From: a virus | DNA length: 54,907 bases | Direction: 5' to 3' (one strand) | Virus record (IMG/VR): IMGVR_UViG_3300014208_000009 | Span: 1 to 54,907 of that record | Shown here: positions 1 to 54,907 of the stretch, in pieces | Layout of the letters: the number at the start of each line of letters is the position of its first letter | How positions within the stretch are numbered: the stretch's first letter is position 1 | Notes under the pieces: generated by a model | The model's database searches: none | Told to the model about the DNA's origin: nothing | What the model saw: only the letters and a program-made list of their open reading frames with translations | Translations under genes and position numbers: made by a program

Positions 1-123
1 ATCCCGGCACGCTTAGATTGCTCGATCTCATTTAGGATTAAATTCTCATCCCTGATGTTTAGTTTGCGCCCGTAGTAGATTTCACAACCCTTATAAATGT
101 CTTTGTAGATCATTTTACCGATG
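1..123. repeat. Terminal direct repeat copy 1 (circular-closure overlap)
   Basis: nt 1..123 are base-for-base identical to nt 54785..54907. The repeat lies inside one continuous minus-strand ORF. Confidence 0.95.
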
Positions 124-1409
124 GCATCCGTCAAGAAAGATTCAACGGCTTCTATGTTGTCGAGTATCGAGGAAATCTTATCTTCGAGCGGCTTAATGTT
201 AAGAACGATCTCCGTAGCGGTCTGGATCGAAGATTTAGCCAGTGCCTTTGCGATCCCTGTTCCTGAATATAAAATGGTGCTTTCAAGTGCGTCTAATTCT
301 TTTGCTTGGTGTTCGAGTATTTCCGTAGGCGGAACGATATACTGTCCGACACTCCCTGGATCGTAGGCTTTGCCTTGTTTATCAAGTTCTGGAATGATAA
401 CCACTTCCGAAGCGTTCCGAATGACTACCGCCCCGTTTCCGTTACAACGTGGACAATTTACTTCTTGTCGTTCGGCGTTCATTATCTTTCCTTTGGAACA
501 AGCATAGCCTTCCGGGGAGATATAGTTACATTTCGTTCCCTTTATTGCTAAGATAGGATAGGCGTGCTGAACCTCCGAAGAAACGTGCTCGGCATGACGG
601 GTCATGTAATCGTTTAACTGAGGTTGGACCTGGTGAATGCACGAAGTCTTGATATTGTCGTTTAAAGTAGAATACAGAAGATCCCCGATTTGAATAGCCG
701 GGACATATCCTAAGACATTATAGATAACTTTGTTTTCGGGGTCTAATTTGACGTCGAGGTTCTCTATATAATATATTGCGTCCTTTTCGTCATCGAGTAC
801 CCTAAAGAGTGTTTGGGTGATGTTTTCTTTTCCGACTGTCCGGCTTCCGTAGTTTAAAATTAAATACTCTACCTTACGTCCGTTCTGCTTGAAGTCATGG
901 ACATCCTCGATAGCTTTAAAGATGATATACGGCTTGGGAGTTTCTTTTGACGGTATTCCGTCTTTAATGATTCCCTGTTCGGTCTTGGCCGGGTTTTCTA
1001 CAAGTGCGAACCCGTTGAAGTCGGTATAGATGGCATCGTTCATCCAGTAGGCGTAATCTTCTATCGAACTGTTCTTCCAAACCGTTTCAAGAAGTTTACG
1101 AAAGTCGGATTCGATCTCGATTTTATCCCCGAAGCGATAAGTCTTTCTTGTTCCCTGGGTATTTTTCCACCGGGAGAGTTCGTCTTTTATTTTCTTGGTC
1201 AGGAACAGCGTTACGGGCTGGCGTAGTTCACGGGTCAATCCGAACTCAACGGCTCGTTCTTTACCCATCGTTCGTGCCAAAGCATCTTTATACCCCTCGC
1301 CCGTAACGTGAACCTTCATTTCATCCTGAAGTTTTTTCCCCTCATGGATGTCATCGGCACGTTCGGGACGTAAAATTCGTTCCTTAATTTGTTCGTCCGT
1401 CAGTGTCAT
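1..1409 (-). CDS. Portal protein candidate, N-terminal ~469 codons. The ORF runs off the left edge and continues at 54784 once the overlap is removed (~604 aa in total).
   Basis: Open minus-strand frame from the ATG at 1409..1407 to nt 1. The ATG is ATGA-coupled to the upstream stop. It is absent from the track because there is no stop at this edge. It lies between TerL and scaffold/MCP and has a portal-like size. It carries a C-x9-C-x14-CPRC insert at about 450..535. Confidence 0.6.
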   Translation of the reverse strand, partial: MTLTDEQIKERILRPERADDIHEGKKLQDEMKVHVTGEGYKDALARTMGKERAVEFGLTRELRQPVTLFLTKKIKDELSRWKNTQGTRKTYRFGDKIEIESDFRKLLETVWKNSSIEDYAYWMNDAIYTDFNGFALVENPAKTEQGIIKDGIPSKETPKPYIIFKAIEDVHDFKQNGRKVEYLILNYGSRTVGKENITQTLFRVLDDEKDAIYYIENLDVKLDPENKVIYNVLGYVPAIQIGDLLYSTLNDNIKTSCIHQVQPQLNDYMTRHAEHVSSEVQHAYPILAIKGTKCNYISPEGYACSKGKIMNAERQEVNCPRCNGNGAVVIRNASEVVIIPELDKQGKAYDPGSVGQYIVPPTEILEHQAKELDALESTILYSGTGIAKALAKSSIQTATEIVLNIKPLEDKISSILDNIEAVESFLTDAIGKMIYKDIYKGCEIYYGRKLNIRDENLILNEIEQSKRAG

Positions 1410-1990
1410 CAGTTCGTCAGATCAAGATACGTTAAATCTAGAGCTGCGCCCGTAGTGGTAGCAGCCAGTTTTACCCACTTAAACTCGAAAGGAATTTTCG
1501 CTCTTCCCCCGTAGCCTTCATGAATCCAATCTGAAATGTAGTTCGGAATGGTGAAGCCCGTAAGCCCGCCAAAGCACCAACCTTTGTTAGTGACGTACCA
1601 CATTTTCAGACGTTTGTAGCAATTCAGCCTTTCAATATCGTTCAAAGTGGTCAGATTGAACCAAACGATATTACCACTGATACCCGCAGTTTCGGAAATG
1701 ACTTCGGGTAGGTTGTCCGGTGTGTCCGCACCCGTGATCTCTTGCCGTTCGGATGGCATCTTCACCCCATTGGCGATGTCGGAAATGATAAAAATATCAC
1801 TCCCGGCAGTCGTAAATTCGGCAACCGTAGGAACCAGGTTGTCCGAAGCAAAGGAAAAGACGGTCGCAGGATCGGCAAGTATCAGCATAGACGGAAAACC
1901 GAAATCCACCGATGCACAACTTGTCGGAAACGCACTGGCGTCAATCCAAGTAGTACATTGGGTAGAACAGACTATATCTGCCATAATCAT
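1409..1990 (-). CDS. Hypothetical protein (193 aa) between TerL and portal
   Basis: ATG at 1990; the stop overlaps the portal ATG. No motif recognised. Confidence 0.6.
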   Translation of the reverse strand: MIMADIVCSTQCTTWIDASAFPTSCASVDFGFPSMLILADPATVFSFASDNLVPTVAEFTTAGSDIFIISDIANGVKMPSERQEITGADTPDNLPEVISETAGISGNIVWFNLTTLNDIERLNCYKRLKMWYVTNKGWCFGGLTGFTIPNYISDWIHEGYGGRAKIPFEFKWVKLAATTTGAALDLTYLDLTN

Positions 1991-2070
1991 TCAAATTAAG
2001 ATCGACCAAGATCATAAACCTGAATCCAAAGATACGCTAAATTATTTTGATGTGTCAATAGGGGGTAAAG

Positions 2071-2105
2071 CAAAGGGGCGAACCTGAGAAGATAACGCCC
2101 CTTTG
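2071..2105 (-). promoter_or_regulatory. Stable stem-loop in the leader of ORF 1409..1990
   Basis: Perfect 10-bp inverted repeat caaaggggcg / cgcccctttg with a 15-nt loop. No U-tract follows on either strand. Confidence 0.5.
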
Positions 2106-2139
2106 AACCCTAAAAACAACATCTGAAAGCAAAGTAGGA

Positions 2140-2170
2140 CAAATATAGCAAAGTTTTTTAGAATTGCAAA
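2140..2170 (-). promoter_or_regulatory. Bacteroidota-type promoter (-33 TTTG, -7 TATATTTG)
   Basis: The minus strand reads TTTG-N19-TATATTTG (plus-strand caaa at 2167..2170 and caaatata at 2140..2147). It sits in the 187-nt gap upstream of ORF 1409..1990. Confidence 0.5.
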
Positions 2171-2177
2171 CTAAATT

Positions 2178-2456
2178 TCATCTTTTCCACTTACCACCCC
2201 TGCAACCCGATTTATCTGAACTCCTGACCAGAGCGATGATCGGGCAACCGCAAATTCCGCATTTCTTCCCATGCTTTTTCGACAAGGCAAAATGATTCAG
2301 GTGTTCACAGGTACGACAGGCTTCACCACGTTCAAGTGCTATTTCCTGATTAAGCGGATCGTGAAACGCAATCCTGTACCATGCCGGAACAATGGTTCCG
2401 AAAACGTGCTCAATGGTTAAATCTTCTTTAAGCATATCACAAGTATAAACATCCAT
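2178..2456 (-). CDS. Cys-rich putative zinc-binding protein (92 aa)
   Basis: ATG at 2456, overlapping the TerL 3' end by 20 nt. Contains CRTCEH...KKCGICGCP cysteine clusters. Confidence 0.6.
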   Translation of the reverse strand: MDVYTCDMLKEDLTIEHVFGTIVPAWYRIAFHDPLNQEIALERGEACRTCEHLNHFALSKKHGKKCGICGCPIIALVRSSDKSGCRGGKWKR

Positions 2457-4890
2457 CCGATATAATTGGCAACATTCTAAAGGTAATCATATCCAAAAAG
2501 TCAGGACTACGCCCCAGGTTTTCCCTGATCTCGCTTTTGGGTAGCGTATAGTATTTCATGTCGTTATCTGCGTTCTTGCGCCTTAGCCATTCTAATTCTT
2601 GTGCAATCGTATCACGGTGTTCATCCGGTCGGATATAAATTTTGCCCTGATTCATGTATTCACTAAGCCAATATCCTAATTGACTTTTCAAATTTCCAAA
2701 ATTTTCCTTCTCCGATTCAACATAAACCGGAGGCGAATTGTTTACGATTCCGTTTGCCCCGTCAAGGTAATCAAGAACCCCACCATTATGAACCCAAAAA
2801 CTTCTTTCGTCCGGCATCATTACCATAAAAAGTTTTGATTCACCTGAAATATGTAGGTTAATCACATCACCAAATCGTTCAGACATAGCCCCACCACGAA
2901 TACCAATAGCATGATCTTTATATTCAGCGATTAGAAAACAGTCCGTTGTTCTTGTGATTTCTCTACCATGAATAGTACTTTTGCTTCCTGCTTTGTGTTT
3001 AATCCGTATGGTTGCATATTTTCCGATCTTAAAAATCATTTCCAATAAGTCTTCAGCCAATCCCCGACTTGATGTTATATAGCACCTATTTCCGCAATGG
3101 ATATACCCATCACCTTTTCGGTAGGCATCAAGAAAAGCATCAATGACTTCTTTAGTTCCATTCTTAATCAATTTTGGAACCCGTATATGAATAGCGTCCC
3201 GTTTACCGGGGTAACATTCTGATTCTATAAATTCCCTTATGTTCTTGTTTCCGAATTGAAACATGATTTCACCTGCCTTGCTGATCTTTTCGTATGAACT
3301 AAATCCACAAGCCTTGATTACGTCACGGATTTCCTGAACGTCATCACTTTTTACAGACTGAGTTATACAAATATACTTTTCATCCAAATTTCCTTCTGAA
3401 ACATACCAACCCATGAACCTGGCAAAGTCAATATCGGAAAGATCAACACCGTTCTTTATGATTTGAAATCCTCCATGCGGTTGCTTCTTTAAAGTGTTTT
3501 CCCGTATGAACCTAAAAGGTGTGCCTTCCCACTTTGATTTATTATCAAGAATAATCCATTTCAGTTTTAGGGTATCTTCCCAATTCCGAACAAACGAAGG
3601 ATGGTTTAACCTTGTTCTGGATGGCAACAAATGACCTTCGCTAAATTCGTAGCCGTCTCTGGATTGAAGAATATTTGCTTTTCTGTTTTCGATAGAGATT
3701 ATTTTCTCCGTACAAAGAAAATCATTTTGCTTTGAAAATATCTCGTCACCCGGTTTTAGTTCAGACCCCATGATCCAACCGTTCGGGGTAAATACTTTTG
3801 TTTCAGGTGTTATACAACCTACGCCGTCCTGATCTAAATAGACATTATGGATATGAACCTGATGTCTTTTCATGGCATCTTTTATCATTTCAACCGCTTC
3901 GGGGATTGAGTTTTTATCTTTCGTATAGATATATTCAAGCCGAAGTCCGTTCCAAACCCCAATAACTGTTTTATCCCTTCCTTGACGGGCAATGTCGGCA
4001 GTAATTATTCGTTCTCCACCGGGGACTTGAGTATAAAAACAGTTTTGAATGGCATCGTATTCGATCAGGTTCCAGTCGTCAGTATCGTATTCCCATGATC
4101 CTTCAAGTAATCGTTCCCGGTTTGTTCCGGTCAGTCCTTCAAGATTTTCAAGATAAGACGATTGGGTATATTTGTTGTCTTTGGCAAGGACTTGGATAAA
4201 TTTCTTGTTCGGAGGAAGCGTGCCGTCTTTCCAGGGTTTATAAAAGTCCTGATATAACCATCCTTTTGTCGGGTTACAAGTCATTAACATTTTAGGCACA
4301 AGTCCTTTGGTATAATTCCCACAAGAACACTTCCAGCGACCGTTCTCATCTAAGGGAACGGTTCTTGGTTGGGCGCATTTTGGACAGAAATTGTCCAATT
4401 TGTACCTTATCCTTGACCGGATGATCTCACGGGCTTTGGCTGAAATCTGGCTTGCCTCATCAACCCCCGCTCCGGTTATCTCTAAAGACCCTAATGAATC
4501 GAAGTCGGGATCGGACGGATAAGAAAAAAGGTCTTTCAGAAGAATGATTGACCCCCCGTATTCCTTGTTGAAGGAAATCACATTGCTTTTAGAATTGTAC
4601 CGAAAGTGTGTTTCGGGTTCGATGTGCCATTGTTGACAGACATCAAAAAAGGTAACTAAAGTGGTTTCCTGTAAGGATTTAAGTTTAGACCGACCCATCA
4701 GCCAACGGGTTCCGGGGTAACGAAGACAGGAAATAATCAACCAAGCACACATAGTAAAGCTCTTCGACCCGCCAGCCCCGCCTCCGAATACTAAGTCTGT
4801 GACGATTTCGTCTAACAGGTATTTCATAGCCAACCCCTGTTTTGGATTGGACTTAAAGTCAGCCGTTATGTTGATTGCCTGTGGTTTCAT
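2437..4890 (-). CDS. terL: Terminase large subunit interrupted by an intein (817 aa precursor)
   Basis: P-loop-like VFGGGAGGSKS and Walker-B-like ITGAGVDEAS. Nuclease motifs IITADIARQGRD and YLDQDGVG/GGVLDYL, the second split by a 344-aa insert. Extra Cys4 insert CPKC-x14-CSC at about 4321..4386. Confidence 0.9.
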   Translation of the reverse strand: MKPQAINITADFKSNPKQGLAMKYLLDEIVTDLVFGGGAGGSKSFTMCAWLIISCLRYPGTRWLMGRSKLKSLQETTLVTFFDVCQQWHIEPETHFRYNSKSNVISFNKEYGGSIILLKDLFSYPSDPDFDSLGSLEITGAGVDEASQISAKAREIIRSRIRYKLDNFCPKCAQPRTVPLDENGRWKCSCGNYTKGLVPKMLMTCNPTKGWLYQDFYKPWKDGTLPPNKKFIQVLAKDNKYTQSSYLENLEGLTGTNRERLLEGSWEYDTDDWNLIEYDAIQNCFYTQVPGGERIITADIARQGRDKTVIGVWNGLRLEYIYTKDKNSIPEAVEMIKDAMKRHQVHIHNVYLDQDGVGCITPETKVFTPNGWIMGSELKPGDEIFSKQNDFLCTEKIISIENRKANILQSRDGYEFSEGHLLPSRTRLNHPSFVRNWEDTLKLKWIILDNKSKWEGTPFRFIRENTLKKQPHGGFQIIKNGVDLSDIDFARFMGWYVSEGNLDEKYICITQSVKSDDVQEIRDVIKACGFSSYEKISKAGEIMFQFGNKNIREFIESECYPGKRDAIHIRVPKLIKNGTKEVIDAFLDAYRKGDGYIHCGNRCYITSSRGLAEDLLEMIFKIGKYATIRIKHKAGSKSTIHGREITRTTDCFLIAEYKDHAIGIRGGAMSERFGDVINLHISGESKLFMVMMPDERSFWVHNGGVLDYLDGANGIVNNSPPVYVESEKENFGNLKSQLGYWLSEYMNQGKIYIRPDEHRDTIAQELEWLRRKNADNDMKYYTLPKSEIRENLGRSPDFLDMITFRMLPIISDGCLYL
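2785..3816 (-). mobile_element. Intein with double-motif LAGLIDADG homing endonuclease (TerL aa 359-702)
   Basis: Starts CITPETKVFTPNGW (Hint block A). Contains SEGH (block B-like), FMGWYVSEGNL and FLDAYRKGDGY (two LAGLIDADG motifs). Ends SFWVHN (block G). It sits inside a conserved nuclease motif. The +1 residue is Gly (codon ggt at 2782..2784). Confidence 0.85.
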
Positions 4891-5045
4891 TCATTATACC
4901 AACATACTGTGTAAACAGAATCTTCGCCATAATCACCGTCAAAATCCCATTCATATTTTTTATGGCAATTAGGGCATTCTCCACTAACCCCTTCTTCGAC
5001 TTCAAATTCTGTATCACAAAACAAACATACCCAATTATATTTCAT
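4887..5045 (-). CDS. Small zinc-ribbon protein (52 aa)
   Basis: My own translation: MKYNWVCLFCDTEFEVEEGVSGECPNCHKKYEW... with CxxC-x13-CxxC. It is ATGA-coupled at both ends, to the 5042 stop and to the TerL ATG. It is below the track size cutoff. Confidence 0.55.
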   Translation of the reverse strand: MKYNWVCLFCDTEFEVEEGVSGECPNCHKKYEWDFDGDYGEDSVYTVCWYNE

Positions 5046-6421
5046 TGGAACAACTTTTTTAGGTCAAACTTACTGTTCTCGAAAATACGGATGGCCTTGT
5101 TTGCCAATTCTTCAGTCCGAAAGAGTGGGTAAATGGAATCTCCTGTTACCAGACAGATTTCAAAATAGCCATGCACATAATCATCAACTCCTTTATCTCT
5201 GTTAGGCATGATAGCATAGCCACGATTCCGCAAATCACCACAGTTCAGTTTATAGGCTACTGACTGAAGAAGGCCGTACAAAAGGACTTTATAGGCAATG
5301 GCTTCAGTAGGCATTAGATTTCCTGATATAGTGGCCCATCCACTCAGTTTCATATAGAACCTATTATCCTTTATACAATCTTCTAATGTAAGTTCCTTTT
5401 CGATCTCGGTGATCTTGTACTTTTTGCCATCGGCTTCTACCTGCATGGCTTTCAAATCAAGTTTAATGTTCATATTGATTTTGTTTATAATGTTTCGTAT
5501 TGTTTTTCCCATTTCCGCAGCCGATACGGGTTTAAAGTTAAATCCCATTGAGCCATCTAATGTAACCTTGAGTGTAGGATTGTCAAAACAATTTAAGCAA
5601 CCCTTGTGGTCACAATGTAAATAGTATTCGCAGCCCTTTACGGTTTTCATACCGGGTTTTGGATTATGAAATAGTCCGTAATAAATATTACCCCCAAGTG
5701 GGCTGAAATCAATAGAACTAATCATTTCACCCGGATTACTCGTTACTACACCTCCCGTCTTGAATGCCGGACTATACCAATCCATAAAACAGTCAGGGCT
5801 ACGGGTGGGTGATTGATTTCGGTTGCAAAGGTAGCAATGATATGGACGATTCCGGCAGGAATTAGTAAAGCCACACTTGACCTCATGTATTTCAACTTTC
5901 GGTTCTGTGTCAAACGGAGGATTAAATATAGTACTGCCCGTTGCAATTTCAGGATGCAACGATTCGTACAAATGGTTGATAAGCCGTCTTTGCTTGTGGC
6001 TGAACACAACTTTCGTGTTTAAGTCACCGGATAACTGTTTGATTTTCTTTGCCATCACCCCAGCGGACTTTCCTTCGCCACAACGAGACAACTCCCATAA
6101 CCTGTAAAGATCCACCCTAAGATCATTCTTCTGATCGTTGTGGATTTCAAAACAGGCATTAAAAATATCCCCAACTGTCATTGGAGTACTGATTATTGCA
6201 TCATTCAACAAATACAATATATCATCAATGGATTGAATATAATGCTTATCAAACCATTTCAGTATGGGGATGTAGTCAATCGGTGGAACACACCATGCCG
6301 TACAATGCTCTAACACATTTAGTCCCTGACCCCCGAAAGCGTCAAACACCCTATCTACCTCGTTCTTTGAATAAAGTGTTGTAGTATAAGCCGTTCTGCG
6401 TTGTTCGTCTATACTTTTCAT
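5042..6421 (-). CDS. Hypothetical Cys/His-rich protein (~459 aa from the first ATG)
   Basis: The track start at 6448 is TTG. The first ATG (MKSIDEQ) is at 6421. It is translationally coupled to the zinc-ribbon ORF and TerL. No family recognised. Confidence 0.7.
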   Translation of the reverse strand: MKSIDEQRRTAYTTTLYSKNEVDRVFDAFGGQGLNVLEHCTAWCVPPIDYIPILKWFDKHYIQSIDDILYLLNDAIISTPMTVGDIFNACFEIHNDQKNDLRVDLYRLWELSRCGEGKSAGVMAKKIKQLSGDLNTKVVFSHKQRRLINHLYESLHPEIATGSTIFNPPFDTEPKVEIHEVKCGFTNSCRNRPYHCYLCNRNQSPTRSPDCFMDWYSPAFKTGGVVTSNPGEMISSIDFSPLGGNIYYGLFHNPKPGMKTVKGCEYYLHCDHKGCLNCFDNPTLKVTLDGSMGFNFKPVSAAEMGKTIRNIINKINMNIKLDLKAMQVEADGKKYKITEIEKELTLEDCIKDNRFYMKLSGWATISGNLMPTEAIAYKVLLYGLLQSVAYKLNCGDLRNRGYAIMPNRDKGVDDYVHGYFEICLVTGDSIYPLFRTEELANKAIRIFENSKFDLKKLFQ

Positions 6422-6526
6422 TTTTTGTAAGTTATTGTCCAGTCCCAATACGCATTTCTGCGGATAAACTCCATTAAATCGCTGACCAGGACTTCGCCGT
6501 TCAGGATCAAAGTCTTGCTTTTACAG

Positions 6527-6808
6527 TCAATCGTGATGTTCATTTCTCCATTTTTTAAATTCATGTGTAGTCATTCGCTTTAAGTTCCCAAGAGCCATTT
6601 GACACTTTTCTAACTCTTCCGATTTTTCTTTCAGCATTTCGGCCAGAGCCTTTACGGCTACATCATCGGTTTGGATGATGGTGTTCATCAATAGATTATG
6701 CCTTACGACCGTTGCGGGTCTTGGGTCGTCCAATTTCTTTTCCAATTCTTTTTCGGCATCCAATAATTCGTGATACCGTTCTAATGGCAAACAGACTGTG
6801 TTTTTCAT
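6527..6808 (-). CDS. Hypothetical coiled-coil protein (93 aa)
   Basis: ATG at 6808, ATGA-coupled to the upstream stop. Confidence 0.6.
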   Translation of the reverse strand: MKNTVCLPLERYHELLDAEKELEKKLDDPRPATVVRHNLLMNTIIQTDDVAVKALAEMLKEKSEELEKCQMALGNLKRMTTHEFKKWRNEHHD

Positions 6809-7194
6809 TTTAGTTCTATTTTTCGTTTTTTAAGTTCGGGAAATATCTTGTTCAAAATCTCAGCTTGTGTCCGGCAAAGGATCTCGTGATTCGTCCGGTC
6901 GAAGTAAATATCGTAGTGATCTAAAATATCAATCGAGGCATGCAGGGCTTCATGGATCAACGTAGTTAAAGAAGTTTCACGGGTAATAATAATACTTTGA
7001 TAACAAGACCCTTCGGAATAGACCTGAAAAGTCGAACCGTTGCTCGATGATTTTTCCTCCGCTTCGATAAAATCTTCCAAAGGTTCGCCAATCTTCTTGG
7101 CCCAGTATTTCAGTCCAATTAGGACGGTGTCGGCAATAATGACCCGCATGACCCCGGGAAGGAACTCGGTGAACTCAATCGGGAAAGTTATCAT
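6805..7194 (-). CDS. Small HExxH protein, putative minimal metallopeptidase (129 aa)
   Basis: Contains the HEALH motif (LIHEALHASIDIL). ATG at 7194. Confidence 0.4.
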   Translation of the reverse strand: MITFPIEFTEFLPGVMRVIIADTVLIGLKYWAKKIGEPLEDFIEAEEKSSSNGSTFQVYSEGSCYQSIIITRETSLTTLIHEALHASIDILDHYDIYFDRTNHEILCRTQAEILNKIFPELKKRKIELK

Positions 7195-7202
7195 TTCTTA
7201 AT

Positions 7203-7421
7203 TCATACTAATTTACAATCACCAAACATAACCCAAACAGGATCATTGTCATTATCTTTAACAAGAAAACAACTATCACTTGCATTGATGTAAATTACAT
7301 CATATTTCATATCCTTGTAAAAAGAACCATATTTAGGCTTTACATCAATATTGGTTATTTGAATTGGGATTAACTGCATCCCTTCTTGAACCGTTGTATT
7401 AGAAACCGGAAGTATTATCAT
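7203..7421 (-). CDS. Hypothetical protein (72 aa)
   Basis: ATG start and tight spacing on the coding strand. Confidence 0.5.
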   Translation of the reverse strand: MIILPVSNTTVQEGMQLIPIQITNIDVKPKYGSFYKDMKYDVIYINASDSCFLVKDNDNDPVWVMFGDCKLV

Positions 7422-7430
7422 GGTGTTACC

Positions 7431-7910
7431 TTAATTAAATTCAACAATTCCTTGTTCCTTACACCAACGATCCCAAAAATCTTCCCAAGTGGCTTTGCGC
7501 TTCTTAATCATGCAGATTTTAGTACGGCTTATGTTGATTTTTATCCCTTCTGCTTTGGGTCTGGTGTATCGTATTGAATCGCCTATGTAGAGAAGATTTG
7601 AAGCATTTGTATAGACAATGTGATCGTCCCAATATTTAAGCGTTGCATGCCCGTAATCCATACCGTACTTGTATGAATTACAAGCAACCTTATTCCATAC
7701 CGTATCAACAGGCGCTTGTGAATACGAAACGGTTTTCCCGTTCATCGTGACTGGCACAAGCTCGCAGTTAATCATACCGGATTGGTCAACCGAATCGGCT
7801 ACCAATTCATTACAATCTTTCAGATACTTTTCCCATTCCTGAAAAAGTGATTGGCTATTGACTGCATTTGCCATCAAAATAACTAATACTAAAACGATTA
7901 CTTTTTTCAT
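7431..7910 (-). CDS. Secreted hypothetical protein (159 aa)
   Basis: N-terminus MKKVIVLVLVILMANAVNSQ looks like a Sec signal peptide. Confidence 0.6.
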   Translation of the reverse strand: MKKVIVLVLVILMANAVNSQSLFQEWEKYLKDCNELVADSVDQSGMINCELVPVTMNGKTVSYSQAPVDTVWNKVACNSYKYGMDYGHATLKYWDDHIVYTNASNLLYIGDSIRYTRPKAEGIKINISRTKICMIKKRKATWEDFWDRWCKEQGIVEFN

Positions 7911-7949
7911 TGTTGTCTGATTAAATTAGTGGTTATACTTTTTTGGTTT

Positions 7950-8384
7950 TCATCTTGTGATTCTATCGTACAAAACTATACTTCCGGCAACACTCACATT
8001 CAAACTTCGTTCACCGGGCAATTTGATAATTTGGTGGCATTGACCTAAAACCTCTTTACTGATACCATAATCTTCAGCTCCCAAAAGATAGCAAGCCCGT
8101 TCGGGATGCGTAAAATCTTTAAGTAGTCTGGCTTTGTCATCCATTTCGATAGCAACTAACTGACAATTATAAGGCAGATGAGAACGAAAATCCTCAAACG
8201 TCTGATATTCAAAGACCGGAATATGCCTAAAGGATTTCCCGGTATCAGATGCCATCGTCTTAAATCTTCGCCCGATCAGGAATAGAAAATCAGCATTAAA
8301 AACCTGAGCCGTCCTAAAGAGTGTTCCGTAGTTCAGATCAGTTTTCATGTTGATGCACCCAATTCCAAAGTACCCGTTTTTCAT
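7950..8384 (-). CDS. SPOUT (SpoU/TrmH-family) RNA 2'-O-methyltransferase-like protein
   Basis: All three SpoU motifs are visible: NYGTLFRTAQVFNA, YLLGAEDYGIS and IKLPGERSLNVSVAGSIVLYD. Confidence 0.8.
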   Translation of the reverse strand: MKNGYFGIGCINMKTDLNYGTLFRTAQVFNADFLFLIGRRFKTMASDTGKSFRHIPVFEYQTFEDFRSHLPYNCQLVAIEMDDKARLLKDFTHPERACYLLGAEDYGISKEVLGQCHQIIKLPGERSLNVSVAGSIVLYDRITR

Positions 8385-8385
8385 T

Positions 8386-8598
8386 TTAAAATTCTTGTTT
8401 CTTTATAAATGGCGTAGGGTTCTTGCCTCCCCTCCGGCTCTTGACTACCTCGAATTTGCAAAGAATCCAGCCAGCATCCTCCCAGTACGGAAGCCGGGAT
8501 CGAAGGGTGTCGTCACTTACCCCTATCCTTTCGGCCAGACAAACCAAATCACCCGATACCGCCTCTTTCCCGCACTTGTTAATCAGTACATATTTCAT
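8386..8598 (-). CDS. Small hypothetical protein (70 aa), possible DNA-binding protein
   Basis: ATG at 8598 with a promoter-like motif 44 nt upstream. Basic C-terminus. Confidence 0.5.
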   Translation of the reverse strand: MKYVLINKCGKEAVSGDLVCLAERIGVSDDTLRSRLPYWEDAGWILCKFEVVKSRRGGKNPTPFIKKQEF

Positions 8599-8641
8599 AA
8601 TTCGTTGTTCCGTGACACAATAAACCGTAAACTTTCGTCAT

Positions 8642-8672
8642 CAAATATACAACCATTTTCCAGTTTTCCAAG
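8642..8672 (-). promoter_or_regulatory. Candidate Bacteroidota-type promoter (CTTG-N19-TATATTTG)
   Basis: Plus-strand caaatata at 8642..8649 and caag at 8669..8672. It sits at the downstream end of the 0.6-kb non-coding region. Confidence 0.35.
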
Positions 8673-9313
8673 CCCCCGCCGAAAAAAATTTACCCAAAAA
8701 ACTACACAAAAACAGTAACACATTGAGTATCAGTGAGAAAGATATTTTCAGGTTTTAAAGCCCCGGAGCGTGGATAACAGATGCCAGATGGATGCCTTTT
8801 TTTCAGTGGGGTATGGGGTACATATTCACATATCACAATATAAACATTTATCATAATAAATTTTATAAGACAAAACTTTGCCTGATTATCAATGAGTTAA
8901 CAAAAATCATTCAATCCTGAAGCTAAAATAGTCATATCCTGCAATAATATCCTTGTCCCTGACATACTGTCAATCCATGTAACTTGCTGAAATAACGCCA
9001 TATAAGGCGATTTAAGACAGTCAAAGGATGAGCCTGGTATATGACTACATCAGGGGAATAGTGCCTTAAAACACCTGAAAACAAAGGGATTTGAGGGGAA
9101 TAGGGCAGAATGTGAGTAGAAAAAGGAAAAAAGTTAAGGGAGAGCGTGTTCTTCTGTTATTTTGACCTGTTTTTGGGCTTTCAGGTCTTTATTGGTCTTG
9201 TTTCGGTCTGTTGGTGTTATCTGACTATTATAGTCTATCATTAACCTTGAAATAAAGAACCCTGCTACATTGATCGGTATGCAACAGGGTTGATAATAGA
9301 AGTGGTGTTAGTC

Positions 9314-9718
9314 TTATTGTTCTGTGCTGTCTTGCTCTGTTTCTTCTGGCATGGTCAGGTTAATGTTAATTGATCCGCTATGCACTTGCTCTGTTACTTG
9401 CTTGTCAACCAATCCGTACATTGCTTTGAGTAGAAAAATAGAAGCTGTTTCTTTTACCTTTCCTTGTAACATGGCTTGAGTTAAGTTGAGCTGACAATTA
9501 TGTTTGATACTTTTTATTAGCCCTAAAACAGTTACGTTGTATTTAAACTTGACTTGCAGATAGTCCCAGTTAGATGCTGACAAGACGCCTTTGTATGCAA
9601 GAGCCATCAGATAACAACTTTCATCCTCTGATTTTTCGTAAACCTTTGTTAATGAGTTTATTGCCTCATCTTCCGTCCATTTCTCAGCGTTCTTGTTATC
9701 TTTCAATCCATCGTACAT
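9314..9718 (-). CDS. Terminase small subunit-like protein (134 aa from the ATG)
   Basis: The track start at 9763 is a TTG inside a terminator hairpin. The first ATG (MYDGLKDNKNAEKW) is at 9718. The C-terminal ...ASIFLLKAMYGLVDKQ resembles the FxLKN..G..DK tail I associate with TerS families. This rests on weak, motif-level evidence only. Confidence 0.4.
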   Translation of the reverse strand: MYDGLKDNKNAEKWTEDEAINSLTKVYEKSEDESCYLMALAYKGVLSASNWDYLQVKFKYNVTVLGLIKSIKHNCQLNLTQAMLQGKVKETASIFLLKAMYGLVDKQVTEQVHSGSININLTMPEETEQDSTEQ

Positions 9719-9761
9719 ATCAAAAGTATTATCCCTACAAAGATAGGTAAAGTATAGATAC

Positions 9762-9788
9762 AAAAAAAGAGGGGTGTTTTGCCCCTCT
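9762..9788 (-). terminator. Rho-independent terminator
   Basis: The minus strand reads agaggggcaaaacacccctct (7-bp stem, 7-nt loop) followed by a run of 7 T. It lies just after the stop of ORF 9807..10046. Confidence 0.7.
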
Positions 9789-9806
9789 TTACTTTGTTCA
9801 ATCTTG

Positions 9807-10046
9807 TTACAGGATTACTGTGTGTATTCTTCTCTCAACTGCTCCCGTATTATGGTAGTTAATTACAAGTTCGGTTTCTTTGATCCGGATAATGTCAATA
9901 GTTCCTCCGGTTTGCATTGCCCTTACTTCAGCGTCTTGTTTCTTGCTATTGAAGTATTTTTCCAAGTTCCTCACACCTTTAATCATATAGGTGTTTTTGC
10001 GGAGTTCCCCGTTGTGTCGGTAAAATGTGTTAACTTCTACTTTCAT
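9807..10046 (-). CDS. Hypothetical protein (79 aa)
   Basis: ATG start, followed by a terminator. Confidence 0.55.
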   Translation of the reverse strand: MKVEVNTFYRHNGELRKNTYMIKGVRNLEKYFNSKKQDAEVRAMQTGGTIDIIRIKETELVINYHNTGAVERRIHTVIL

Positions 10047-10272
10047 GGCCTTAGTGTGAAAAATACGCTGTCAGAATCATGCCGATTACAAAGATTACTA
10101 CCCAGAGGGTAATCCAAAGGTTACTGTTTTTAGCTTTCATTTGTTTTGATTTTAAGTTCTGCTGTTACTATCATTATTATTCCGATCAAGATACCTGTTA
10201 AGGTTACTGCCGGGGTTTCGATCATTGAACACACGACAATGATTACCAGTCCTACTATGGTTATTGCTGTTT

Positions 10273-10506
10273 TCACCACGTTATCCTCCCGGCTAAATTA
10301 TAAGTCTTGTAAATGTCACGGGTAACATTATTGATGTTAACACGGGAACCAAATTTGCCACGATTCCTGCATTGTATCTCAGCAATTACCTGACCAACTG
10401 ATGCGAATTGCCCATCGTACATTGATGCAACCAGCGTACCGTCTTTTTTAGTCAGGCTTGCGCTAATTGTGTCCGACTCTTTGATAACCATTCTTCTATT
10501 TTTCAT
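10273..10506 (-). CDS. Hypothetical protein (77 aa)
   Basis: ATG start on the coding strand. Confidence 0.55.
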   Translation of the reverse strand: MKNRRMVIKESDTISASLTKKDGTLVASMYDGQFASVGQVIAEIQCRNRGKFGSRVNINNVTRDIYKTYNLAGRITW

Positions 10507-10632
10507 TTTGATATTGTTTTATTCGTTTTTTACTTTCTTCATAAACTTCATTCGAGAACTTTGTCCGGTCTATCTTTGACCTCTTTTCGTAATTTTCGAC
10601 AAATAGGCAGAGTTCGAGATATTGGTCTTCAG

Positions 10633-11472
10633 TCATTCCATCTGATTGATAAGGTTTAAAACTTCCTTGCGTTCAAAAATATGGCAACCAACACGGATAA
10701 CTTTATTGGTCACTTCTTTAATTTCAAATTTGCCACAATGACGGCCTAAAATATCCTTTCCTGACTGAAGCATACACCACAATATTTTTACGGGCCTTAT
10801 GTCAACCCTTACGCCTTGAGACGTTTCAACCATCCCATCGGTCAACCTTAACAAGTCGAACGGAAAATAATAATTAGAAAACCGTTGGCCGTTCCTGAAA
10901 TTGACTATTTCTTTTTTTGCCTTTGCCTTGTTTTTTCGTGCCTGAGCCTGTTTTTCCTTGCGTTCCCGTTCGGCCATATCGGCGTAATATTTTTCAACAT
11001 CAAAAGTATCAGGATCAATAAGTGATTCAGGGACGGGAATATCAAACAGGTCACAATATCTTTGCAGTTCGAAAACTGCTTTTTGTGCATGAGCGTGATA
11101 TTCCTGTTTTCTGGATCTTGCCTTGTTTTCCAGTTCCTTTGCCAAAACAAGCCAGTTTGCAAAATATTCAATATTCTTTTTATGAGTTTCGGGCCAGTTG
11201 TCGGGCATGGCAATAACATTGATAATATTACCATAGTCCGGTATTGCCCGTTTTACATATCTCTGATGTCTTGAGGTTGAATTACTGTATGTCCGGTCAT
11301 TCCAGAAGTAATATAACTGGCCTTTCACGGTCATTTTTTTGCAGATCGGAAAATGACTGCCGTAACTGTAAATTGTGTCGCCCTCAAAATAAAAAGAGGA
11401 GGCACATTTTCCAGATTCAGATTCATTATAGACCCAAGCGTGGGCCAGGTCTCTTGTATTGTAACGTCTCAT
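10633..11472 (-). CDS. Hypothetical protein (279 aa) with a Lys/Glu-rich central linker
   Basis: ATG at 11472. The N-terminus is DLAHAWVYNE...IYSYGSHFPI. No function recognised. Confidence 0.7.
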   Translation of the reverse strand: MRRYNTRDLAHAWVYNESESGKCASSFYFEGDTIYSYGSHFPICKKMTVKGQLYYFWNDRTYSNSTSRHQRYVKRAIPDYGNIINVIAMPDNWPETHKKNIEYFANWLVLAKELENKARSRKQEYHAHAQKAVFELQRYCDLFDIPVPESLIDPDTFDVEKYYADMAERERKEKQAQARKNKAKAKKEIVNFRNGQRFSNYYFPFDLLRLTDGMVETSQGVRVDIRPVKILWCMLQSGKDILGRHCGKFEIKEVTNKVIRVGCHIFERKEVLNLINQME

Positions 11473-11843
11473 GATGTTGTTAATTTAGTGATTTTAAATG
11501 ATTTACGCAATAGGGTTACATTTTTTTCCGTGCTTTTTCGATCAACTTCTGAATGTCGCAAGTCTTTTCAGCCGGACACGAAAAGCAACTAACTTGGTAA
11601 CGTTCATGCCTGCATCTTGAGGCTCTTTTGCACTGATAATCGAATGATCTGCGTGCTTTTTCTATTGTTTTCATGTTACCTCAAATTTTGCGATTGATAG
11701 GAAAACTGGTAGTCAGTCAATGAGTCCTCAAGAAAAAATTGGCTCAAAGATCGGATTTCACGTTTTTTGTTGTTTGCTTTTTTGGCCTTGTCGGTCTGCT
11801 GTTGTTTTTTGGTTGTTGTTTTCATGATGTTAAATTGAATTAA

Positions 11844-12119
11844 TTAATAGACCTCGAGAATACACATAGTTCCGCCGCCCGATGGATGTTGTACCTTAAC
11901 TGGCATAACCTGAATAATGTCGTTATCCAAAAGTATCTCATACGGCGAGCGAGGCCCTTCAACCCGTGAGCCAACTAATACGTTACCACATTTCTTTAGG
12001 TCAGAAACAGAGGCAGGCCGATTAGTGTCACTATCATCGTAAGTAATGATCTGACGGCCAGTTTCCCACAATTCGCTGATTGTTGCTTTCATTGATTTTG
12101 TTTTAGTTTTTAATTGCAT
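11844..12119 (-). CDS. Hypothetical protein (91 aa)
   Basis: ATG at 12119; first ORF downstream of the 12.1-12.65 kb non-coding region. Confidence 0.55.
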   Translation of the reverse strand: MQLKTKTKSMKATISELWETGRQIITYDDSDTNRPASVSDLKKCGNVLVGSRVEGPRSPYEILLDNDIIQVMPVKVQHPSGGGTMCILEVY

Positions 12120-12280
12120 CCCAAAGATACGATTGATTTAAAGTTAAATTATATGACTTTTGTCATGTTTTTGGATTATTTGCAGGTTTGGGGCTTCTTT
12201 GGATTTAATCTTATTAAAGATAAGGCTAATATTGGAAAATCAATTTTTTCACATTTCAGTTAATGATCCACGCATCCAGG

Positions 12281-12377
12281 CACACATATACGCATACATA
12301 CACCCATACGCCTACATACAGGGCGCAGCAGACGTATATATTAGCCTGACGCACAGCGACTTACATTCGTATATATT
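12281..12377. repeat. Iteron-like short repeats in a non-coding region
   Basis: A CATAC/ACGCA-rich tract (cacacatatacgcatacatacacccatacgcctacataca), plus the 10-mer cgtatatatt at 12333..12342 and again at 12368..12377. Confidence 0.6.
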
Positions 12378-12652
12378 CTGATTTTTTGGTCTTACGAACA
12401 CGGAATTTTTCCAGAATATCTTGGCTAAAAAAAGAAACCCGACACCCTGGGAAAGTATCGGAGTTCAAACCCAAACCTATGAAAGAATAAAGTTACTTCT
12501 TTTTTTCGTTTCGGCAAAAAGAGTAAAGCTGAAATTAAGATCGCAAGAATCAGCAATCTTGTCGTTTCGTAATCAGGATTCATTTTAAGGCGTTTTAAGA
12601 CATTATCTCCCCTGCCAAACGTAGTTAGACACCACTTCGAGGGTAAAACTCG

Positions 12653-12931
12653 CTAAAAAGGCAATCCTTGTTCTTTTTCAGGGGGTATTTCGTCCGCTCT
12701 GCTTCTGTCGATTTCATTTATCCCCCGATTTAACCCCGTAACATCGTTCTCGATCTTTCCGGCAAAAAATTTACCTTTAGATCCGTCTTTGACCCATAGA
12801 CTGATATTCTTTTTCGTTCCGTCAACCATAGCCGTTCCCCGATATTGGGGTTGGTTCCCGGTTGCTTTGTCGTTTTTGAAGATGACTATATCACCTTCCC
12901 GTTGTTCGTAAGCCATTGTGTATTCTCCCAT
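12653..12931 (-). CDS. Small SSB-like candidate (92 aa) ending ...GLPF
   Basis: The N-terminal half is beta-rich (GDIVIFKNDKATGNQPQYRGTAMVDG..LWVKDG). The tail is acidic and ends in LPF, reminiscent of the bacterial SSB tip DDDIPF. Confidence 0.35.
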   Translation of the reverse strand: MGEYTMAYEQREGDIVIFKNDKATGNQPQYRGTAMVDGTKKNISLWVKDGSKGKFFAGKIENDVTGLNRGINEIDRSRADEIPPEKEQGLPF

Positions 12932-13251
12932 TTTAGTTTTTCTTTTCTCGCTTGAATCTCGTTGTAATACCCACTCTCTAAGGGCGTCATGTCGCTCGGT
13001 GCTTTGTCGTGGATAATTCTATGAAGTTCCTTTGATATAGGCCAAAGGTTCTCTCTTTGAAAGATCATCCATAAAGGACACTTTGACCGGGGCCAACAAT
13101 GATGCGTTTCGACAATAACTCCAAAGGGGTCGCTATACGGCCCGTTCTCCCGGCACTCTTTGAGCATGGCTCTTGATACTTTCCAATACTCTTTCTCGGC
13201 ATACTTTCGCTGGATATGCGAGGGTAGGGATTCAAATTCTGTGCGGGTCAT
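12886..13251 (-). CDS. HNH endonuclease-like protein (121 aa)
   Basis: Contains ETHHCWPRSK ... NLWPISKELHRIIH (an H-N-H pattern). ATGA-coupled to the upstream ORF. Confidence 0.5.
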   Translation of the reverse strand: MTRTEFESLPSHIQRKYAEKEYWKVSRAMLKECRENGPYSDPFGVIVETHHCWPRSKCPLWMIFQRENLWPISKELHRIIHDKAPSDMTPLESGYYNEIQARKEKLKWENTQWLTNNGKVI

Positions 13252-13982
13252 GTTTCAAATTTTAGGTTGTAAATCTTGCTTACCGAAGTCGCTCCGGCCT
13301 GATGATTGCAGACTGCGTTCCAGATGATCGGGTACATGGGAATATCATCTACGCTTTTTCGGACATAGTAAATCTCCCTGCCATCTAAGTAAATTTCGAT
13401 CCAGCCGTGATAAAACCGAACCGAATACAAGTGCCTGCCTTTAAACTTATCTAAAGGACGTTTAAATACTTTTCTTGTCCGCATTGGGTCGGTACTTAGG
13501 ATCAGCGAGGTTGACATTTCGTTTTGGTGTCCGGGCGTGTTGGTTTCAAAAGCATCAAATTCCGGGTTAATGGTTTCTCGTCCGTTCTCAAACCTTGTGG
13601 TACTTAAAAACCAAATGGATTCAACCACGTCCGGGTCAAGGGAAAATTCAGCGTCAACGGTAAACAGTCCTTCGTTGATCTGAAAAGTACCGACAAGGCA
13701 CATAGAGAAGAAGTTAAGTTTGTTGCCGCATAGGGTTATCGGCTCAATAGGATAGGTCGACAATTCAAAACAGTTTTCTCTTTTCGCTGTTTCGGGTCTA
13801 TATTTTAACGGAAATACAGGATGGTTTACTCTCCATTTCGCCTGATCGGTTTCCATACCTTCGGTCCAATTCCAGAAATAAGATTTACAGGCCGGATAAC
13901 TTGGCATCCAGTCCAAACGGCTCTTAAACCACTTTGTCAGTTGGTTTAGGTCGGAGGGGCAAAAATCAAAGATGGTTTTCAT
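13248..13982 (-). CDS. ConA-like/GH16-like candidate (244 aa)
   Basis: Contains PEFDAFE (ExDxxE) followed by HLYSVRFYHGWIEIYLDGREIYYV, similar to the GH16 core. The match to the strict GH16 signature is imperfect. Confidence 0.3.
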   Translation of the reverse strand: MKTIFDFCPSDLNQLTKWFKSRLDWMPSYPACKSYFWNWTEGMETDQAKWRVNHPVFPLKYRPETAKRENCFELSTYPIEPITLCGNKLNFFSMCLVGTFQINEGLFTVDAEFSLDPDVVESIWFLSTTRFENGRETINPEFDAFETNTPGHQNEMSTSLILSTDPMRTRKVFKRPLDKFKGRHLYSVRFYHGWIEIYLDGREIYYVRKSVDDIPMYPIIWNAVCNHQAGATSVSKIYNLKFET

Positions 13983-14155
13983 ATTGCTGAATCATAAAAT
14001 TTAATCCAAAAGACGCACATAAACCACCCAACAATTCCTATTATCGGGAATGCGATATGACGGTCAACATTCTCCAAACAGATCCATGTTGTTGCCTGAA
14101 TTAGAGCCACCGCAAAGACGGCAATAATGTACCGTGCTATTTTTCGTTTTTTCAT
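13979..14155 (-). CDS. Micro-ORF, membrane peptide (58 aa)
   Basis: My own translation: MKKRKIARYIIAVFAVALIQ...GIVGWFMCVFWI. ATGA-coupled at both ends. Confidence 0.45.
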   Translation of the reverse strand: MKKRKIARYIIAVFAVALIQATTWICLENVDRHIAFPIIGIVGWFMCVFWIKFYDSAI

Positions 14156-14316
14156 TTTGTTTCAAATAGTTTACAATAGTACCTTTTCATTACAGTAAAA
14201 TAACGCTTGACCGGAGTATTGTTTTTCGTGTCAATTACGTTCAGGTAGAGTTTATGGCATTCTCCTCCCCGATTGGTTCGCTTCTGAAAATAGGCACAAT
14301 GGCTACATCGGATCAT
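14152..14316 (-). CDS. Micro-ORF (54 aa), Cys-containing
   Basis: My own translation: MIRCSHCAYFQKRTNRGGECHKLY... ATGA-coupled at both ends. Confidence 0.4.
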   Translation of the reverse strand: MIRCSHCAYFQKRTNRGGECHKLYLNVIDTKNNTPVKRYFTVMKRYYCKLFETK

Positions 14317-14468
14317 TTTCTACACTCCTTTCCTGAATGATATGCCCCAATAGTGAGCATGATTACGGCAAGAATTACAACGATTAATCGACATATTGGA
14401 TAGTGCATAGTATTACCGACAACCATCAGCAACAGACCTAAGATATAACACTCGGTTGACTTTTTCAT
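14313..14468 (-). CDS. Micro-ORF, membrane peptide (51 aa)
   Basis: My own translation: MKKSTECYILGLLLMVVGNT...VVILAVIMLTIGAY. ATGA-coupled at both ends. Confidence 0.45.
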   Translation of the reverse strand: MKKSTECYILGLLLMVVGNTMHYPICRLIVVILAVIMLTIGAYHSGKECRK

Positions 14469-14770
14469 GATTGATAGATTTTTGGTTCAAAATTCTCATC
14501 CATAGGAATATCAAACATCTTGTAGATCTTCCAATTTTTAGGTAGCGATTCTTGAGCAGTTTTCTGTAAATCAATATCCGGCACGTTCAATACCTCTTCC
14601 ATTTTATTGAGCAAATAGTTCATGTTTATCATTCGTGCCTCGGTATTGGCTAACTCAATAACCAATATTACCCACCCCACCTGAATCCTGAAGATGGGTT
14701 TTTTGGCAATCAGGCTGAATCGGAAACGGGTTCCGAAAATCAGCAGGAATGAAAGTCCTTTAGTTTTCAT
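14465..14770 (-). CDS. Hypothetical protein (101 aa)
   Basis: ATG at 14770 and a hydrophobic N-terminus. Confidence 0.55.
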   Translation of the reverse strand: MKTKGLSFLLIFGTRFRFSLIAKKPIFRIQVGWVILVIELANTEARMINMNYLLNKMEEVLNVPDIDLQKTAQESLPKNWKIYKMFDIPMDENFEPKIYQS

Positions 14771-14773
14771 ATT

Positions 14774-15187
14774 TTAGTTATTATCTGTTTGTTCACGTTC
14801 TTTCTTTAAAAAGCTGATATGCGTCCTAAGACAGTCTGCTACACGGTTTCCTTGCTTCAGTAATAGATCAGCCCGATAAGATAAGGATTCCGCTTCAATT
14901 TCTAAATTAAACTGCCCTTCGGTCGAAAGCATGGATTCGATTTCTGCTTTGTTGACGGCTAATCCCTGTTTTACAAGGTTGTCCTTTTCCCGTATGGTTT
15001 CAATTTTGCGCCTGAAATACTTTTGGTTATACTCGCCTTTTACGTCTGCAACATATTCGGAATAAAACCAAAGATAGCCCGTTAAACGCTTGTATAGTTC
15101 CATCAGATAGTCGGGCATCGGGTTCTTAGCCTTGCCGTACTCGGTTACGATCTTGCTGATCTCTTGAGTTACTTTTGTGAAGTCCAT
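14774..15187 (-). CDS. Hypothetical coiled-coil protein (137 aa from the ATG)
   Basis: The track start at 15265 is TTG. The ATG (MDFTKV) at 15187 shares one base with the upstream TAA (TAATG). Confidence 0.6.
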   Translation of the reverse strand: MDFTKVTQEISKIVTEYGKAKNPMPDYLMELYKRLTGYLWFYSEYVADVKGEYNQKYFRRKIETIREKDNLVKQGLAVNKAEIESMLSTEGQFNLEIEAESLSYRADLLLKQGNRVADCLRTHISFLKKEREQTDNN

Positions 15188-15624
15188 TACCTGTTTTTGT
15201 ATCTGTGCCACAAATTTATCATCGGCTCCTGCTTTTCTTCTTCGGTCAAGTCCAAGAGTTTGCAAATGTCCTCACGGCTGATCTCGACTACTAAACTATC
15301 TTCCCTTGCCGTGTTTACGATTTCGTACAGATCATCGAGTAAAGCCTTTATTGTCAGTTTCAGTTCACTATCGAAAATGTAGGTTTCCTTTACTTTGCGG
15401 CAAGAATAAAGAACGGTACAATGTTCCCGGTCAAAGCGTTCGGCAATCTTTCCAAACGAAAGCCCGGTAAACGTCCTTAAACAGTACATTAAGACTTGAC
15501 GGGGTATCTTGACTATGTTATGGCGGTCTTTCGGGATCACTTGTGCAATCGTCAGCCCGTAGTGCCGTGACCAAATGTCAATTACCTGATCTTCGGATAG
15601 TCCGGGGCGAGTGTAGGGGTTCAT
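15187..15624 (-). CDS. DnaA C-terminal (domain IV) HTH-like protein (145 aa)
   Basis: IPRQVLMYCLRTFTGLSFGKIAERFDREHCTVLYSCRKV matches the DnaA domain IV pattern (RQiAMYL..lT..S...IG..F..RDHtTVlha..K). Confidence 0.7.
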   Translation of the reverse strand: MNPYTRPGLSEDQVIDIWSRHYGLTIAQVIPKDRHNIVKIPRQVLMYCLRTFTGLSFGKIAERFDREHCTVLYSCRKVKETYIFDSELKLTIKALLDDLYEIVNTAREDSLVVEISREDICKLLDLTEEEKQEPMINLWHRYKNR

Positions 15625-16190
15625 GGTTTATCTCCCCATTGAGTTGCCATAGCTTTTGCGATACCCGGAAATGTTTTAGACCTTAATTTTGCCCTATCTT
15701 CGCTCGGAGGCATCTTCCAGATTCTATTTTCCCGGCCAGATACTATTTCGGTCGGTTGTAGTTTCGGAAGGTTTTTCAGCCACAGACAGGTTGCCTTAGT
15801 TTCTCCATGCCCAAACTGCCAAGGTTGAATAATCTGATCCGGTTTCCGATACTTGGTACTCATTATCCCTATTGGATTTTCAATAGCAATTTTCTCTATC
15901 GGGGCATTTACCAGCCATATAAAAAAATCAATGGCTCGCTGTTGTCGTCCGTCCTTTCTTTTTTGTTCAAAATATCTCGCTCCCGATACGGCAAGATGGG
16001 TGCATGGAGGAAAAGCTACCATTAAATCCCAATGATTCCATCGGATAACTCTTATTACATTATCCTGTATGTGCCACTCCGGGTGATCTCCTGAACATGG
16101 CAGAACATCACACGAATAAGCCTCGTGCCCAAGTTTGCGGAACTCAATACAGACCGCCTGACTTTCTTCGCAAGCTATCAGGACTTTCAT
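15621..16190 (-). CDS. Minimal C5-cytosine-methyltransferase-like protein (189 aa), atypical
   Basis: Carries FPPCTHLAVSGA (PC motif IV-like), IAIENPIG (ENV motif VI-like) and a C-terminal TFPGIAKAMA (motif X-like). The motif I position reads LIACEESQ rather than FxGxG, and there is no room for a target-recognition domain. Confidence 0.4.
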   Translation of the reverse strand: MKVLIACEESQAVCIEFRKLGHEAYSCDVLPCSGDHPEWHIQDNVIRVIRWNHWDLMVAFPPCTHLAVSGARYFEQKRKDGRQQRAIDFFIWLVNAPIEKIAIENPIGIMSTKYRKPDQIIQPWQFGHGETKATCLWLKNLPKLQPTEIVSGRENRIWKMPPSEDRAKLRSKTFPGIAKAMATQWGDKP

Positions 16191-16411
16191 AGTTTCCCGA
16201 TCCCTTCATTAACCAATATGGCAAGACCCTTATTAATCAATCCGTCTTTACCGCCCAACTTTTCTGGCGTCATAGACTTCACCCTGCCATGGGTGTACCG
16301 CCAGAACAAAGCCTGGGAGATTTCTAATGCCCGGCAAAGTTCAGCCTGGGTCTTGTTTAGGTCGATCAGCTTCTTTTTAGTCTGATCTTCGATGGTTTTG
16401 TATTCGTTCAT
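16187..16411 (-). CDS. HTH (XRE-like) DNA-binding protein (74 aa)
   Basis: Contains KTQAELCRALEISQALFWRYTHGRV. ATGA-coupled on both sides. Confidence 0.55.
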   Translation of the reverse strand: MNEYKTIEDQTKKKLIDLNKTQAELCRALEISQALFWRYTHGRVKSMTPEKLGGKDGLINKGLAILVNEGIGKL

Positions 16412-16719
16412 AAATTATCCTCCTTTAAAAAATCTTTGCAATGTATAAACTGATCGGGCATACCAACCGCTTCTTTGCTGACCGGAATAGAATTATCCCC
16501 ACTCCAATGATCCTTACTACAATACCAATAATCGTAAGGATCATCACCACACTCAGCAACGGCATAAAACGAACCTGCTGGATGGAATTTCTGGTGTTTA
16601 CATTTATCACATTTCATTATTAGTTTTTTATATAAGTTTATTCCTTCAAAATGCGTCTCTTTGGCTTCCTCCAAGATAGTTTTGATACTCTTCGGTTCCT
16701 TTTGGAAGGTCTGATTCAT
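16408..16719 (-). CDS. Small Cys-containing protein (103 aa; alternative start MKCDKCKH at 16617)
   Basis: Contains a CDKC motif. The long form overlaps the DnaB 3' end by 74 nt. Confidence 0.5.
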   Translation of the reverse strand: MNQTFQKEPKSIKTILEEAKETHFEGINLYKKLIMKCDKCKHQKFHPAGSFYAVAECGDDPYDYWYCSKDHWSGDNSIPVSKEAVGMPDQFIHCKDFLKEDNL

Positions 16720-17905
16720 CGTAAAAATTTGTAAAATTTTGATTCGTCAATAGTTTGTAAAACCTCGGAGCTTGCCCGTTCCGGTCTTTTTCCTTCTGAA
16801 TAGTGATCCTTCTGTCGTCCGGGTTTTTCATCTTCTCATCCCCGATCATTCCCGGCCTTGTGATGAAAAATACCTTATCGGCATCTTGTTCAATATCCCC
16901 GCTTTCCCGAAGGTCTGAAAGCCGATGATTTTCTGATCCCCGGCCTTCGCTGTCACGGTTTAACTGGCTTAAAAGTAAGATAGGAATATCGGCTTCCAAT
17001 GCGAACGCCTTTAACGCCCTTGATACCTCACCAATAGCCTCAGCACGTTTTATCCGGGTGTTCATGTTCATTAGTCCTAAGTAATCAATTACTGCTAACT
17101 GGCAGTCTTTTAACAGTCTTATATTAGACCGGATGAAGTTTATATCAATCCCGCCCCGGTCAAACAAGTGAAGATTATACCCTGATATGACCCCGGCCCC
17201 GGCCTCGTAATCTCCAAAAGACCTAATAAGTCGTTTAGCCAGTTCGGTTGCTCGCATCTCCATTGAAAAATAAGCTACCTTAAATCCGGCTTCGCAAGCA
17301 ACCCTAACAATCGAAAGAGCAAAAGCAGTCTTTCCCATCCCGGGCCGTCCGGCAAGAATAATCAGTTCACCTTTTCGTAAACCCCGACATTCAGTATTTA
17401 ACTTTCCCGAAGGCGTAGGAATACCGATCATTCCTTCGGTCTTTTTCTCGGTCAAAAGTTCATTTAAGGCTTGCTCAAGGATTTCGACAATATTCCAATC
17501 CGTTCCGATCACTTGCTCCTCTTGTAGGGAAGTCAGTTTTTTGACCATCTCGGAAATTTTCTCACCCGGGTCCTCGGTTAATTGTACGTCTAATCCTGTC
17601 AGGCGATTAAATTGCTCACGGACATAATCAGTTTTTAGTTCCTGAACATAGGCTAAAATATTTATACCCGAAGCAATCCCGTTCGTCAAGGTAGAAATTT
17701 CGTGAGCCGTCCACCTACCATTAGGGCCGATCTTTTTATAGACCGTGACAATATCAATAGGCTCTGATTTCCGGTACATCTCCTGCATCAACTCAAACAA
17801 ATAGCGGTTCTTCTCACTAAAGTATTCCGGCTTCAAGAGTGGAATAATCAGATCATGGATGCCATACTCTAACAAGATTAAGCCAAGTATTACTCGCTGT
17901 ATCAT
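16646..17905 (-). CDS. dnaB: DnaB-family replicative helicase
   Basis: Walker A LAGRPGMGKTAFAL, Walker-B-like LAVIDYLGLM, ILLLSQLNR, and an N-terminal DnaB-like helical domain. Confidence 0.9.
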   Translation of the reverse strand: MIQRVILGLILLEYGIHDLIIPLLKPEYFSEKNRYLFELMQEMYRKSEPIDIVTVYKKIGPNGRWTAHEISTLTNGIASGINILAYVQELKTDYVREQFNRLTGLDVQLTEDPGEKISEMVKKLTSLQEEQVIGTDWNIVEILEQALNELLTEKKTEGMIGIPTPSGKLNTECRGLRKGELIILAGRPGMGKTAFALSIVRVACEAGFKVAYFSMEMRATELAKRLIRSFGDYEAGAGVISGYNLHLFDRGGIDINFIRSNIRLLKDCQLAVIDYLGLMNMNTRIKRAEAIGEVSRALKAFALEADIPILLLSQLNRDSEGRGSENHRLSDLRESGDIEQDADKVFFITRPGMIGDEKMKNPDDRRITIQKEKDRNGQAPRFYKLLTNQNFTNFYDESDLPKGTEEYQNYLGGSQRDAF

Positions 17906-18609
17906 GCAGTGTGTTTTTTTATGTAGTCGTCAACAGCCTGCTTGTCGAAGGATTCAGGTTTCATTTCATCGTTGAAATTTTTATCTCCAAGATAGGTTCG
18001 TGCCTTTTTCAAAAAATCCGGTTTATTAGTTTTCGCATAATCGGCTACTTTGTCTATTGCGAGTTGCCTCTCTTTTTTGGTTAGCTTGTTCCATTTTTTT
18101 ATAGCGTCGTCTTTATCGGTTTTTGGTTTTTTGGTTTCCTTGTGATAGAGTTCCCAAAAGGTTTCAAAAAGCTCAAGTGTGTCTTTATCTTCATCCACAT
18201 CTTTATCCTTATCTTTATCCTTAGCCCCATTTAAGGAGCTAATAAGCCCCTTATGTTTTTTTAATTCATTTAATACAGAAGCATGAACACGGTTCGCTTC
18301 ATTCAGCTCACCATATTGGATTTCAATAAATTTTGGTATAAACCATTTACGACCATTATCAAATTCAACTATCCTTGTTTTCTCGTCATTAAAAAACTTT
18401 AAGGCATCTGTTTTATTAACAGCCATATCGTTCCCTAAATAAACCTGAGCAACCTCAAAGTCAACTATCCATATTCCTGAGTGGTCGCAGTCATGATATA
18501 AATAATCCCAAAGGAGCTTATAAGGCCCTTGTAAGCCCCTTATGAATGGGTCTTTGTACTTGTTTGTATCGGTAAATCTTTTAGCCATTGAGCAACCTCC
18601 TTTTATCAT
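17902..18609 (-). CDS. Putative replication initiation/helicase-loading protein (235 aa)
   Basis: Lies directly upstream of dnaB and is ATGA-coupled to it. The central linker is acidic (KDKDKDVDEDKD). The call rests on position only. Confidence 0.35.
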   Translation of the reverse strand: MIKGGCSMAKRFTDTNKYKDPFIRGLQGPYKLLWDYLYHDCDHSGIWIVDFEVAQVYLGNDMAVNKTDALKFFNDEKTRIVEFDNGRKWFIPKFIEIQYGELNEANRVHASVLNELKKHKGLISSLNGAKDKDKDKDVDEDKDTLELFETFWELYHKETKKPKTDKDDAIKKWNKLTKKERQLAIDKVADYAKTNKPDFLKKARTYLGDKNFNDEMKPESFDKQAVDDYIKKHTA

Positions 18610-19120
18610 TAAAGGTTAAATTGCCTAAACAAAAACTGCCCGGATCTATTAAATTAAAACCGTACAAAAGTTCAAATTTTAACCCATCCAAAAAGTCAAA
18701 CTCATAGGTATAAACATTTAAGTCTTCGTGAAAGTCTGCTAAGTAACAAAAATTACCGTTTTTCTGGATTGAGCTACCTATTAAAACCATCCTGACATGA
18801 TACCCAAATCCTGTCGCCCTTGCTTGTTCATGAAGTTTTTCTTTCAATCCCGTATAATATCCAAGTATCTGCAAAAAGGCGTTTACATCAATTTGCCCTT
18901 TTTTTAGTTCATAAATTGTGTACTCAAATGCTTTTGGGCCAAAAAGATCTATTCCAAGCAAATCAATAACCCCATAGTTTCCGATATTAACTTGTCGTTT
19001 CAATATCGTACTGGTTGGGAACCCTCTCTCATCCATTTCTGAAAGCCTACCATTTAGATATGCCTCAAAAATCATGTCTTCTAAATTTTTTTCTAAAAAT
19101 TCCATTGGGATAACCTCCAT
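18581..19120 (-). CDS. PD-(D/E)xK nuclease-fold candidate (179 aa)
   Basis: YGVIDLLGID ... YTIYELKKGQID gives a D...ExK arrangement. Confidence 0.4.
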   Translation of the reverse strand: MEVIPMEFLEKNLEDMIFEAYLNGRLSEMDERGFPTSTILKRQVNIGNYGVIDLLGIDLFGPKAFEYTIYELKKGQIDVNAFLQILGYYTGLKEKLHEQARATGFGYHVRMVLIGSSIQKNGNFCYLADFHEDLNVYTYEFDFLDGLKFELLYGFNLIDPGSFCLGNLTFNDKRRLLNG

Positions 19121-19268
19121 AAAATAACGTCACCGGATGGGGTAGGTAGGTTTTTCCACGACCTTGCTTGTCGCTTAGTGCAAGCCCCCCGATCCGATGA
19201 CGAATTTATGTTTTTCATTAAGTGGAAATTTAACCTATCCCAAAGATAGGTAATTTTTCAATCCGTTG

Positions 19269-19694
19269 TTACAGCCTGTTAATAATTTCGCCTGATTTTA
19301 TTCGTCTGATCTCATTTTCAAGTTCGGCTATTCTGCTCAACTTAATCCCTTCTTCATCCAAAATCATTTTTTCTCGATTCGGAATAAGATAGTCGTCAAG
19401 ATATTTTTTGCAATCATCGAAGGTTTCCTGAAGCAACTCTTCGGTCACGTTAAATGGAATTTCGATGCAACTACGGTATAATTGAACTTCGATTTTACCA
19501 AACTTGATTGAGCAAACCGAATAATCATCAGCAAAATAAATAGAAATTTCCCCCTCTTTTGAATTAGGAACTCCTTTTAGATTTACACCAAACGATCCTC
19601 TGGCGCAATTCCAAACACCTGATTGACAAACTTTTCTTCCAAAGACTTCGTACTCTTTTGCGAGTACAATCAACTTTTCAATTTGTGTTTTCAT
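19269..19694 (-). CDS. Hypothetical protein (141 aa)
   Basis: ATG start, ATGA-coupled to the upstream ORF. Confidence 0.6.
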   Translation of the reverse strand: MKTQIEKLIVLAKEYEVFGRKVCQSGVWNCARGSFGVNLKGVPNSKEGEISIYFADDYSVCSIKFGKIEVQLYRSCIEIPFNVTEELLQETFDDCKKYLDDYLIPNREKMILDEEGIKLSRIAELENEIRRIKSGEIINRL

Positions 19695-20047
19695 AGTCTG
19701 TTAATAATTTTGTAGGCATACTCATTCCTGCCATAAATTCCGATCCGCTTGACGTTGGTTTTCTGAAGTTTAGCCTCTGTAATCAGGGTTGCATCACTGA
19801 AAAACTTTGCTTCTTCTGTTTCTCTGACAAAGGCAAAATACCCGTAGTCGTCTGTTGCCAGATTGGTTATTGACCTCCGTATCGAAGTTAGCGGAACCCG
19901 AAAATCAGGATAGAGTTTGTGGCATTCCGAAGCGGTCAGGTCTGGATGTTTGCGGAAGATTTCAAGTACAATTTCTTCCTGTGTTCGTGCCTTGACCTCA
20001 AAAAGTTTGGGGTCAGGTTCGTTGGTGGTATTGAAAAAAGAGTTCAT
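19691..20047 (-). CDS. Hypothetical protein (118 aa), possible winged-helix fold
   Basis: ATG start, coupled to the micro-ORF upstream. Confidence 0.55.
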   Translation of the reverse strand: MNSFFNTTNEPDPKLFEVKARTQEEIVLEIFRKHPDLTASECHKLYPDFRVPLTSIRRSITNLATDDYGYFAFVRETEEAKFFSDATLITEAKLQKTNVKRIGIYGRNEYAYKIINRL

Positions 20048-20211
20048 TTTTTCAGTTTTTCAAGTTCATCTTTCAGTTCCTTTTCCGAATCTTCAGCCCG
20101 TTTTAAAGCCTTCGCAACAGAGTATAATGTATCTCGGATTAGTTTATTAACCCTTCCTTGTGATTCTACAAACTTCATAAAATCTTCGAATGTAACGTAG
20201 ATTTTATTCAT
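20044..20211 (-). CDS. Micro-ORF, coiled-coil peptide (55 aa)
   Basis: My own translation: MNKIYVTFEDFMKFVESQGRVNKLIRDTLYSVAKALKRAEDSEKELKDELEKLKK. Overlaps both neighbouring ORFs. Confidence 0.45.
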   Translation of the reverse strand: MNKIYVTFEDFMKFVESQGRVNKLIRDTLYSVAKALKRAEDSEKELKDELEKLKK

Positions 20212-21367
20212 GGCTTTCGTCGTTTACTCCGGGAATAATCTCATAGGTCGAAACCAATAAAGAAGGCTGATATTCAGTAATGAATTTAGCCTTGTCCTCC
20301 TGTTGGCCCCAAAGGCTCGCAAATTCTTCGATCTGCGGAAGTTTCTCCGAAAGGCGTTCGATTTTCATGCCTTCGATTTCAGTCCACGCACTTGTTCCAA
20401 AGAACCGTTCGATGATTTTCACTTTCAGGGCTTTATCGGAAACCGATGTTCCAAGTTGAAGTTTCAGTAGTTCGTTTTGGATCTTCTCAAGGGCAATTTC
20501 CTTTTTCTTCCGGTTCTCCTGATAGCCATATTCTTCTTTTGGAGCCATGTTTGTCGTGTCGGATTCCTTGCTGATCTTCCCGGTCTGAAGCCCAAAGATC
20601 ATATCAATAACAGGCTTAAAGGAATCGAAATCAGGGTTCTTAAAAGTCATGCCGTCAATCGTATTGGAACGGTCTTTCAGGATAAAAGCCTCACGCCAAA
20701 CCGTTGCCTGACCTCCGACAATTTCCTGTTTCATTTCCATCCAAACATTAAGATCGGTTTCGTAAGGGGTTTCACCTTCGGTTTTCATCTTAACCCCGGA
20801 CTGAACAAAGGATTTTTTCATCTTTCCATTTTCCTCGATCTCTTCCATTTCATAAGTGTGACCTCCACGTCCTGTAAAGACAACATTCCCAACGGTGTCA
20901 ACAAAGGACTTTGAGAATTTTTCCCTCCAGGCCGGGATTACGTTACCCCAATCATTCAGGGTCATAAAGGCTTTTTTTCTCCGGTCGCCATTATAGCCAA
21001 ATCCGTCAAGGTATTGATTAATGTACTGATACCAGACCTTCGTCAGGGAATCAATAAACAGGAACGAAATCTCCCCGTTATGAAGATACCGGAACGATTC
21101 AAGGATGTCGGCAAGCTCTTCGGTCTGCTTTACAATAACCCTCAATTTAGGGAGTTCCTTTTTGAAATACGGGATCAAAAACCTCGATCCCTTTTCATTG
21201 TCAATCATCAGCAGGGGTTTATCCTGCGACAGTTTCAGGTTTTTGTAACACCCAACAATGAACTTGCAGGAAGTAAGGGTTTTACCTGATCCCTGAAAAC
21301 CTCCGAAAGACGCCTTAATAAAGTTGCCTTCGGAAACAATGTCAGTAGCAAATTGTTCTAATTTCAT
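20204..21367 (-). CDS. RecA-fold ATPase, AAA_24/Sak4-like (387 aa)
   Basis: Walker A FGGFQGSGKT and Walker B ISFLFIDSLT. The overall layout is typical of phage recombination ATPases. Confidence 0.55.
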   Translation of the reverse strand: MKLEQFATDIVSEGNFIKASFGGFQGSGKTLTSCKFIVGCYKNLKLSQDKPLLMIDNEKGSRFLIPYFKKELPKLRVIVKQTEELADILESFRYLHNGEISFLFIDSLTKVWYQYINQYLDGFGYNGDRRKKAFMTLNDWGNVIPAWREKFSKSFVDTVGNVVFTGRGGHTYEMEEIEENGKMKKSFVQSGVKMKTEGETPYETDLNVWMEMKQEIVGGQATVWREAFILKDRSNTIDGMTFKNPDFDSFKPVIDMIFGLQTGKISKESDTTNMAPKEEYGYQENRKKKEIALEKIQNELLKLQLGTSVSDKALKVKIIERFFGTSAWTEIEGMKIERLSEKLPQIEEFASLWGQQEDKAKFITEYQPSLLVSTYEIIPGVNDESHE

Positions 21368-21603
21368 AAGTAGTATTTGATTTTGTTTTTAAGTTCTCTG
21401 ATCTTCTTTTTCCCTTGCCTCAAAGCGACCCGACCCCAGGAATCCAAACGCCGAAGTCTTGAAAGCGGAAAACACAAGGCCGTTTTATACACATCCCGAA
21501 TCTGGATCACAGCGTTTCCACCTCCGACCCGAAGGACGGTTCTGGTCAGTTTCGTTTTCGTGACCCGGACTTCATCGCCGTATTGGAAGGAGAAAATTCG
21601 CAT
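21364..21603 (-). CDS. Hypothetical basic protein (79 aa)
   Basis: ATG at 21603, 1 nt after the stop of the repeat ORF. ATGA-coupled to the next gene. Confidence 0.55.
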   Translation of the reverse strand: MRIFSFQYGDEVRVTKTKLTRTVLRVGGGNAVIQIRDVYKTALCFPLSRLRRLDSWGRVALRQGKKKIRELKNKIKYYL

Positions 21604-21604
21604 A

Positions 21605-21811
21605 TTAAAAGCCGTAGCCGTAGCCGTCGCCGTAGCCGTAGCCGTAGCCGTCGCCGTAGCCGTAGCCGTTGCCGTAGCCGTCGCCGTAGCCGTCGCCGTA
21701 GCCGTTGCCGTCGCCGTTGCCGTAGCCGTAGCCGTTGCCGTTGCCGTAGCCGTCGCCGTCGCCGTATGTGTTTTGGCTATTCTCGAAATTTCCAGCTATA
21801 CGATTTTCCAT
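21605..21811 (-). CDS. Gly-Tyr/Asp/Asn dipeptide-repeat peptide (68 aa)
   Basis: The sequence is MENRIAGNFENSQNT, then 26 x (Y/D/N)-G, then F. ATG at 21811 overlaps the upstream ORF by 16 nt. It is the only frame of the repeat that lies on the coding strand and is packed into the operon. Confidence 0.55.
   Translation of the reverse strand: MENRIAGNFENSQNTYGDGDGYGNGNGYGYGNGDGNGYGDGYGDGYGNGYGYGDGYGYGYGDGYGYGF
21611..21766. repeat. 26 tandem hexamers GCCGTN (plus strand)
   Basis: The hexamer period is perfect. Only the sixth base varies (A/C/T), which gives TAC/GAC/AAC + GGC on the minus strand. Confidence 0.95.
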
Positions 21812-22128
21812 TTTTCAGGATTTACGGTTATGGTATGTACGACGGTCAGCCAGTCAAATTCAACAATCCCCTCGCACTTGTCGAGTTTGGTTGATTCGGT
21901 TGCACCGTTCACTAATTCGGGAAGTCCTTTTGTGGTTCCCCATGACCGGATATTAAAGGCATTGGTCAGTTTACAGTCATTTCCGTTTCGGGAAAAACGA
22001 CCGATATAGACCCATCCACGCTGAAGGACAACGATTTTTATGTCGCCTTCATAATTCTTTGCTTCTGATCCCTTTGGCACATAAGTTGTGCCGTCGATTA
22101 CGATTTCCTGAACTTTTACTTTTTCCAT
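21796..22128 (-). CDS. Hypothetical protein (110 aa)
   Basis: ATG at 22128 on the coding strand. Confidence 0.6.
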   Translation of the reverse strand: MEKVKVQEIVIDGTTYVPKGSEAKNYEGDIKIVVLQRGWVYIGRFSRNGNDCKLTNAFNIRSWGTTKGLPELVNGATESTKLDKCEGIVEFDWLTVVHTITVNPEKWKIV

Positions 22129-22270
22129 TGTGTTAATTTTTAGTTACCTCAAATGTAGAATTTAATTTTGAATCCTGCAACAATTTAACCTTAAATCTTT
22201 TCTGATACTCGAAAGTTTTGTAAATCGTGAATCCCATCACAGGAAAATTCAGAGCCGGGTTTAGCCACTT

Positions 22271-22393
22271 TTAAGTGTTGACAGGTAGGTAGTATTGCTT
22301 CTGCCACCAGGTCGGATGGTCAACTCCCTCGTACCAGTTCCGGCAGCCCCAAAAACTGAACAGGGATCTTATGAATCGGAAATACTTATTCAT
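22271..22393 (-). CDS. Micro-ORF (40 aa), Trp/Tyr-rich
   Basis: My own translation: MNKYFRFIRSLFSFWGCRNWYEGVDHPTWWQKQYYLPVNT. Overlaps the upstream micro-ORF (ATGAATAA). Confidence 0.3.
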   Translation of the reverse strand: MNKYFRFIRSLFSFWGCRNWYEGVDHPTWWQKQYYLPVNT

Positions 22394-22517
22394 CTTTTTT
22401 CTTTTTATCGTACTTTTTATACTCTTTCCTCAGTAGGTGTTCTATCGTTGCCCCGACCAGGATCATCACAAAGGCAAGCAGAACATAATAAGCGTCGCCG
22501 GAGCATTCCCAGTTCAT
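22386..22517 (-). CDS. Micro-ORF, single-pass membrane peptide (43 aa)
   Basis: My own translation: MNWECSGDAYYVLLAFVMILVGATIEHLLRKEYKKYDKKKKDE. Confidence 0.35.
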   Translation of the reverse strand: MNWECSGDAYYVLLAFVMILVGATIEHLLRKEYKKYDKKKKDE

Positions 22518-22613
22518 AGCGCAATCAAGGTTAAAATAATCAGGATCACAACACACACTCCGACAACACCGACAGACGGGCTTCTTTTCTCGTCCTTTCG
22601 TTGGTAGTAGTCG

Positions 22614-22808
22614 TCAGCGAGTTGCCTCAATTCGAGGGCTTCCCTGTATTTCCCGTAACTCTTTTTGGTATTCATGGTAGTTTACTATTGCTTTTGTGAT
22701 AACATAGATGCAACAGATGGCAAGGAAAATAAGGAATCCCTTAGTCCACGTCATTTTCGTATTCTTCGTTGTAGTCTTCATCATGTTCGAGTGCTTCAAT
22801 TTCTTCAT
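22614..22808 (-). CDS. Small membrane protein (64 aa; shorter start MTWTKG at 22754 is possible)
   Basis: Contains a TM helix (GFLIFLAICCIYVITKAIV). The long form overlaps the acidic ORF by 68 nt. Confidence 0.5.
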   Translation of the reverse strand: MKKLKHSNMMKTTTKNTKMTWTKGFLIFLAICCIYVITKAIVNYHEYQKELREIQGSPRIEATR

Positions 22809-22968
22809 CGGTCAAGTCGTCAAAAGCGCAATCGGGATCATCCCCGAAAAGCATAGAGTTAAGTCCGGGTTCCATAGGTTTTGGGTTAAAGTATTCTCCT
22901 AACGTCTTAAATACATCAATGATCGGCTGGATGTCCTCACCTTCTTGATGATTGGTTTCCTCTGTCAT
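22741..22968 (-). CDS. Highly acidic small protein (75 aa)
   Basis: The C-terminal half is DDPDCAFDDLTDEEIEALEHDEDYNEEYENDVD. It is an early-region gene. Confidence 0.6.
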   Translation of the reverse strand: MTEETNHQEGEDIQPIIDVFKTLGEYFNPKPMEPGLNSMLFGDDPDCAFDDLTDEEIEALEHDEDYNEEYENDVD

Positions 22969-22979
22969 TGCCTTTAGTT

Positions 22980-23441
22980 TTAGATATGGCAGGTTTTATC
23001 CGGTGATATTACGGTATAGTGGGAAATTAAAAATAGACTGAATCCAGTTTTAACTTCCAAGTGCAGTTTTGCATCCCGATCCGGTACGGGTCTGGTAATG
23101 GCATAAGTCACCCATTCGGGTATCACCGACCAAATTGTCAACCTGTAAGACATTGTTTGGATTTTTCGCCACCAGAACATCACACACACCTTCGCTTTTT
23201 TTACTCCGGTAGCTGATTTTGAACCGGATTCTGGCCGGTTGTCTTTTGATAGTCCTGTGACGGGCACTTGAACAGGATAATGCGCCCAAAACAAGGGCGT
23301 TAGCACATGGTTCACTTCCGAGAAGAGAATCACCGCCGCATGAGTGGGCGCAAATATCCGTTTCAATTTTATAAACCATGTGCTACCCCAAAGGTAAGAA
23401 ATGGTTTTAATATACGCAAGTAGTTGACGAATCTTTTTCAT
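22980..23441 (-). CDS. Hypothetical Trp-rich protein (153 aa), the alternative frame
   Basis: ATG at 23441, overlapping the upstream ORF by 35 nt. The composition is odd. Confidence 0.25.
   Translation of the reverse strand: MKKIRQLLAYIKTISYLWGSTWFIKLKRIFAPTHAAVILFSEVNHVLTPLFWAHYPVQVPVTGLSKDNRPESGSKSATGVKKAKVCVMFWWRKIQTMSYRLTIWSVIPEWVTYAITRPVPDRDAKLHLEVKTGFSLFLISHYTVISPDKTCHI
23050..23379 (-). CDS. Hypothetical Cys-rich protein (109 aa), one of two mutually exclusive frames
   Basis: ATG at 23379. It lies wholly inside ORF 22980..23441 in a different frame. I cannot decide between the two by eye. Confidence 0.3.
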   Translation of the reverse strand: MVYKIETDICAHSCGGDSLLGSEPCANALVLGALSCSSARHRTIKRQPARIRFKISYRSKKSEGVCDVLVAKNPNNVLQVDNLVGDTRMGDLCHYQTRTGSGCKTALGS

Positions 23442-23583
23442 TGATCCAGTTCATTATTTCTGTTTGACGTTCCGGGGTCTGCTTGTCGAAGTACAACCGT
23501 TTGTAAAGTTTGTCCGCAACGTGGGTAAAGTAGGAAAAGACCCCGAACCAGAACACAAACCATAGTATTATTAGTGCTTTCAT
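23407..23583 (-). CDS. First early gene: small membrane protein (58 aa from the ATG)
   Basis: The track start at 23652 is TTG. The ATG (MKALIILWFVFWFGVFSYF) is at 23583, 16 nt downstream of a consensus -7 box. Confidence 0.55.
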   Translation of the reverse strand: MKALIILWFVFWFGVFSYFTHVADKLYKRLYFDKQTPERQTEIMNWINEKDSSTTCVY

Positions 23584-23599
23584 TTTGTTTTTAGTCAAA

Positions 23600-23631
23600 C
23601 AAATGTAATTTAACTTTAAATCATAACCAAA
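23600..23631 (-). promoter_or_regulatory. Early promoter, Bacteroidota consensus (TTTG-N20-TACATTTG)
   Basis: The minus strand reads CATTTGGTTATGATTTAAAGTTAAATTACATTTG. It lies immediately downstream of the double terminator that closes the late operon. Confidence 0.6.
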
Positions 23632-23683
23632 TGTTTTGGCAAGTTTTTTCAAAGAAAGTTGTAAGTGGCTGAAAATTAGGGAG

Positions 23684-23714
23684 AAAAAAACCCGGATCAG
23701 TTTTCCAATCCGGG
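23684..23714 (-). terminator. Rho-independent terminator (second of a pair)
   Basis: The minus strand has cccggat-N10-atccggg followed by a run of 7 T. Confidence 0.75.
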
Positions 23715-23902
23715 TTGTGTGTTAAATCTCCGGGGTGTCCCGGCTTGATGTTCCACCGATTAGCGTTTCAATCACGTCTGACTGGCGTCTTTATCGGTTG
23801 CCTCTGATCTGCGAGGACTTGTTTTTTTAGGTGCGCATAGCAAATCTTTTAAGTTTAACTACAAAAGTGACCACTAAGGTAAAACAAGTTTTTGAAACCA
23901 TC

Positions 23903-23931
23903 AAAAAAAAGAAGGGCGAGTTTCCCCGCCC
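23903..23931 (-). terminator. Rho-independent terminator after the lysozyme gene
   Basis: The minus strand reads GGGCGGG-GAAA-CTCGCCC (7-bp stem, GNRA loop) followed by TTCTTTTTTTT. It starts 25 nt after the stop at 23956. Confidence 0.8.
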
Positions 23932-23955
23932 CCTTTTCACCCTCACTAATCACCA

Positions 23956-24450
23956 CTATTCAGTTGTCGGAATAGGCGTGAAGTAAAGGTCTGCTTCGGC
24001 TTTTCTTCGCCTGACCAATCCAGTAAGAATCATTCCCCCGGCATGAACCCACCGATCAAATTCCTTTCTGATGGTCGGATCATCCGGGTTCAGGTTGATC
24101 TTTTTCAGCAAGGTTGACCGCTTTAAAGAACCCGATCCAAGATTATAGCAGAATGAAACCAAACTATCGAACTGGTTTTGATTGACCTTTTTAACCATCT
24201 TTTCAATCTCTCGTTCAATAGGGATCAATTCAGCCATAAGCAAGGTTTCGGCCTCTTCTCTGTTGATAACAGCCGTTAAAAGGTATTCCTCTTCCTTTGT
24301 GTCTATGAGTGTCCCAAAACCGATGGTAGGCAGTCCTACGGGGTCAAGGTACATGGTAGGGGAAAACCCCTCAAACTCTTCGATCAGGCCGATGCCCCGG
24401 TCACTTGTTTTCACTCTTAGGCGGCTTTGGGTCTTTTGTAAACAACCCAA
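23956..24450 (-). CDS. Endolysin, GH24 (T4/lambda-type) lysozyme
   Basis: GLIEEFEGFSPTMYLDPVGLPTIGFGT contains the Glu / Asp / Thr triad spacing. No in-frame ATG precedes it, so the start is either the TTG at 24450 or the GTG at 24414. Confidence 0.85.
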   Translation of the reverse strand: MGCLQKTQSRLRVKTSDRGIGLIEEFEGFSPTMYLDPVGLPTIGFGTLIDTKEEEYLLTAVINREEAETLLMAELIPIEREIEKMVKKVNQNQFDSLVSFCYNLGSGSLKRSTLLKKINLNPDDPTIRKEFDRWVHAGGMILTGLVRRRKAEADLYFTPIPTTE

Positions 24451-24658
24451 CGATCAGCATAACGAAAGCGACTACCGCCCCAAAGATGGTAGTGAAATCA
24501 CCGCCAGGAATAGCTGCTGCAATCGTGTCCCAAGCATCTCTTAATACTTCTTTTTCTTCAGCACCGATTACCCCGAAGATAACCAATGCAGCCAGGATGA
24601 ACCCTATAATCGAAGTCAGGGTCGTCCAGATGTGTTCCTTGTCAAACATTTTTTTCAT
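24401..24658 (-). CDS. Holin candidate (85 aa, two TM helices, charged C-terminus)
   Basis: Contains LTSIIGFILAALVIFGVIG and IFGAVVAFVMLIVGLF, then KDPKPPKSENK. It lies directly upstream of the lysozyme gene. Confidence 0.6.
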   Translation of the reverse strand: MKKMFDKEHIWTTLTSIIGFILAALVIFGVIGAEEKEVLRDAWDTIAAAIPGGDFTTIFGAVVAFVMLIVGLFTKDPKPPKSENK

Positions 24659-24679
24659 TGTGTTTTGTATTTGTGATTA

Positions 24680-24925
24680 TTAAGGTGAAGTTTTTGCTAC
24701 TGTAAGTTTACTGCCAAGTTTTGCCGTACCAACAATAACAGCCCAACCGATAGAGGCTATCTTTTTATAGGGTTCCGGCACAAATAATTGTACGGCTATT
24801 TCCCCGGCCGGACCGCCAACCACTACAAACCAGTTAGCCAATTTTCTCCAAAATGGATGGTCGGGTTTAGCAATCCTGGCTTTTACGCTATCCGTTACGG
24901 ACTGAATTTTCTGATATGTTGTCAT
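24680..24925 (-). CDS. Second small membrane protein of the lysis cassette (81 aa)
   Basis: Two hydrophobic segments. ATGA-coupled to the upstream ORF. Confidence 0.45.
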   Translation of the reverse strand: MTTYQKIQSVTDSVKARIAKPDHPFWRKLANWFVVVGGPAGEIAVQLFVPEPYKKIASIGWAVIVGTAKLGSKLTVAKTSP

Positions 24926-25380
24926 TTGATTAAATGTGTTATTAGTAACGTAGCCAATCCTCCGGTAAGCAAAGAATACAAGGTTAGATAAATCCAGTTC
25001 TTTGAGGAGATATTTTCCAGTTTTCGAAGCCTATCTTCCCGCTTGCCATGAACCTCTTTTTCCAACTGTTCCAGATCCAAGCGATCTGCTTTGTTTTGTT
25101 CAAGGTCTGCAATCCGCTTAGTCGTGCCGTCTTTAATGTCCTTAATGTCATCCTTCAACCCCTCCATCCTTGTTTTGAGTTCAATCAACAGGTCATGATC
25201 GTCTGCGCTCTTTAGATGTAAGACTTTAACTGATGTAGCAGCGGCATCCGCTACTACTTTATGAGCTTCTTCGGCGGCATCCGCTATTTTTTTAGCAGCA
25301 ACACTCGAAGCATCCGCAATCACCTTCACCGCCTGTTGTGCGGCTTCGTCAAGTTCGTGGCGTGGGTTTTTGGTTGGCAT
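24922..25380 (-). CDS. Coiled-coil protein with a C-terminal TM anchor (152 aa), lysis-associated candidate
   Basis: Internal KxIADA repeats, a long helix, and a C-terminal NWIYLTLYSLLTGGLATLLITHLIK. Confidence 0.4.
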   Translation of the reverse strand: MPTKNPRHELDEAAQQAVKVIADASSVAAKKIADAAEEAHKVVADAAATSVKVLHLKSADDHDLLIELKTRMEGLKDDIKDIKDGTTKRIADLEQNKADRLDLEQLEKEVHGKREDRLRKLENISSKNWIYLTLYSLLTGGLATLLITHLIK

Positions 25381-25383
25381 TTT

Positions 25384-25839
25384 TTAATTCTTTTTTATCG
25401 TTATTATTAAATCTCGTTTTGCAACCGCTACCCCTCTTTTCCCAACATAGGAAGGCGTCAACCAACCTGTCGGAATGCTCTCGCTGGCCTGAAAGAATAA
25501 CACCCCGTTGACATACCACCGCATTGGGTCAGATTCCATTTTAAGGGTTACGGGTACTCCCGGCTCTAATTGAAAGCTGACGTCCTCAAACTGCCTTAAA
25601 ATGCCATCCTTGTAATACCTGGGGCTGATCCAACCGCCGTCATTCAAAGAGAAATTCATGCCGTTTCGATGGTAGTTGAAATTTCCGATGGCGGGTAACT
25701 TGATTCCGAAATGTTCCGGTTCAGTCAGAAAGTCGCCGAAAATACTTTCGTCTGCCACAAGGGTAAAAGAATAGTTCTTTCGCCAATACGGGAGTATCGG
25801 GCAAAGAGTAAAGTTATTATGTCCTTTTTTGCAGATCAT
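25384..25839 (-). CDS. Hypothetical protein (151 aa)
   Basis: ATGA-coupled to the LamG protein gene. Confidence 0.55.
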   Translation of the reverse strand: MICKKGHNNFTLCPILPYWRKNYSFTLVADESIFGDFLTEPEHFGIKLPAIGNFNYHRNGMNFSLNDGGWISPRYYKDGILRQFEDVSFQLEPGVPVTLKMESDPMRWYVNGVLFFQASESIPTGWLTPSYVGKRGVAVAKRDLIITIKKN

Positions 25840-27593
25840 TTCATTCCCCGATAAAGTGCGGTTATTTCTTCAGGAAGTAAAACCCTGTTATAGATTCGTG
25901 GGTCTTGGATAACCCCGTTAAATATGTAAGTCGTTGGTGATGCCAATCGTATTCCAAGTGTTAAATGGGCCGAAGTATTACCAAAAGTTGAAAATCCGCT
26001 ACCCGTCGGAGTAGCTGTTGTAGTAAGTGCAACACCATTTCTGTAACAAGTCCCAACTCCATTGTTATACACAAAGGCTACATTGTACCATGTATTTGTA
26101 CTTATTTGTGTAGTAGCACTCAAATAACTTGTACTATTTGTATTACTTCCAGAATCAAATAAAATAACCGAAATCGCTCCAGATGAAGATATACTGAATA
26201 GATACTCAGCAGTAGATGCCCCTGTATTTTTACTTAAAATAGTGTTAATTTGTCCTTTATTGACATTGATCCAAGCTGAAAAGGTAAATCCGTTATTCGG
26301 AAGCGTAAAACTACTCCGGTCTTCATAATCTGTTTTATCATTTACCCCGTCAAAATAAGTTGCACTCAAATCACTATTCACAGGTGTTATCAGAGTTGCT
26401 CCTGATACCGTTCCTGATACGGAATGATCCCGGTCAAGCCAGATCGTGCTGTACATACCGGATGGGTCGAGAAGTAAAGTCGTTCCGATCCAAATGGCTG
26501 TACCGTCACCTGTTCCTACTCCCGTTGCGGTAAATTCAGTTCCTGCATTGCTATTGACTGCCCCGATCAAAGTAAAGTTTGTTGTCCCCGGCACAAGAAT
26601 CCGGTATTTTTTACCCACTACAAACGACCCGGCTGTTATGGCTGCATTTGTTGCTCCCCTGCACACATAGGGCATCACAAACGTATTATTCTGAATGGCT
26701 GTGGAATAACTTAGGGCTTCTGTGGAGGATAAGGCACGGTTGAAGAGATAACAGTTAGAAACGTTACCTGAAAAGGTTGCTGACCCTGCTGTGGCATCTG
26801 CGATCCGTAAAACTCCGGCATTAGAAAGGGTAAGGGCAGCCGTTGAAATAGCAATCGTTTCCGATGAGGTTCCATTGACATAAAGAACGGCATTCCCCGT
26901 CCGGGTGCAAGTCACCATAGCCACAATGGAAGTTCCTGCGGTTAAAACATTCGTTCCGATAATCGCACTAACATCGGTCGTACCATCGTCAAGACGCAAA
27001 TACAGATCGTTGGTCGTTTGATAAAGCCCGTACCCAATTCCGGAGGCTTCTTTGTTTAATAGGTATTTTCCGGTTTCAGTTACATTGGCCGGGGTAAACT
27101 TGATCGCCATTGTAAAATCGGCTGTTCCTACGTCCAGTCTATCTGCATCGGCAAACTCAAAGTAATCGGTGCTGTTGGTTTCATACCACCGTCTCCCTTC
27201 TCTATTTCTCCCAACAACCGGGTAAGCCCCAGTAACCGTGCCTTTAGTCAAGGAAGATAGATCAAGTTGATAGGCGTTCTGTGCCCGTAAAAGACTTCCA
27301 TTTGTCCATGTGGTAGGAGTTGTACCCGTTGCTACGAATACCGCCCCTGAAGCATTGGCTGCCGCTCCAATATCAGCTACGTTGGTAAACACATCACCCG
27401 CTACAAAATGACCTACTTTATAGACCGTTCCAACAACCAATGATCCACTTATCAAAGCTGCTCCGGGTAGTGAGTTCCATTCGTCCAACGGGGCATGAAA
27501 GACTAGGTCGTTATGATCGTTCAGGATCGAGTTCTGCTGACCAAAGGAGGCCAGAGAAAAGAGTATGGCGAGAAGGGAAAGTGTGCGTTTCAT
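25836..27593 (-). CDS. Signal-peptide protein with two LamG/ConA-like lectin domains (585 aa)
   Basis: N-terminus MKRTLSLLAILFSLASFGQQ. Two Laminin_G_3-like modules end in YLFNRALSSTEALSY and DPRIYNRVLLPEEITALY. Confidence 0.7.
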   Translation of the reverse strand: MKRTLSLLAILFSLASFGQQNSILNDHNDLVFHAPLDEWNSLPGAALISGSLVVGTVYKVGHFVAGDVFTNVADIGAAANASGAVFVATGTTPTTWTNGSLLRAQNAYQLDLSSLTKGTVTGAYPVVGRNREGRRWYETNSTDYFEFADADRLDVGTADFTMAIKFTPANVTETGKYLLNKEASGIGYGLYQTTNDLYLRLDDGTTDVSAIIGTNVLTAGTSIVAMVTCTRTGNAVLYVNGTSSETIAISTAALTLSNAGVLRIADATAGSATFSGNVSNCYLFNRALSSTEALSYSTAIQNNTFVMPYVCRGATNAAITAGSFVVGKKYRILVPGTTNFTLIGAVNSNAGTEFTATGVGTGDGTAIWIGTTLLLDPSGMYSTIWLDRDHSVSGTVSGATLITPVNSDLSATYFDGVNDKTDYEDRSSFTLPNNGFTFSAWINVNKGQINTILSKNTGASTAEYLFSISSSGAISVILFDSGSNTNSTSYLSATTQISTNTWYNVAFVYNNGVGTCYRNGVALTTTATPTGSGFSTFGNTSAHLTLGIRLASPTTYIFNGVIQDPRIYNRVLLPEEITALYRGMK

Positions 27594-27596
27594 ATC

Positions 27597-30500
27597 TTAA
27601 AGTGTTATTATTCGGTAAGAAACATAGATATTAATAACTCCGGTACTTCCTCCTGTTACATCGGTTTCGCTTCGTAATAAAATTTGGGTATTTTCCAGAA
27701 TTGTATTACTGTCCGTATAGGTAAATGCTAAAGGAGAAAAAGATGTCATCTGATCATGGGCCGGGTCGTCAATCCATAACATTTCCAAATCAAACTGAGG
27801 ATAAGTACACCCCTTTGTGTTTAAATACAAACTAATTGCCTCACTAAATGCTGTTCCAGAGGCGTCCCATGATGCAGTTGCACATACTATTTGAACGGCA
27901 TATCCAGCACCGGGAGCGGGAATTATTTGAATCGGTCGGCTGTAAAGGATTCTTATACTATCAGCAGTTATTGTTTTCTTTATCGCCAAAACAGTTTCAA
28001 TCGGAGTACCGTTTATCTGATAGGTTTTCCCTGATGGAATATTTACCCCTGTCGCATTGGTGTTGAAAAGATTGGTTCCTCCTATGTCGGTAAAGTAATG
28101 ATAGTTCGATGAGGCTATATTTAAGGTCGTGGCGTTCCAAAATATCTTACTGTCCGATGCCCCTGCCGTTCCGAAAGCAGCAACTTTATTATCGTCAAAA
28201 ATCATATTAGTACCATCCCATGTAAGACCCGAAGTACCCCCGAATGATCCGGCATTGTTATATTGTAATTGAGTAGATGATCCACCGGGAGGCGTTGTAC
28301 CCGTCCCGGCAGCCCATGACATTGTTCCATCTACATTTTTAAGGTAATAATCTCCTGAAGTAGAAGAAAGTGCTGAAATTGTATTAGCAGATTGAGCCAC
28401 GAAAACCGATCCGGCTGCAACGCTTGTTAATCCTGTACCTCCTTTATTATAGGGAACCGTACCGAGTTCGTGAGTATGAGTAGTGGCAGAAGGGAATCCG
28501 TTTGTTGAGGTTCCTGTAACCGATGAGGGTGTTCCAAGCGTTACCGTTCCGGTTGTGGTAATAGTCGTAAAGTTCATCCCATTTCCGGCAGTAACCGAGG
28601 TTACGCTACCCCCACCACCGCCCGAAGCGGTCAGGTCGTAAACCGTACCATCGGAATTTTTGTAATAAAGTTTTTTGTCATTTAAGCCATACAAACTACC
28701 ATACCCGGCTGGCGGTGAAAGTGGAGCACCTGTTCTTTCTTGAAAATCTAACTGAGCATTCTCATAACCGGAAGCATTATAAATAGTTGTATAACCATTT
28801 ATAGATATTCCGGTTGAGGTTGTGGATAGTCTTACATTTCCTGTTCCGGCATATAATTCTACCCCTCCAAGATATTTTAACCTCATGCTCGTCGTTCCAC
28901 CATAACTATTAAAATAGGTATAACCATATTCATACAAGTTTTCAAAATAAGTATCATTGCCAGAGGAATAAATCTTATATCGAAGAGCATTACTGGCATT
29001 ATAAGTCAAAAGGGATTTTCCACCTAATATTTTTAAACTGTCAGCCATTGATACCTTTCCTGAAAAGGTCGCCCCAGTTAATCGGGCAAACAATCCAAGA
29101 GTATCAGTTAATCCAATATCAGAGTACAACTCCGCCCCAGTACGATATTTTACTGTATCGGTATCAAGTGCCAGAAACTTATCTAAGTCAGTTGTAGCGT
29201 GAGATATGGTTCCTAAATTGTTTAATGTAGTACTGGCAAACCCGTTGCTTAAACTTAATTTTGACCCGTCTGGCCTTTTGAAATATAATTCATCATCTGT
29301 TGATAGCATATACAAAAAACCGATCCCGGCTGACGGTGCTGGCTCTGTTGCCTGTGGAAACTCGTGAAGATCAGCTTCGACAAAAACAAAAGTTCCTTTC
29401 GATCCATAAATATCTGCCCACCGATAAGAGGGTGCTCCCAAATCATAGGTTATATCTGCCTTTGGAATAATGTCTGTTGTTATGTCGTCTTTGGTAGCAA
29501 TAGTTGATGTTGTGTCTGCAAAATGTAATACCTTAGAAGAATCAGCGGCCCAAACAGGATCGGTTTCGGTTCTCAAAAATGACAATGTATCGAGATCATA
29601 TTTTGTGGCAATCAAGTCGGTTGTATCAGCCCAATGAAGCCAATTTGCAGAATCAGCTTCAAGATCGTTTAACCGACCATCAAAGACCGCTACCGAATCC
29701 CATGCAGTTTGATAGTGAGTTGTATCATCCTCAATATGAGTTAGCCTTAGTTTTGTACTGTCAATCTTCAAGTTAGTGGTATCTCTCAATCCTTCTACAT
29801 CAGTTAGTTTTGCATACCCAGCAATCGAATCCGCTATAATCGTTCCGTTAAAATCAAGTGTCCGGCCTGAAATTCCCTGTGCGCCATCGGCAATACCAAA
29901 TAATCGTAACAAATATTCTCCGGAAAGAACATAATTGACACCTAAAGTATCTCCGTATAAAGCATTGACGTTGGGAATGTTGACAATATTATATCGAGAA
30001 TCGGGAAGTGTGCGTAACGCTGAAAGATTAGCAGGATATAGAGCTGATACCGTACTATCGGCATCTTTTTCCCAGATACCTTCAGTCTCAAGGGTCTTAC
30101 CCTCCAATGCCACAATCCGGTCTGAATGATCCCCGGTTGTATCCCGGACAATATTCAGACTGTCGGTTAATTGGGTCGGAGTAATGAAAGTCGTTAGTGA
30201 ATCGTGAAAGTGAACCCAATTTGCACTATCTGCCTCCAAAGCATTTAACCGGGTATAGTGATCATTAGTTGTATCTCTGACTATGTTCAGGGAATCGGTT
30301 AATTGCGAGGGTGATATGAAAGTTATCAAACTATCAGCAAAATGAACCCAATTAATAGAATCAGCCTCAAGTGCGTTTAGTCTGATAGCATGGGCATCTG
30401 TTGTATCAATCTCCAATAAAAGAGAATCGGTATGCCAATCCAACCTACGGTGAAAGATAGCCACACTATCCCAGGCCGTTTGGTAATGCGTAGTATCATT

Positions 30501-31775
30501 TTCGATAGCCGGAAGCCGTGTATTAAGAATTGTTTTTAGACTATCTGTATGATTGTCGAATCGGGTGTGAAATATTGCAACAGAATCCCATGCTGTTTGG
30601 TAATGGGTAGTGTCGTTCTCAATGGCAATCAGTCGAGTATTATGTGCGGAAATTGTATCTTCCGCTTTCACAAATGAAGTAAACAAAGAAAGGTCTATTG
30701 AATCCGTTCCGCCTGTCAACATCAGGGTATCACCTGATAAAGACAAGTCGAGTTGAACGTCACCAATCAGCGAGTTTACCGAGGTAACTATCTGGGAAGG
30801 GTTGACGGCTTCCCAGACAGAGCCGTTATGAATAGCCGTTCCCCCGGTTTGAAAAGTCACGTTACCTGAACCGAGGTCTTGTGTTCCGCCCGTAGAAACA
30901 ATGTAGAAATCACCGTTTGATCCAGTTGCATCTGAAATGGTTGGGGTGTTGGTATTTGCGTTCCAGACCCCTTTATACGAACTGGTCTGCATCTGCCAGG
31001 TTCCATACCCGTTAGCATCCGTTTTCAGAATGTACCCGTTGCTGGCCCCAGTCGCCATACGGAAAGTCTTGATAATCAGGCTATCATTGACGATCATGTA
31101 GTCCGATTCTATGCTATCCGTAGCGTGAACATCGGTAGCGTGTAACCGTCCGGAAATGGTCTGATCCTTCAGAAAGTTATTATCCCTATTACGGTAAGCG
31201 ATAGAATCTAACGTGCCTGTTTTATTGATATCAACACCATTTAAAAGATATTTCGTAACAGCATTAATACTATCTCCTTGCACTTGTCCGGTCGCTCGTA
31301 AACTGGAAACCAAAATAGAATCCGCTTCCAGTTTGCCCTTGGCCTTGATACCGTAGTAAGATATGCCTCTTGCACCGTCTGAAACTCCGTACACACTAAA
31401 GACCCTATTGCCTGATATGACCTGACTAATTTCAAGCGTATCACCATTAGCAGCGTTTACATTTGGAAGATTGGCCGTCACATATCGGGCATCAGGTAGT
31501 AACTCAAATGCGGAAATATGAAACTGCGAAAAGTCGTTTTTGACTTCGACATAATCAATCCATTCTGTAAGACTTGAAAGTGAGGCGGTTCCCGACAATC
31601 CTGTTAGTGCCTGATACAACTTGGTACGCTGAATGTCATAAATCAGCGTACCTTGCTGAATCGGTGAAACGAATGTAGTTGACGAGTTCGGTACTCGCTT
31701 GATATAAGCAGGTGAGGTTTGGGAATAGACCCAAATCGGAATAAACAGAAGTAGGACAAGAAGGTATCGCTTCAT
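27597..31775 (-). CDS. Giant fibre-like repeat protein with an N-terminal signal peptide (1392 aa)
   Basis: N-terminus MKRYLLVLLLFIPIWVYSQT. The composition is Thr/Ser/Gly/Asn-rich and beta-rich. It has internal repeats, and its N-terminal ~270 aa are paralogous to ORF 32448..34052. Confidence 0.75.
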   Translation of the reverse strand: MKRYLLVLLLFIPIWVYSQTSPAYIKRVPNSSTTFVSPIQQGTLIYDIQRTKLYQALTGLSGTASLSSLTEWIDYVEVKNDFSQFHISAFELLPDARYVTANLPNVNAANGDTLEISQVISGNRVFSVYGVSDGARGISYYGIKAKGKLEADSILVSSLRATGQVQGDSINAVTKYLLNGVDINKTGTLDSIAYRNRDNNFLKDQTISGRLHATDVHATDSIESDYMIVNDSLIIKTFRMATGASNGYILKTDANGYGTWQMQTSSYKGVWNANTNTPTISDATGSNGDFYIVSTGGTQDLGSGNVTFQTGGTAIHNGSVWEAVNPSQIVTSVNSLIGDVQLDLSLSGDTLMLTGGTDSIDLSLFTSFVKAEDTISAHNTRLIAIENDTTHYQTAWDSVAIFHTRFDNHTDSLKTILNTRLPAIENDTTHYQTAWDSVAIFHRRLDWHTDSLLLEIDTTDAHAIRLNALEADSINWVHFADSLITFISPSQLTDSLNIVRDTTNDHYTRLNALEADSANWVHFHDSLTTFITPTQLTDSLNIVRDTTGDHSDRIVALEGKTLETEGIWEKDADSTVSALYPANLSALRTLPDSRYNIVNIPNVNALYGDTLGVNYVLSGEYLLRLFGIADGAQGISGRTLDFNGTIIADSIAGYAKLTDVEGLRDTTNLKIDSTKLRLTHIEDDTTHYQTAWDSVAVFDGRLNDLEADSANWLHWADTTDLIATKYDLDTLSFLRTETDPVWAADSSKVLHFADTTSTIATKDDITTDIIPKADITYDLGAPSYRWADIYGSKGTFVFVEADLHEFPQATEPAPSAGIGFLYMLSTDDELYFKRPDGSKLSLSNGFASTTLNNLGTISHATTDLDKFLALDTDTVKYRTGAELYSDIGLTDTLGLFARLTGATFSGKVSMADSLKILGGKSLLTYNASNALRYKIYSSGNDTYFENLYEYGYTYFNSYGGTTSMRLKYLGGVELYAGTGNVRLSTTSTGISINGYTTIYNASGYENAQLDFQERTGAPLSPPAGYGSLYGLNDKKLYYKNSDGTVYDLTASGGGGGSVTSVTAGNGMNFTTITTTGTVTLGTPSSVTGTSTNGFPSATTHTHELGTVPYNKGGTGLTSVAAGSVFVAQSANTISALSSTSGDYYLKNVDGTMSWAAGTGTTPPGGSSTQLQYNNAGSFGGTSGLTWDGTNMIFDDNKVAAFGTAGASDSKIFWNATTLNIASSNYHYFTDIGGTNLFNTNATGVNIPSGKTYQINGTPIETVLAIKKTITADSIRILYSRPIQIIPAPGAGYAVQIVCATASWDASGTAFSEAISLYLNTKGCTYPQFDLEMLWIDDPAHDQMTSFSPLAFTYTDSNTILENTQILLRSETDVTGGSTGVINIYVSYRIITL
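29600..30650 (-). repeat. Intragenic tandem repeat modules in the 1392-aa gene
   Basis: IE(N/D)DTTHYQTAWDSVA(I/V)F occurs 3 times and LNALEADS(I/A)NWVHF..SL.TFI.P.QLTDSLNIVRDTT occurs twice, plus a third partial copy. The repeats are also visible at DNA level. Confidence 0.85.
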
Positions 31776-32440
31776 TATTTCATATAACTAACCGAAATCA
31801 CATCATACTTATAGATCGGGATATTCAGTTGAACAAACTTGTTAACTAATGCCGGAGCCATAACGGTATATTGCCCTGCTGCAACGTGGCGAAGTTCAAC
31901 CCCGTTGACACTAACCGTAAAAGCGGTACTATCCTTGCAAACATTAGCAATCTGAACCGTATAATAACCACTCCCAGTAACAGTAATGGAATCTCCAACC
32001 GCTTCAAAGGTTTCCCCGATATACGCACCTGATCCGGTCGCAATGCCGTCTAACTTTGTCTTATCGGCTGCCGTTAAAACACCCGCATAGGAGGTCGTGG
32101 CTGCACCAATTTGCAATGCCTGATAACTCGCTTTTGTTGAATCAATAGCGATAGCGTAATTCACCGCTCCCCGTGTTCCAGAGTTTTGAACCGTTGTCCG
32201 GACAAACTCAATTTCAGCAGCCGCCCAAGCCGTATTAATGGTTCTTGTAGAAGCCACACCAGCAGCTTTTACATTCCAATCTGTCGAATCTGCTACGCAA
32301 AAGATCTTCGTTCCAGAAGGAAGATTCACATCAAACGTAGAGGTTCGAGTAGGAACCCGGACAATTTTGCCCGGAGTAGCCTGCGAATACCCTACAAGGG
32401 CAACGGCAAGCATGATCGAAAGAATAACTAACTTTTTCAT
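31775..32440 (-). CDS. Signal-peptide protein (221 aa from the ATG)
   Basis: The track start at 32446 is TTG; the ATG is at 32440. N-terminus MKKLVILSIMLAVALVGYSQA. The segment just after the signal peptide resembles that of the 1392-aa protein (KIVRVPTRTSTF vs IKRVPNSSTTF). Confidence 0.65.
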   Translation of the reverse strand: MKKLVILSIMLAVALVGYSQATPGKIVRVPTRTSTFDVNLPSGTKIFCVADSTDWNVKAAGVASTRTINTAWAAAEIEFVRTTVQNSGTRGAVNYAIAIDSTKASYQALQIGAATTSYAGVLTAADKTKLDGIATGSGAYIGETFEAVGDSITVTGSGYYTVQIANVCKDSTAFTVSVNGVELRHVAAGQYTVMAPALVNKFVQLNIPIYKYDVISVSYMK

Positions 32441-32447
32441 TTTCAAT

Positions 32448-34052
32448 TTAATTTGTGATTATTACTGTATCATATTTTCGTGTATCTAAAGCCAATGTTA
32501 AAGTAGTTGTACCTTCTCCTGACCATAACGAGGTCGGGATGATCCAACCGTTGTAAAAAACTTTTGCTGTTGCATGAATTGGGAAAGAAACCGTAAAATC
32601 ATTTTCTGAATCTGCCTCAAGTTCCCGTTCCCAAAGTGTTCCGGTTTCAAGGGCAACAATCGAAGAGGCCAGAGAAATATCCACCGAAGCCCCTCCGGTC
32701 AGAGAAAGAGTATCGGCATCCAGACTTAAATCGAGTTGAACATCCCCTATCAAAGAGTTGACTGAAGTAACAATTTGTGACGGGTTAATAGCCTCCCAAA
32801 CCGTACCGGAATAAATTGCCGTACCTCCGGTTAGAAAGATCACATCACCCGATCCTAAATCAATGGTATCGCCAACACTCACCAAATAGAAGTCCCCGGC
32901 TGATCCTGTTCCATCAATAAGTGTCGGGGTATTTGTATGGGCATCCCAAGTGCCTTTGTAAGCGTTCGTTATAGCCTCCCAACTCCCGTTTCCGTCTGCA
33001 TCACACTTTAAGACATACCCGTTTGACGGCGTAGTGGAAAGTTGAAAATGAGCCGTCTTGACAGAATCCGAAGCAAAAAAGCTGGCTGCTGAAATACTGT
33101 CAGTCGCATGAACATCGGTTGCATATAGTCTCCCGGTAATCGTTTGATCTACCGTGAAATTGTTGTCCTGATCTATATAAGCTATCGTATCAAGCGTACC
33201 CGTTACCCGAATGTCAACACCATTTAAAAGGTATTTCGTTACGGCATTGATGCTGTCCCCCTGAACTTGTCCGGTTGCCCGTAGTCGGGAGGTTACAATC
33301 GAATCAGCCTCTAATTTGCCTTTGGCCTTGATGCCATAGTATTGTATTCCTCCTGCTCCGTCCGCCACTCCATATACACCAAATACCCGACTACCAGAAA
33401 TAACCTGACTGATCTCAAGGGTATCTCCGTAAGTTGCCCGGACATTGGGAATACTGGCAATTGTGTATCGGGAATCAGGAAGTAATCGTAAGGCAGAAAG
33501 GTTGACTGGGTAATAAGACGAAGTAGTTGAATCCGCATCTTTGACCCAAATCTGTTCAGCAGTAATGTAGGGTATAAGACTTTCTATTTTATCCCGTATT
33601 GCATTAGAAGTCGGAACCCGCATACTGTTATTCCAGGTTGTAGCCGAATAAGCCCGATCTGCAACAGTTAAAGAATCCGTGACTACTGCGTTTCCTGTCG
33701 ATTTTAAATAGCCTGACTGAATAGAATCGGTATTCGATATTTTGAAAGCCCCGGCATTCCAATCTCCGGTAAGTTGGCGAGTTCCGTCACGAAGGACATA
33801 ATTGCCGACCGAATCCCCTAATTGGGTAGGGGTGACAAAACGAATCAAAGAATCCAGACCCCGCATGATCTGACTGTAAGCAGAACTATCCCGGATTTCG
33901 ACATAGTGGTTGAAATCATAAATCTTTGCTCCGGTCGTGGGTGCAGCAGGACGGGTCGTTTGCTTCGGAAGATTGAGCGTATTGGTTGTAATCGGGGTTT
34001 GCCCGTAAAGGGCAGAACCAATTAAAAATAATATTAACAGTAATTTTCTCAT
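32448..34052 (-). CDS. Fibre-like protein with an N-terminal signal peptide (534 aa)
   Basis: N-terminus MRKLLLILFLIGSALYGQTP. Residues ~165-455 are paralogous to residues ~90-356 of the 1392-aa protein. Confidence 0.75.
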   Translation of the reverse strand: MRKLLLILFLIGSALYGQTPITTNTLNLPKQTTRPAAPTTGAKIYDFNHYVEIRDSSAYSQIMRGLDSLIRFVTPTQLGDSVGNYVLRDGTRQLTGDWNAGAFKISNTDSIQSGYLKSTGNAVVTDSLTVADRAYSATTWNNSMRVPTSNAIRDKIESLIPYITAEQIWVKDADSTTSSYYPVNLSALRLLPDSRYTIASIPNVRATYGDTLEISQVISGSRVFGVYGVADGAGGIQYYGIKAKGKLEADSIVTSRLRATGQVQGDSINAVTKYLLNGVDIRVTGTLDTIAYIDQDNNFTVDQTITGRLYATDVHATDSISAASFFASDSVKTAHFQLSTTPSNGYVLKCDADGNGSWEAITNAYKGTWDAHTNTPTLIDGTGSAGDFYLVSVGDTIDLGSGDVIFLTGGTAIYSGTVWEAINPSQIVTSVNSLIGDVQLDLSLDADTLSLTGGASVDISLASSIVALETGTLWERELEADSENDFTVSFPIHATAKVFYNGWIIPTSLWSGEGTTTLTLALDTRKYDTVIITN

Positions 34053-34579
34053 AGGTCACTTTCACAACTATTATCCCCGTACATAGAAAAATCAATCCTG
34101 AATCCGCTTCGTTTTCGCATCAACATCGAATTTTCATGATAATCGAAAGCGGTAAATTCTGCAAACGGGTCTTTCATTTCCACATAAAGACCGAAACATT
34201 CATTCTCTCTTAGTTTAATAACACAGTCATTAACTAAGGACATTGTAAAGTCGTTATTATTCGTTTGGATCTTGTCAAGGCGACACCATATATATAAAGA
34301 GAAATTATAGGTGTTCAGATATCCGGGTTCCCCAATCTGAAAACCGTTATTGGTAAAGAACGAAAATGCCTTTACATCAGTATCAGGATAAAGAGGGTAG
34401 TATTCACTTGTGCCATCTTCAGCATAGACATATGGATAAGTCTTGTCTTCGTCATTAATGCCTGTTTCAGCGATAGGATAAACATATTCAATCCAAGCCA
34501 ATGTAAGCAAATCACTCGCTAACGTCTGAATGACGGCATCCGCAAGGACAGGATTCGTTAAAAAGGGTACTGTTTTCAT
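34049..34579 (-). CDS. Tail tip/baseplate-region protein (176 aa)
   Basis: ATGA-coupled on both sides. The call rests on position only. Confidence 0.5.
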   Translation of the reverse strand: MKTVPFLTNPVLADAVIQTLASDLLTLAWIEYVYPIAETGINDEDKTYPYVYAEDGTSEYYPLYPDTDVKAFSFFTNNGFQIGEPGYLNTYNFSLYIWCRLDKIQTNNNDFTMSLVNDCVIKLRENECFGLYVEMKDPFAEFTAFDYHENSMLMRKRSGFRIDFSMYGDNSCESDL

Positions 34580-35367
34580 GTTATCGGATCAGAACAGGTT
34601 GTTTTTACAATAGGCGTATCTCTAAACTCACAAGTCACTTTTGAAAGTCCTTTGGATTCAATCCATTCAGAAGTAAAATTGAAGTCGTAAATACTCCCGG
34701 TTTCACTTTCAGGTATCCCGTAGTGAGTAGTTAAAGTAACGTAATCATGAAGTCCGATTAAGGAAACAGCATCAACAATATATTCAGGTGCATAAAACCA
34801 CATCTTAAAGAGTTTTACCCTGCGCTGAAAAGTCAATAATTGGTTTCCTTCCCCGTCTTCTGTGGCTTCTTCTTCGATTAAGTATTCAGGTTTGGCAAGC
34901 GTAGTTTCAACGATTAATTTATTTTTAAACTGTGTACTCGGATTCGTATAGTCTATTCCTCCTAAGTCATATTTGTTGTAATATTCTAAGACTGTATAAT
35001 CGGTAATATCCCCTACCGAAAAGACCTCTGAATAGAAATGATCCGATCCTGCCGTTACGTCCAAATAATAATCTGCCTCTGTCATGGCAGTTATCGCTAC
35101 CGAGGCATCATGGATAAGATAAGCCGAAGCCGAAAACTGAACAAAGTAAATCGTAGGACTGATGACTGCGCTTACTTCGGTCGAAGCGTTCACTAAGTTT
35201 ACTGTTCCGCTTGTAACCCCTAAATCCACTACGATCTGAAACGGAGGCAAATGCGTTGTATCGGTCAATAACTGAAATTTCGAGGTATTGACATGGTCTT
35301 TATAGCGGTTCTGTTTCTCTACCGCAGTATAGAATCTCAAAGGGATATGTAAAGTATCGTCAAACAT
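34576..35367 (-). CDS. Tail tip/baseplate-region protein (263 aa)
   Basis: The call rests on position only. Confidence 0.5.
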   Translation of the reverse strand: MFDDTLHIPLRFYTAVEKQNRYKDHVNTSKFQLLTDTTHLPPFQIVVDLGVTSGTVNLVNASTEVSAVISPTIYFVQFSASAYLIHDASVAITAMTEADYYLDVTAGSDHFYSEVFSVGDITDYTVLEYYNKYDLGGIDYTNPSTQFKNKLIVETTLAKPEYLIEEEATEDGEGNQLLTFQRRVKLFKMWFYAPEYIVDAVSLIGLHDYVTLTTHYGIPESETGSIYDFNFTSEWIESKGLSKVTCEFRDTPIVKTTCSDPIT

Positions 35368-35408
35368 GATTCAAAGTTAGTCAATCCTAAAAGGTGTAAA
35401 ATAGGGGT

Positions 35409-35762
35409 TCATCGTAGTTTTATTGCTATATAAACAAAGGTTACAATCAGATCACAGGTAAACTTAAAGCTCGCCAATCCTTTATCTGTCGGATAAATCG
35501 GTACATACCCATAATCGACTCCAGCCCAACCCCAGATAGGTAAAATGTCGTAATTCGTTCCGGCGGGCCACGCCTCCTGAAAAGTTACGGTAGATTCTCC
35601 GGTTGCAACATTGGTAAAAGTATAGGCACGATAAATAGTGTCAGGAAGGATGCTCGAAAGCAGTAACCGTTCGGCTTCGGTATTCCCACTTTTGTCAAGC
35701 GGAATATACTTTCCAGTAGTCGCTATCGCATCACTTAATTGATAGATTCGTTTATTAGCCAT
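35409..35762 (-). CDS. Small tail-region protein (117 aa)
   Basis: The start overlaps the upstream stop region. The call rests on position only. Confidence 0.5.
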   Translation of the reverse strand: MANKRIYQLSDAIATTGKYIPLDKSGNTEAERLLLSSILPDTIYRAYTFTNVATGESTVTFQEAWPAGTNYDILPIWGWAGVDYGYVPIYPTDKGLASFKFTCDLIVTFVYIAIKLR

Positions 35763-37557
35763 ACCAAATCAATGTTCCTCCGTTGTGTATCAATTCATTA
35801 AATCCGTTTATCAAAATATAATAAGTTTCCCCCACAGGGTAATTACTGGCCTTTATGTCAAGGTAAAAAAAAACCGTCTTTACAGACCCGTCTATCAATC
35901 GGTATTCTGCCGCTCGGACTTCGCCTTCACCTAATTCGGTTATCTTATAGGCCATCGGGTCAAACGTACCACAACATTCAGGATAAGTAATTTCTTCTTG
36001 CTTAATTAATCTTTTATAGGAAAGGAACACAATATCGCTTCCGTTCATGTTTCCTTTTGAAATCACCCTTCCGTGCCGATGATAATTATAATGAAGGTTA
36101 GCCCATGACAAATGATTATTCGGAAGTACAACCCCACTTAAAAGTCCCACTTCGTTAACAATAATGTCACTTGCAACCGTCACGATAGCCCACCCTTCGT
36201 TTGAAATGTCCGAAGAGTTGTTATACATATATTTCGCATCCGTAGTGACCGGAATCGAAAAGGACTTGATATTGTCCTTATAGCGGTTAAATGTGGCAAT
36301 ATTGTTATAGATAATATCTCTACCAAAGAAGTCAATACTATTGGCTTCAGCCCACTCGAAATGTTCCCTTGTCGGCATATCTTCAATCTGATACGCCCAT
36401 TTATTCTTTTTGTTAATCCATTTTCCACCGTCCAATAACGTAAGGTCGGTGTCCGAAGCGGCTGTATTCTCAAAGTAAGACCAATGCTCGATTCTGAATT
36501 TATCGTCATCGTCAATAAACCAATCAATATTGAACATCGTTTTTAAAATGTCCATCAAATCATTAAAAGTAACTTTCCAATTTGTTGCCCTATCAGAAGT
36601 CAATCGAATGTCTGACTTTTGATAAACAACCATTCCGTTCAAAGGGTTCGGGTCAACTAAGGTGACGTAATTCTTTGTGCCGATAGGAATATCCGTGTTT
36701 CCTGTGGGATATTCGTCATTTTCTAAAAAGGTCGAAACATAGTCTAACCCTCCGATAGTGTTAACAAGATAACTGATTGCGTCACTTAATAAAATCCCCC
36801 GGCTGTTTCCGAAATCAAATAACTGATCTAAGACCCGTTCCCAGGTATAAACATTTCCACCCGAACAAGCCGTTGTATCGGTTAAAGCATAACCCGTCCA
36901 AAGATCAGGATAAGAATAGGGATAGGTATAGTTTCCTTGCGGATCGTGAAATTCCTGCCATTGTGTCGGGTCTAAAGACGTACAAGAACTATACGCATAC
37001 TCTGTAATGTCTGTAAAATTGATCTGTGTCTGAACGGTAGGGTTTAAGTTGTAAAGATTATATTCGTGATCGCCCAATTCTTCCAAAAGTCGGTACACAT
37101 CATCAGGACTTGCCGTAACCGTAAAAAGACCTCTGTCTGAATCCCAATTTCCATCTACGATAGAAAAATATCCTTCCCACCAATCAGAAGAAGAAGTTAC
37201 ACAAGTTTGCTCGATCCGTATTTTTACCTCAAGTGAAGTGTCAATAATATCAGCCAACATAGAATAATCGTTCTGAAGTTGGTTGTTTAAGAAGGTTAGG
37301 TCGCCTTTTAACTTTTTTCTATACTTATGATCCCAAATGTCGTATTCAATCGCCATATCCCTTGAAACACCGGGATAAACCTGAATCCAACGATCTACAT
37401 GACCGCTTGCGATTTCTTCGGGTGTAGCGTAACTCCCAAAGAGTAAACTATCCGATCCCGTAGTAAAATAATCATAGACAAGTTGTGGTGCAAGGTTAAA
37501 TTGATACCATTGTGAAACAGTAAATCCGGGTTCGATATAGAATTTATACTTTGGCAT
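35755..37557 (-). CDS. Distal tail / tail-tip protein candidate (600 aa)
   Basis: Lies immediately downstream of the tape measure gene, overlapping it by 14 nt. Confidence 0.45.
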   Translation of the reverse strand: MPKYKFYIEPGFTVSQWYQFNLAPQLVYDYFTTGSDSLLFGSYATPEEIASGHVDRWIQVYPGVSRDMAIEYDIWDHKYRKKLKGDLTFLNNQLQNDYSMLADIIDTSLEVKIRIEQTCVTSSSDWWEGYFSIVDGNWDSDRGLFTVTASPDDVYRLLEELGDHEYNLYNLNPTVQTQINFTDITEYAYSSCTSLDPTQWQEFHDPQGNYTYPYSYPDLWTGYALTDTTACSGGNVYTWERVLDQLFDFGNSRGILLSDAISYLVNTIGGLDYVSTFLENDEYPTGNTDIPIGTKNYVTLVDPNPLNGMVVYQKSDIRLTSDRATNWKVTFNDLMDILKTMFNIDWFIDDDDKFRIEHWSYFENTAASDTDLTLLDGGKWINKKNKWAYQIEDMPTREHFEWAEANSIDFFGRDIIYNNIATFNRYKDNIKSFSIPVTTDAKYMYNNSSDISNEGWAIVTVASDIIVNEVGLLSGVVLPNNHLSWANLHYNYHRHGRVISKGNMNGSDIVFLSYKRLIKQEEITYPECCGTFDPMAYKITELGEGEVRAAEYRLIDGSVKTVFFYLDIKASNYPVGETYYILINGFNELIHNGGTLIWYG

Positions 37558-40500
37558 GAATAACCCTCCTTCTGTTACCGATTTCTTCTACCCTGTAACC
37601 ATTAAAGTAGGTTACTTTCTTTTGATTGAAATGTTTACCTAACATTCGTGCGGTATTTGTGTCGTCTAAAGAAACCGATAAGTCCTGATTCAAAGCCCTA
37701 TACACATCGGACATATCGTCATTATTAATTGCTTGAACCAAGTCTTTATTTTTAGCATAAGCCGAAGCCCTTACGACAAATTCACCCCCTTCGGCTTCGA
37801 CAGGGACACCACCTTGTGAATGTTTCTTCCCTTCGATTTCACCACCTTCGCCATATTTAGTCAGTTCTTTGGCTTTAACTTGTGCAGCAGCGAACGTACC
37901 CCACATAGCCGCTATTTCAGCGATAGCAAGTATCTGACCCACAACGGGCATAGCCGAATAGTTCTTTAGAATATTAGCAGTTGCTGATATTAAGCTAACG
38001 GCCTGTGCCATTGCTTCTAATTGCTGTTGTTTTTCTACCGCTTCTTCTTGTAGTTTAAGAGCCTCGGCTTGTCTTTTTTTGGCATCGGCTAATTCTTTTT
38101 CTTTTAGAGTGACATTACTGGCATATCCGGCCTGCATTTTTTGAAGTTCGATTTCAAGGTCACGCTGAAGCTGATCGACAACCCGTTCGGAGTTTTCTAC
38201 TCTAAGATCAGCCATTTCCTTTTCCTTATCGGCCAACCCTTGTATTTGATCTGAAATGAAAGTAAACCCTCTTTTCAGGGCACTCATTTGTTCAGAAGTA
38301 AGATCGGTTATGCCTAAATTATCCCAAAAAGTAGGAGACTTTGGTTGATCTTCGTCTTTAGGAACGAATCGTTTTTCTAAATCAGCACCCTCTATTTTCC
38401 TCTTCCATTCAACAATAAATTTATCTAAAAGTTTAAGTCTTTCATCACTTGTTAATTTCTGATTCTTAATAGATTCATAAAAGTTTTTTTGTTCTGTTAA
38501 TGGAAGGTCTCGTAATTTTAAATATTCTTCAGAAACAGATGCAACATAGTCTTTCGCATTTAATTTCTGTATGACAACATTCCCGCTTTCATCAAGAACA
38601 ATTCCTTTATATATGTCATAGTATTTTTCAATAATTTTAATCCGATCCTTCCACATTTTTTCTTCAATGATTCCAGATTCAATCCCATATTCCCTTGCTT
38701 TATCAAGAAGTTCAGAATAATGGAGTTCATGGGTAGCTAACTCTTTATCAAACCCATCTTCCATTATATCAATCTTGAATTTCGCTATTTTATTTTCATA
38801 TTCTTTTACGATTTTATATTTTGCATCAGCGATTTTTTGTGTCCAGTTAATGTCCTTAATACCAACCTCTTCTGCTAAATCCTGTAATTTAAGATAATGA
38901 AGATCAATAATTGCAAATTCCTTTTCCAATCCATCTTGCATTATATCAATCTGTAATTGGGCTGTTTTATAGACTATGTTTTCTTTCTTTTCGGCTTCTT
39001 CGGTGGCTAAATCGACCATCGTTTTTGTCGCTTCCTGTTGTAATGATTGCTGCCAACTTATTAAATCTTCTAAGTAAATCTTATTGGCTTCGAGAAGTTT
39101 CTTTCTTGATACATTCCACCATTTTATTTCCTTTTCCCATATTGTTATTCTTGCTTGTGTAGCCTTAATATTGGCATCCAACCTCCCACTTAATATTTCA
39201 TCGTAAGATTTAGAATATGTCTCTTCTAACGACTGACTTCTTTCAGAAAATTCTTTTTGGGTTATTTCCTTATTATTATAGGAATCCATCAATGCTTCTG
39301 CATCATTAATATAGGATTGCTTTTTTAACCTTGTGTCTTTTTCTATTGTTTCCTTTAAAAGTTGCAAATTATCATTAGCCATGATAGTTGCTTTTCCCTG
39401 GAGTGATCCAAAAGCATCTTGAAGATAATCAAGCGTTCCGGTTGCTAAATCTATGAAAACCTTTAAAACTCCGTTTCCTTTATTGATTGTTAAAATAAGG
39501 GATTCCCATGCTCCTGTTAACTTTTCTATTGATCCGGCAAAGTTGTCCATACGAATTTCAGACATTTTCTTTGCTGCGTCTCCCGTAAGGATATAATTTT
39601 TATAGGCATCCCAAACAAGATCAGATTGTTGTGCGAGTGCCAAAACAGCAGTTACAGAATATCTATCTGCCAATGCTAATGCTTTTGTAGCATCAAGACC
39701 CTCTTTGTTCAATTTTTGAAATCCTATAATCAATTCAGGAAGAGACGTAACCGTGAATCCGATTGCTTTTGATAGCTTACTATTGGCATCGGCTAACCGT
39801 AAGAATATGTTTCTCAATCCTGTACCTGCCTGTGAAGCGACTACGCCCTGATCGGCCAATTTTGCCATGATAGCAGTAACCTCTTCCATCTGCCATCCTG
39901 TTTTACTTGCAACAGGCGCAATATACTTCATGGTTTCTTGGAACTTATACAAGTCAAGCGCAGAGGCGTTAAACGATTGTGCCATTACGTCAACTACCCT
40001 TGTCAGTTCGTTTGCGTTCATTCCAAAACCACGAATAACCGTACCTGCCACTAAAGCAGATTGTGCCAAATCTTCCCCGGTTGCAGCCGCCAAAGCCACA
40101 ACCCCATCGGTTGCAGCACGGATTTCTGGAACTGTAAAACCTAACTTTGCAAGTTCTTCTTGAAGACCCGCTATTTGTTTTGAGGTAAAAAGAGTTTGTC
40201 CACCTAACCGGATAGCATCATTTCGTAATTGATTGAACTCTTTATCCGTAGCCATCGTGATAGCCCGAACCCCTGCCATAGCAAACTCAAAGTCTTTCGA
40301 TATGGTCACAACCGAAGAACCAAGTTGCGCCAACATTCTTGTAGCCGTGCTGACTACGTTTGAAATGATATTGCCTAACGCATTGAATTTGAACTGATAA
40401 GACTTTAACGCATTGCCCCAAGTGTTTGAATTAGCATTTGCGGCCTTTCGTGTTTCGGCAATTTGATCTTGTGCGGCCTTCTTAGCGGAAGCGGTTTGTT

Positions 40501-40765
40501 CCCGTGCCGATTGTTTGGCGGCATCGGTTTGCTGTTTATAGGCTCTTTTGGATTCTTCGGATTGTTTTTTAAGCTCTGCGGCATGGTCTAAGGTTCGCCT
40601 TTTTTCTTCTTCCTTTAATTGAGCGGTAAGGCGTTTGGCCTCTTCTTTTTGCTGAATAGAAGAAGAAACCTTAGTACCACCCGTTCCACCCGTAGTTGAT
40701 CCGGTGATATTTATGTTTACGTTAATTGTCCTGTCAGCCATTCTCTTAAAGTTTTTCGATACCAC
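37544..40765 (-). CDS. Tail tape measure protein (TP901-family core)
   Basis: Contains AMAGVRAITMATDKEFNQLRNDAIRLGGQT...MKYIAPVASKTGW...QAGTGLRNIFLRL, long coiled coils, and hydrophobic Gly/Ala segments near the C-terminus. The start is either the GTG at 40765 or the ATG (MADRTIN) at 40741. Confidence 0.9.
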   Translation of the reverse strand: MVSKNFKRMADRTINVNINITGSTTGGTGGTKVSSSIQQKEEAKRLTAQLKEEEKRRTLDHAAELKKQSEESKRAYKQQTDAAKQSAREQTASAKKAAQDQIAETRKAANANSNTWGNALKSYQFKFNALGNIISNVVSTATRMLAQLGSSVVTISKDFEFAMAGVRAITMATDKEFNQLRNDAIRLGGQTLFTSKQIAGLQEELAKLGFTVPEIRAATDGVVALAAATGEDLAQSALVAGTVIRGFGMNANELTRVVDVMAQSFNASALDLYKFQETMKYIAPVASKTGWQMEEVTAIMAKLADQGVVASQAGTGLRNIFLRLADANSKLSKAIGFTVTSLPELIIGFQKLNKEGLDATKALALADRYSVTAVLALAQQSDLVWDAYKNYILTGDAAKKMSEIRMDNFAGSIEKLTGAWESLILTINKGNGVLKVFIDLATGTLDYLQDAFGSLQGKATIMANDNLQLLKETIEKDTRLKKQSYINDAEALMDSYNNKEITQKEFSERSQSLEETYSKSYDEILSGRLDANIKATQARITIWEKEIKWWNVSRKKLLEANKIYLEDLISWQQSLQQEATKTMVDLATEEAEKKENIVYKTAQLQIDIMQDGLEKEFAIIDLHYLKLQDLAEEVGIKDINWTQKIADAKYKIVKEYENKIAKFKIDIMEDGFDKELATHELHYSELLDKAREYGIESGIIEEKMWKDRIKIIEKYYDIYKGIVLDESGNVVIQKLNAKDYVASVSEEYLKLRDLPLTEQKNFYESIKNQKLTSDERLKLLDKFIVEWKRKIEGADLEKRFVPKDEDQPKSPTFWDNLGITDLTSEQMSALKRGFTFISDQIQGLADKEKEMADLRVENSERVVDQLQRDLEIELQKMQAGYASNVTLKEKELADAKKRQAEALKLQEEAVEKQQQLEAMAQAVSLISATANILKNYSAMPVVGQILAIAEIAAMWGTFAAAQVKAKELTKYGEGGEIEGKKHSQGGVPVEAEGGEFVVRASAYAKNKDLVQAINNDDMSDVYRALNQDLSVSLDDTNTARMLGKHFNQKKVTYFNGYRVEEIGNRRRVIHAKV
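38600..38985 (-). repeat. Two tandem ~61-aa repeats inside the tape measure
   Basis: (Q/K)IDIM(Q/E)DG(L/F)(E/D)KE..A...(D/E)LHY..L occurs twice, about 184 nt apart (approximate coordinates). Confidence 0.6.
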
Positions 40766-40843
40766 ACGGGCTTAACATTATGGACTTTGAAATAAGTCCT
40801 TTCCACTTCACAATAGTATTCACCTAACTTGACAACGCCCCAC

Positions 40844-41200
40844 CTACCTCCGAGTTGCATTTTCTTCTTCGCCTCCCGAATTGCTTTTCTTTTGTCGGTC
40901 TGTAAGCCATTTCGTAAGCCTTCGTTGGAAACTGATTCTTTCTTCATGCGAGAACCGTTTAATCGTTTCAACACTTTCATTAGAGTTGACCGAAAGCCAG
41001 AAAACGACATCTTCATAGTCCTGGTACATCTTTCGGATTTTCCCGGCAAAATTGTAGATCGTGTTTCCTTTTTCATCCTTTAAATCGCTTAGTTCCCAAA
41101 GTTTTTCTATCTCTGAATTTATTTGCTGTCGGATTTTGAGGTCGTCTGATCCGCCAAGTTTTTCTGTAAGATGCTTAATCCTTCGTAAAATGCCGGGTTT
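40844..41200 (-). CDS. Frameshift extension of the chaperone (GT-like product, ~270 aa in total)
   Basis: The track ORF 40844..41317 is in the -1 frame relative to 41119..41658 (by coordinate arithmetic). It stays open for 117 codons past the slippery site. Confidence 0.5.
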   Translation of the reverse strand, partial: KPGILRRIKHLTEKLGGSDDLKIRQQINSEIEKLWELSDLKDEKGNTIYNFAGKIRKMYQDYEDVVFWLSVNSNESVETIKRFSHEERISFQRRLTKWLTDRQKKSNSGGEEENATRR

Positions 41201-41658
41201 AAGGTCTTGCTCATTTCCTCCATCATCAGGGAATAAGCCCCGAAGCTGGCGGGTGAGCCTATCGTAAAATTTTGAACAGACTCCTCCACCGTCTTGCGGG
41301 TTAGTCCTTCTTTCCACAGTTCCTCTAACTTCTCATTAAGATAAAGTTCATCTACCTTTAACTGGTCTTCGTCCTTAGTTATACAAATCAGCGCAAAGCA
41401 TTTAGAAAGCGCATCGTCATTATAGCCGTCTGTTTCAATCGCTTGTCCGTAATTCTGAAAAACCCCAAGTGCCTGAAAGTATTTCTGATGGTTAAAAAAC
41501 TCGGTGGCTTTTTCAAGCGATTCCTTAAAAAGCGGTCGGTCAATACCTTCCAAAGACTTTAACAGGTACATTTTAAAATAGTTAAACCGTTTGTCGTTAA
41601 TGTCACCGACATCTTCCATGAGTAAGTATTTCTTTTGACCGATAAGGATTTCTTTCAT
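41119..41658 (-). CDS. Tail assembly chaperone (G-like, 179 aa)
   Basis: Lies directly upstream of the tape measure gene. Its 3' end is overlapped by a long -1 frame ORF. Confidence 0.6.
   Translation of the reverse strand: MKEILIGQKKYLLMEDVGDINDKRFNYFKMYLLKSLEGIDRPLFKESLEKATEFFNHQKYFQALGVFQNYGQAIETDGYNDDALSKCFALICITKDEDQLKVDELYLNEKLEELWKEGLTRKTVEESVQNFTIGSPASFGAYSLMMEEMSKTLNPAFYEGLSILQKNLADQTTSKSDSK
41194..41200 (-). promoter_or_regulatory. Candidate -1 slippery heptamer A-AAC-CCG
   Basis: The minus strand reads tta aac ccg in the zero frame, matching the X XXY YYZ pattern. It lies 25 codons before the G stop. An alternative A-run (cag aaa aac) lies 30 nt downstream. Confidence 0.4.
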
Positions 41659-42110
41659 CTGAAGTAATTATTTAGTCCTGTGTATAAATCTTCTGTTATT
41701 ACGTCAAGTAACCATTCAAAATTAGCGTCATTCAGTCCTAAGATCGTTTCTCCCCAATGATGAATCAGTATGTCTTTCTTTTTATCTGTGGCATCTAAGC
41801 CTAACGAAAAACCCAAAGCATCGAACTTGACAAACATACTTTTCTGAAAATCGCCCGAAAAATTCAAATCAACATAATTCGTCTGGCGACCTATGGCTTT
41901 TCGCTTTTCAATCCATTTCTTACTCTTATAGCTTCCGTAAGGATTAAATTCGTCTGTCTTTAACTTTCCTTCTGAATCTTCACCTTTTAAAAGTTGCTCT
42001 TGGTTTCGTTTGATGATTTCTTTCGAGTGCCTTTTTATAGACGACCTGACCAAAGAATCTACTTTAGTTTCAATTCCTGCAAGTTTTCTATTTAGCTGAT
42101 CTATATTCAT
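41655..42110 (-). CDS. Head-tail joining / tail completion candidate (151 aa)
   Basis: ATGA-coupled on both sides. The call rests on position only. Confidence 0.4.
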   Translation of the reverse strand: MNIDQLNRKLAGIETKVDSLVRSSIKRHSKEIIKRNQEQLLKGEDSEGKLKTDEFNPYGSYKSKKWIEKRKAIGRQTNYVDLNFSGDFQKSMFVKFDALGFSLGLDATDKKKDILIHHWGETILGLNDANFEWLLDVITEDLYTGLNNYFR

Positions 42111-43270
42111 CTGCGTCCCATTGAAACAATTTTAATCCCGTCCTGTTCACATGGTAAACAAACATCATCCATTCGTGAAAAGTCGATCACAATATCCTCT
42201 ATTAGACCCCTTCTCTTCATTCCGGTATTATCAATCCATCCGTTTAAGATAGACCAGTACATATTTCGCTTTTCTTCAGCAAAGTCTCTAAACCGTTTGG
42301 CATCGGTCGTGTCGTTTAAGCGTTTAGAAGCAAGATAGTCGTCTAAAATTCGTATGGCTATCTTATATTGAAGTGCTTTGGCAAAGACCGAAAGGTTATC
42401 CAAAAGAAGGTCGGTAATGTCGCACGTTACGTTTATCTTGGCAAACATTCCCCTTGATTCATCACAATAGAACGAAGTCAGATCATCAATATCCGGTAAA
42501 ATATAGTCGCTTGCCGTGTAATTTAAAAATGAATTTTCAATCTCGATGGGCTGAATCCAGACATATTCTCCAAAGACCCTACGGGGGGCGTTATTACATC
42601 CGCAGTCAAAATCAAATTCAACGGCACTACCCGTTAATTGTCCGGTGACTACGTTATTAGGATCGTATTCGTAATATCCTAACAAATAAGACTGCCTTGT
42701 ACCCGATCCCCTGTATTTAACAACAAAGTCGCTTACATCGAGCCATTGAACACTTAAAGGCTTATTATAAACAAAGTTAAACGTCTTTATCGCATCAACT
42801 TGGGAAGTTTCGTACAGGTAGATTTTAAGGGTCTGCGAGGCGTTAAGTTGAAGTCCTATTTTTGTGATCTCGGCTTTTATATTATTTGAACTTCTTGGTG
42901 TGATAACCCAACCGACAAATCGTGCGTTCTTAGTCGCCAGGTCGGTCATATCGGCTACCCCGTTGCAGACATCGAAATTAGACAAAATGGTTCTTGTGCC
43001 TAACCGGGATTGTGCCTTGATAACAAATTCGTTGACAATATCCGCTATTTCGCTTTTCTGGACGATTTCAAGATAATCGCTTGCTGAAGTCTGATCTCCG
43101 CTTAGACCTTTGGTGATAATATCGAAGTCGATCCCCGGAAGGTCGTTCACATAGTAACCTGATTGGGAAACCTTCAGGTTATCAGGAAGATTTGTATAAA
43201 GGGCGTTGGCACTTTCACGCCATCCCACAAGGTCGCTTCCTGCTGTGATTATGTCATCAATGGTAAACAT
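42107..43270 (-). CDS. Virion structural protein (387 aa), possibly the major tail protein
   Basis: It is the first gene after the sugar island and has its own promoter-like motif. No family recognised. Confidence 0.4.
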   Translation of the reverse strand: MFTIDDIITAGSDLVGWRESANALYTNLPDNLKVSQSGYYVNDLPGIDFDIITKGLSGDQTSASDYLEIVQKSEIADIVNEFVIKAQSRLGTRTILSNFDVCNGVADMTDLATKNARFVGWVITPRSSNNIKAEITKIGLQLNASQTLKIYLYETSQVDAIKTFNFVYNKPLSVQWLDVSDFVVKYRGSGTRQSYLLGYYEYDPNNVVTGQLTGSAVEFDFDCGCNNAPRRVFGEYVWIQPIEIENSFLNYTASDYILPDIDDLTSFYCDESRGMFAKINVTCDITDLLLDNLSVFAKALQYKIAIRILDDYLASKRLNDTTDAKRFRDFAEEKRNMYWSILNGWIDNTGMKRRGLIEDIVIDFSRMDDVCLPCEQDGIKIVSMGRR

Positions 43271-43283
43271 ATCCTTTTTGTCC

Positions 43284-43315
43284 CAAATTTACGGGAAAGG
43301 ATATGCCCTTGCAAT
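43284..43315 (-). promoter_or_regulatory. Candidate promoter (ATTG-N20-TAAATTTG)
   Basis: Sits in the 49-nt gap between the island and ORF 42107..43270, 13 nt upstream of the ATG. Confidence 0.35.
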
Positions 43316-43319
43316 AGAC

Positions 43320-43943
43320 CTATTTCTGTGCTATGATACAATAGTCAATATCGGTTTCGATTGTCCGTATTAGAGAAAGATCAAAATAGGCCACAATTTG
43401 TTTTAAAAGAGCCAAATCAAAAACGTGGTGATGCAAACAACGGTTCTCAATGTTCTTTAGGCTTCGTTCCTTGAATTGTTCAAGGGTTCCGGCAGGCGGG
43501 TCAAGTGGAAGATCATGTAAAGAAAGAATTTCATCCAAATGTGTCAAATCGTCTTCGCCTATGTTATTTTCAAAATCCCGTATCAGGTGGGAAAATTCCG
43601 TAATCCCCCTTCGATGGTCGAAATTTGATTCTTTCTTCGGGGCGACAATCGTTATTAATCCGTTAGGTTTTAAGACCCCGATCCATTCCCTAACCGCCTT
43701 TAAAGGGTTAGCGATATGTTCTATGACGTTACTGGCAAGCACGAAGTCATACTTTTTTGTAAGAGAAAGATCCGTTGCTTCTTGGATGAAATTCTTACCG
43801 ACTACTTTTCCGTTTATAATATAGTCTTCTCCGTAATTGCCCCAAATAGTCTTATTTGAAAAGATCACGTTATCGCAACCTGATATTTCTAAGTAGTTCT
43901 GTTTAAAGTAGGCACTTGGCCCACCGATTTCAAGTCCGTACAT
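43320..43943 (-). CDS. Class I SAM-dependent methyltransferase (Methyltransf_11-like)
   Basis: The track start at 44003 is TTG; the ATG is at 43943. Contains GLEIGGPS (motif I) and YDFVLASNVIEHIANPLKAVREWIGVLKPNGLITIVAP. Confidence 0.75.
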   Translation of the reverse strand: MYGLEIGGPSAYFKQNYLEISGCDNVIFSNKTIWGNYGEDYIINGKVVGKNFIQEATDLSLTKKYDFVLASNVIEHIANPLKAVREWIGVLKPNGLITIVAPKKESNFDHRRGITEFSHLIRDFENNIGEDDLTHLDEILSLHDLPLDPPAGTLEQFKERSLKNIENRCLHHHVFDLALLKQIVAYFDLSLIRTIETDIDYCIIAQK

Positions 43944-44835
43944 TGGGTCTGTCTTGATCTGAATCTCCTTTAAATACAATGTAATACTCTGCTCTGCAAG
44001 CAAATTTTAGAGGTCTATGTTCCATAACGAAAGGTTCTGTCCAGTTGGGAATAATCAAATTATCAGGCTTTAAGTAAAATCCCATCTTTAAGAATTTTTC
44101 TTCAGGAATACCAAAGTTCACGCAATCAACATATTGGGCGTTTTCAAATCTCATTAAGGAATTAAAGGCAAACTGCACGTTTTCAGGTAGTTCACCAAAA
44201 ATGTCCACAATCCTAAGAATCGAAGTGCGCCCGTTATAGATTTTTCTAATTACAAACGCACAATCCCTGATTCCGTAGATCGAATAATCATAAAAAGGAT
44301 TCAAGCGATACCTTGCGTTAACATAAGTGTTTGATTTTGCAGGACATTGTGGTTTAACGTCAACCTCTTTAACTAAGGTGAGTTCTTCGCACTTTTCCCA
44401 TTTTGCCAGATAATCAACAAAAGGCAAAAAGTAATGATTAGCCACTCCGCTTACCCAACCTCTTTTTAAGTAAAGTTGTTCGATGGTGTCATTAATCCCT
44501 ATTGCCCCTATTGAACGTGGCTTAAATGCTTCTTCAATGAAATCAAGCAGTTTACTACCTAACCCTTTCGGGCAGTCCGGGGTTTTACACCAGATCGCCA
44601 ACCAAATATCCAATTCTTTAATGTCCTTATCGTACTGATTTGTAGGAATAAACCCTAAAGCGGTATAGATTTTCCCTTCTTCAATTCCAATTACGAAGTT
44701 ATATCCATACCCGTTGTGATGCTGGTAGTTCATCAAGTCTATGCTTTTTGAAAGGATATGATCTTTCTTCCAATAGTCGTTTAGAAACTGTTGAATTAAA
44801 GGAAGTTCGTTAAACCTAACAAGTCTTATTTCCAT
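43930..44835 (-). CDS. GNAT-like acyltransferase candidate (301 aa from the ATG)
   Basis: The track start at 44910 is TTG; the ATG (MEIRLVRFNE) is at 44835. Contains CPKGLGSKLLDFIEE, which resembles GNAT motif A. Confidence 0.45.
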   Translation of the reverse strand: MEIRLVRFNELPLIQQFLNDYWKKDHILSKSIDLMNYQHHNGYGYNFVIGIEEGKIYTALGFIPTNQYDKDIKELDIWLAIWCKTPDCPKGLGSKLLDFIEEAFKPRSIGAIGINDTIEQLYLKRGWVSGVANHYFLPFVDYLAKWEKCEELTLVKEVDVKPQCPAKSNTYVNARYRLNPFYDYSIYGIRDCAFVIRKIYNGRTSILRIVDIFGELPENVQFAFNSLMRFENAQYVDCVNFGIPEEKFLKMGFYLKPDNLIIPNWTEPFVMEHRPLKFACRAEYYIVFKGDSDQDRPNVRT

Positions 44836-44916
44836 GTTTCTTATTTTAGGACGTAAATCAACGTACCATAAACTATAACCAACAGAATAATGGTAACTAT
44901 CTTCATCCAAAGCGGA

Positions 44917-45630
44917 TTATAGTTTGATGTCGGCTCTTGGTCTTTCATATTTCCCATTTGTAAAAGAACTCGAAGTATAAGCCCCGATGATGCCTAATTG
45001 CCTTAAAATCTCTTTTGTGACAAAATTGTATCTTCCCATCGGGTAAGACGCAAACCGTACTTTTTCCTGGAACTGATGAAGATAGGCTAAATTCTCGATC
45101 CATTCATTGTATTGTTCGTGAGGTTTTAGTAAGTCCATTCTTCGTGGATGAGTAGCCGAATGAAGACCCAATTCATGTCCTTCATCTACTATTATTTGCG
45201 GGTCAATAAATTCAGGCATTTCGGTCTGGTCGCTGATCCAATCCATAATTTCGTCATGTACTTGTGGATCTGAAAAATCCCTGACCCAACGATAAGCCTT
45301 GTCGTTATCGTCATAAAAAGAATATTCAGACAGAAATTCTTTTGGCGGTTGGGGTTTGCTTCCGTATTTTCTCCAAAACTTGACCCAAAAATCAAATCCT
45401 AATCTTTCACGGATAACCCGGTGGCGTTCCATGTCGTTACGATTACAGATAAAGAATATCGCCTTCGACTGATACTTTTTTAAAAGCGGAAAGACGAGTT
45501 CCTGGCACTTTAATCCGTCATCAAAAGATAATTCTTCACCATTGAAAAGAGCCTTTTCTATCTTTTCCAATCCGACTGATCCTACGATTTCGGGATAGCC
45601 GTTGCCGTGTATGTAATGAATAGTTAACAT
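44917..45630 (-). CDS. Polysaccharide deacetylase (NodB/CE4-like)
   Basis: Contains LSFDDGL and GHELGLHSATHP (the HxxxH metal motif). Confidence 0.7.
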   Translation of the reverse strand: MLTIHYIHGNGYPEIVGSVGLEKIEKALFNGEELSFDDGLKCQELVFPLLKKYQSKAIFFICNRNDMERHRVIRERLGFDFWVKFWRKYGSKPQPPKEFLSEYSFYDDNDKAYRWVRDFSDPQVHDEIMDWISDQTEMPEFIDPQIIVDEGHELGLHSATHPRRMDLLKPHEQYNEWIENLAYLHQFQEKVRFASYPMGRYNFVTKEILRQLGIIGAYTSSSFTNGKYERPRADIKL

Positions 45631-46688
45631 ATTGATTCGTAAAATTGTGTTCTTCGTTTGTTCACGTTCATTAAATTAAACCGTTCATGCAGGTCTTCAT
45701 AGAGTTGATTTCCTAAATCTTCAGCTAAAGATTTATTGTCAACCAATCGTTTCATGTTCTTGAACCAGTCTGTCTTATTGTCACAAACTAAACAGTTTTT
45801 GTCAGTCGCCCATTTTTTGTAAGGCATCACGTTAGAAACAATTAGTCCTTTCTTAAAGAAAGCCGCTTCGACCATCTTTAGTTCAGATTTCATCGAATTG
45901 AACTTGGAATCAACTAAGGGTACAAGGCAAACATCAATCAGATTATAGAATTTCGTATAAGTATCTGAAGAGGCCAACCGATAGACCTTCAGTTTATCCA
46001 TTGTCTTGCCGTGTGAACACATAATATCGGCAAACTGATCGTAAAGGCTTCCGGGTTTTCCGTCATGCCCGAACAAATAAATATTCCAGTTCTGAGAAAC
46101 CGCATTAAGACGTTCAGGAGAAGTTTCCAATAACTTAATGTCTGGAAGGTGACAATGCCCACCAATCCAACCGAACCGCATCAAGTCGGATTTTTCAGGT
46201 TCATTGGCAAACTGATATAAAAAAGGATTGATAGCATTCTCGAAAACGTGGACTTTCCGATTGATTTTACGGATCTCGTCTGCCAGTAACTTAGTAGTGG
46301 TCGTAACATAGTCAAATTCCCGAAGAGCGTCGATCAATACTTTCGTTGTGCCGTTCTTTTTATACATCGAATACAAAAGATGATCCTGCGGTAACGCCCA
46401 GTAGTCGTCATAATCTATTATCGTCTTGACCCCAGCTTTCTTTAGCCTGTCAAGAACGGGCATGACCTGAATGAAATAACTCTTTGATACAAAGAGAATA
46501 TCCCCCAACAAATCTTGATAGTTGGTAGAATCTGTAAACACTACGTCATCCATTAATTCATGAGGCATCCTGATCCGATAAAGGCCCGTACCCCCGTAAG
46601 TTTTAGGAATCCAACAGACAATTTTCAAAGCGGTGTCCTTCCAAATTAAAGTTAATAAACGGGTTAATACTTGTAACAGAAACGCCAT
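45624..46688 (-). CDS. Glycosyltransferase, GT-B-like (354 aa)
   Basis: Contains KIVCWIPKTYGGTGLYR at the N-terminus and SELKMVEAAFFKKGLIVS (E-x7-E-like) near the C-terminus. An alternative TTG start at 46628 would reduce the 86-nt overlap. Confidence 0.55.
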   Translation of the reverse strand: MAFLLQVLTRLLTLIWKDTALKIVCWIPKTYGGTGLYRIRMPHELMDDVVFTDSTNYQDLLGDILFVSKSYFIQVMPVLDRLKKAGVKTIIDYDDYWALPQDHLLYSMYKKNGTTKVLIDALREFDYVTTTTKLLADEIRKINRKVHVFENAINPFLYQFANEPEKSDLMRFGWIGGHCHLPDIKLLETSPERLNAVSQNWNIYLFGHDGKPGSLYDQFADIMCSHGKTMDKLKVYRLASSDTYTKFYNLIDVCLVPLVDSKFNSMKSELKMVEAAFFKKGLIVSNVMPYKKWATDKNCLVCDNKTDWFKNMKRLVDNKSLAEDLGNQLYEDLHERFNLMNVNKRRTQFYESIC

Positions 46689-47244
46689 GCGCCCGAACTT
46701 CGTTTATGATAAGTTCAAGTTGTTCATTTACGGCAACCATGTGGTTTGTTGGAGTTGGGAACTTATACCCGCTATAATTGATTTCGTCATCAATCATTCC
46801 CCCGTCAACCCCCGAAAGAATAATATTTTTAGCCCCCAACAAATAAGCAAAATGGATAGCCGTTGTGATAATAGTCCCTCCGGCAATCAAGTAATTAGGG
46901 GTATCGAAAACGCTCAAGTCAATTTCGGTAAACTGTTGTTCTAAATGTTTATAGACATAATAATCACCATTAAAGATAGTAGAATGATGCGTTTTATTGA
47001 AAATACACATTTCCCTTTCGCTTGTAACGACAATCAATCCATTATTAAAAAAAGGTCGCAAAACAAAATAATGATGACTGATAATGTATTTACATTTTAC
47101 CCTCAAAGGAACGGTATTTACACCGATGACGATTTTATTATCCCAAAATCCATCAGGAATATAGTCAATAGATTTTCCCGAACCGATAACATAAATATCT
47201 TTCCCTTGTTCGGAACCACGCAATATTTCAATATCATTAGCCAT
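46603..47244 (-). CDS. MptE-like/DUF115 (Maf-type glycosyltransferase-like) protein, paralogue A
   Basis: Contains DIYVIGSGKS, IVIGVN, GGTIITTAIHFAYLLGAKNIILSGVDGG and SINPFINFNLEGHRF. Confidence 0.55.
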   Translation of the reverse strand: MANDIEILRGSEQGKDIYVIGSGKSIDYIPDGFWDNKIVIGVNTVPLRVKCKYIISHHYFVLRPFFNNGLIVVTSEREMCIFNKTHHSTIFNGDYYVYKHLEQQFTEIDLSVFDTPNYLIAGGTIITTAIHFAYLLGAKNIILSGVDGGMIDDEINYSGYKFPTPTNHMVAVNEQLELIINEVRAHGVSVTSINPFINFNLEGHRFENCLLDS

Positions 47245-47872
47245 TAAACGTATGCCCTTCTAAATTAAGGTTAATAAACGGATTCAAAGAATAAACACCT
47301 ATCTTCTTTCGGATATGATTACAGACAATCTTAACTTGTGGTTCAATGTCTGTGATATGTTGCGGATTGGTTGCGCCATAGGGATAATTCTTAACGCTTA
47401 TCTTTCCATCAATAGATCCCCCGTCTATTCCTGCAAGAATGATATTAGTCGCACCGATCTTATAGGCTAAGTGAATGGCTGAAGAAGTCGTACCGCCTAC
47501 GATTAAACTTTCAGGATCATCAAAGTCGCTTAAATCAATATCCTTATAACCTATGTTCCTATTATCATAGATATACAAGAAATTATTTTTATGCTTGAAC
47601 GTGCAGTATTTTCCGGTTAGTTTAACGTGCTTTCTTCCATAAACGCCCATTTCGTGTTCGGGACAGATACCTAAAACATGGTTGTCAATCATTTCCTGAA
47701 TAACGGTCGAATGATTTGAAATTCCATACGTTACAGGAAAAAGTTTATGGATATGATTAATCCCTATTACAATTTTCCCCTTGAAAAACGAAGGATGAAT
47801 AAAGTTTAAGGAACTGCCTGATCCTAAAACATAAACATCTTGGTTGTATTTTGGTAGTTCTGAAATGTTCAT
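47237..47872 (-). CDS. MptE-like/DUF115 protein, paralogue B
   Basis: Contains DVYVLGSGSS, IVIGIN, GGTTSSAIHLAYKIGATNIILAGIDGG and SLNPFINLNLEGHTF. It is collinear with paralogue A. Confidence 0.55.
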   Translation of the reverse strand: MNISELPKYNQDVYVLGSGSSLNFIHPSFFKGKIVIGINHIHKLFPVTYGISNHSTVIQEMIDNHVLGICPEHEMGVYGRKHVKLTGKYCTFKHKNNFLYIYDNRNIGYKDIDLSDFDDPESLIVGGTTSSAIHLAYKIGATNIILAGIDGGSIDGKISVKNYPYGATNPQHITDIEPQVKIVCNHIRKKIGVYSLNPFINLNLEGHTFNG

Positions 47873-48462
47873 GTCGTTTCAACGTCTAACCATTTGTAAC
47901 CAAGTATTTTACGGTACTTATTATAGTCGCCCCAATTACTTCCTAACTGATGCCAAGTATGTGAGTGATGAGCGAAGAAATTAACCGGAAGAAATAAATC
48001 TTCGTGGTATTCAAAGGCATCAATATCAATGGTGTAGTTCTTTAAACCCAAGTTCCGGGTCTGCATACACATATCTTCCACGTACAAATGAAAACTGTCA
48101 AAGGTCTTTTCATCGAACATCAACCCGTAATCGGTGTTAATGACTATACAACACGAATCAACCGTGATAACCTCCTGAATAAGTCCTTTTCTGCCCCAAA
48201 TCGTGCCTTTGTTGCTTCCGACAGCCCCTAATGCACCAAAGTCAGGATGGGCTTTAATCGTTCGCTCGATGGCTTCTTTCAAGCCGTTACTTGTTACGTC
48301 TGCATGGATAAAGCAAAGATACTGCTCGCTTGACTTTCTGATGTGCTTGTTATACACTCTGGCCGGAGAATCGGTCGAAGGATGAACCTTTACGTCTAAG
48401 TCAGACTTCCCTAAGTATTTTGAGTAAACCCCGTTGTCGATTGTAAAAAATCCTATATCCAT
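47869..48462 (-). CDS. GT-A-fold glycosyltransferase-like protein (197 aa)
   Basis: Contains YLCFIHADV (DxD-position variant) and FHLYVEDMCMQTRNLG (ED..R..G, as in GT2). Confidence 0.5.
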   Translation of the reverse strand: MDIGFFTIDNGVYSKYLGKSDLDVKVHPSTDSPARVYNKHIRKSSEQYLCFIHADVTSNGLKEAIERTIKAHPDFGALGAVGSNKGTIWGRKGLIQEVITVDSCCIVINTDYGLMFDEKTFDSFHLYVEDMCMQTRNLGLKNYTIDIDAFEYHEDLFLPVNFFAHHSHTWHQLGSNWGDYNKYRKILGYKWLDVETT

Positions 48463-48463
48463 A

Positions 48464-49084
48464 TTAAAATATCCTTAGTTGTGCTTTATGAGTTTCAAAT
48501 CTTTTCACGGCATCACGGTAATAATCAGGGTCTAACTCGATCCAGTCCAGATCAAAGCCCAAATTGTGACAGGCGATGCAGATTGAACCAGAACCGCCGT
48601 GCGTGTCAAGTATCTTGTCGCCGGGTTTGGCGTAGTTTTCCAATATCCATTGGTATAATTCTAATGGTTTTTGAGTTGGATGGATTTTATCTTCACTATT
48701 ATTTCCACTCCATTTCGTAACCATTTTTAATGCCCGATTAAAAGACGTATAGGCAAGTTCTCCATCTGAAAAATCACCACCTATTCTTTTATCCCAAAAT
48801 ATCCATCCCATTGAAGGGGGTAAAAATTCAGTAAAATAGTTTGCCCCGAAAATAATTTGGTTTTTCGATACCCGTACAAGTTGATCGAAATATTCCTTAG
48901 TCGGTCTATCGTTATCCCAATTTTTAGACTTATGCACAACGGTATAGTTATGCTTTTTCCTTGTTCGGCAATGCCCATTTTCACCAATCCCATACGGCGG
49001 ATCAACAATAGCCAGATCCCAAAACTTGTCCGGATTGTCAGCCATAAAGTCCATGCAGTCTATGTTATATAGGTTTATGTCCAT
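48464..49084 (-). CDS. DNA methyltransferase, beta-class N6-adenine/N4-cytosine (DPPY)
   Basis: Contains AIVDPPYGIG (motif IV) followed by HPTQKPLELYQWIL and ILDTHGGSGS (motif I). Confidence 0.85.
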   Translation of the reverse strand: MDINLYNIDCMDFMADNPDKFWDLAIVDPPYGIGENGHCRTRKKHNYTVVHKSKNWDNDRPTKEYFDQLVRVSKNQIIFGANYFTEFLPPSMGWIFWDKRIGGDFSDGELAYTSFNRALKMVTKWSGNNSEDKIHPTQKPLELYQWILENYAKPGDKILDTHGGSGSICIACHNLGFDLDWIELDPDYYRDAVKRFETHKAQLRIF

Positions 49085-49728
49085 TTTTCTTTTGCTTTTT
49101 GGTATTTTTCTTCTTGCCCTGAAGTTAGTTCTTTTAAATCACTTGATTTTAGTAAGGTAGTCGAAGGGTTATGTTTGACCTTGCAACTCGCCACAAGAGC
49201 GTGCTTGATTTTAAAATGCTTCAAAATGTCTGCGTAAAGATCGTCTGATTTCCAAAATCGTACTTCTTCAGGGAATCCCCCTATGCGTTCCATTATTCCC
49301 CGGTGAAGAATAAGACACCAACCGCAAAGTTCATATCCTATTCGATAACCTTCTACTACGCCTTTCATTCCTTCGTGGAATTTCCAACCCGGATTCAGAC
49401 AACTCAAAGACTTATAGCCGTGATCTATACAGTCCGCCCAGTTTCCCAAAAATTCCACGTCGTTATTTGAAAAACAAACCCAATCGGCTGAAGTCAATTT
49501 AAAACCTTTGTTTAAGGATTGATTGTAATTGAAAGGCTTGTCCTGAAGAATCGTAGTTGCACCGTGATATTCGATAGGATATTCTCCTACCACAATAACC
49601 CGTCCTAAACAGGTCTTATGAAAGGAATCAATACAATTCTTCGTCATACTGATTAATTCCTTTGTCCGTCCACTACTGACAATAACAAGGTCAATCAAAT
49701 GGCCGGAATCCCAACGGATCATTTCCAT
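49075..49728 (-). CDS. Family-2 glycosyltransferase
   Basis: Contains LVIVSSGR, FNYNQSLNKG, VCFSNNDVEF, GWCLILHRGIMERIGGFPE and SDDLYADIL. Confidence 0.7.
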   Translation of the reverse strand: MEMIRWDSGHLIDLVIVSSGRTKELISMTKNCIDSFHKTCLGRVIVVGEYPIEYHGATTILQDKPFNYNQSLNKGFKLTSADWVCFSNNDVEFLGNWADCIDHGYKSLSCLNPGWKFHEGMKGVVEGYRIGYELCGWCLILHRGIMERIGGFPEEVRFWKSDDLYADILKHFKIKHALVASCKVKHNPSTTLLKSSDLKELTSGQEEKYQKAKEKWT

Positions 49729-50365
49729 TTCTAAACAAGATTTCGTTTTGTGCGATTAGTTTATCCTTTTCTTTTTGGCTTATCGAAGAACCCGGTTGCC
49801 AATCAAACCCGTCATACGAACCGAGTGCATCGAAAGACCAAATATAGTCTTGAACATTTTTAGGCGTGATCCAGGGATAAGGGATTAAGCCGTTACGGTA
49901 AATCCGCATGGTATATTCAACGTGTTCAAACCCATAGAACCCAAACTTGGCGTTCATGCCCCCTACTCTTTTAAGGACGGTTTGGTCGATCATCATGCAA
50001 CACCCTAAAGCACCGTTCCAGTAAGCGTTCTTTCCTTCGTATTTCTTTACATATTGCGGAGGTCGTGCAGCATGGGCGTAGTGATGTTCGCCTTCGTAGA
50101 TTTCCCACCACTTATCTTTAATAGGAAAACAGTCGTCGTCAAAGAGGAAGATTTTTTTGTAATCTTTTAGAAGTGAGATACACTTGTTTTTACTCTTTGC
50201 GACCCCTAACCTTTTTTCATTCCTGATACAACGTGACGAACACCCACCTTTTGAATGATCGTCAATAACGACAATATCCCCGCCAAACTTATCAAACTGC
50301 GATAGGGTAAACTCTAACAGTTTAGGTCGGTTGTAGGTTGTAATCCCAATGCCAAAGTCATTCAT
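49691..50365 (-). CDS. Family-2 glycosyltransferase
   Basis: Contains GIGITTYNRPKLLEFTL, VVIDDHS, IFLFDDDCF, CCMMIDQTVLKRVGGMN and FEHVEYTMRIYRNG. Confidence 0.75.
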   Translation of the reverse strand: MNDFGIGITTYNRPKLLEFTLSQFDKFGGDIVVIDDHSKGGCSSRCIRNEKRLGVAKSKNKCISLLKDYKKIFLFDDDCFPIKDKWWEIYEGEHHYAHAARPPQYVKKYEGKNAYWNGALGCCMMIDQTVLKRVGGMNAKFGFYGFEHVEYTMRIYRNGLIPYPWITPKNVQDYIWSFDALGSYDGFDWQPGSSISQKEKDKLIAQNEILFRNGNDPLGFRPFD

Positions 50366-50720
50366 TAGGTTCTCCTGTCAATGCTTTATTAATTGCTGAT
50401 ATGGCATTTCTTTGCGCAATTTGCCAATTCATTGTACTATGGGGGTCTTCTCCCTTTCCGCTTGCCATAAATAACAAATCTTTCAATGCGCTTAATAATT
50501 CAGGTGCGGCAGCAATTAGCCTCACATTAGCCTCCGTTTCCGATAAGTCCTGTAATGCCGTTTGGACATCTTCATCAAATTCGTATTGAGCGAATACCAG
50601 ACAAATATCAACATCAATACCCATTCTTTCACAGGTTACTACGTTTTCGTCACCATTGCCAAGGTAAACGATGTTGCTTCCATTACAAAACCATGGTGCT
50701 GGTGTATGTTTTGTTTCCAT
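50358..50720 (-). CDS. Hypothetical protein (120 aa) with an HTPAPW N-terminus and an AAPELLSALKDLL segment
   Basis: I recognise this motif pair from small phage proteins of unknown function. Confidence 0.55.
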   Translation of the reverse strand: METKHTPAPWFCNGSNIVYLGNGDENVVTCERMGIDVDICLVFAQYEFDEDVQTALQDLSETEANVRLIAAAPELLSALKDLLFMASGKGEDPHSTMNWQIAQRNAISAINKALTGEPNE

Positions 50721-50730
50721 TTATTATTTA

Positions 50731-50958
50731 TTATTTAACAAGATCATCGAGTGCTAATTCAAATAATATCCATGCAAATTCTTTGTTTTTCAGTTGGCTT
50801 TTATAAAAGCCAATGACAATCTCAAGATCAAGTTCTTCGCTTTTTAGTATTACTGGATAGTTTGGCATTCCGCACATTTGTCCTCCCCTTTCTGGAGGTC
50901 TTTTACTATCCCATTTTACGTTTTTCTTAATCTGATCCTTAATGTCCTTTATGTCCAT
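50731..50958 (-). CDS. Hypothetical protein (75 aa)
   Basis: ATG start on the coding strand. Confidence 0.5.
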   Translation of the reverse strand: MDIKDIKDQIKKNVKWDSKRPPERGGQMCGMPNYPVILKSEELDLEIVIGFYKSQLKNKEFAWILFELALDDLVK

Positions 50959-51091
50959 AGTCTTGTTCTATTTTCTCTTGATTTACTTGTTCGCATAGTA
51001 TTTGAAAATCATCTGTTCCGCACAGTTCGCAAGGATAACCTTTCGGATAAGGACATTCATCGCATTCTGATTGTTGCCTATTTGTGTTCAT
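50939..51091 (-). CDS. Micro-ORF, zinc-ribbon peptide (50 aa)
   Basis: My own translation: MNTNRQQSECDECPYPKGYPCELCGTDDFQILCEQ... with CxxC-x7-CxxC. Confidence 0.4.
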   Translation of the reverse strand: MNTNRQQSECDECPYPKGYPCELCGTDDFQILCEQVNQEKIEQDYGHKGH

Positions 51092-51123
51092 TGGCTAATT
51101 CCTTTTTTTATGTCCGTAAACTA

Positions 51124-51423
51124 CTAAGACCCGTTGTCTATGGTAGGTTGTGATCCCGATTGCGAAATCCATGATTCTTGCTGTATAATATCAAATTCCT
51201 GTTTATAAACTCTTCTGTAATCCGGGTGTAATCCTTGTTCAAGTTGTTCTAACTGGTGCGGTAAATGTTCAAATTTCGCCCATAGTTCATATCTTGGCGT
51301 ACAAACCGGAGAACCGTTAGGAAAGAACCGATACCCTGCCGTCCGTTGCATAAAGATCGCAAACCGTGAAAAAGGCTCATCTAAAGCGTACCGAAGAAGT
51401 TTATTATACTCGGCATCAGTCAT
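51124..51423 (-). CDS. Hypothetical protein (99 aa from the ATG)
   Basis: The track start at 51456 is GTG. The ATG (MTDAEYNKLL) at 51423 overlaps the MTase stop region by 8 nt. Confidence 0.5.
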   Translation of the reverse strand: MTDAEYNKLLRYALDEPFSRFAIFMQRTAGYRFFPNGSPVCTPRYELWAKFEHLPHQLEQLEQGLHPDYRRVYKQEFDIIQQESWISQSGSQPTIDNGS

Positions 51424-52072
51424 TTTTGACGCTGTTGGAAGGCTCGGTATTGTCACCTTTGAAGATAATGATTAGGTTATGGTAGAAGTGAATACTGAAA
51501 ATCCATTCATCAAAATAAGTTGGAATATATCCTTTTCGCCTGACTTCTTTATAATTTAACCCATCGGTCAGGGCTTTGAAATAGTCCGTAGCCTTTATAG
51601 TTGGGCTTAGTTCGGGAAAGTAAGACGTTTGAGTATCTTCGATTACATAAGTCCCGCCTTCATTTAACTGGTGAAACATGACCTCAAAAGTATGGATCTG
51701 ATCTTCGCTTCGATGGCTACCATCGTCAAAAATCAGGTCAAACCAACCTAACGAGTGCATGAAGGCATCATCCGTCTGACTTCCATGCCTGAAAGAATAT
51801 CCCGTATCTTTTACGTTCTTTTTGACAATATCCGTAACAACGATTTCCGAATTAGGAAAGTAGTCACGAAATGTTCTCGCTGATTCACCCCCAAGATTCG
51901 GCTCGTTGTAGCCGTTTTTTTCAGACCAACCCCCATAACCTATCTCTAAGATGCGAAGTTGATCTTTACGTCTGAACTGGAAATACTGATTATAGATAGG
52001 GGTATAATGGTGACAACCCTCTTTAAACTTGTCGGTTCCATATTTAATCGCTAACTGACTTAGCTTATCCAT
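51416..52072 (-). CDS. Class I SAM-dependent methyltransferase (sugar/O-methyltransferase-like)
   Basis: Contains AIKYGTDKFKEGCHHYTPIYNQYF then ILEIGYGGW and FDLIFDDGSH. I associate this pattern with methyltransferases found in glycan gene clusters. Confidence 0.65.
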   Translation of the reverse strand: MDKLSQLAIKYGTDKFKEGCHHYTPIYNQYFQFRRKDQLRILEIGYGGWSEKNGYNEPNLGGESARTFRDYFPNSEIVVTDIVKKNVKDTGYSFRHGSQTDDAFMHSLGWFDLIFDDGSHRSEDQIHTFEVMFHQLNEGGTYVIEDTQTSYFPELSPTIKATDYFKALTDGLNYKEVRRKGYIPTYFDEWIFSIHFYHNLIIIFKGDNTEPSNSVKND

Positions 52073-52076
52073 GAAC

Positions 52077-52084
52077 CAAATATA
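52077..52084 (-). promoter_or_regulatory. -7 box TATATTTG, 4 nt upstream of the island's first ATG
   Basis: The minus strand reads TTGTTATATTTGGTTCATG. The -33 is weak (TTCG). If used, the mRNA would have almost no leader. Confidence 0.3.
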
Positions 52085-52086
52085 AC

Positions 52087-52116
52087 AAAAAAAAGGAAAA
52101 ACCCGAAGATTTCTCC
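52087..52116 (-). terminator. Rho-independent terminator after the major capsid gene
   Basis: The minus strand reads GGAGAAAUC-UUCG-GGUUUUUCC (9-bp stem with two G-U pairs and a UUCG tetraloop) followed by 8 U. Confidence 0.8.
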
Positions 52117-52140
52117 TTTTTTCTTGAAAAAAGTTAACAA

Positions 52141-53157
52141 TTAAGTCGTTTTCAACCCAAATTTGAAGATCGGGGTTTCGGTTGCGGTCGTGATCGGGGC
52201 TTTCACCAGACCAAAATCACAAGTGATTTCCCAAACGGTTAGTAAGTCCTGAACCTCGCCTCCAAGTGAAACAGACGTATCGCAGGACGATTTCTTAAAC
52301 ACCGACCAAGTGATCGGCAATCCAAATAAGTCACCCATTGTAGTCCAGACATTCTCTCCCGATACAAGACCTTCCACGTTAAGCGGAGGAATCCAGTCAA
52401 GCAGGGCAACCGAGTACGGATTAAATACATAACTGTTAATCAAGTAATCGGAAGCAGTGGTAACGTAGTTCGATTCGTGGAAAAGAATGTTACCATACTG
52501 ATAAGCCTGGTTGGCGGAGTTACCCGGCCCCTGTGCCAGTTGTTCCATCATGACGGCCCCGGCAGCGATATTCTGGATGGCATCCAGTTCACCCCTGTAA
52601 AGGTTTTCACGCATGACGGTCTGCATATAATTATAATAACGGGTCTTGTCGGCAACAGCAACATCGTAAATGTCATTGGTTCCGTCCCAAGTACCCATCC
52701 ATGCAGAACCGTTGTTTACGCCTGTTTTGTTGGCTTCAAGATACGCCACGATAGCGGTTTCAAGGGCTTCGTGTGCGTTCAGCATCCCACCGTACAGGTC
52801 ATTGGCGAAAGCCTGCTGTGCGGAATAGTAGTTGTTCTGGAACAGCTTTTTGGATTCATATACGGTAAACCCAATCGTTGACCAGGTTATCGTTGCTGCG
52901 GAAGAATCCCCGAAGGCGGCAGTCGGGCTACAACTTCTTGCGGAAATTGTGGACTGCGTGGTTTTGTCCAGATAACGGACGGTCGTGGTTCTTTGTGGCG
53001 ACTTTCTGATGTCCGAAAGATTGGGAATGGAATAATCCCTGTATTTCAGGAAAGTTTCTGTCGCCCCGAAAAAACCCGGACGCATCTCATGTGCATTGAA
53101 GCGGTCGGTAATAATACCAACGGCATCAAGTAAAATCGAAGGTTGATAATTAGCCAT
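52141..53157 (-). CDS. Major capsid protein candidate (338 aa)
   Basis: It follows the scaffold-like gene after a 2-nt gap. Its size is typical for a capsid protein and a strong terminator follows it. No motif-level proof. Confidence 0.6.
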   Translation of the reverse strand: MANYQPSILLDAVGIITDRFNAHEMRPGFFGATETFLKYRDYSIPNLSDIRKSPQRTTTVRYLDKTTQSTISARSCSPTAAFGDSSAATITWSTIGFTVYESKKLFQNNYYSAQQAFANDLYGGMLNAHEALETAIVAYLEANKTGVNNGSAWMGTWDGTNDIYDVAVADKTRYYNYMQTVMRENLYRGELDAIQNIAAGAVMMEQLAQGPGNSANQAYQYGNILFHESNYVTTASDYLINSYVFNPYSVALLDWIPPLNVEGLVSGENVWTTMGDLFGLPITWSVFKKSSCDTSVSLGGEVQDLLTVWEITCDFGLVKAPITTATETPIFKFGLKTT

Positions 53158-53159
53158 TG

Positions 53160-53999
53160 TTATTTAAAAGTATAGCCCTTTGTTTCAAGGTCACGCCTTG
53201 CTTTGACCATTTCGACCGAATTGGGTTTTATGCCGTTGTCGATACAGTATTTTTCAAAGTCGATTTCCCTTGAACCATTGGTAGAGGATTTATCACCCCG
53301 TCCTCCTTGTTCGGGACGTAAATTCACATAGTCTTTTGCGAACCCGTAAACCACCTCTTTAAGCGGAATGGGGTCTAACTTGACATCGGTAACAGGTTTT
53401 CCGTCTTTCAGGGTCACGATTTTGTCGTTTTCAATCGCAAAATTGAATTTCGATTTAACCATAGCCCGGACGATTTCCTGTTGGTTGTCTAATTTGGCTC
53501 CTTCGGCTTCGATGGGTAGTTCGCTGATGGCACGGTTTAGTTCCGTGTCGATAAAACGGTTGTTAAAAGTCTTGCTCACGTTTTCCAACTCTGATTTATG
53601 GTTGACTTCCAATTCCACGATCCGATCCTTCAGTTTCTTGGTTTCATCGTCTGAAGCGGGTTTTGTCTTGGTCGTAATAATGGCTTCGACAAGATCATCA
53701 AGATTCTGATAGGATTCGATACCGTGTTTTTTCGCAAGTCCTTTTTCGGTTTGTTCCAACACAGCCCCTTTAACGTAGGTAAACACTTCTTTTGGTAAGT
53801 TTGTCTTATCCAGTTCCATGAATGCCTGACGTTTCAAATTGGATTCCAATGTCGGATAGTCTTTCATGGGAATCAACTTCGTGCTGGTGGTAAAACCGTT
53901 AATAAGTTCACTAAGACCGCCATTTTCATCAGCAGCCTTAACATCTTCCGCAGTTACATTAAACAACCCTGCGAGAGCGGTTACATCTTCTTGTTTCAT
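53160..53999 (-). CDS. Scaffolding protein candidate (279 aa)
   Basis: It is charged and helix-rich and lies directly upstream of the capsid gene. Confidence 0.5.
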   Translation of the reverse strand: MKQEDVTALAGLFNVTAEDVKAADENGGLSELINGFTTSTKLIPMKDYPTLESNLKRQAFMELDKTNLPKEVFTYVKGAVLEQTEKGLAKKHGIESYQNLDDLVEAIITTKTKPASDDETKKLKDRIVELEVNHKSELENVSKTFNNRFIDTELNRAISELPIEAEGAKLDNQQEIVRAMVKSKFNFAIENDKIVTLKDGKPVTDVKLDPIPLKEVVYGFAKDYVNLRPEQGGRGDKSSTNGSREIDFEKYCIDNGIKPNSVEMVKARRDLETKGYTFK

Positions 54000-54092
54000 T
54001 TTATCTTTTTAGTGATTGGTGGCTTTGTTTTTGGCGGTAACTTAACTGGTCGCCAAGTACGATCACCCGTCCTACGAACATAGGCTTCGTAC

Positions 54093-54461
54093 TCACTTCT
54101 TGGCATTTCCTTGAACTCGTTTCTTGGTTTGCCGTTTTTTCCGTACCGTTGTAGTTTCATCTTTTTTCGTTTTAAGAACCTTCGGGGCTATCGGGGCTTC
54201 GGGTTCAATCGGTTTGATTTTTTCGTATTCAATCACAATGGGAACGACCGGAGGTTCGGGAAGTTTTGGAACTTCAGGAATAATCTCAATAGGTTTTGGG
54301 GTAACTTTTGGAGGTTCTGTAATTTCCTCAATGGGCGCAAGCTCCCAAATAACTCCCCCTAATTTCAGTTTCCGTATTTCATTCCAATCCTGTTCCTTGA
54401 ACTGCATCGTCCTCCGGGTTTCCCCCTTTGAGGTCTGTTCGATCTTGATTACTCGTATCAT
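54093..54461 (-). CDS. Pro-rich, basic-tailed protein (122 aa)
   Basis: Contains PKVTPKPIEIIPEVPKLPEPPVVPIVIEYEKIKPIEPEAPIAPK followed by a KKRQTKKR tail. It overlaps the portal 3' end. Confidence 0.5.
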   Translation of the reverse strand: MIRVIKIEQTSKGETRRTMQFKEQDWNEIRKLKLGGVIWELAPIEEITEPPKVTPKPIEIIPEVPKLPEPPVVPIVIEYEKIKPIEPEAPIAPKVLKTKKDETTTVRKKRQTKKRVQGNAKK

Positions 54462-54907
54462 TTTTGATTTTGTTAAACTGTTCTTTATTGTATTTGTCTA
54501 ATACTTTTTTGATGCTTGCGATTCGTTTTTGATATTTTTCGAGTGCCTTGTATAACATGATCGGGCCATTTTCAAGTTCAAACCGATCAACGTAATCATC
54601 AAAGTTCATTTTATAACACTTCATCTCACCGCTTGCAAACTCCGAAGCAAGGACTTCGTCTAAGGAATAAGTCGCAAGAGGTTCTAAGTCAAGTAACATA
54701 AAGCCCCGTTCCATGTCCTGTCTTGAGTTACGATTTCGTGTAGCGATCAATTCTTGAAGAAGCGTCCGTATATAAGAAATAGGCATCCCGGCACGCTTAG
54801 ATTGCTCGATCTCATTTAGGATTAAATTCTCATCCCTGATGTTTAGTTTGCGCCCGTAGTAGATTTCACAACCCTTATAAATGTCTTTGTAGATCATTTT
54901 ACCGATG
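54379..54907 (-). CDS. Portal protein candidate, C-terminal part (same ORF as 1..1409)
   Basis: The frame is open to the right edge. nt 54785..54907 duplicate nt 1..123, so the reading frame joins seamlessly. Confidence 0.6.
   Translation of the reverse strand, partial: IGKMIYKDIYKGCEIYYGRKLNIRDENLILNEIEQSKRAGMPISYIRTLLQELIATRNRNSRQDMERGFMLLDLEPLATYSLDEVLASEFASGEMKCYKMNFDDYVDRFELENGPIMLYKALEKYQKRIASIKKVLDKYNKEQFNKIKNDTSNQDRTDLKGGNPEDDAVQGTGLE
54785..54907. repeat. Terminal direct repeat copy 2
   Basis: Identical to nt 1..123. Confidence 0.95.

Follow-up and report, generated by a model that had tools for sequence, protein, structure and literature searches.

The window analysed here is the whole stretch of 54,907 nucleotides, which holds a complete phage genome of ~54.8 kb (123-bp terminal overlap). 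On its minus strand, a single ORF of 817 residues (93.7 kDa) encodes a precursor of the terminase large subunit (TerL) that carries an intein within its nuclease domain. A tblastn search of the extein against the whole window found no second TerL and no back-up nuclease. The features of the locus are given below; the conservation counts refer to the 41 full-length members of the intein family described further on.

2437..4890, minus strand: TerL precursor ORF, the sole terminase large subunit in the window
3817..4890, minus strand: N-extein, 358 aa, ATPase domain and first half of the RNase-H-like nuclease domain, ending ...YLDQDGVG (Pfam Terminase_3, Terminase_6N)
4759..4785, minus strand: Walker A / P-loop GGGAGGSKS (G41, K43 and S44 invariant in the homologue alignment)
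3994..3996, minus strand: D299, first nuclease acidic residue, in the ITADIARQG motif (D299, A301, R302 and G304 invariant)
3832..3834, minus strand: D353, catalytic Asp, equivalent to Sf6 gp2 D296 (profile alignment to 4idh)
2785..3816, minus strand: intein, 344 aa, 39.5 kDa, Hint domain split by a LAGLIDADG homing endonuclease (precursor residues 359-702)
3814..3816, minus strand: block A Cys1 (tgt), 41/41 members; TGT in 10/10 alleles with DNA
3631..3642, minus strand: block B S-E-G-H (TxxH equivalent), His 40/41; first position S 27, A 8, T 6
3391..3417, minus strand: LAGLIDADG motif 1 FMGWYVSEG with catalytic Glu (40/41); S-E-G kept in family and outgroup
3106..3135, minus strand: LAGLIDADG motif 2 FLDAYRKGDG with catalytic Asp; G-D-G, Asp 41/41; PF14528
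2821..2871, minus strand: block F GDVINLHISGESKLFMV; F:4 is Asn here and is unconserved in the family
2785..2802, minus strand: block G SFWVHN, penultimate His (39/41) and terminal Asn (aat 2785..2787; 41/41)
2782..2784, minus strand: +1 residue Gly (ggt), the non-nucleophilic first C-extein residue, by direct codon reading
2440..2784, minus strand: C-extein, 115 aa, 13.4 kDa, second nuclease half, starting GGVLDYL (ORF translation, profile alignment)
2491..2508, minus strand: C-extein motif SPDFLD, which aligns to S-P-N441-L-A-D444 of Sf6 gp2 (metal ligands; PMC4678813)
2310..4075, no strand assigned: mosaic segment comprising the nuclease domain and intein, diverged from the intein-less relative L004 (boundaries approximate)

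The exteins together have the architecture of a TerL, with an N-terminal P-loop ATPase and a C-terminal RNase-H-like nuclease with an acidic triad. The alignment of D353 with Sf6 gp2 D296, a metal B ligand (PMC4678813), takes account of a 20-residue tag offset in 4idh that was verified via N441/D444; D299 is probably the equivalent of Sf6 D244. The Sf6 gp2 match came from a profile search; the spliced extein on its own as query against the PDB gave weak zinc-ribbon matches only, and Pfam did not recover a nuclease-domain family on it. For an intein-less homologue, the AF2 model matched Sf6 gp2 by Foldseek (4iei, E 9e-22). Nuclease catalytic residues are found in both exteins, and the profile alignment to Sf6 gp2 shows that an assembled nuclease site would require both of them. 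The calculated masses are 54.2 kDa for ligated TerL, 40.8 kDa for the N-extein and 39.5 kDa for the free intein, and the junction peptide calculated for ligated TerL is HQVHIHNVYLDQDGVGGGVLDYLDGANGIVNNSPPVYVESEK (4519.8 Da).

The insertion point lies 5 residues downstream of D353, within the nuclease active-site loop. The original prediction had described a 344-residue, Cys-initial insert with two LAGLIDADG motifs and an SFWVHN end, and ORF reading confirmed this exactly (N-terminus CITPETKVFTPNGW). Its further claim, that excision restores the nuclease motif YLDQDGVG-GGVLDYL, also holds, as the restored motif matches that of 99 intein-less homologues (D-x-D-G-(V/I)-G-G-G-V-x-D, with G in 92, S in 4 and A in 3 at the +1-equivalent position). 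The intein is absent from ~110 of the 120 best TerL homologues. It matches PF14528 (E 1e-6) and, by sequence, the V-ATPase inteins and PI-PkoII in the PDB. In a Foldseek search with the AF2 precursor model, which was used for fold and secondary structure only and not for junction distances, the TliVMA intein (7qsu) was the top match (E 4e-16), and the PI-SceI and I-DmoI folds were also recovered. In-frame insertion, Cys1, the block-B His and the C-terminal His-Asn are those of a class 1 intein, and the two LAGLIDADG helices each end in a catalytic acidic residue, so that the homing endonuclease is apparently intact, judging from its motifs. By contrast, the first C-extein residue, which must be Cys, Ser or Thr in class 1 (PMC4031507), is Gly. 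The branched-intermediate step of class 1 splicing is impossible with Gly at this position, which implies either an unusual rejoining chemistry or a TerL left in pieces.

An exhaustive HMMER search, together with IMG/VR and GTDB, gave ~45 diverged members at the identical TerL site, with 29-63% pairwise identity. This set comprises 41 full-length representatives (mostly representatives of 50%-identity clusters), 6 IMG/VR loci, some of which coincide with these representatives, and 1 GTDB locus, a single MAG contig being the only carrier found in GTDB genomes. In cultured phages, tblastn of the intein against 50,697 GenBank phage records gave no match at 1e-10. The insertion site and the HN/GG junction (the slash marks the splice point) are common to the family, the same-site alleles sharing HN/G, and the G/GG junction is exact, with no indels in any member. 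The +1 residue is G in 37 of the 41 representatives, E in 2, C in 1 and W in 1, whereas all 74 related inteins at other sites, used as outgroup controls, have Cys, Ser or Thr at this position. The junction is not uniform, as two members read Phe-Asn/Glu. Block F:4 is N in 19, D in 6, Q in 5, E in 4 and Y in 3 members of the family (outgroup: C 36, D 11). Judged from the alignment, the recurrence of the HN/G junction in ~45 diverged alleles is far beyond what chance would produce. Only one pair of alleles, L015 and L016, is close enough for a dN/dS comparison (7 codons differ), all other pairs being saturated.

Gly +1 is the native extein residue, and intein-less alleles likewise carry Gly at the equivalent position. 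It is kept in ~90% of members though Ser and Cys are one substitution away from GGT, and Ser is tolerated at the equivalent position in intein-less TerLs. One member, the nested P0151, has Cys at +1 where its intein-less relatives have Ala, and a nucleophile may thus still be an advantage. The closest relative (P0121, 44% identity) is a free-standing endonuclease in which both LAGLIDADG catalytic motifs persist but Cys1, the block-B His and the terminal HN are gone, which indicates that the splicing residues decay once they are not needed.

The family appears to be horizontally mobile in a homing-like manner, as suggested by its sporadic distribution and by the mosaic flank of the window intein. 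The intein-less relative L004 is otherwise ~85% identical to the window phage. Between the two, protein identity is 88-100% in the TerL ATPase domain and 48-80% in the nuclease domain around the intein, and the flanking genes return to ~84% nucleotide identity. The intein-less target in L004 reads GATGGNGTNGGN before and GGNGGNGT after the insertion point. A Por_Secre_tail gene in L004 hints at a host among the Bacteroidota.

Alternative boundaries were examined, since the true C-terminal junction might have lain elsewhere at a Ser, Thr or Cys; none fits. A shift by one residue leaves Gly at +1, and a W/T junction offers no cyclisable C-terminal residue, the window having Val there. Cys +9 is present in some alleles and absent from the window, and Thr +4 (GGVTD) is Leu in the window. 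Removal at the RNA level was also rejected, with no Rfam intron match across 2000..5200 and the Hint blocks in frame.

The original prediction had given three accounts of the Gly codon. The one in which agt or tgt, a single nucleotide away, was misread through an error of consensus or assembly is refuted, because Gly +1 is found family-wide with different synonymous codons in independent metagenomes: GGT, GGA or GGC was read in 17 loci with DNA, from different samples and assemblers. In addition, the identical precursor protein occurs on four contigs, including the independent Logan assembly L091 in which GGT is found again, and the intein-less alleles have Gly as well. We regard an error as next to impossible. 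The second account, in which the intein is dead for splicing and the phage copy defective, draws on the block that Gly +1 imposes on canonical chemistry (PMC4031507). It is nevertheless very unlikely, because the splicing residues are conserved, TerL is encoded only once in a complete genome, and P0121 has decayed. The genome has moreover been assembled independently more than once, and the ~45 diverged alleles have intact ORFs that lie within the usual modules of TerS, portal, protease and capsid genes, with the S-E-G and G-D-G endonuclease motifs intact across the family. The anatomy that had been proposed, a class-1-like intein with these junctions, this motif and Gly +1, stands.

Among the remaining readings, we rank first, with a probability of about 0.55, one that was absent from those earlier options: that this is a genuine, evolutionarily maintained family of mobile LAGLIDADG inteins in the TerL nuclease loop which would splice by direct aminolysis from Gly. 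An N-to-S acyl shift at Gly358-Cys359 would yield a thioester. Asn702 would then cyclise with the help of His701, without waiting for a branched intermediate, freeing the intein and exposing the alpha-amine of Gly703. This amine would be unhindered, and the Hint fold and the two halves of the nuclease domain would hold it beside the Gly358 thioester. Its direct attack on the thioester (S-to-N acyl transfer) would produce the DGVG-GGV loop and a 54-kDa TerL; that this last step occurs, and with useful yield, we infer. The alignment shows the residues that would serve the first two steps to be conserved family-wide, with no conserved nucleophile at or near +1. The penultimate His (Gly in the sister inteins described below), the T/V-H-N ending and the relaxed F:4 position point towards a C-terminal cleavage that would be uncoupled and fast. 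The window intein itself ends in VHN, not THN, and the THN and F-block result with gp41-1 provides a comparison for such changes in C-terminal cleavage (PMC12245125). The same ligation, in which the freed alpha-amine attacks the thioester, has been proposed for type A bacterial intein-like (BIL) domains, although these yield mainly cleaved products (PMC4031507; PMC7664689).

Conservation of sequence alone is compatible with ligation and with double cleavage alike. Canonical inteins with a mutated +1 residue usually cleave and do not splice. Cleavage without ligation, the remaining option of the original prediction, remains a live rival, to which we give a minor but real share of the probability: the thioester would be hydrolysed, Asn would cyclise, and the 41-kDa and 13-kDa fragments would associate non-covalently as a working nuclease. 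This needs the very same conserved residues and agrees with the main behaviour of BIL domains. Since the two halves make up a single compact RNase-H-like domain, the fragments could stay folded together. However, the break would fall five residues from a metal-binding Asp, at a helix N-cap; homologue searches found no naturally split TerL at this site; and the split enzyme would have to function immediately after homing into intein-less phages. The exact G/GG junction, free of indels in all members, also speaks against this rival, even if recurrent homing could explain it too. It is improbable, to a greater degree, that the intein is tolerated as a permanent insertion, with TerL working around a 40-kDa loop domain or with only its ATPase needed. 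The N and C termini of Hint are close together, a loop insertion can be tolerated, and the AF2 precursor model retains the flanking strand and helix. Such tolerance nonetheless leaves unexplained the invariant Cys1 and Asn and the near-invariant block-B and penultimate His at 29-63% identity, as well as the loss of all splicing residues in the free-standing derivative P0121, and the position is that of an active-site loop.

Reviews build Cys, Ser or Thr at +1 into the definition of an intein and regard BILs as curiosities of bacterial surface proteins that mostly cleave themselves (PMC4031507; PMC7664689). Here, a large, diverged family of apparently mobile inteins, inserted in a phage enzyme that is essential, keeps the other splicing residues and not the +1 nucleophile. 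The broader proposition, that natural endonuclease-bearing inteins splice an essential enzyme without a C-extein side-chain nucleophile and would in effect form a fourth mechanistic class, we hold to be evenly balanced. In the literature searched, mainly without subscription papers, we found no inteins with Gly at +1, no fourth intein class and no inteins in a terminase nuclease domain. If ligation is true, a new entry joins the mechanistic classification of inteins, and the family offers a natural scaffold for scarless Gly-Gly splicing without the Cys, Ser or Thr scar that has been a long-standing practical limit. If there is cleavage only, the nuclease domain of the terminase is severed into two parts in a way that phages either tolerate or exploit, and this would likewise be new. 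Comparators are available within the family: P0151 has Cys +1, P0205 has Ser +1 with the site unchanged, and P0121 is free-standing and degenerate.

Among known systems, the class 1 LAGLIDADG inteins (TliVMA/PhoVMA 7qsu/7qss/7qst, PI-SceI, PI-PkoII) give the best matches in sequence and fold. They share with the window intein an in-frame placement at a catalytic motif that is conserved in an essential enzyme, along with Cys1, the block-B (S/T)xxH, block F, a C-terminal His-Asn and an endonuclease nested in Hint, and the sporadic distribution with a mosaic flank is likewise class 1-like. The window intein differs from them by its Gly +1 and by a block F:4 that is unconserved in its family. Type A BIL domains (Amitai 2003; Dassa 2004; Aranko 2013, reviewed in PMC4031507 and PMC7664689) offer another comparison. 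BILs are small, lack homing endonucleases, occupy variable regions of non-essential, often secreted bacterial proteins and are not homing elements. By contrast, the window intein has 344 residues with two LAGLIDADG motifs, interrupts the active-site loop of TerL, the product of an essential phage gene, with a mosaic flank, and belongs to a family that branches among canonical inteins, its nearest relatives; Pfam gave neither a Hint_2 nor a BIL-type match for the window precursor. What type A BIL domains have in common with it is the Hint domain, the N-terminal Cys, the C-terminal His-Asn and the absence of a +1 nucleophile (PMC4031507). Class 3 inteins are defined by a non-nucleophilic residue 1 and a Trp/Cys/Thr (WCT) triplet (PMC2807308), whereas the window intein has Cys1 and Asn at F:4, and F:4 is not Cys in its family.

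Sister TerL inteins fall within a wider family that also includes the window intein (E 1e-12 to 1e-29). Two of them, P0205 and P0206, occupy the same loop as the window intein (DDIGVG/C...GN/SGVTD), and others lie in the first nuclease Asp motif (DVARFG/C...GN/SD) or in Walker B (VVDEA/C...GN/SG). In contrast to the window family, all 47 have Ser, Cys or Thr at +1, the penultimate residue is mostly Gly and F:4 is Cys or Asp. Mycobacteriophage inteins are also sited in the phage large terminase; some have an active homing endonuclease, and Kelley et al. 2016 showed their splicing with an MBP-intein-GFP reporter (PMC5050341). The seven sites described for them are confined to the ATPase domain, with no report of one that lacks the C-extein nucleophile (PMC5050341), whereas the window intein is sited in the nuclease domain.

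The insert lies in the TerL precursor, as follows.

2437..4890, minus strand: TerL precursor ORF, 817 aa
2785..3816, minus strand: intein insert, residues 359-702
3814..3816, minus strand: tgt codon of the intein Cys1, which opens CITPETKVFTPNGW
2782..2784, minus strand: ggt codon of the Gly at +1 (first C-extein residue), directly after the intein

Direct reading of the sequence confirmed every detail of the original prediction on the insert, its Cys start, LAGLIDADG motifs, SFWVHN end and Gly +1. Pfam assigned the N-terminal part of the ORF to terminase large-subunit ATPase families and its middle to a LAGLIDADG domain; the intein further carries a block-B S-E-G-H, the LAGLIDADG motifs FMGWYVSEG and FLDAYRKGDG, and block F. 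In sequence searches it matched the V-ATPase inteins 7qsu/7qss and PI-PkoII, solved inteins that bear an endonuclease, and when the precursor as modelled by AlphaFold (pLDDT 77) was compared by Foldseek, the TliVMA intein 7qsu ranked first (E 4e-16), ahead of terminases, PI-SceI and I-DmoI. Removal of the insert as an intron is unsupported, because no Rfam family was matched in the TerL region.

The closest TerL homologues are mostly intein-less proteins of about 470 aa. Across 99 intein-less TerLs the motif is D-x-D-G-(V/I)-G-G-G-V-x-D, with 92 Gly, 4 Ser and 3 Ala at the site that corresponds to +1. An intein-less-TerL profile matched the terminase Sf6 gp2 and aligned the first Asp of this motif (window D353) with gp2 D296, the 20-residue tag offset being checked through S-P-N441-L-A-D444 against SPDFLD of the window C-extein. 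In the Sf6 gp2 nuclease, D296, D244 and D444 form the metal-binding triad (PMC4678813). P0002, an intein-less relative modelled with confidence by AlphaFold (pLDDT 88), is terminase-like, with Sf6 gp2 as best match (E 9e-22), and in its model the insertion point falls between a strand and a helix N-cap. From this alignment and this model, the intein cuts through the active site of the nuclease, leaving catalytic residues in both exteins.

Nine other intein-bearing TerLs from the homologue search share only 37-44% full-length identity with the window protein, and all nine read DGVG|C...HN|GG(V/I), where the bar marks the junction, with GGT, GGA or GGC as +1 codon. Searched exhaustively by HMMER against 1.84 billion representatives, the window intein gave 35 matches below 1e-30, and junction calling with the family HMM yielded 41 full-length members of what we call the Gly family. 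Cys1 and the terminal Asn are invariant among them (41/41 each), the block-B His is kept in 40, the penultimate His in 39 and Gly at -1 (last N-extein residue) in 40; the +1 residue is Gly in 37, Glu in 2, Cys in 1 and Trp in 1. The protein with Trp at +1 has Trp at the majority of its conserved Gly positions, and this residue is probably a TGA codon (Gly in code 25) misread. Six further loci in IMG/VR and one in GTDB, some coinciding with HMMER representatives, all read HN|GG, and the window TerL protein was found on four contigs, among them an independent Logan assembly, again with GGT. That the Gly is a sequencing, consensus or assembly error, as had been considered, is contradicted by these family data: Gly throughout diverged alleles, its varied codons and the independent assembly rule this out, and we give it practically no credence. 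Nor is there support for a true C-terminal junction elsewhere at a Ser, Thr or Cys; the other nine intein-bearing TerLs likewise read HN|GG.

Some features of individual members are recorded here. The Cys1 codon is TGT in 10/10 alleles of one DNA-level comparison (window 3814..3816, L001-L010) while neighbouring codons vary freely, a uniformity that could reflect codon bias or a homing-site constraint. In family members P0140 and P0149 the majority of conserved Gly are replaced by Trp (P0140: G 1.1%, W 8.1%); these most likely come from phages with TGA = Gly (code 25), the genes having been translated under code 4, and the phage hosts would then most likely be Gracilibacteria or Absconditabacteria. 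Some TerLs appear to contain a second, upstream intein, confirmed by an intein-splicing-domain match in P0126 and apparently present in P0149, as judged from upstream homing-endonuclease matches.

The matches ranking further away in these searches are inteins inserted elsewhere, many of them likewise in TerL, and the +1 residue is Ser, Cys or Thr in 74/74 callable cases. Those in TerL interrupt the first nuclease Asp motif or Walker B or, in P0205/P0206, the same loop as in the window. Related canonical inteins were seen at three or more other TerL hot spots:

DVARFG|SD, first nuclease Asp motif
VVDEA|SG, Walker B
QG(V/F)H|S(D/E)N, upstream of Walker B

The Gly family is a single clade in a neighbour-joining tree, and the Cys and Glu variants branch from within it: P0151 reads HN|Cys where intein-less relatives carry Ala, and P0132 and P0144 read Phe-Asn|Glu, the penultimate His being changed as well as the Gly. 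At 44% identity, a free-standing ORF is the nearest relative of the window intein:

L092 82..1137: LAGLIDADG endonuclease ORF P0121, 351 aa

Both LAGLIDADG catalytic motifs are kept in P0121, but Cys1, the block-B His and the terminal His-Asn are gone; by these residues it is a stand-alone homing endonuclease derived from an intein. Splicing residues therefore decay where autoprocessing is not needed, and the fact that copies embedded in TerL keep them almost perfectly argues for selection on thioester formation and on Asn cyclisation.

The conserved Cys1, block-B His and His-Asn make an N-S acyl shift and a cyclisation of Asn available to the window intein; transesterification is not available. 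Bacterial intein-like (BIL) domains also lack a +1 nucleophile; those of type A, with His-Asn at their end, are described as able to join their flanks when the amine freed in Asn cyclisation attacks the thioester, cleavage products dominating over ligation (PMC4031507, PMC7664689). We propose, on three pointers that fall short of proof, that the window intein ligates by this route: an N-S acyl shift at Cys1 would form a thioester, Asn cyclisation would free the Gly +1 amine, and this amine would attack the thioester and join the exteins. By chemical reasoning, the Gly|Gly junction, in which acyl donor and amine are hindered as little as possible, points to aminolysis. The family-specific residues point the same way: the penultimate position is His (39/41) versus Gly in 41/47 canonical sisters, the -3 residue is T/V/S, unlike in the sisters, and block F:4 is N (19), D (6), Q (5), E (4) or Y (3), versus C (36) or D (11). 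In gp41-1, a THN motif with loss of the block-F Asp gives fast, +1-independent C-terminal cleavage (PMC12245125). Lastly, a nucleophile is one mutation away and tolerated by TerL (Ser in some intein-less alleles, Cys in P0151), yet about 90% of members keep Gly, a retention that would favour ligation by aminolysis. Counting against the proposal, the Cys of P0151 may mean that a nucleophile is still helpful, and no cultured phage with a Gly-family intein was found in GenBank phage records.

The main alternative is double cleavage without ligation. The same residue conservation fits it, and the cleavage-only option of the original prediction is to this extent consistent with the data; we nevertheless rank it below ligation and consider it unlikely. 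An insertion tolerated and left unprocessed in TerL is distinctly less probable, as it leaves the conserved splicing chemistry unexplained. A splicing-dead intein in a defective phage, also suggested originally, is contradicted by the Gly-family data and hardly credible. As a whole, the original interpretation is supported in part. Ligation by the type A BIL route remains our proposal.

As its first and last 123 bases are identical (1..123 and 54785..54907), the window is a complete phage genome of ~54.8 kb, circularly closed or terminally redundant. It holds a single TerL, and no second nuclease candidate was found within it; other genes encode a replicative helicase, a Sak4-like protein and virion proteins, and all ORFs of at least 150 aa are on the minus strand. 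Homologous alleles have genes for small terminase, portal, protease and capsid proteins as neighbours; such gene settings and the complete genome count as signs of a working element. In the window itself no small terminase could be recognised. Two Cys-rich ORFs overlap the ends of TerL, and its ATPase domain carries an insertion:

4887..5045, minus strand: 52-aa Cys-rich ORF with two CxxC pairs, overlapping the TerL start
2178..2456, minus strand: 92-aa Cys-rich ORF with CRTC...CGICGC, overlapping the TerL stop, without a PHROG match
4318..4386, minus strand: zinc-ribbon-like CPKC...CSCG insertion, TerL residues 169-191

This insertion has weak similarity to ribosomal zinc-ribbon proteins; it is present in close intein-less relatives (consensus of alignment A1) and not in the consensus of the ten intein-bearing TerLs (A2).

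L004, an intein-less relative of the window phage, is 84-89% identical to it in DNA over matching regions. The TerL ATPase domains share 88-100% protein identity, which falls to 48-80% (57-76% in DNA) from residue ~272 to the gene end and returns to about 84% just downstream. The mosaic patch is the TerL nuclease domain (window ~2310..4075, L004 ~9950..11850, DNA ~60% identical). Such a flank is the pattern expected if the intein came with nuclease-domain flanks, which supports mobility, short of proof.

In architecture and ancestry the window intein is a class 1 LAGLIDADG intein, set apart from the others by its +1 residue. It would share its chemistry with type A BILs and differs from them in its endonuclease, its essential conserved site and its canonical nearest relatives. 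A literature search of incomplete coverage found neither an intein with Gly at +1 nor a fourth intein class. Among TerL inteins, those described to date from mycobacteriophages are all in the ATPase domain (PMC5050341), whereas that of the window lies in the nuclease domain.

Follow-up and report, generated by a model that had tools for sequence, protein, structure and literature searches.

A probably ancestral, position-conserved and content-variable glycan-assembly and glycan-tailoring locus in the late morphogenesis operon of a phage lineage that probably infects Bacteroidota

The window analysed here, the whole stretch of 54,907 nucleotides (IMG/VR virus record IMGVR_UViG_3300014208_000009), carries 15 ORFs between the major capsid gene and an adaptor-like gene (positions 43320-52072), all co-directional on the minus strand, as are all features described below. 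This confirms the block of about 15 genes between capsid and tail genes recognized in an earlier sequence-only reading, and the public gene calls of three independent assemblies of the same phage agree (14-15 genes in the locus). The upstream anchor is the major capsid protein (338 aa, 52141..53157; phrog_7231, 1e-49; 30% identity to the Pan5 MCP), whose homologues (n=26) are 39-96% identical. The downstream anchor, here and in all relatives, is the adaptor-like structural protein (387 aa, 42107..43270; phrog_8189, 4e-58), with 51-94% identity in the relatives and weak, colinear similarity to the Pan5 'adaptor' and also to MD05 gp77; a tail-completion-like gene and then the tape-measure gene follow. 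The terminator and promoter-like motifs proposed earlier as boundaries were both found. Directly 3' of the capsid stop codon is an intrinsic-terminator-like hairpin (52124-52087; 17 pairs, UUCG loop, T-run), also present right behind the capsid stop codon in 7/8 relatives. Downstream of the hairpin lies the promoter-like box TATATTTG (52077..52084), 4 nt before the first ATG of the island, and a second box, TAAATTTG (43284..43291), is positioned 16 nt upstream of the adaptor-like gene. The first box fits the Bacteroidota -7 consensus TAnnTTTG, and a similar box comes after the hairpin in three relatives (L014, L019 and L099); genome-wide this motif is not enriched (60 found vs 53.8 +/- 7 expected). 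The base composition of the locus shows no break. No transmembrane segment was detected in any island protein, all of which are predicted to be soluble, and the block encodes no sugar-nucleotide synthesis, lipid-carrier initiation or flippase genes, which bears out the previously noted absence of nucleotide-sugar synthesis.

Ten of the 15 ORFs encode carbohydrate or tailoring enzymes, and their identities support the view of the block as a coherent set of glycan-building and glycan-tailoring functions; nearly all earlier motif calls held when examined by Pfam, PHROG, AF2/Foldseek and motif inspection. The GT4-like GT-B (45624..46628; phrog_7162, 2e-46) is about 334 aa long from a TTG at 46628, probably its true start, while the ORF itself reaches to 46688. 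Its family profile matches PglA best among PDB entries (6.6e-7), together with other GT4 enzymes, and 29/50 family members match Glyco_trans_1_4; the closest solved relatives, PglA and WbaZ, act on lipid-linked acceptors. The GT-B assignment thus stands, but not the E-x7-E motif cited for it, as the sole literal copy (residues 323-331) is off the canonical GT4 position. Two GT2 enzymes had been called at 49075..50365, and both are retained. GT2a (224 aa, 49691..50365) has a DDD motif, scores 23.8 bits against Glyco_transf_7C (cut-off 23) and matches phrog_2456 (3e-39), and is homologous to a Phapecoctavirus glycosyltransferase (Mt1B1_P17 gp103, E 1e-11), while GT2b (217 aa, 49075..49728) matches phrog_22332 (6e-27) and, weakly, Glycos_transf_2 (3.5e-3). 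The GT-A-like protein of 197 aa at 47869..48462 proved to be a Glyco_tranf_2_5 member (2e-10, 41.3 bits, cut-off 27).

Next to these genes lie two DUF115/MptE-like proteins. Protein a (211 aa, 47237..47872) falls below the Pfam cut-off, has its counterpart (89% identity) in L014, the nearest relative, and is a putative CMP-ulosonic-acid transferase. Protein b (213 aa, 46603..47244) reaches 27 bits against PF01973, also below cut-off, while most of its homologues carry that domain; its AF2 model (pLDDT 92) has a sialyltransferase-like fold, with CstII and CstI sialyltransferases as the top Foldseek matches. The family of the proposed tandem paralogues is upheld, but the pair is not a recent tandem duplication, because copies a and b share only about 40% identity; b is closer to the alleles in L016 and L019. 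NeuB and/or a CMP-sugar synthetase (CTP_transf_3) is encoded within 10 kb in 19/34 long viral loci bearing a DUF115 homologue, and the combination of DUF115, GT-B and Glyco_tranf_2_5 recurs in unrelated phages.

The tailoring enzymes were also identified much as first read. The NodB-type (CE4) deacetylase (237 aa, 44917..45630; Polysacc_deac_1, 1e-13) has FDDG and HSATH motifs and neither a signal peptide nor a hydrophobic segment. The GNAT-like acyltransferase (301 aa, 43930..44835) has no Pfam match, and its AF2 model (pLDDT 93) is a tandem GNAT, with Eis, NMT, VipF and 2ozg as Foldseek matches (~1e-7); its bacterial homologues are found in polysaccharide loci, clustered with UDP-GlcNAc 2-epimerase, UDP-ManNAc dehydrogenase, CMP-sugar synthetase and deacetylase genes. 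Of the two SAM methyltransferases, the class I enzyme at 43320..43943 (207 aa) scores above cut-off for Methyltransf_23 (1.4e-8) and Methyltransf_11 (1.6e-7), and the one at 51416..52072 (218 aa; phrog_21658, 5e-18) is Methyltransf_24-like at 25 bits, just under cut-off. The remaining ORFs are of other kinds. The DPPY N6/N4 DNA methyltransferase (206 aa, 48464..49084; N6_N4_Mtase 1e-16; phrog_67 8e-41; DPPY at residue 28) is what it had been taken for, but its membership of the pathway is not supported: no other variant has it, and it is a window-specific insertion, probably unrelated to glycan synthesis. A window-specific 120-aa protein (50358..50720; phrog_1273 / PF27050 Phage_P22_Y8K6) of unknown function probably also stands outside the sugar pathway. 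Functions are likewise unknown for a 75-aa ORF found in the window only (50731..50958), a 50-aa ORF called in the public assemblies (50939..51091) and a conserved small protein of about 99 aa (51124..51423), which was detected by tblastn in 7/9 variants (6/9 in the family clustering) and usually opens the locus.

Comparison was made across nine variants of the locus (the window, L008, L011, L014, L016, L017, L019, L021 and L099; L020 and L021 represent one lineage, counted as L021). All nine relatives recovered (capsid identity 47-73%) have glycan genes at the capsid/adaptor junction, and the island genes have diverged (43-61% identity) at much the same pace as the capsid and adaptor genes (47-70%). 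The 'moron-like' interruption proposed earlier is thus not upheld, given the same junction in every relative, the parallel divergence and the even composition. In the more distant Pan5 and MD05, which have a related capsid protein, a cement-protein gene instead occupies the position of the island. The pan-locus comprises 25 families: 15 are singletons, and the GT-B alone is shared by all variants. In L016, which has the minimal version of the locus, the GT-B gene begins 3 nt after the capsid stop codon. GT2a occurs in 7/9 variants, GT2b and the Glyco_tranf_2_5 gene in 6/9 each, and the deacetylase and the variable methyltransferase at 51416..52072 in 4/9 each, while the methyltransferase at 43320..43943 was found in the window, L014 and L020. 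Deacetylase and tandem GNAT co-occur in the window, L011 and L020/L021, and in L017 a formyltransferase-like gene behind the deacetylase takes the place of the tandem GNAT. The locus of L014 also includes a TROVE/Ro60-like gene. The ends are conserved, with the small protein and GT2a on one side and the GT-B on the other, and the middle is variable; close relatives differ by whole-gene indels. Surface-glycan loci typically show such turnover, with singletons and whole-gene indels. The block is best explained as a hypervariable and ancestral locus for glycan assembly and tailoring within the late morphogenesis operon of a lineage that probably infects Bacteroidota, and its position has been kept while its content has not.

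Five phage proteins elsewhere in the window have predicted, textbook Bacteroidota-type signal peptides with Gln right behind the predicted cleavage site. Four are encoded by consecutive tail-module genes (25836..34052; 534, 223, 1392 and 585 aa), each with a Sec signal peptide at the N-terminus and Gln behind it, and the fifth is a 159-aa protein (7431..7910; ..NAVNS|QS). Three of the five are tail-fibre-like: the 1392- and 534-aa proteins share a minor-tail-protein domain and a third protein matches a virion structural protein; a Laminin_G_3 lectin domain was also noted in the four-gene module. The Bacteroidota-type O-glycosylation sequon, D-(S/T)-(A/I/L/V/M/T), is enriched 4- to 8-fold in the 1392-, 534-, 223- and 159-aa proteins, the four most enriched of the genome (observed vs expected 39 vs 9.9 and 14 vs 4.0, each reached in 0/2000 shuffles, 4 vs 0.9, and 3 vs 0.4 for the 159-aa protein), and none occurs in the capsid, scaffold, tape-measure or tube proteins. 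The signal peptide is kept in a homologue from an unrelated phage (L100), and L102, a relative that has the island, carries one at the corresponding position. Judged from these features, the four tail-module proteins are candidate exported glycan acceptors.

Our preferred reading, tentative and of slightly less than even probability, is a late, cytoplasmic glycosylation of virion proteins, the putative acceptors, with host nucleotide sugars. The island would be expressed late in infection, either by read-through or from the promoter-like box that follows the capsid terminator, and host UDP- and CMP-sugar pools would feed its enzymes. The universal GT4-like GT-B and up to three GT-A enzymes would build a short oligosaccharide, to which the two sialyltransferase-fold DUF115 proteins may add one or two ulosonic/nonulosonic acid residues. 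The NodB deacetylase would remove an N-acetyl group, the tandem GNAT put on another acyl group in its place, and the two SAM methyltransferases add methyl groups to the glycan. As acceptors we favour the capsid or capsid-proximal proteins of the phage itself, which would be modified directly in the cytoplasm, either prior to assembly or in its course. In mycobacteriophages, subunits of the capsid and of the tail tube do bear glycans made by phage glycosyltransferases (PMC12619734, PMC11256854). Neither a Ser/Thr-rich tail nor any other acceptor feature can be recognised in the capsid protein studied here, and the position of the island is by itself weak evidence, because in L025-type contigs, Phapecoctavirus and L101 the homologous GT-B, Glyco_tranf_2_5 and DUF115 sets adjoin genes for replication, not structural ones. 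The lipid-linked acceptors of PglA and WbaZ and the polysaccharide-locus homologues of the GNAT also count against virion glycosylation, as do the exported sequon-rich proteins, which point to a periplasmic route.

Because of these signal peptides and the sequon enrichment, an LFG-like reprogramming of the general O-glycan of the host has to be considered, unlikely as it is. The substrate of the island enzymes would be a glycan carried on undecaprenyl phosphate at the cytoplasmic face, and a host flippase and transferase would place the phage-specified product on non-cytoplasmic proteins at sequon sites, mainly on the Sec-exported 1392-, 534-, 223- and 159-aa proteins, most of them fibre-like, which would either first encounter the particle at lysis or work at the cell surface. 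The retention of the signal peptide in L100 and L102 and the PglA match of the GT-B are in line with this. The Bacteroidota system glycosylates such exported proteins, and its LFG locus, with methyl and acetyl decorations, resembles the island in having conserved terminal glycosyltransferases and a variable middle (PMC12871550); in Tannerella the locus holds glycosyltransferases, three methyltransferases and a Pse/Leg transferase (PMC6120980). However, no wzx flippase, initiating transferase or ligase is encoded in any of the nine variants, the cassette adjoins the capsid gene about 9 kb away from the fibre genes, the sequon excess lies partly within internal repeats and could be structural, and the host glycan would reach exported proteins without any phage enzyme. 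No tailed phage is known to us to build Sec-exported fibres into its particle. A rather improbable alternative is that the enzymes remodel host envelope polysaccharide (LPS, capsule or host-protein O-glycan), with no glycan on the particle, either masking receptors so that progeny are not wasted on debris or shutting out other phages. Bacterial polysaccharide loci contain these same enzyme classes, the GNAT and GT-B relationships described above agree with such a role, and PHROG places these glycosyltransferases in the class 'moron, auxiliary metabolic gene and host takeover'. Yet a late position behind the capsid gene would leave only a short time to remodel the surface, Gtr- or Oac-type proteins embedded in the membrane are absent, the strict vertical linkage to the capsid-adaptor junction is unexpected for a host-takeover module, and the scanned ORFs include neither an integrase nor a lysogeny gene, in agreement with the apparently non-temperate nature noted earlier.

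A mere collection of unrelated accessory genes (morons) that is rich in carbohydrate-enzyme folds by chance, with no coherent pathway behind it, is very improbable. At least four window-specific, non-sugar-looking ORFs (the DNA methyltransferase and the 120-, 75- and 50-aa ORFs) and the TROVE/Ro60-like gene of L014 would fit such a collection, but not the predominance of carbohydrate and tailoring enzymes, a core kept with co-varying pairs across nine variants, or the recurrence of the DUF115-centred set in unrelated phages. The least probable alternative, already rated as less likely in the sequence-only reading, is that the glycosyltransferases act on a modified base in phage DNA and thereby evade restriction. 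Phage glycosyltransferases glycosylate DNA in T-even and many other phages (PMC13326640; bioRxiv 10.1101/2023.12.21.572611), the L025-type homologous cluster adjoins a family B DNA polymerase and a dUTPase/dCTP-deaminase-like gene, and a DNA methyltransferase lies within the island. The latter is, however, of the N6/N4 type and missing from all relatives, and known DNA glycosylation pathways require a hydroxylated base (PMC13326640). Phapecoctavirus-group phages, which belong to a genus with homologous GT2a and GT-B genes, are moreover exceptionally restriction-sensitive (PMC8594841). Among the ORFs scanned (mostly >= 118 aa), no thymidylate-synthase homologue, dCMP hydroxymethylase, TET/JBP dioxygenase, C5-methyltransferase or DNA polymerase was found. 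To our knowledge, no deacetylase, acyltransferase or sialyltransferase-like enzyme has been described as acting on DNA.

A phage-made glycan coat on the phage's own particle proteins, as in the preferred reading of virion glycosylation, has so far been documented only in mycobacteriophages. The exported, sequon-rich, fibre-like proteins would represent a second route to a glycan on the fibres, one not considered in the earlier interpretation. If virion proteins are indeed the acceptors, turnover of the enzyme set would provide each sub-lineage with a different surface glycan.

The window is a complete, circularly permuted genome of an uncultured siphophage of about 54.9 kb, since its two ends cut a portal-like gene (1-551 and 54379-54907) whose product is given as about 600-604 aa by other assemblies. 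Three public samples each yielded an independent assembly of this phage, and its source samples include JGI 3300037810, ENA ERZ27249449 and SRR18595301. Nearly all of its genes lie on the minus strand. The late region opens with the large terminase (2437-4890, 817 aa, with a LAGLIDADG-type insert), followed by the portal-like gene, a scaffold-like gene and the major capsid protein (52141-53157; phrog_7231, 30% identical to that of phage Pan5). Directly after the capsid gene in transcription order comes the glycan island (52072 down to 43320), and downstream of it an adaptor-like protein of 387 aa (42107-43270), a tail-completion-like protein, two small proteins and the tape measure. Gene calls confirm 15 co-directional ORFs in the island, in agreement with the sequence-only reading, which had placed about 15 such genes between capsid and tail genes. 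Residues 8-358 and 703-817 of the terminase align to the contiguous ~440-aa terminases of relatives, and the ~345-aa insert between them is probably, given its LAGLIDADG_3 domain, an intein with a homing endonuclease. Two further methylases are encoded outside the island, another DNA methyltransferase at 15621-16190 (phrog_757, 5e-72) and one for RNA, of SpoU type, at 7950-8384. No tRNA genes were found in the window, and no integrase match among the scanned ORFs (mostly of at least 118 aa). Positions 40000-54907 had no megablast match among 50,697 phage records, and a capsid-protein pattern search of IMG/VR returned one spurious short match only. A proteobacterial host, as implied by a MAG bin, was not trusted; a scan of genome contigs gave only the same phage contig inside that bin.

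Profile searches and two structure predictions support nearly all of the enzyme assignments that had been made from motifs, and instead of most ORFs being reassigned to non-carbohydrate functions, ten enzymes of a carbohydrate or tailoring kind were upheld. Four or five are glycosyltransferases, none with a transmembrane segment, and no hydrophobic segment was found in any island protein. GT2a (49691-50365) is of GT-A type with a DDD motif and matches Glyco_transf_7C above the cut-off and phrog_2456 at 3e-39; GT2b (49075-49728) is a weaker GT2 (phrog_22332, 6e-27), and a GT-A-like protein (47869-48462) matches Glyco_tranf_2_5 above the cut-off. The GT-B protein (45624-46628, probably starting at a TTG at 46628) matches phrog_7162 at 2e-46, and the window protein alone has no Pfam match. 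Its family comprises 5147 representative clusters at E <= 1e-3; Glyco_trans_1_4 is found in 29 of 50 members, and a profile of 50 family sequences retrieves PglA from the PDB at 6.6e-7, besides MshA, WbaZ and TreT, a profile similarity of the GT4 type. The E-x7-E motif ascribed to this protein did not hold, as the sole literal occurrence (residues 323-331) lies off the canonical GT4 C-terminal-domain site; a conserved block, K-S-x-L-K-x-x-E-A, is found at residues 267-275.

The two DUF115 proteins (47237-47872 and 46603-47244) score 18.5 and 27 bits, respectively, against a PF01973 gathering cut-off of 34.6, and most of 55 homologues carry PF01973 in precomputed annotation. An AF2 model (pLDDT 92) has a sialyltransferase-like nucleotide-sugar-binding fold, the best Foldseek matches in the PDB being the Campylobacter sialyltransferases CstII and CstI (probability 0.93-1.0, TM ~0.5, at modest E-values of 1e-3 to 3e-2), followed by ST8SiaIII. 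A recent tandem duplication was rejected, as the copies are only ~40% identical and the second is nearer to the alleles of two relatives (L016 and L019). Searching isolated phages by tblastn with the DUF115 protein gave no match. The deacetylase (44917-45630) is a clear CE4/NodB enzyme (Polysacc_deac_1, 51.8 bits against a cut-off of 23.1) with the metal-binding motifs FDDG and H-S-A-T-H and no signal peptide. The ORF at 43930-44835 has no Pfam match; its AF2 model (pLDDT 93) is a tandem GNAT like Eis, N-myristoyltransferase (NMT) and VipF (~1e-7, TM ~0.5), and the protein weakly matches the AAC(2') CoA-binding motif. Single-sequence and shallow-profile PDB searches with the GNAT-like, DUF115 and GT-B proteins yielded chance or very weak matches only. 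Profile searches also support the two class-I SAM methyltransferases and the DPPY DNA methyltransferase (48464-49084) recognized earlier, the last being rejected as a pathway member because, among the variants, only the window has it. Four small ORFs are without assigned function. A conserved protein of 99 aa was also considered as a Ser/Thr-tailed acceptor or a cement homologue; the aligned sequences have a helical core and a tail that varies, a tblastn search gave no match at the Pan5 locus, including the cement gene, and no function was assigned.

The signals described at the island boundaries are all present. The capsid stop codon is followed by a hairpin of 17 pairs, which has a UUCG loop and a T-run, and then by TATATTTG, while a promoter-like motif, TAAATTTG, lies upstream of the adaptor-like gene. 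The hairpin is at the same place in seven of eight relatives, in three of which a TAnnTTTG box follows, as in the window. This box was not enriched as a genome-wide promoter signal, and sigma-70 and terminator scans were at chance level overall. Terminators after the capsid gene are common in phages, and the hairpin fits a lower, late expression of the island. In two relatives, L008 (10173-11085) and L017 (5313-6224), the glycan locus is separated from the capsid gene by two or three small genes on the opposite strand.

The capsid protein has 26 metagenomic homologues (39-96% identity), and for a set of lineages with a capsid identity of 47-73% the neighbouring sequence, or failing that a gene table, could be recovered, which with the window gives nine locus variants. 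A synteny comparison with relatives lacking the island had been proposed, but glycan genes occupy the junction between capsid and adaptor-like gene in all nine. Compared with two of the relatives (L008 and L011), identity is 47-48% for GT-B, 43-46% for GT2a and 43-51% for GT2b, and 47-53% for the capsid and 54-56% for the adaptor-like protein; the island genes have diverged as much as the flanking structural genes. No compositional (GC) break was found at the island. The layout had been called moron-like, but the promoter- and terminator-like flanks are its only moron trait. The presence in every variant, the structural-gene-like divergence and the even composition together indicate that the block is an ancestral part of the morphogenesis module and not a recently inserted moron. 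Pan5 and Rhodobacteraceae phage MD05, which are distant and have a related capsid, carry a cement-protein gene at this junction and no glycan genes.

The content of the locus is fluid. Its 70 ORFs in the nine variants cluster into 25 families, 15 of them singletons. GT-B is present in all nine, GT2a and DUF115 in seven each, the 99-aa protein in seven by tblastn (six by clustering), and GT2b and the GT-A-like gene in six each. The minimal variant (L016) retains GT-B only, which begins 3 nt past the capsid stop codon; the DUF115 gene of this variant has been relocated upstream of the portal gene. Between the window and its nearest relative (L014) the differences are whole-gene indels: of the two, only the window has the DNA methyltransferase, a second DUF115 gene, the deacetylase-GNAT pair and two small ORFs, and only L014 has a TROVE/Ro60-like gene. 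Conserved ends around a variable middle are the pattern of bacterial surface-glycan loci. The TROVE/Ro60-like protein (474 aa, L014 8152-9576) has a vWA domain and is encoded between island and adaptor-like gene. Between these two phages the scaffold-like protein is 91%, the adaptor-like protein 94% and the island proteins 88-96% identical, while the capsid protein (52141-53157 against L014 1007-2023) is only 73% identical, a divergence far beyond that of its neighbours which suggests that the capsid gene has exchanged alleles or evolved faster.

Some clues to the chemistry come from gene neighbourhoods. IMG/VR holds 283 stretches encoding relatives of the DUF115 proteins, and 19 of 34 such loci (of at least 13 kb, outside the lineage) have a homologue of NeuB and/or a CMP-sugar cytidylyltransferase within 10 kb. 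This linkage, together with the sialyltransferase-like fold of the model, makes the DUF115 proteins probable transferases of CMP-ulosonic or CMP-nonulosonic acids. As no NeuB or CMP-sugar synthetase was found in the window phage, the donor would have to come from the host. Unrelated phages with a family B DNA polymerase (L025 6658-14588, IMG/VR 3300021963_006641, and likewise L023, L024, L031, L036, L037 and L040) carry a run of a GT-B homologue, a dUTPase/dCTP-deaminase-like gene, Glyco_tranf_2_5, DUF115, CMP-sugar cytidylyltransferase, GT8, NeuB and FkbM methyltransferase genes, by gene content a putative phage-encoded cluster for nonulosonic-acid synthesis and transfer adjoining replication genes. 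The deacetylase and tandem GNAT occur together in the window, in L011 and in the L020/L021 lineage, and in L017 a formyltransferase-like gene (Formyl_trans_N, weak, 6e-4) follows the deacetylase instead of the GNAT. This partnership suggests that an N-acetyl group may be removed and the position then re-acylated. A bacterial homologue of the GNAT-like protein belongs to a polysaccharide cluster that also encodes an AMP-ligase, a short-chain dehydrogenase, UDP-GlcNAc 2-epimerase, UDP-ManNAc dehydrogenase, CMP-sugar synthetase and a deacetylase. A different phage contig from a source sample of the window phage (L101 6320-20918; ENA ERZ27249449 k141_809280, 51.7 kb) bears glycan genes over at least 11 kb, not adjoining structural genes, among them a GNAT-like homologue, MptE-like, a DegT fragment, GT2, a GT2+GT1 fusion, a PglD-like acetyltransferase, a GT11 fucosyltransferase and DUF268.

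Elsewhere in the genome, five proteins begin with a textbook Sec signal peptide, and in each the first residue past the predicted cleavage site is Gln, a feature known as the 'Q-rule' of Bacteroidota. Four of the genes are consecutive in the distal tail module (25836-34052). They encode proteins of 534 aa (signal end ...SALYG-QT, the hyphen marking the predicted cut; minor-tail-protein domain), 223 aa (...LVGYS-QA), 1392 aa (...IWVYS-QT; minor-tail-protein domain) and 585 aa (...ASFG-QQ; ConA-like lectin domain and a virion structural protein match); the fifth protein, of 159 aa, is encoded at 7431-7910. By domain, three of the five (1392, 534 and 585 aa) are tail-fibre-like. The 585-aa protein has no sequon of the Bacteroidota general O-glycosylation type, D-(S/T)-(A/I/L/V/M/T), and the other four are the most sequon-enriched proteins of the genome, with a 4- to 8-fold excess: 39 sequons against 9.9 expected in the 1392-aa and 14 against 4.0 in the 534-aa protein (each reached in 0 of 2000 shuffles), 3 against 0.4 in the 159-aa (p = 0.005) and 4 against 0.9 in the 223-aa protein (p = 0.006). 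Capsid, scaffold, tape-measure and tube proteins contain none. A homologue from an otherwise unrelated phage (L100) keeps the signal peptide, and a relative that has the island (L102) shows one in the corresponding place. Independently of the role of the island, signal peptides and sequons are good evidence that the host is a member of the Bacteroidota and that some phage proteins are made to be O-glycosylated.

As to what the island enzymes act on, direct glycosylation of virion proteins is the most likely mechanism, although we give it somewhat less than an even chance. Soluble phage enzymes would here put the glycan on the phage's own virion proteins, and the strict linkage to the capsid gene, the solubility of the enzymes and the absence of a flippase or initiating transferase from all nine variants count in its favour. 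Maf-type enzymes show, as a precedent, that a structural protein can be glycosylated in the cytoplasm. A second precedent comes from mycobacteriophages, whose capsid and tail-tube subunits carry phage-made glycans (PMC12619734). A caveat is that homologous enzyme sets adjoin replication genes in other phages, and the capsid protein shows no recognisable acceptor tail or obvious acceptor feature. If the glycosyltransferases acted on a modified base in the phage DNA, a hydroxylated base would be expected, from which all known DNA glycosylation routes begin (PMC13326640). However, no thymidylate-synthase homologue, hydroxymethylase, TET/JBP, C5-methyltransferase or DNA polymerase was found by Pfam and PHROG among the scanned ORFs (mostly of at least 118 aa, smaller ones in part), which agrees with the earlier reading that hypermodification is less likely and a hydroxymethylase missing. 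The island DNA methyltransferase, moreover, is of N6/N4 type and unique to the window, and phages of the Phapecoctavirus group, the genus with GT2a and GT-B homologues side by side, are exceptionally restriction-sensitive (PMC8594841), so that DNA as the acceptor is very improbable. Classical serotype conversion is countered by the lack of membrane proteins in the island and of an integrase among the scanned ORFs, as well as by the location in a late structural operon; neither a membrane-embedded GtrA, GtrB, Gtr(type) or acyltransferase-3 protein among the island proteins nor lysogeny genes among the scanned ORFs were found.

The sequon-rich exported proteins, combined with the architecture of the locus, bring in another route, in which the island could be a flippase-less cassette resembling LFG, the B. 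fragilis locus for general protein O-glycosylation. The cassette would rewrite the outer part of a lipid-linked glycan, and in the periplasm of a Bacteroidota host the general O-glycosylation system would place it on the Sec-exported, fibre-like phage proteins. Non-cytoplasmic proteins of just this kind are what the Bacteroidota system glycosylates, its LFG locus keeps the terminal glycosyltransferases and varies in the middle, and its O-glycans are commonly methylated and acetylated (PMC12871550); the Tannerella locus contains methyltransferases and a Pse/Leg transferase (PMC6120980). Similarly, the phage offers dozens of sequon sites on signal-peptide proteins, and its locus combines conserved terminal glycosyltransferases (GT-B in nine, GT2a in seven of the variants), a variable middle with 15 singleton families, and methyl and acyl tailoring. 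On the other hand, no wzx flippase or polytopic membrane protein is encoded in any of the nine variants, the island lies ~9 kb from the fibre genes, and part of the sequon excess is located in internal repeats. The oligosaccharyltransferase and ligase of the host system are themselves still unknown (PMC12871550). Overall we regard this route as unlikely, though well above the DNA alternative. If true, a virus would have taken over a general protein-glycosylation pathway of its bacterial host, components of the particle or factors associated with it would mature outside the cytoplasm, and host envelope proteins would incidentally also bear a glycan that the phage specifies and that varies by lineage.

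Among known systems, mycobacteriophage virion glycosylation comes closest, and to our knowledge particle glycosylation of phages has been demonstrated only there; Freeman and colleagues (Cell Host Microbe 31:1216, 2023) reportedly saw few signs of it among phages at large. In the Che8-type system, soluble phage glycosyltransferases likewise act in the cytoplasm on the phage's own structural proteins, using host sugar nucleotides, while the present case is known from genes alone. The Che8-type phages infect Actinobacteria instead of, as is likely here, Bacteroidota. They have about two glycosyltransferase genes (PMC11256854), compared to ten enzymes in the window, which also has the DUF115, NodB and tandem-GNAT components that they lack, and they are not known to have a hypervariable locus with a fixed place at the capsid-adaptor junction. 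The B. fragilis LFG locus and the 27-kb Tannerella forsythia cluster share with the island several glycosyltransferases, conserved ends, a variable middle and methyltransferases (PMC12871550, PMC6120980), and the latter has a nonulosonic-acid transferase, as the DUF115 proteins putatively are (PMC6120980). LFG acceptors are signal-peptide proteins with sequon sites, which the window phage encodes in excess. Unlike LFG, with which it is compared by architecture and not by gene orthology, the phage locus is viral, adjoins the capsid gene and lacks wzx and nonulosonic-acid synthesis genes.

The hypervariable Maf/DUF115 flagellin islands of Campylobacter, Helicobacter and Aeromonas offer a link to CMP-nonulosonic acids and the cytoplasmic O-glycosylation of a self-assembling protein. 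Maf proteins are multi-domain, of ~600 aa, with acceptor-binding domains, whereas the window proteins (211 and 213 aa) are single domains without the extra Maf domains, and the window phage lacks the genes for donor synthesis. Giant viruses have DUF115-fold proteins as well. Chloroviruses and Mimiviridae encode sugar methyltransferases and make clade-specific glycans. For glycosylation of their capsids and fibrils they have their own cytoplasmic glycosyltransferases, independent of host machinery (PMC5408694, PMC9614988); in contrast to the present phage they are eukaryotic giant viruses, often with sugar-nucleotide synthesis, and the gene families are unrelated except for fold classes. In phage DNA glycosylation (T-even glucosylation; arabinosyl-5hoC in RB69/DLP3, PMC13326640; MT/TET/GT, bioRxiv 10.1101/2023.12.21.572611), phage glycosyltransferases also use host or phage sugar nucleotides, but the hydroxylated base requires a thymidylate-synthase homologue or a methyltransferase with TET, and neither was found in the window. 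The four-glycosyltransferase cluster of Phapecoctavirus (Mt1B1_P17 gp102-105; L007 7717-10861) has adjacent homologues of GT2a (E 1e-11) and GT-B (~29% identity over 92% of the length), but lies near endolysin and DNA polymerase genes, outside the structural module, and lacks DUF115, deacetylase, GNAT and methyltransferase genes; no published function for it was found in the literature. Literature searches on DUF115 in phages or nonulosonic acids on phages returned nothing relevant, nor was a description of any comparable locus found in the literature searched, as the sequence-only reading had supposed. What sets the island apart is the host phylum, its size, its enzyme repertoire (the sialyltransferase-fold DUF115 proteins, NodB and tandem GNAT) and a fixed position with hypervariable content; that it is something categorically new we consider doubtful.

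A phage lineage most likely infecting Bacteroidota thus keeps a glycan-building locus joined to its capsid gene, with an enzyme set that turns over as those of bacterial O-antigen or capsule loci do. The signal-peptide and sequon data make the use of Bacteroidota general O-glycosylation by a phage directly testable. If the product is on the virion, phage surfaces can share the diversifying selection of the bacterial type, for which shielding, adhesion to polysaccharide matrices or mucus, and escape from lectin-like or antibody recognition are candidates. Sialic-acid-like sugars may then decorate phages, and the 'auxiliary' glycosyltransferases of metagenomic phages may often be structural accessories.
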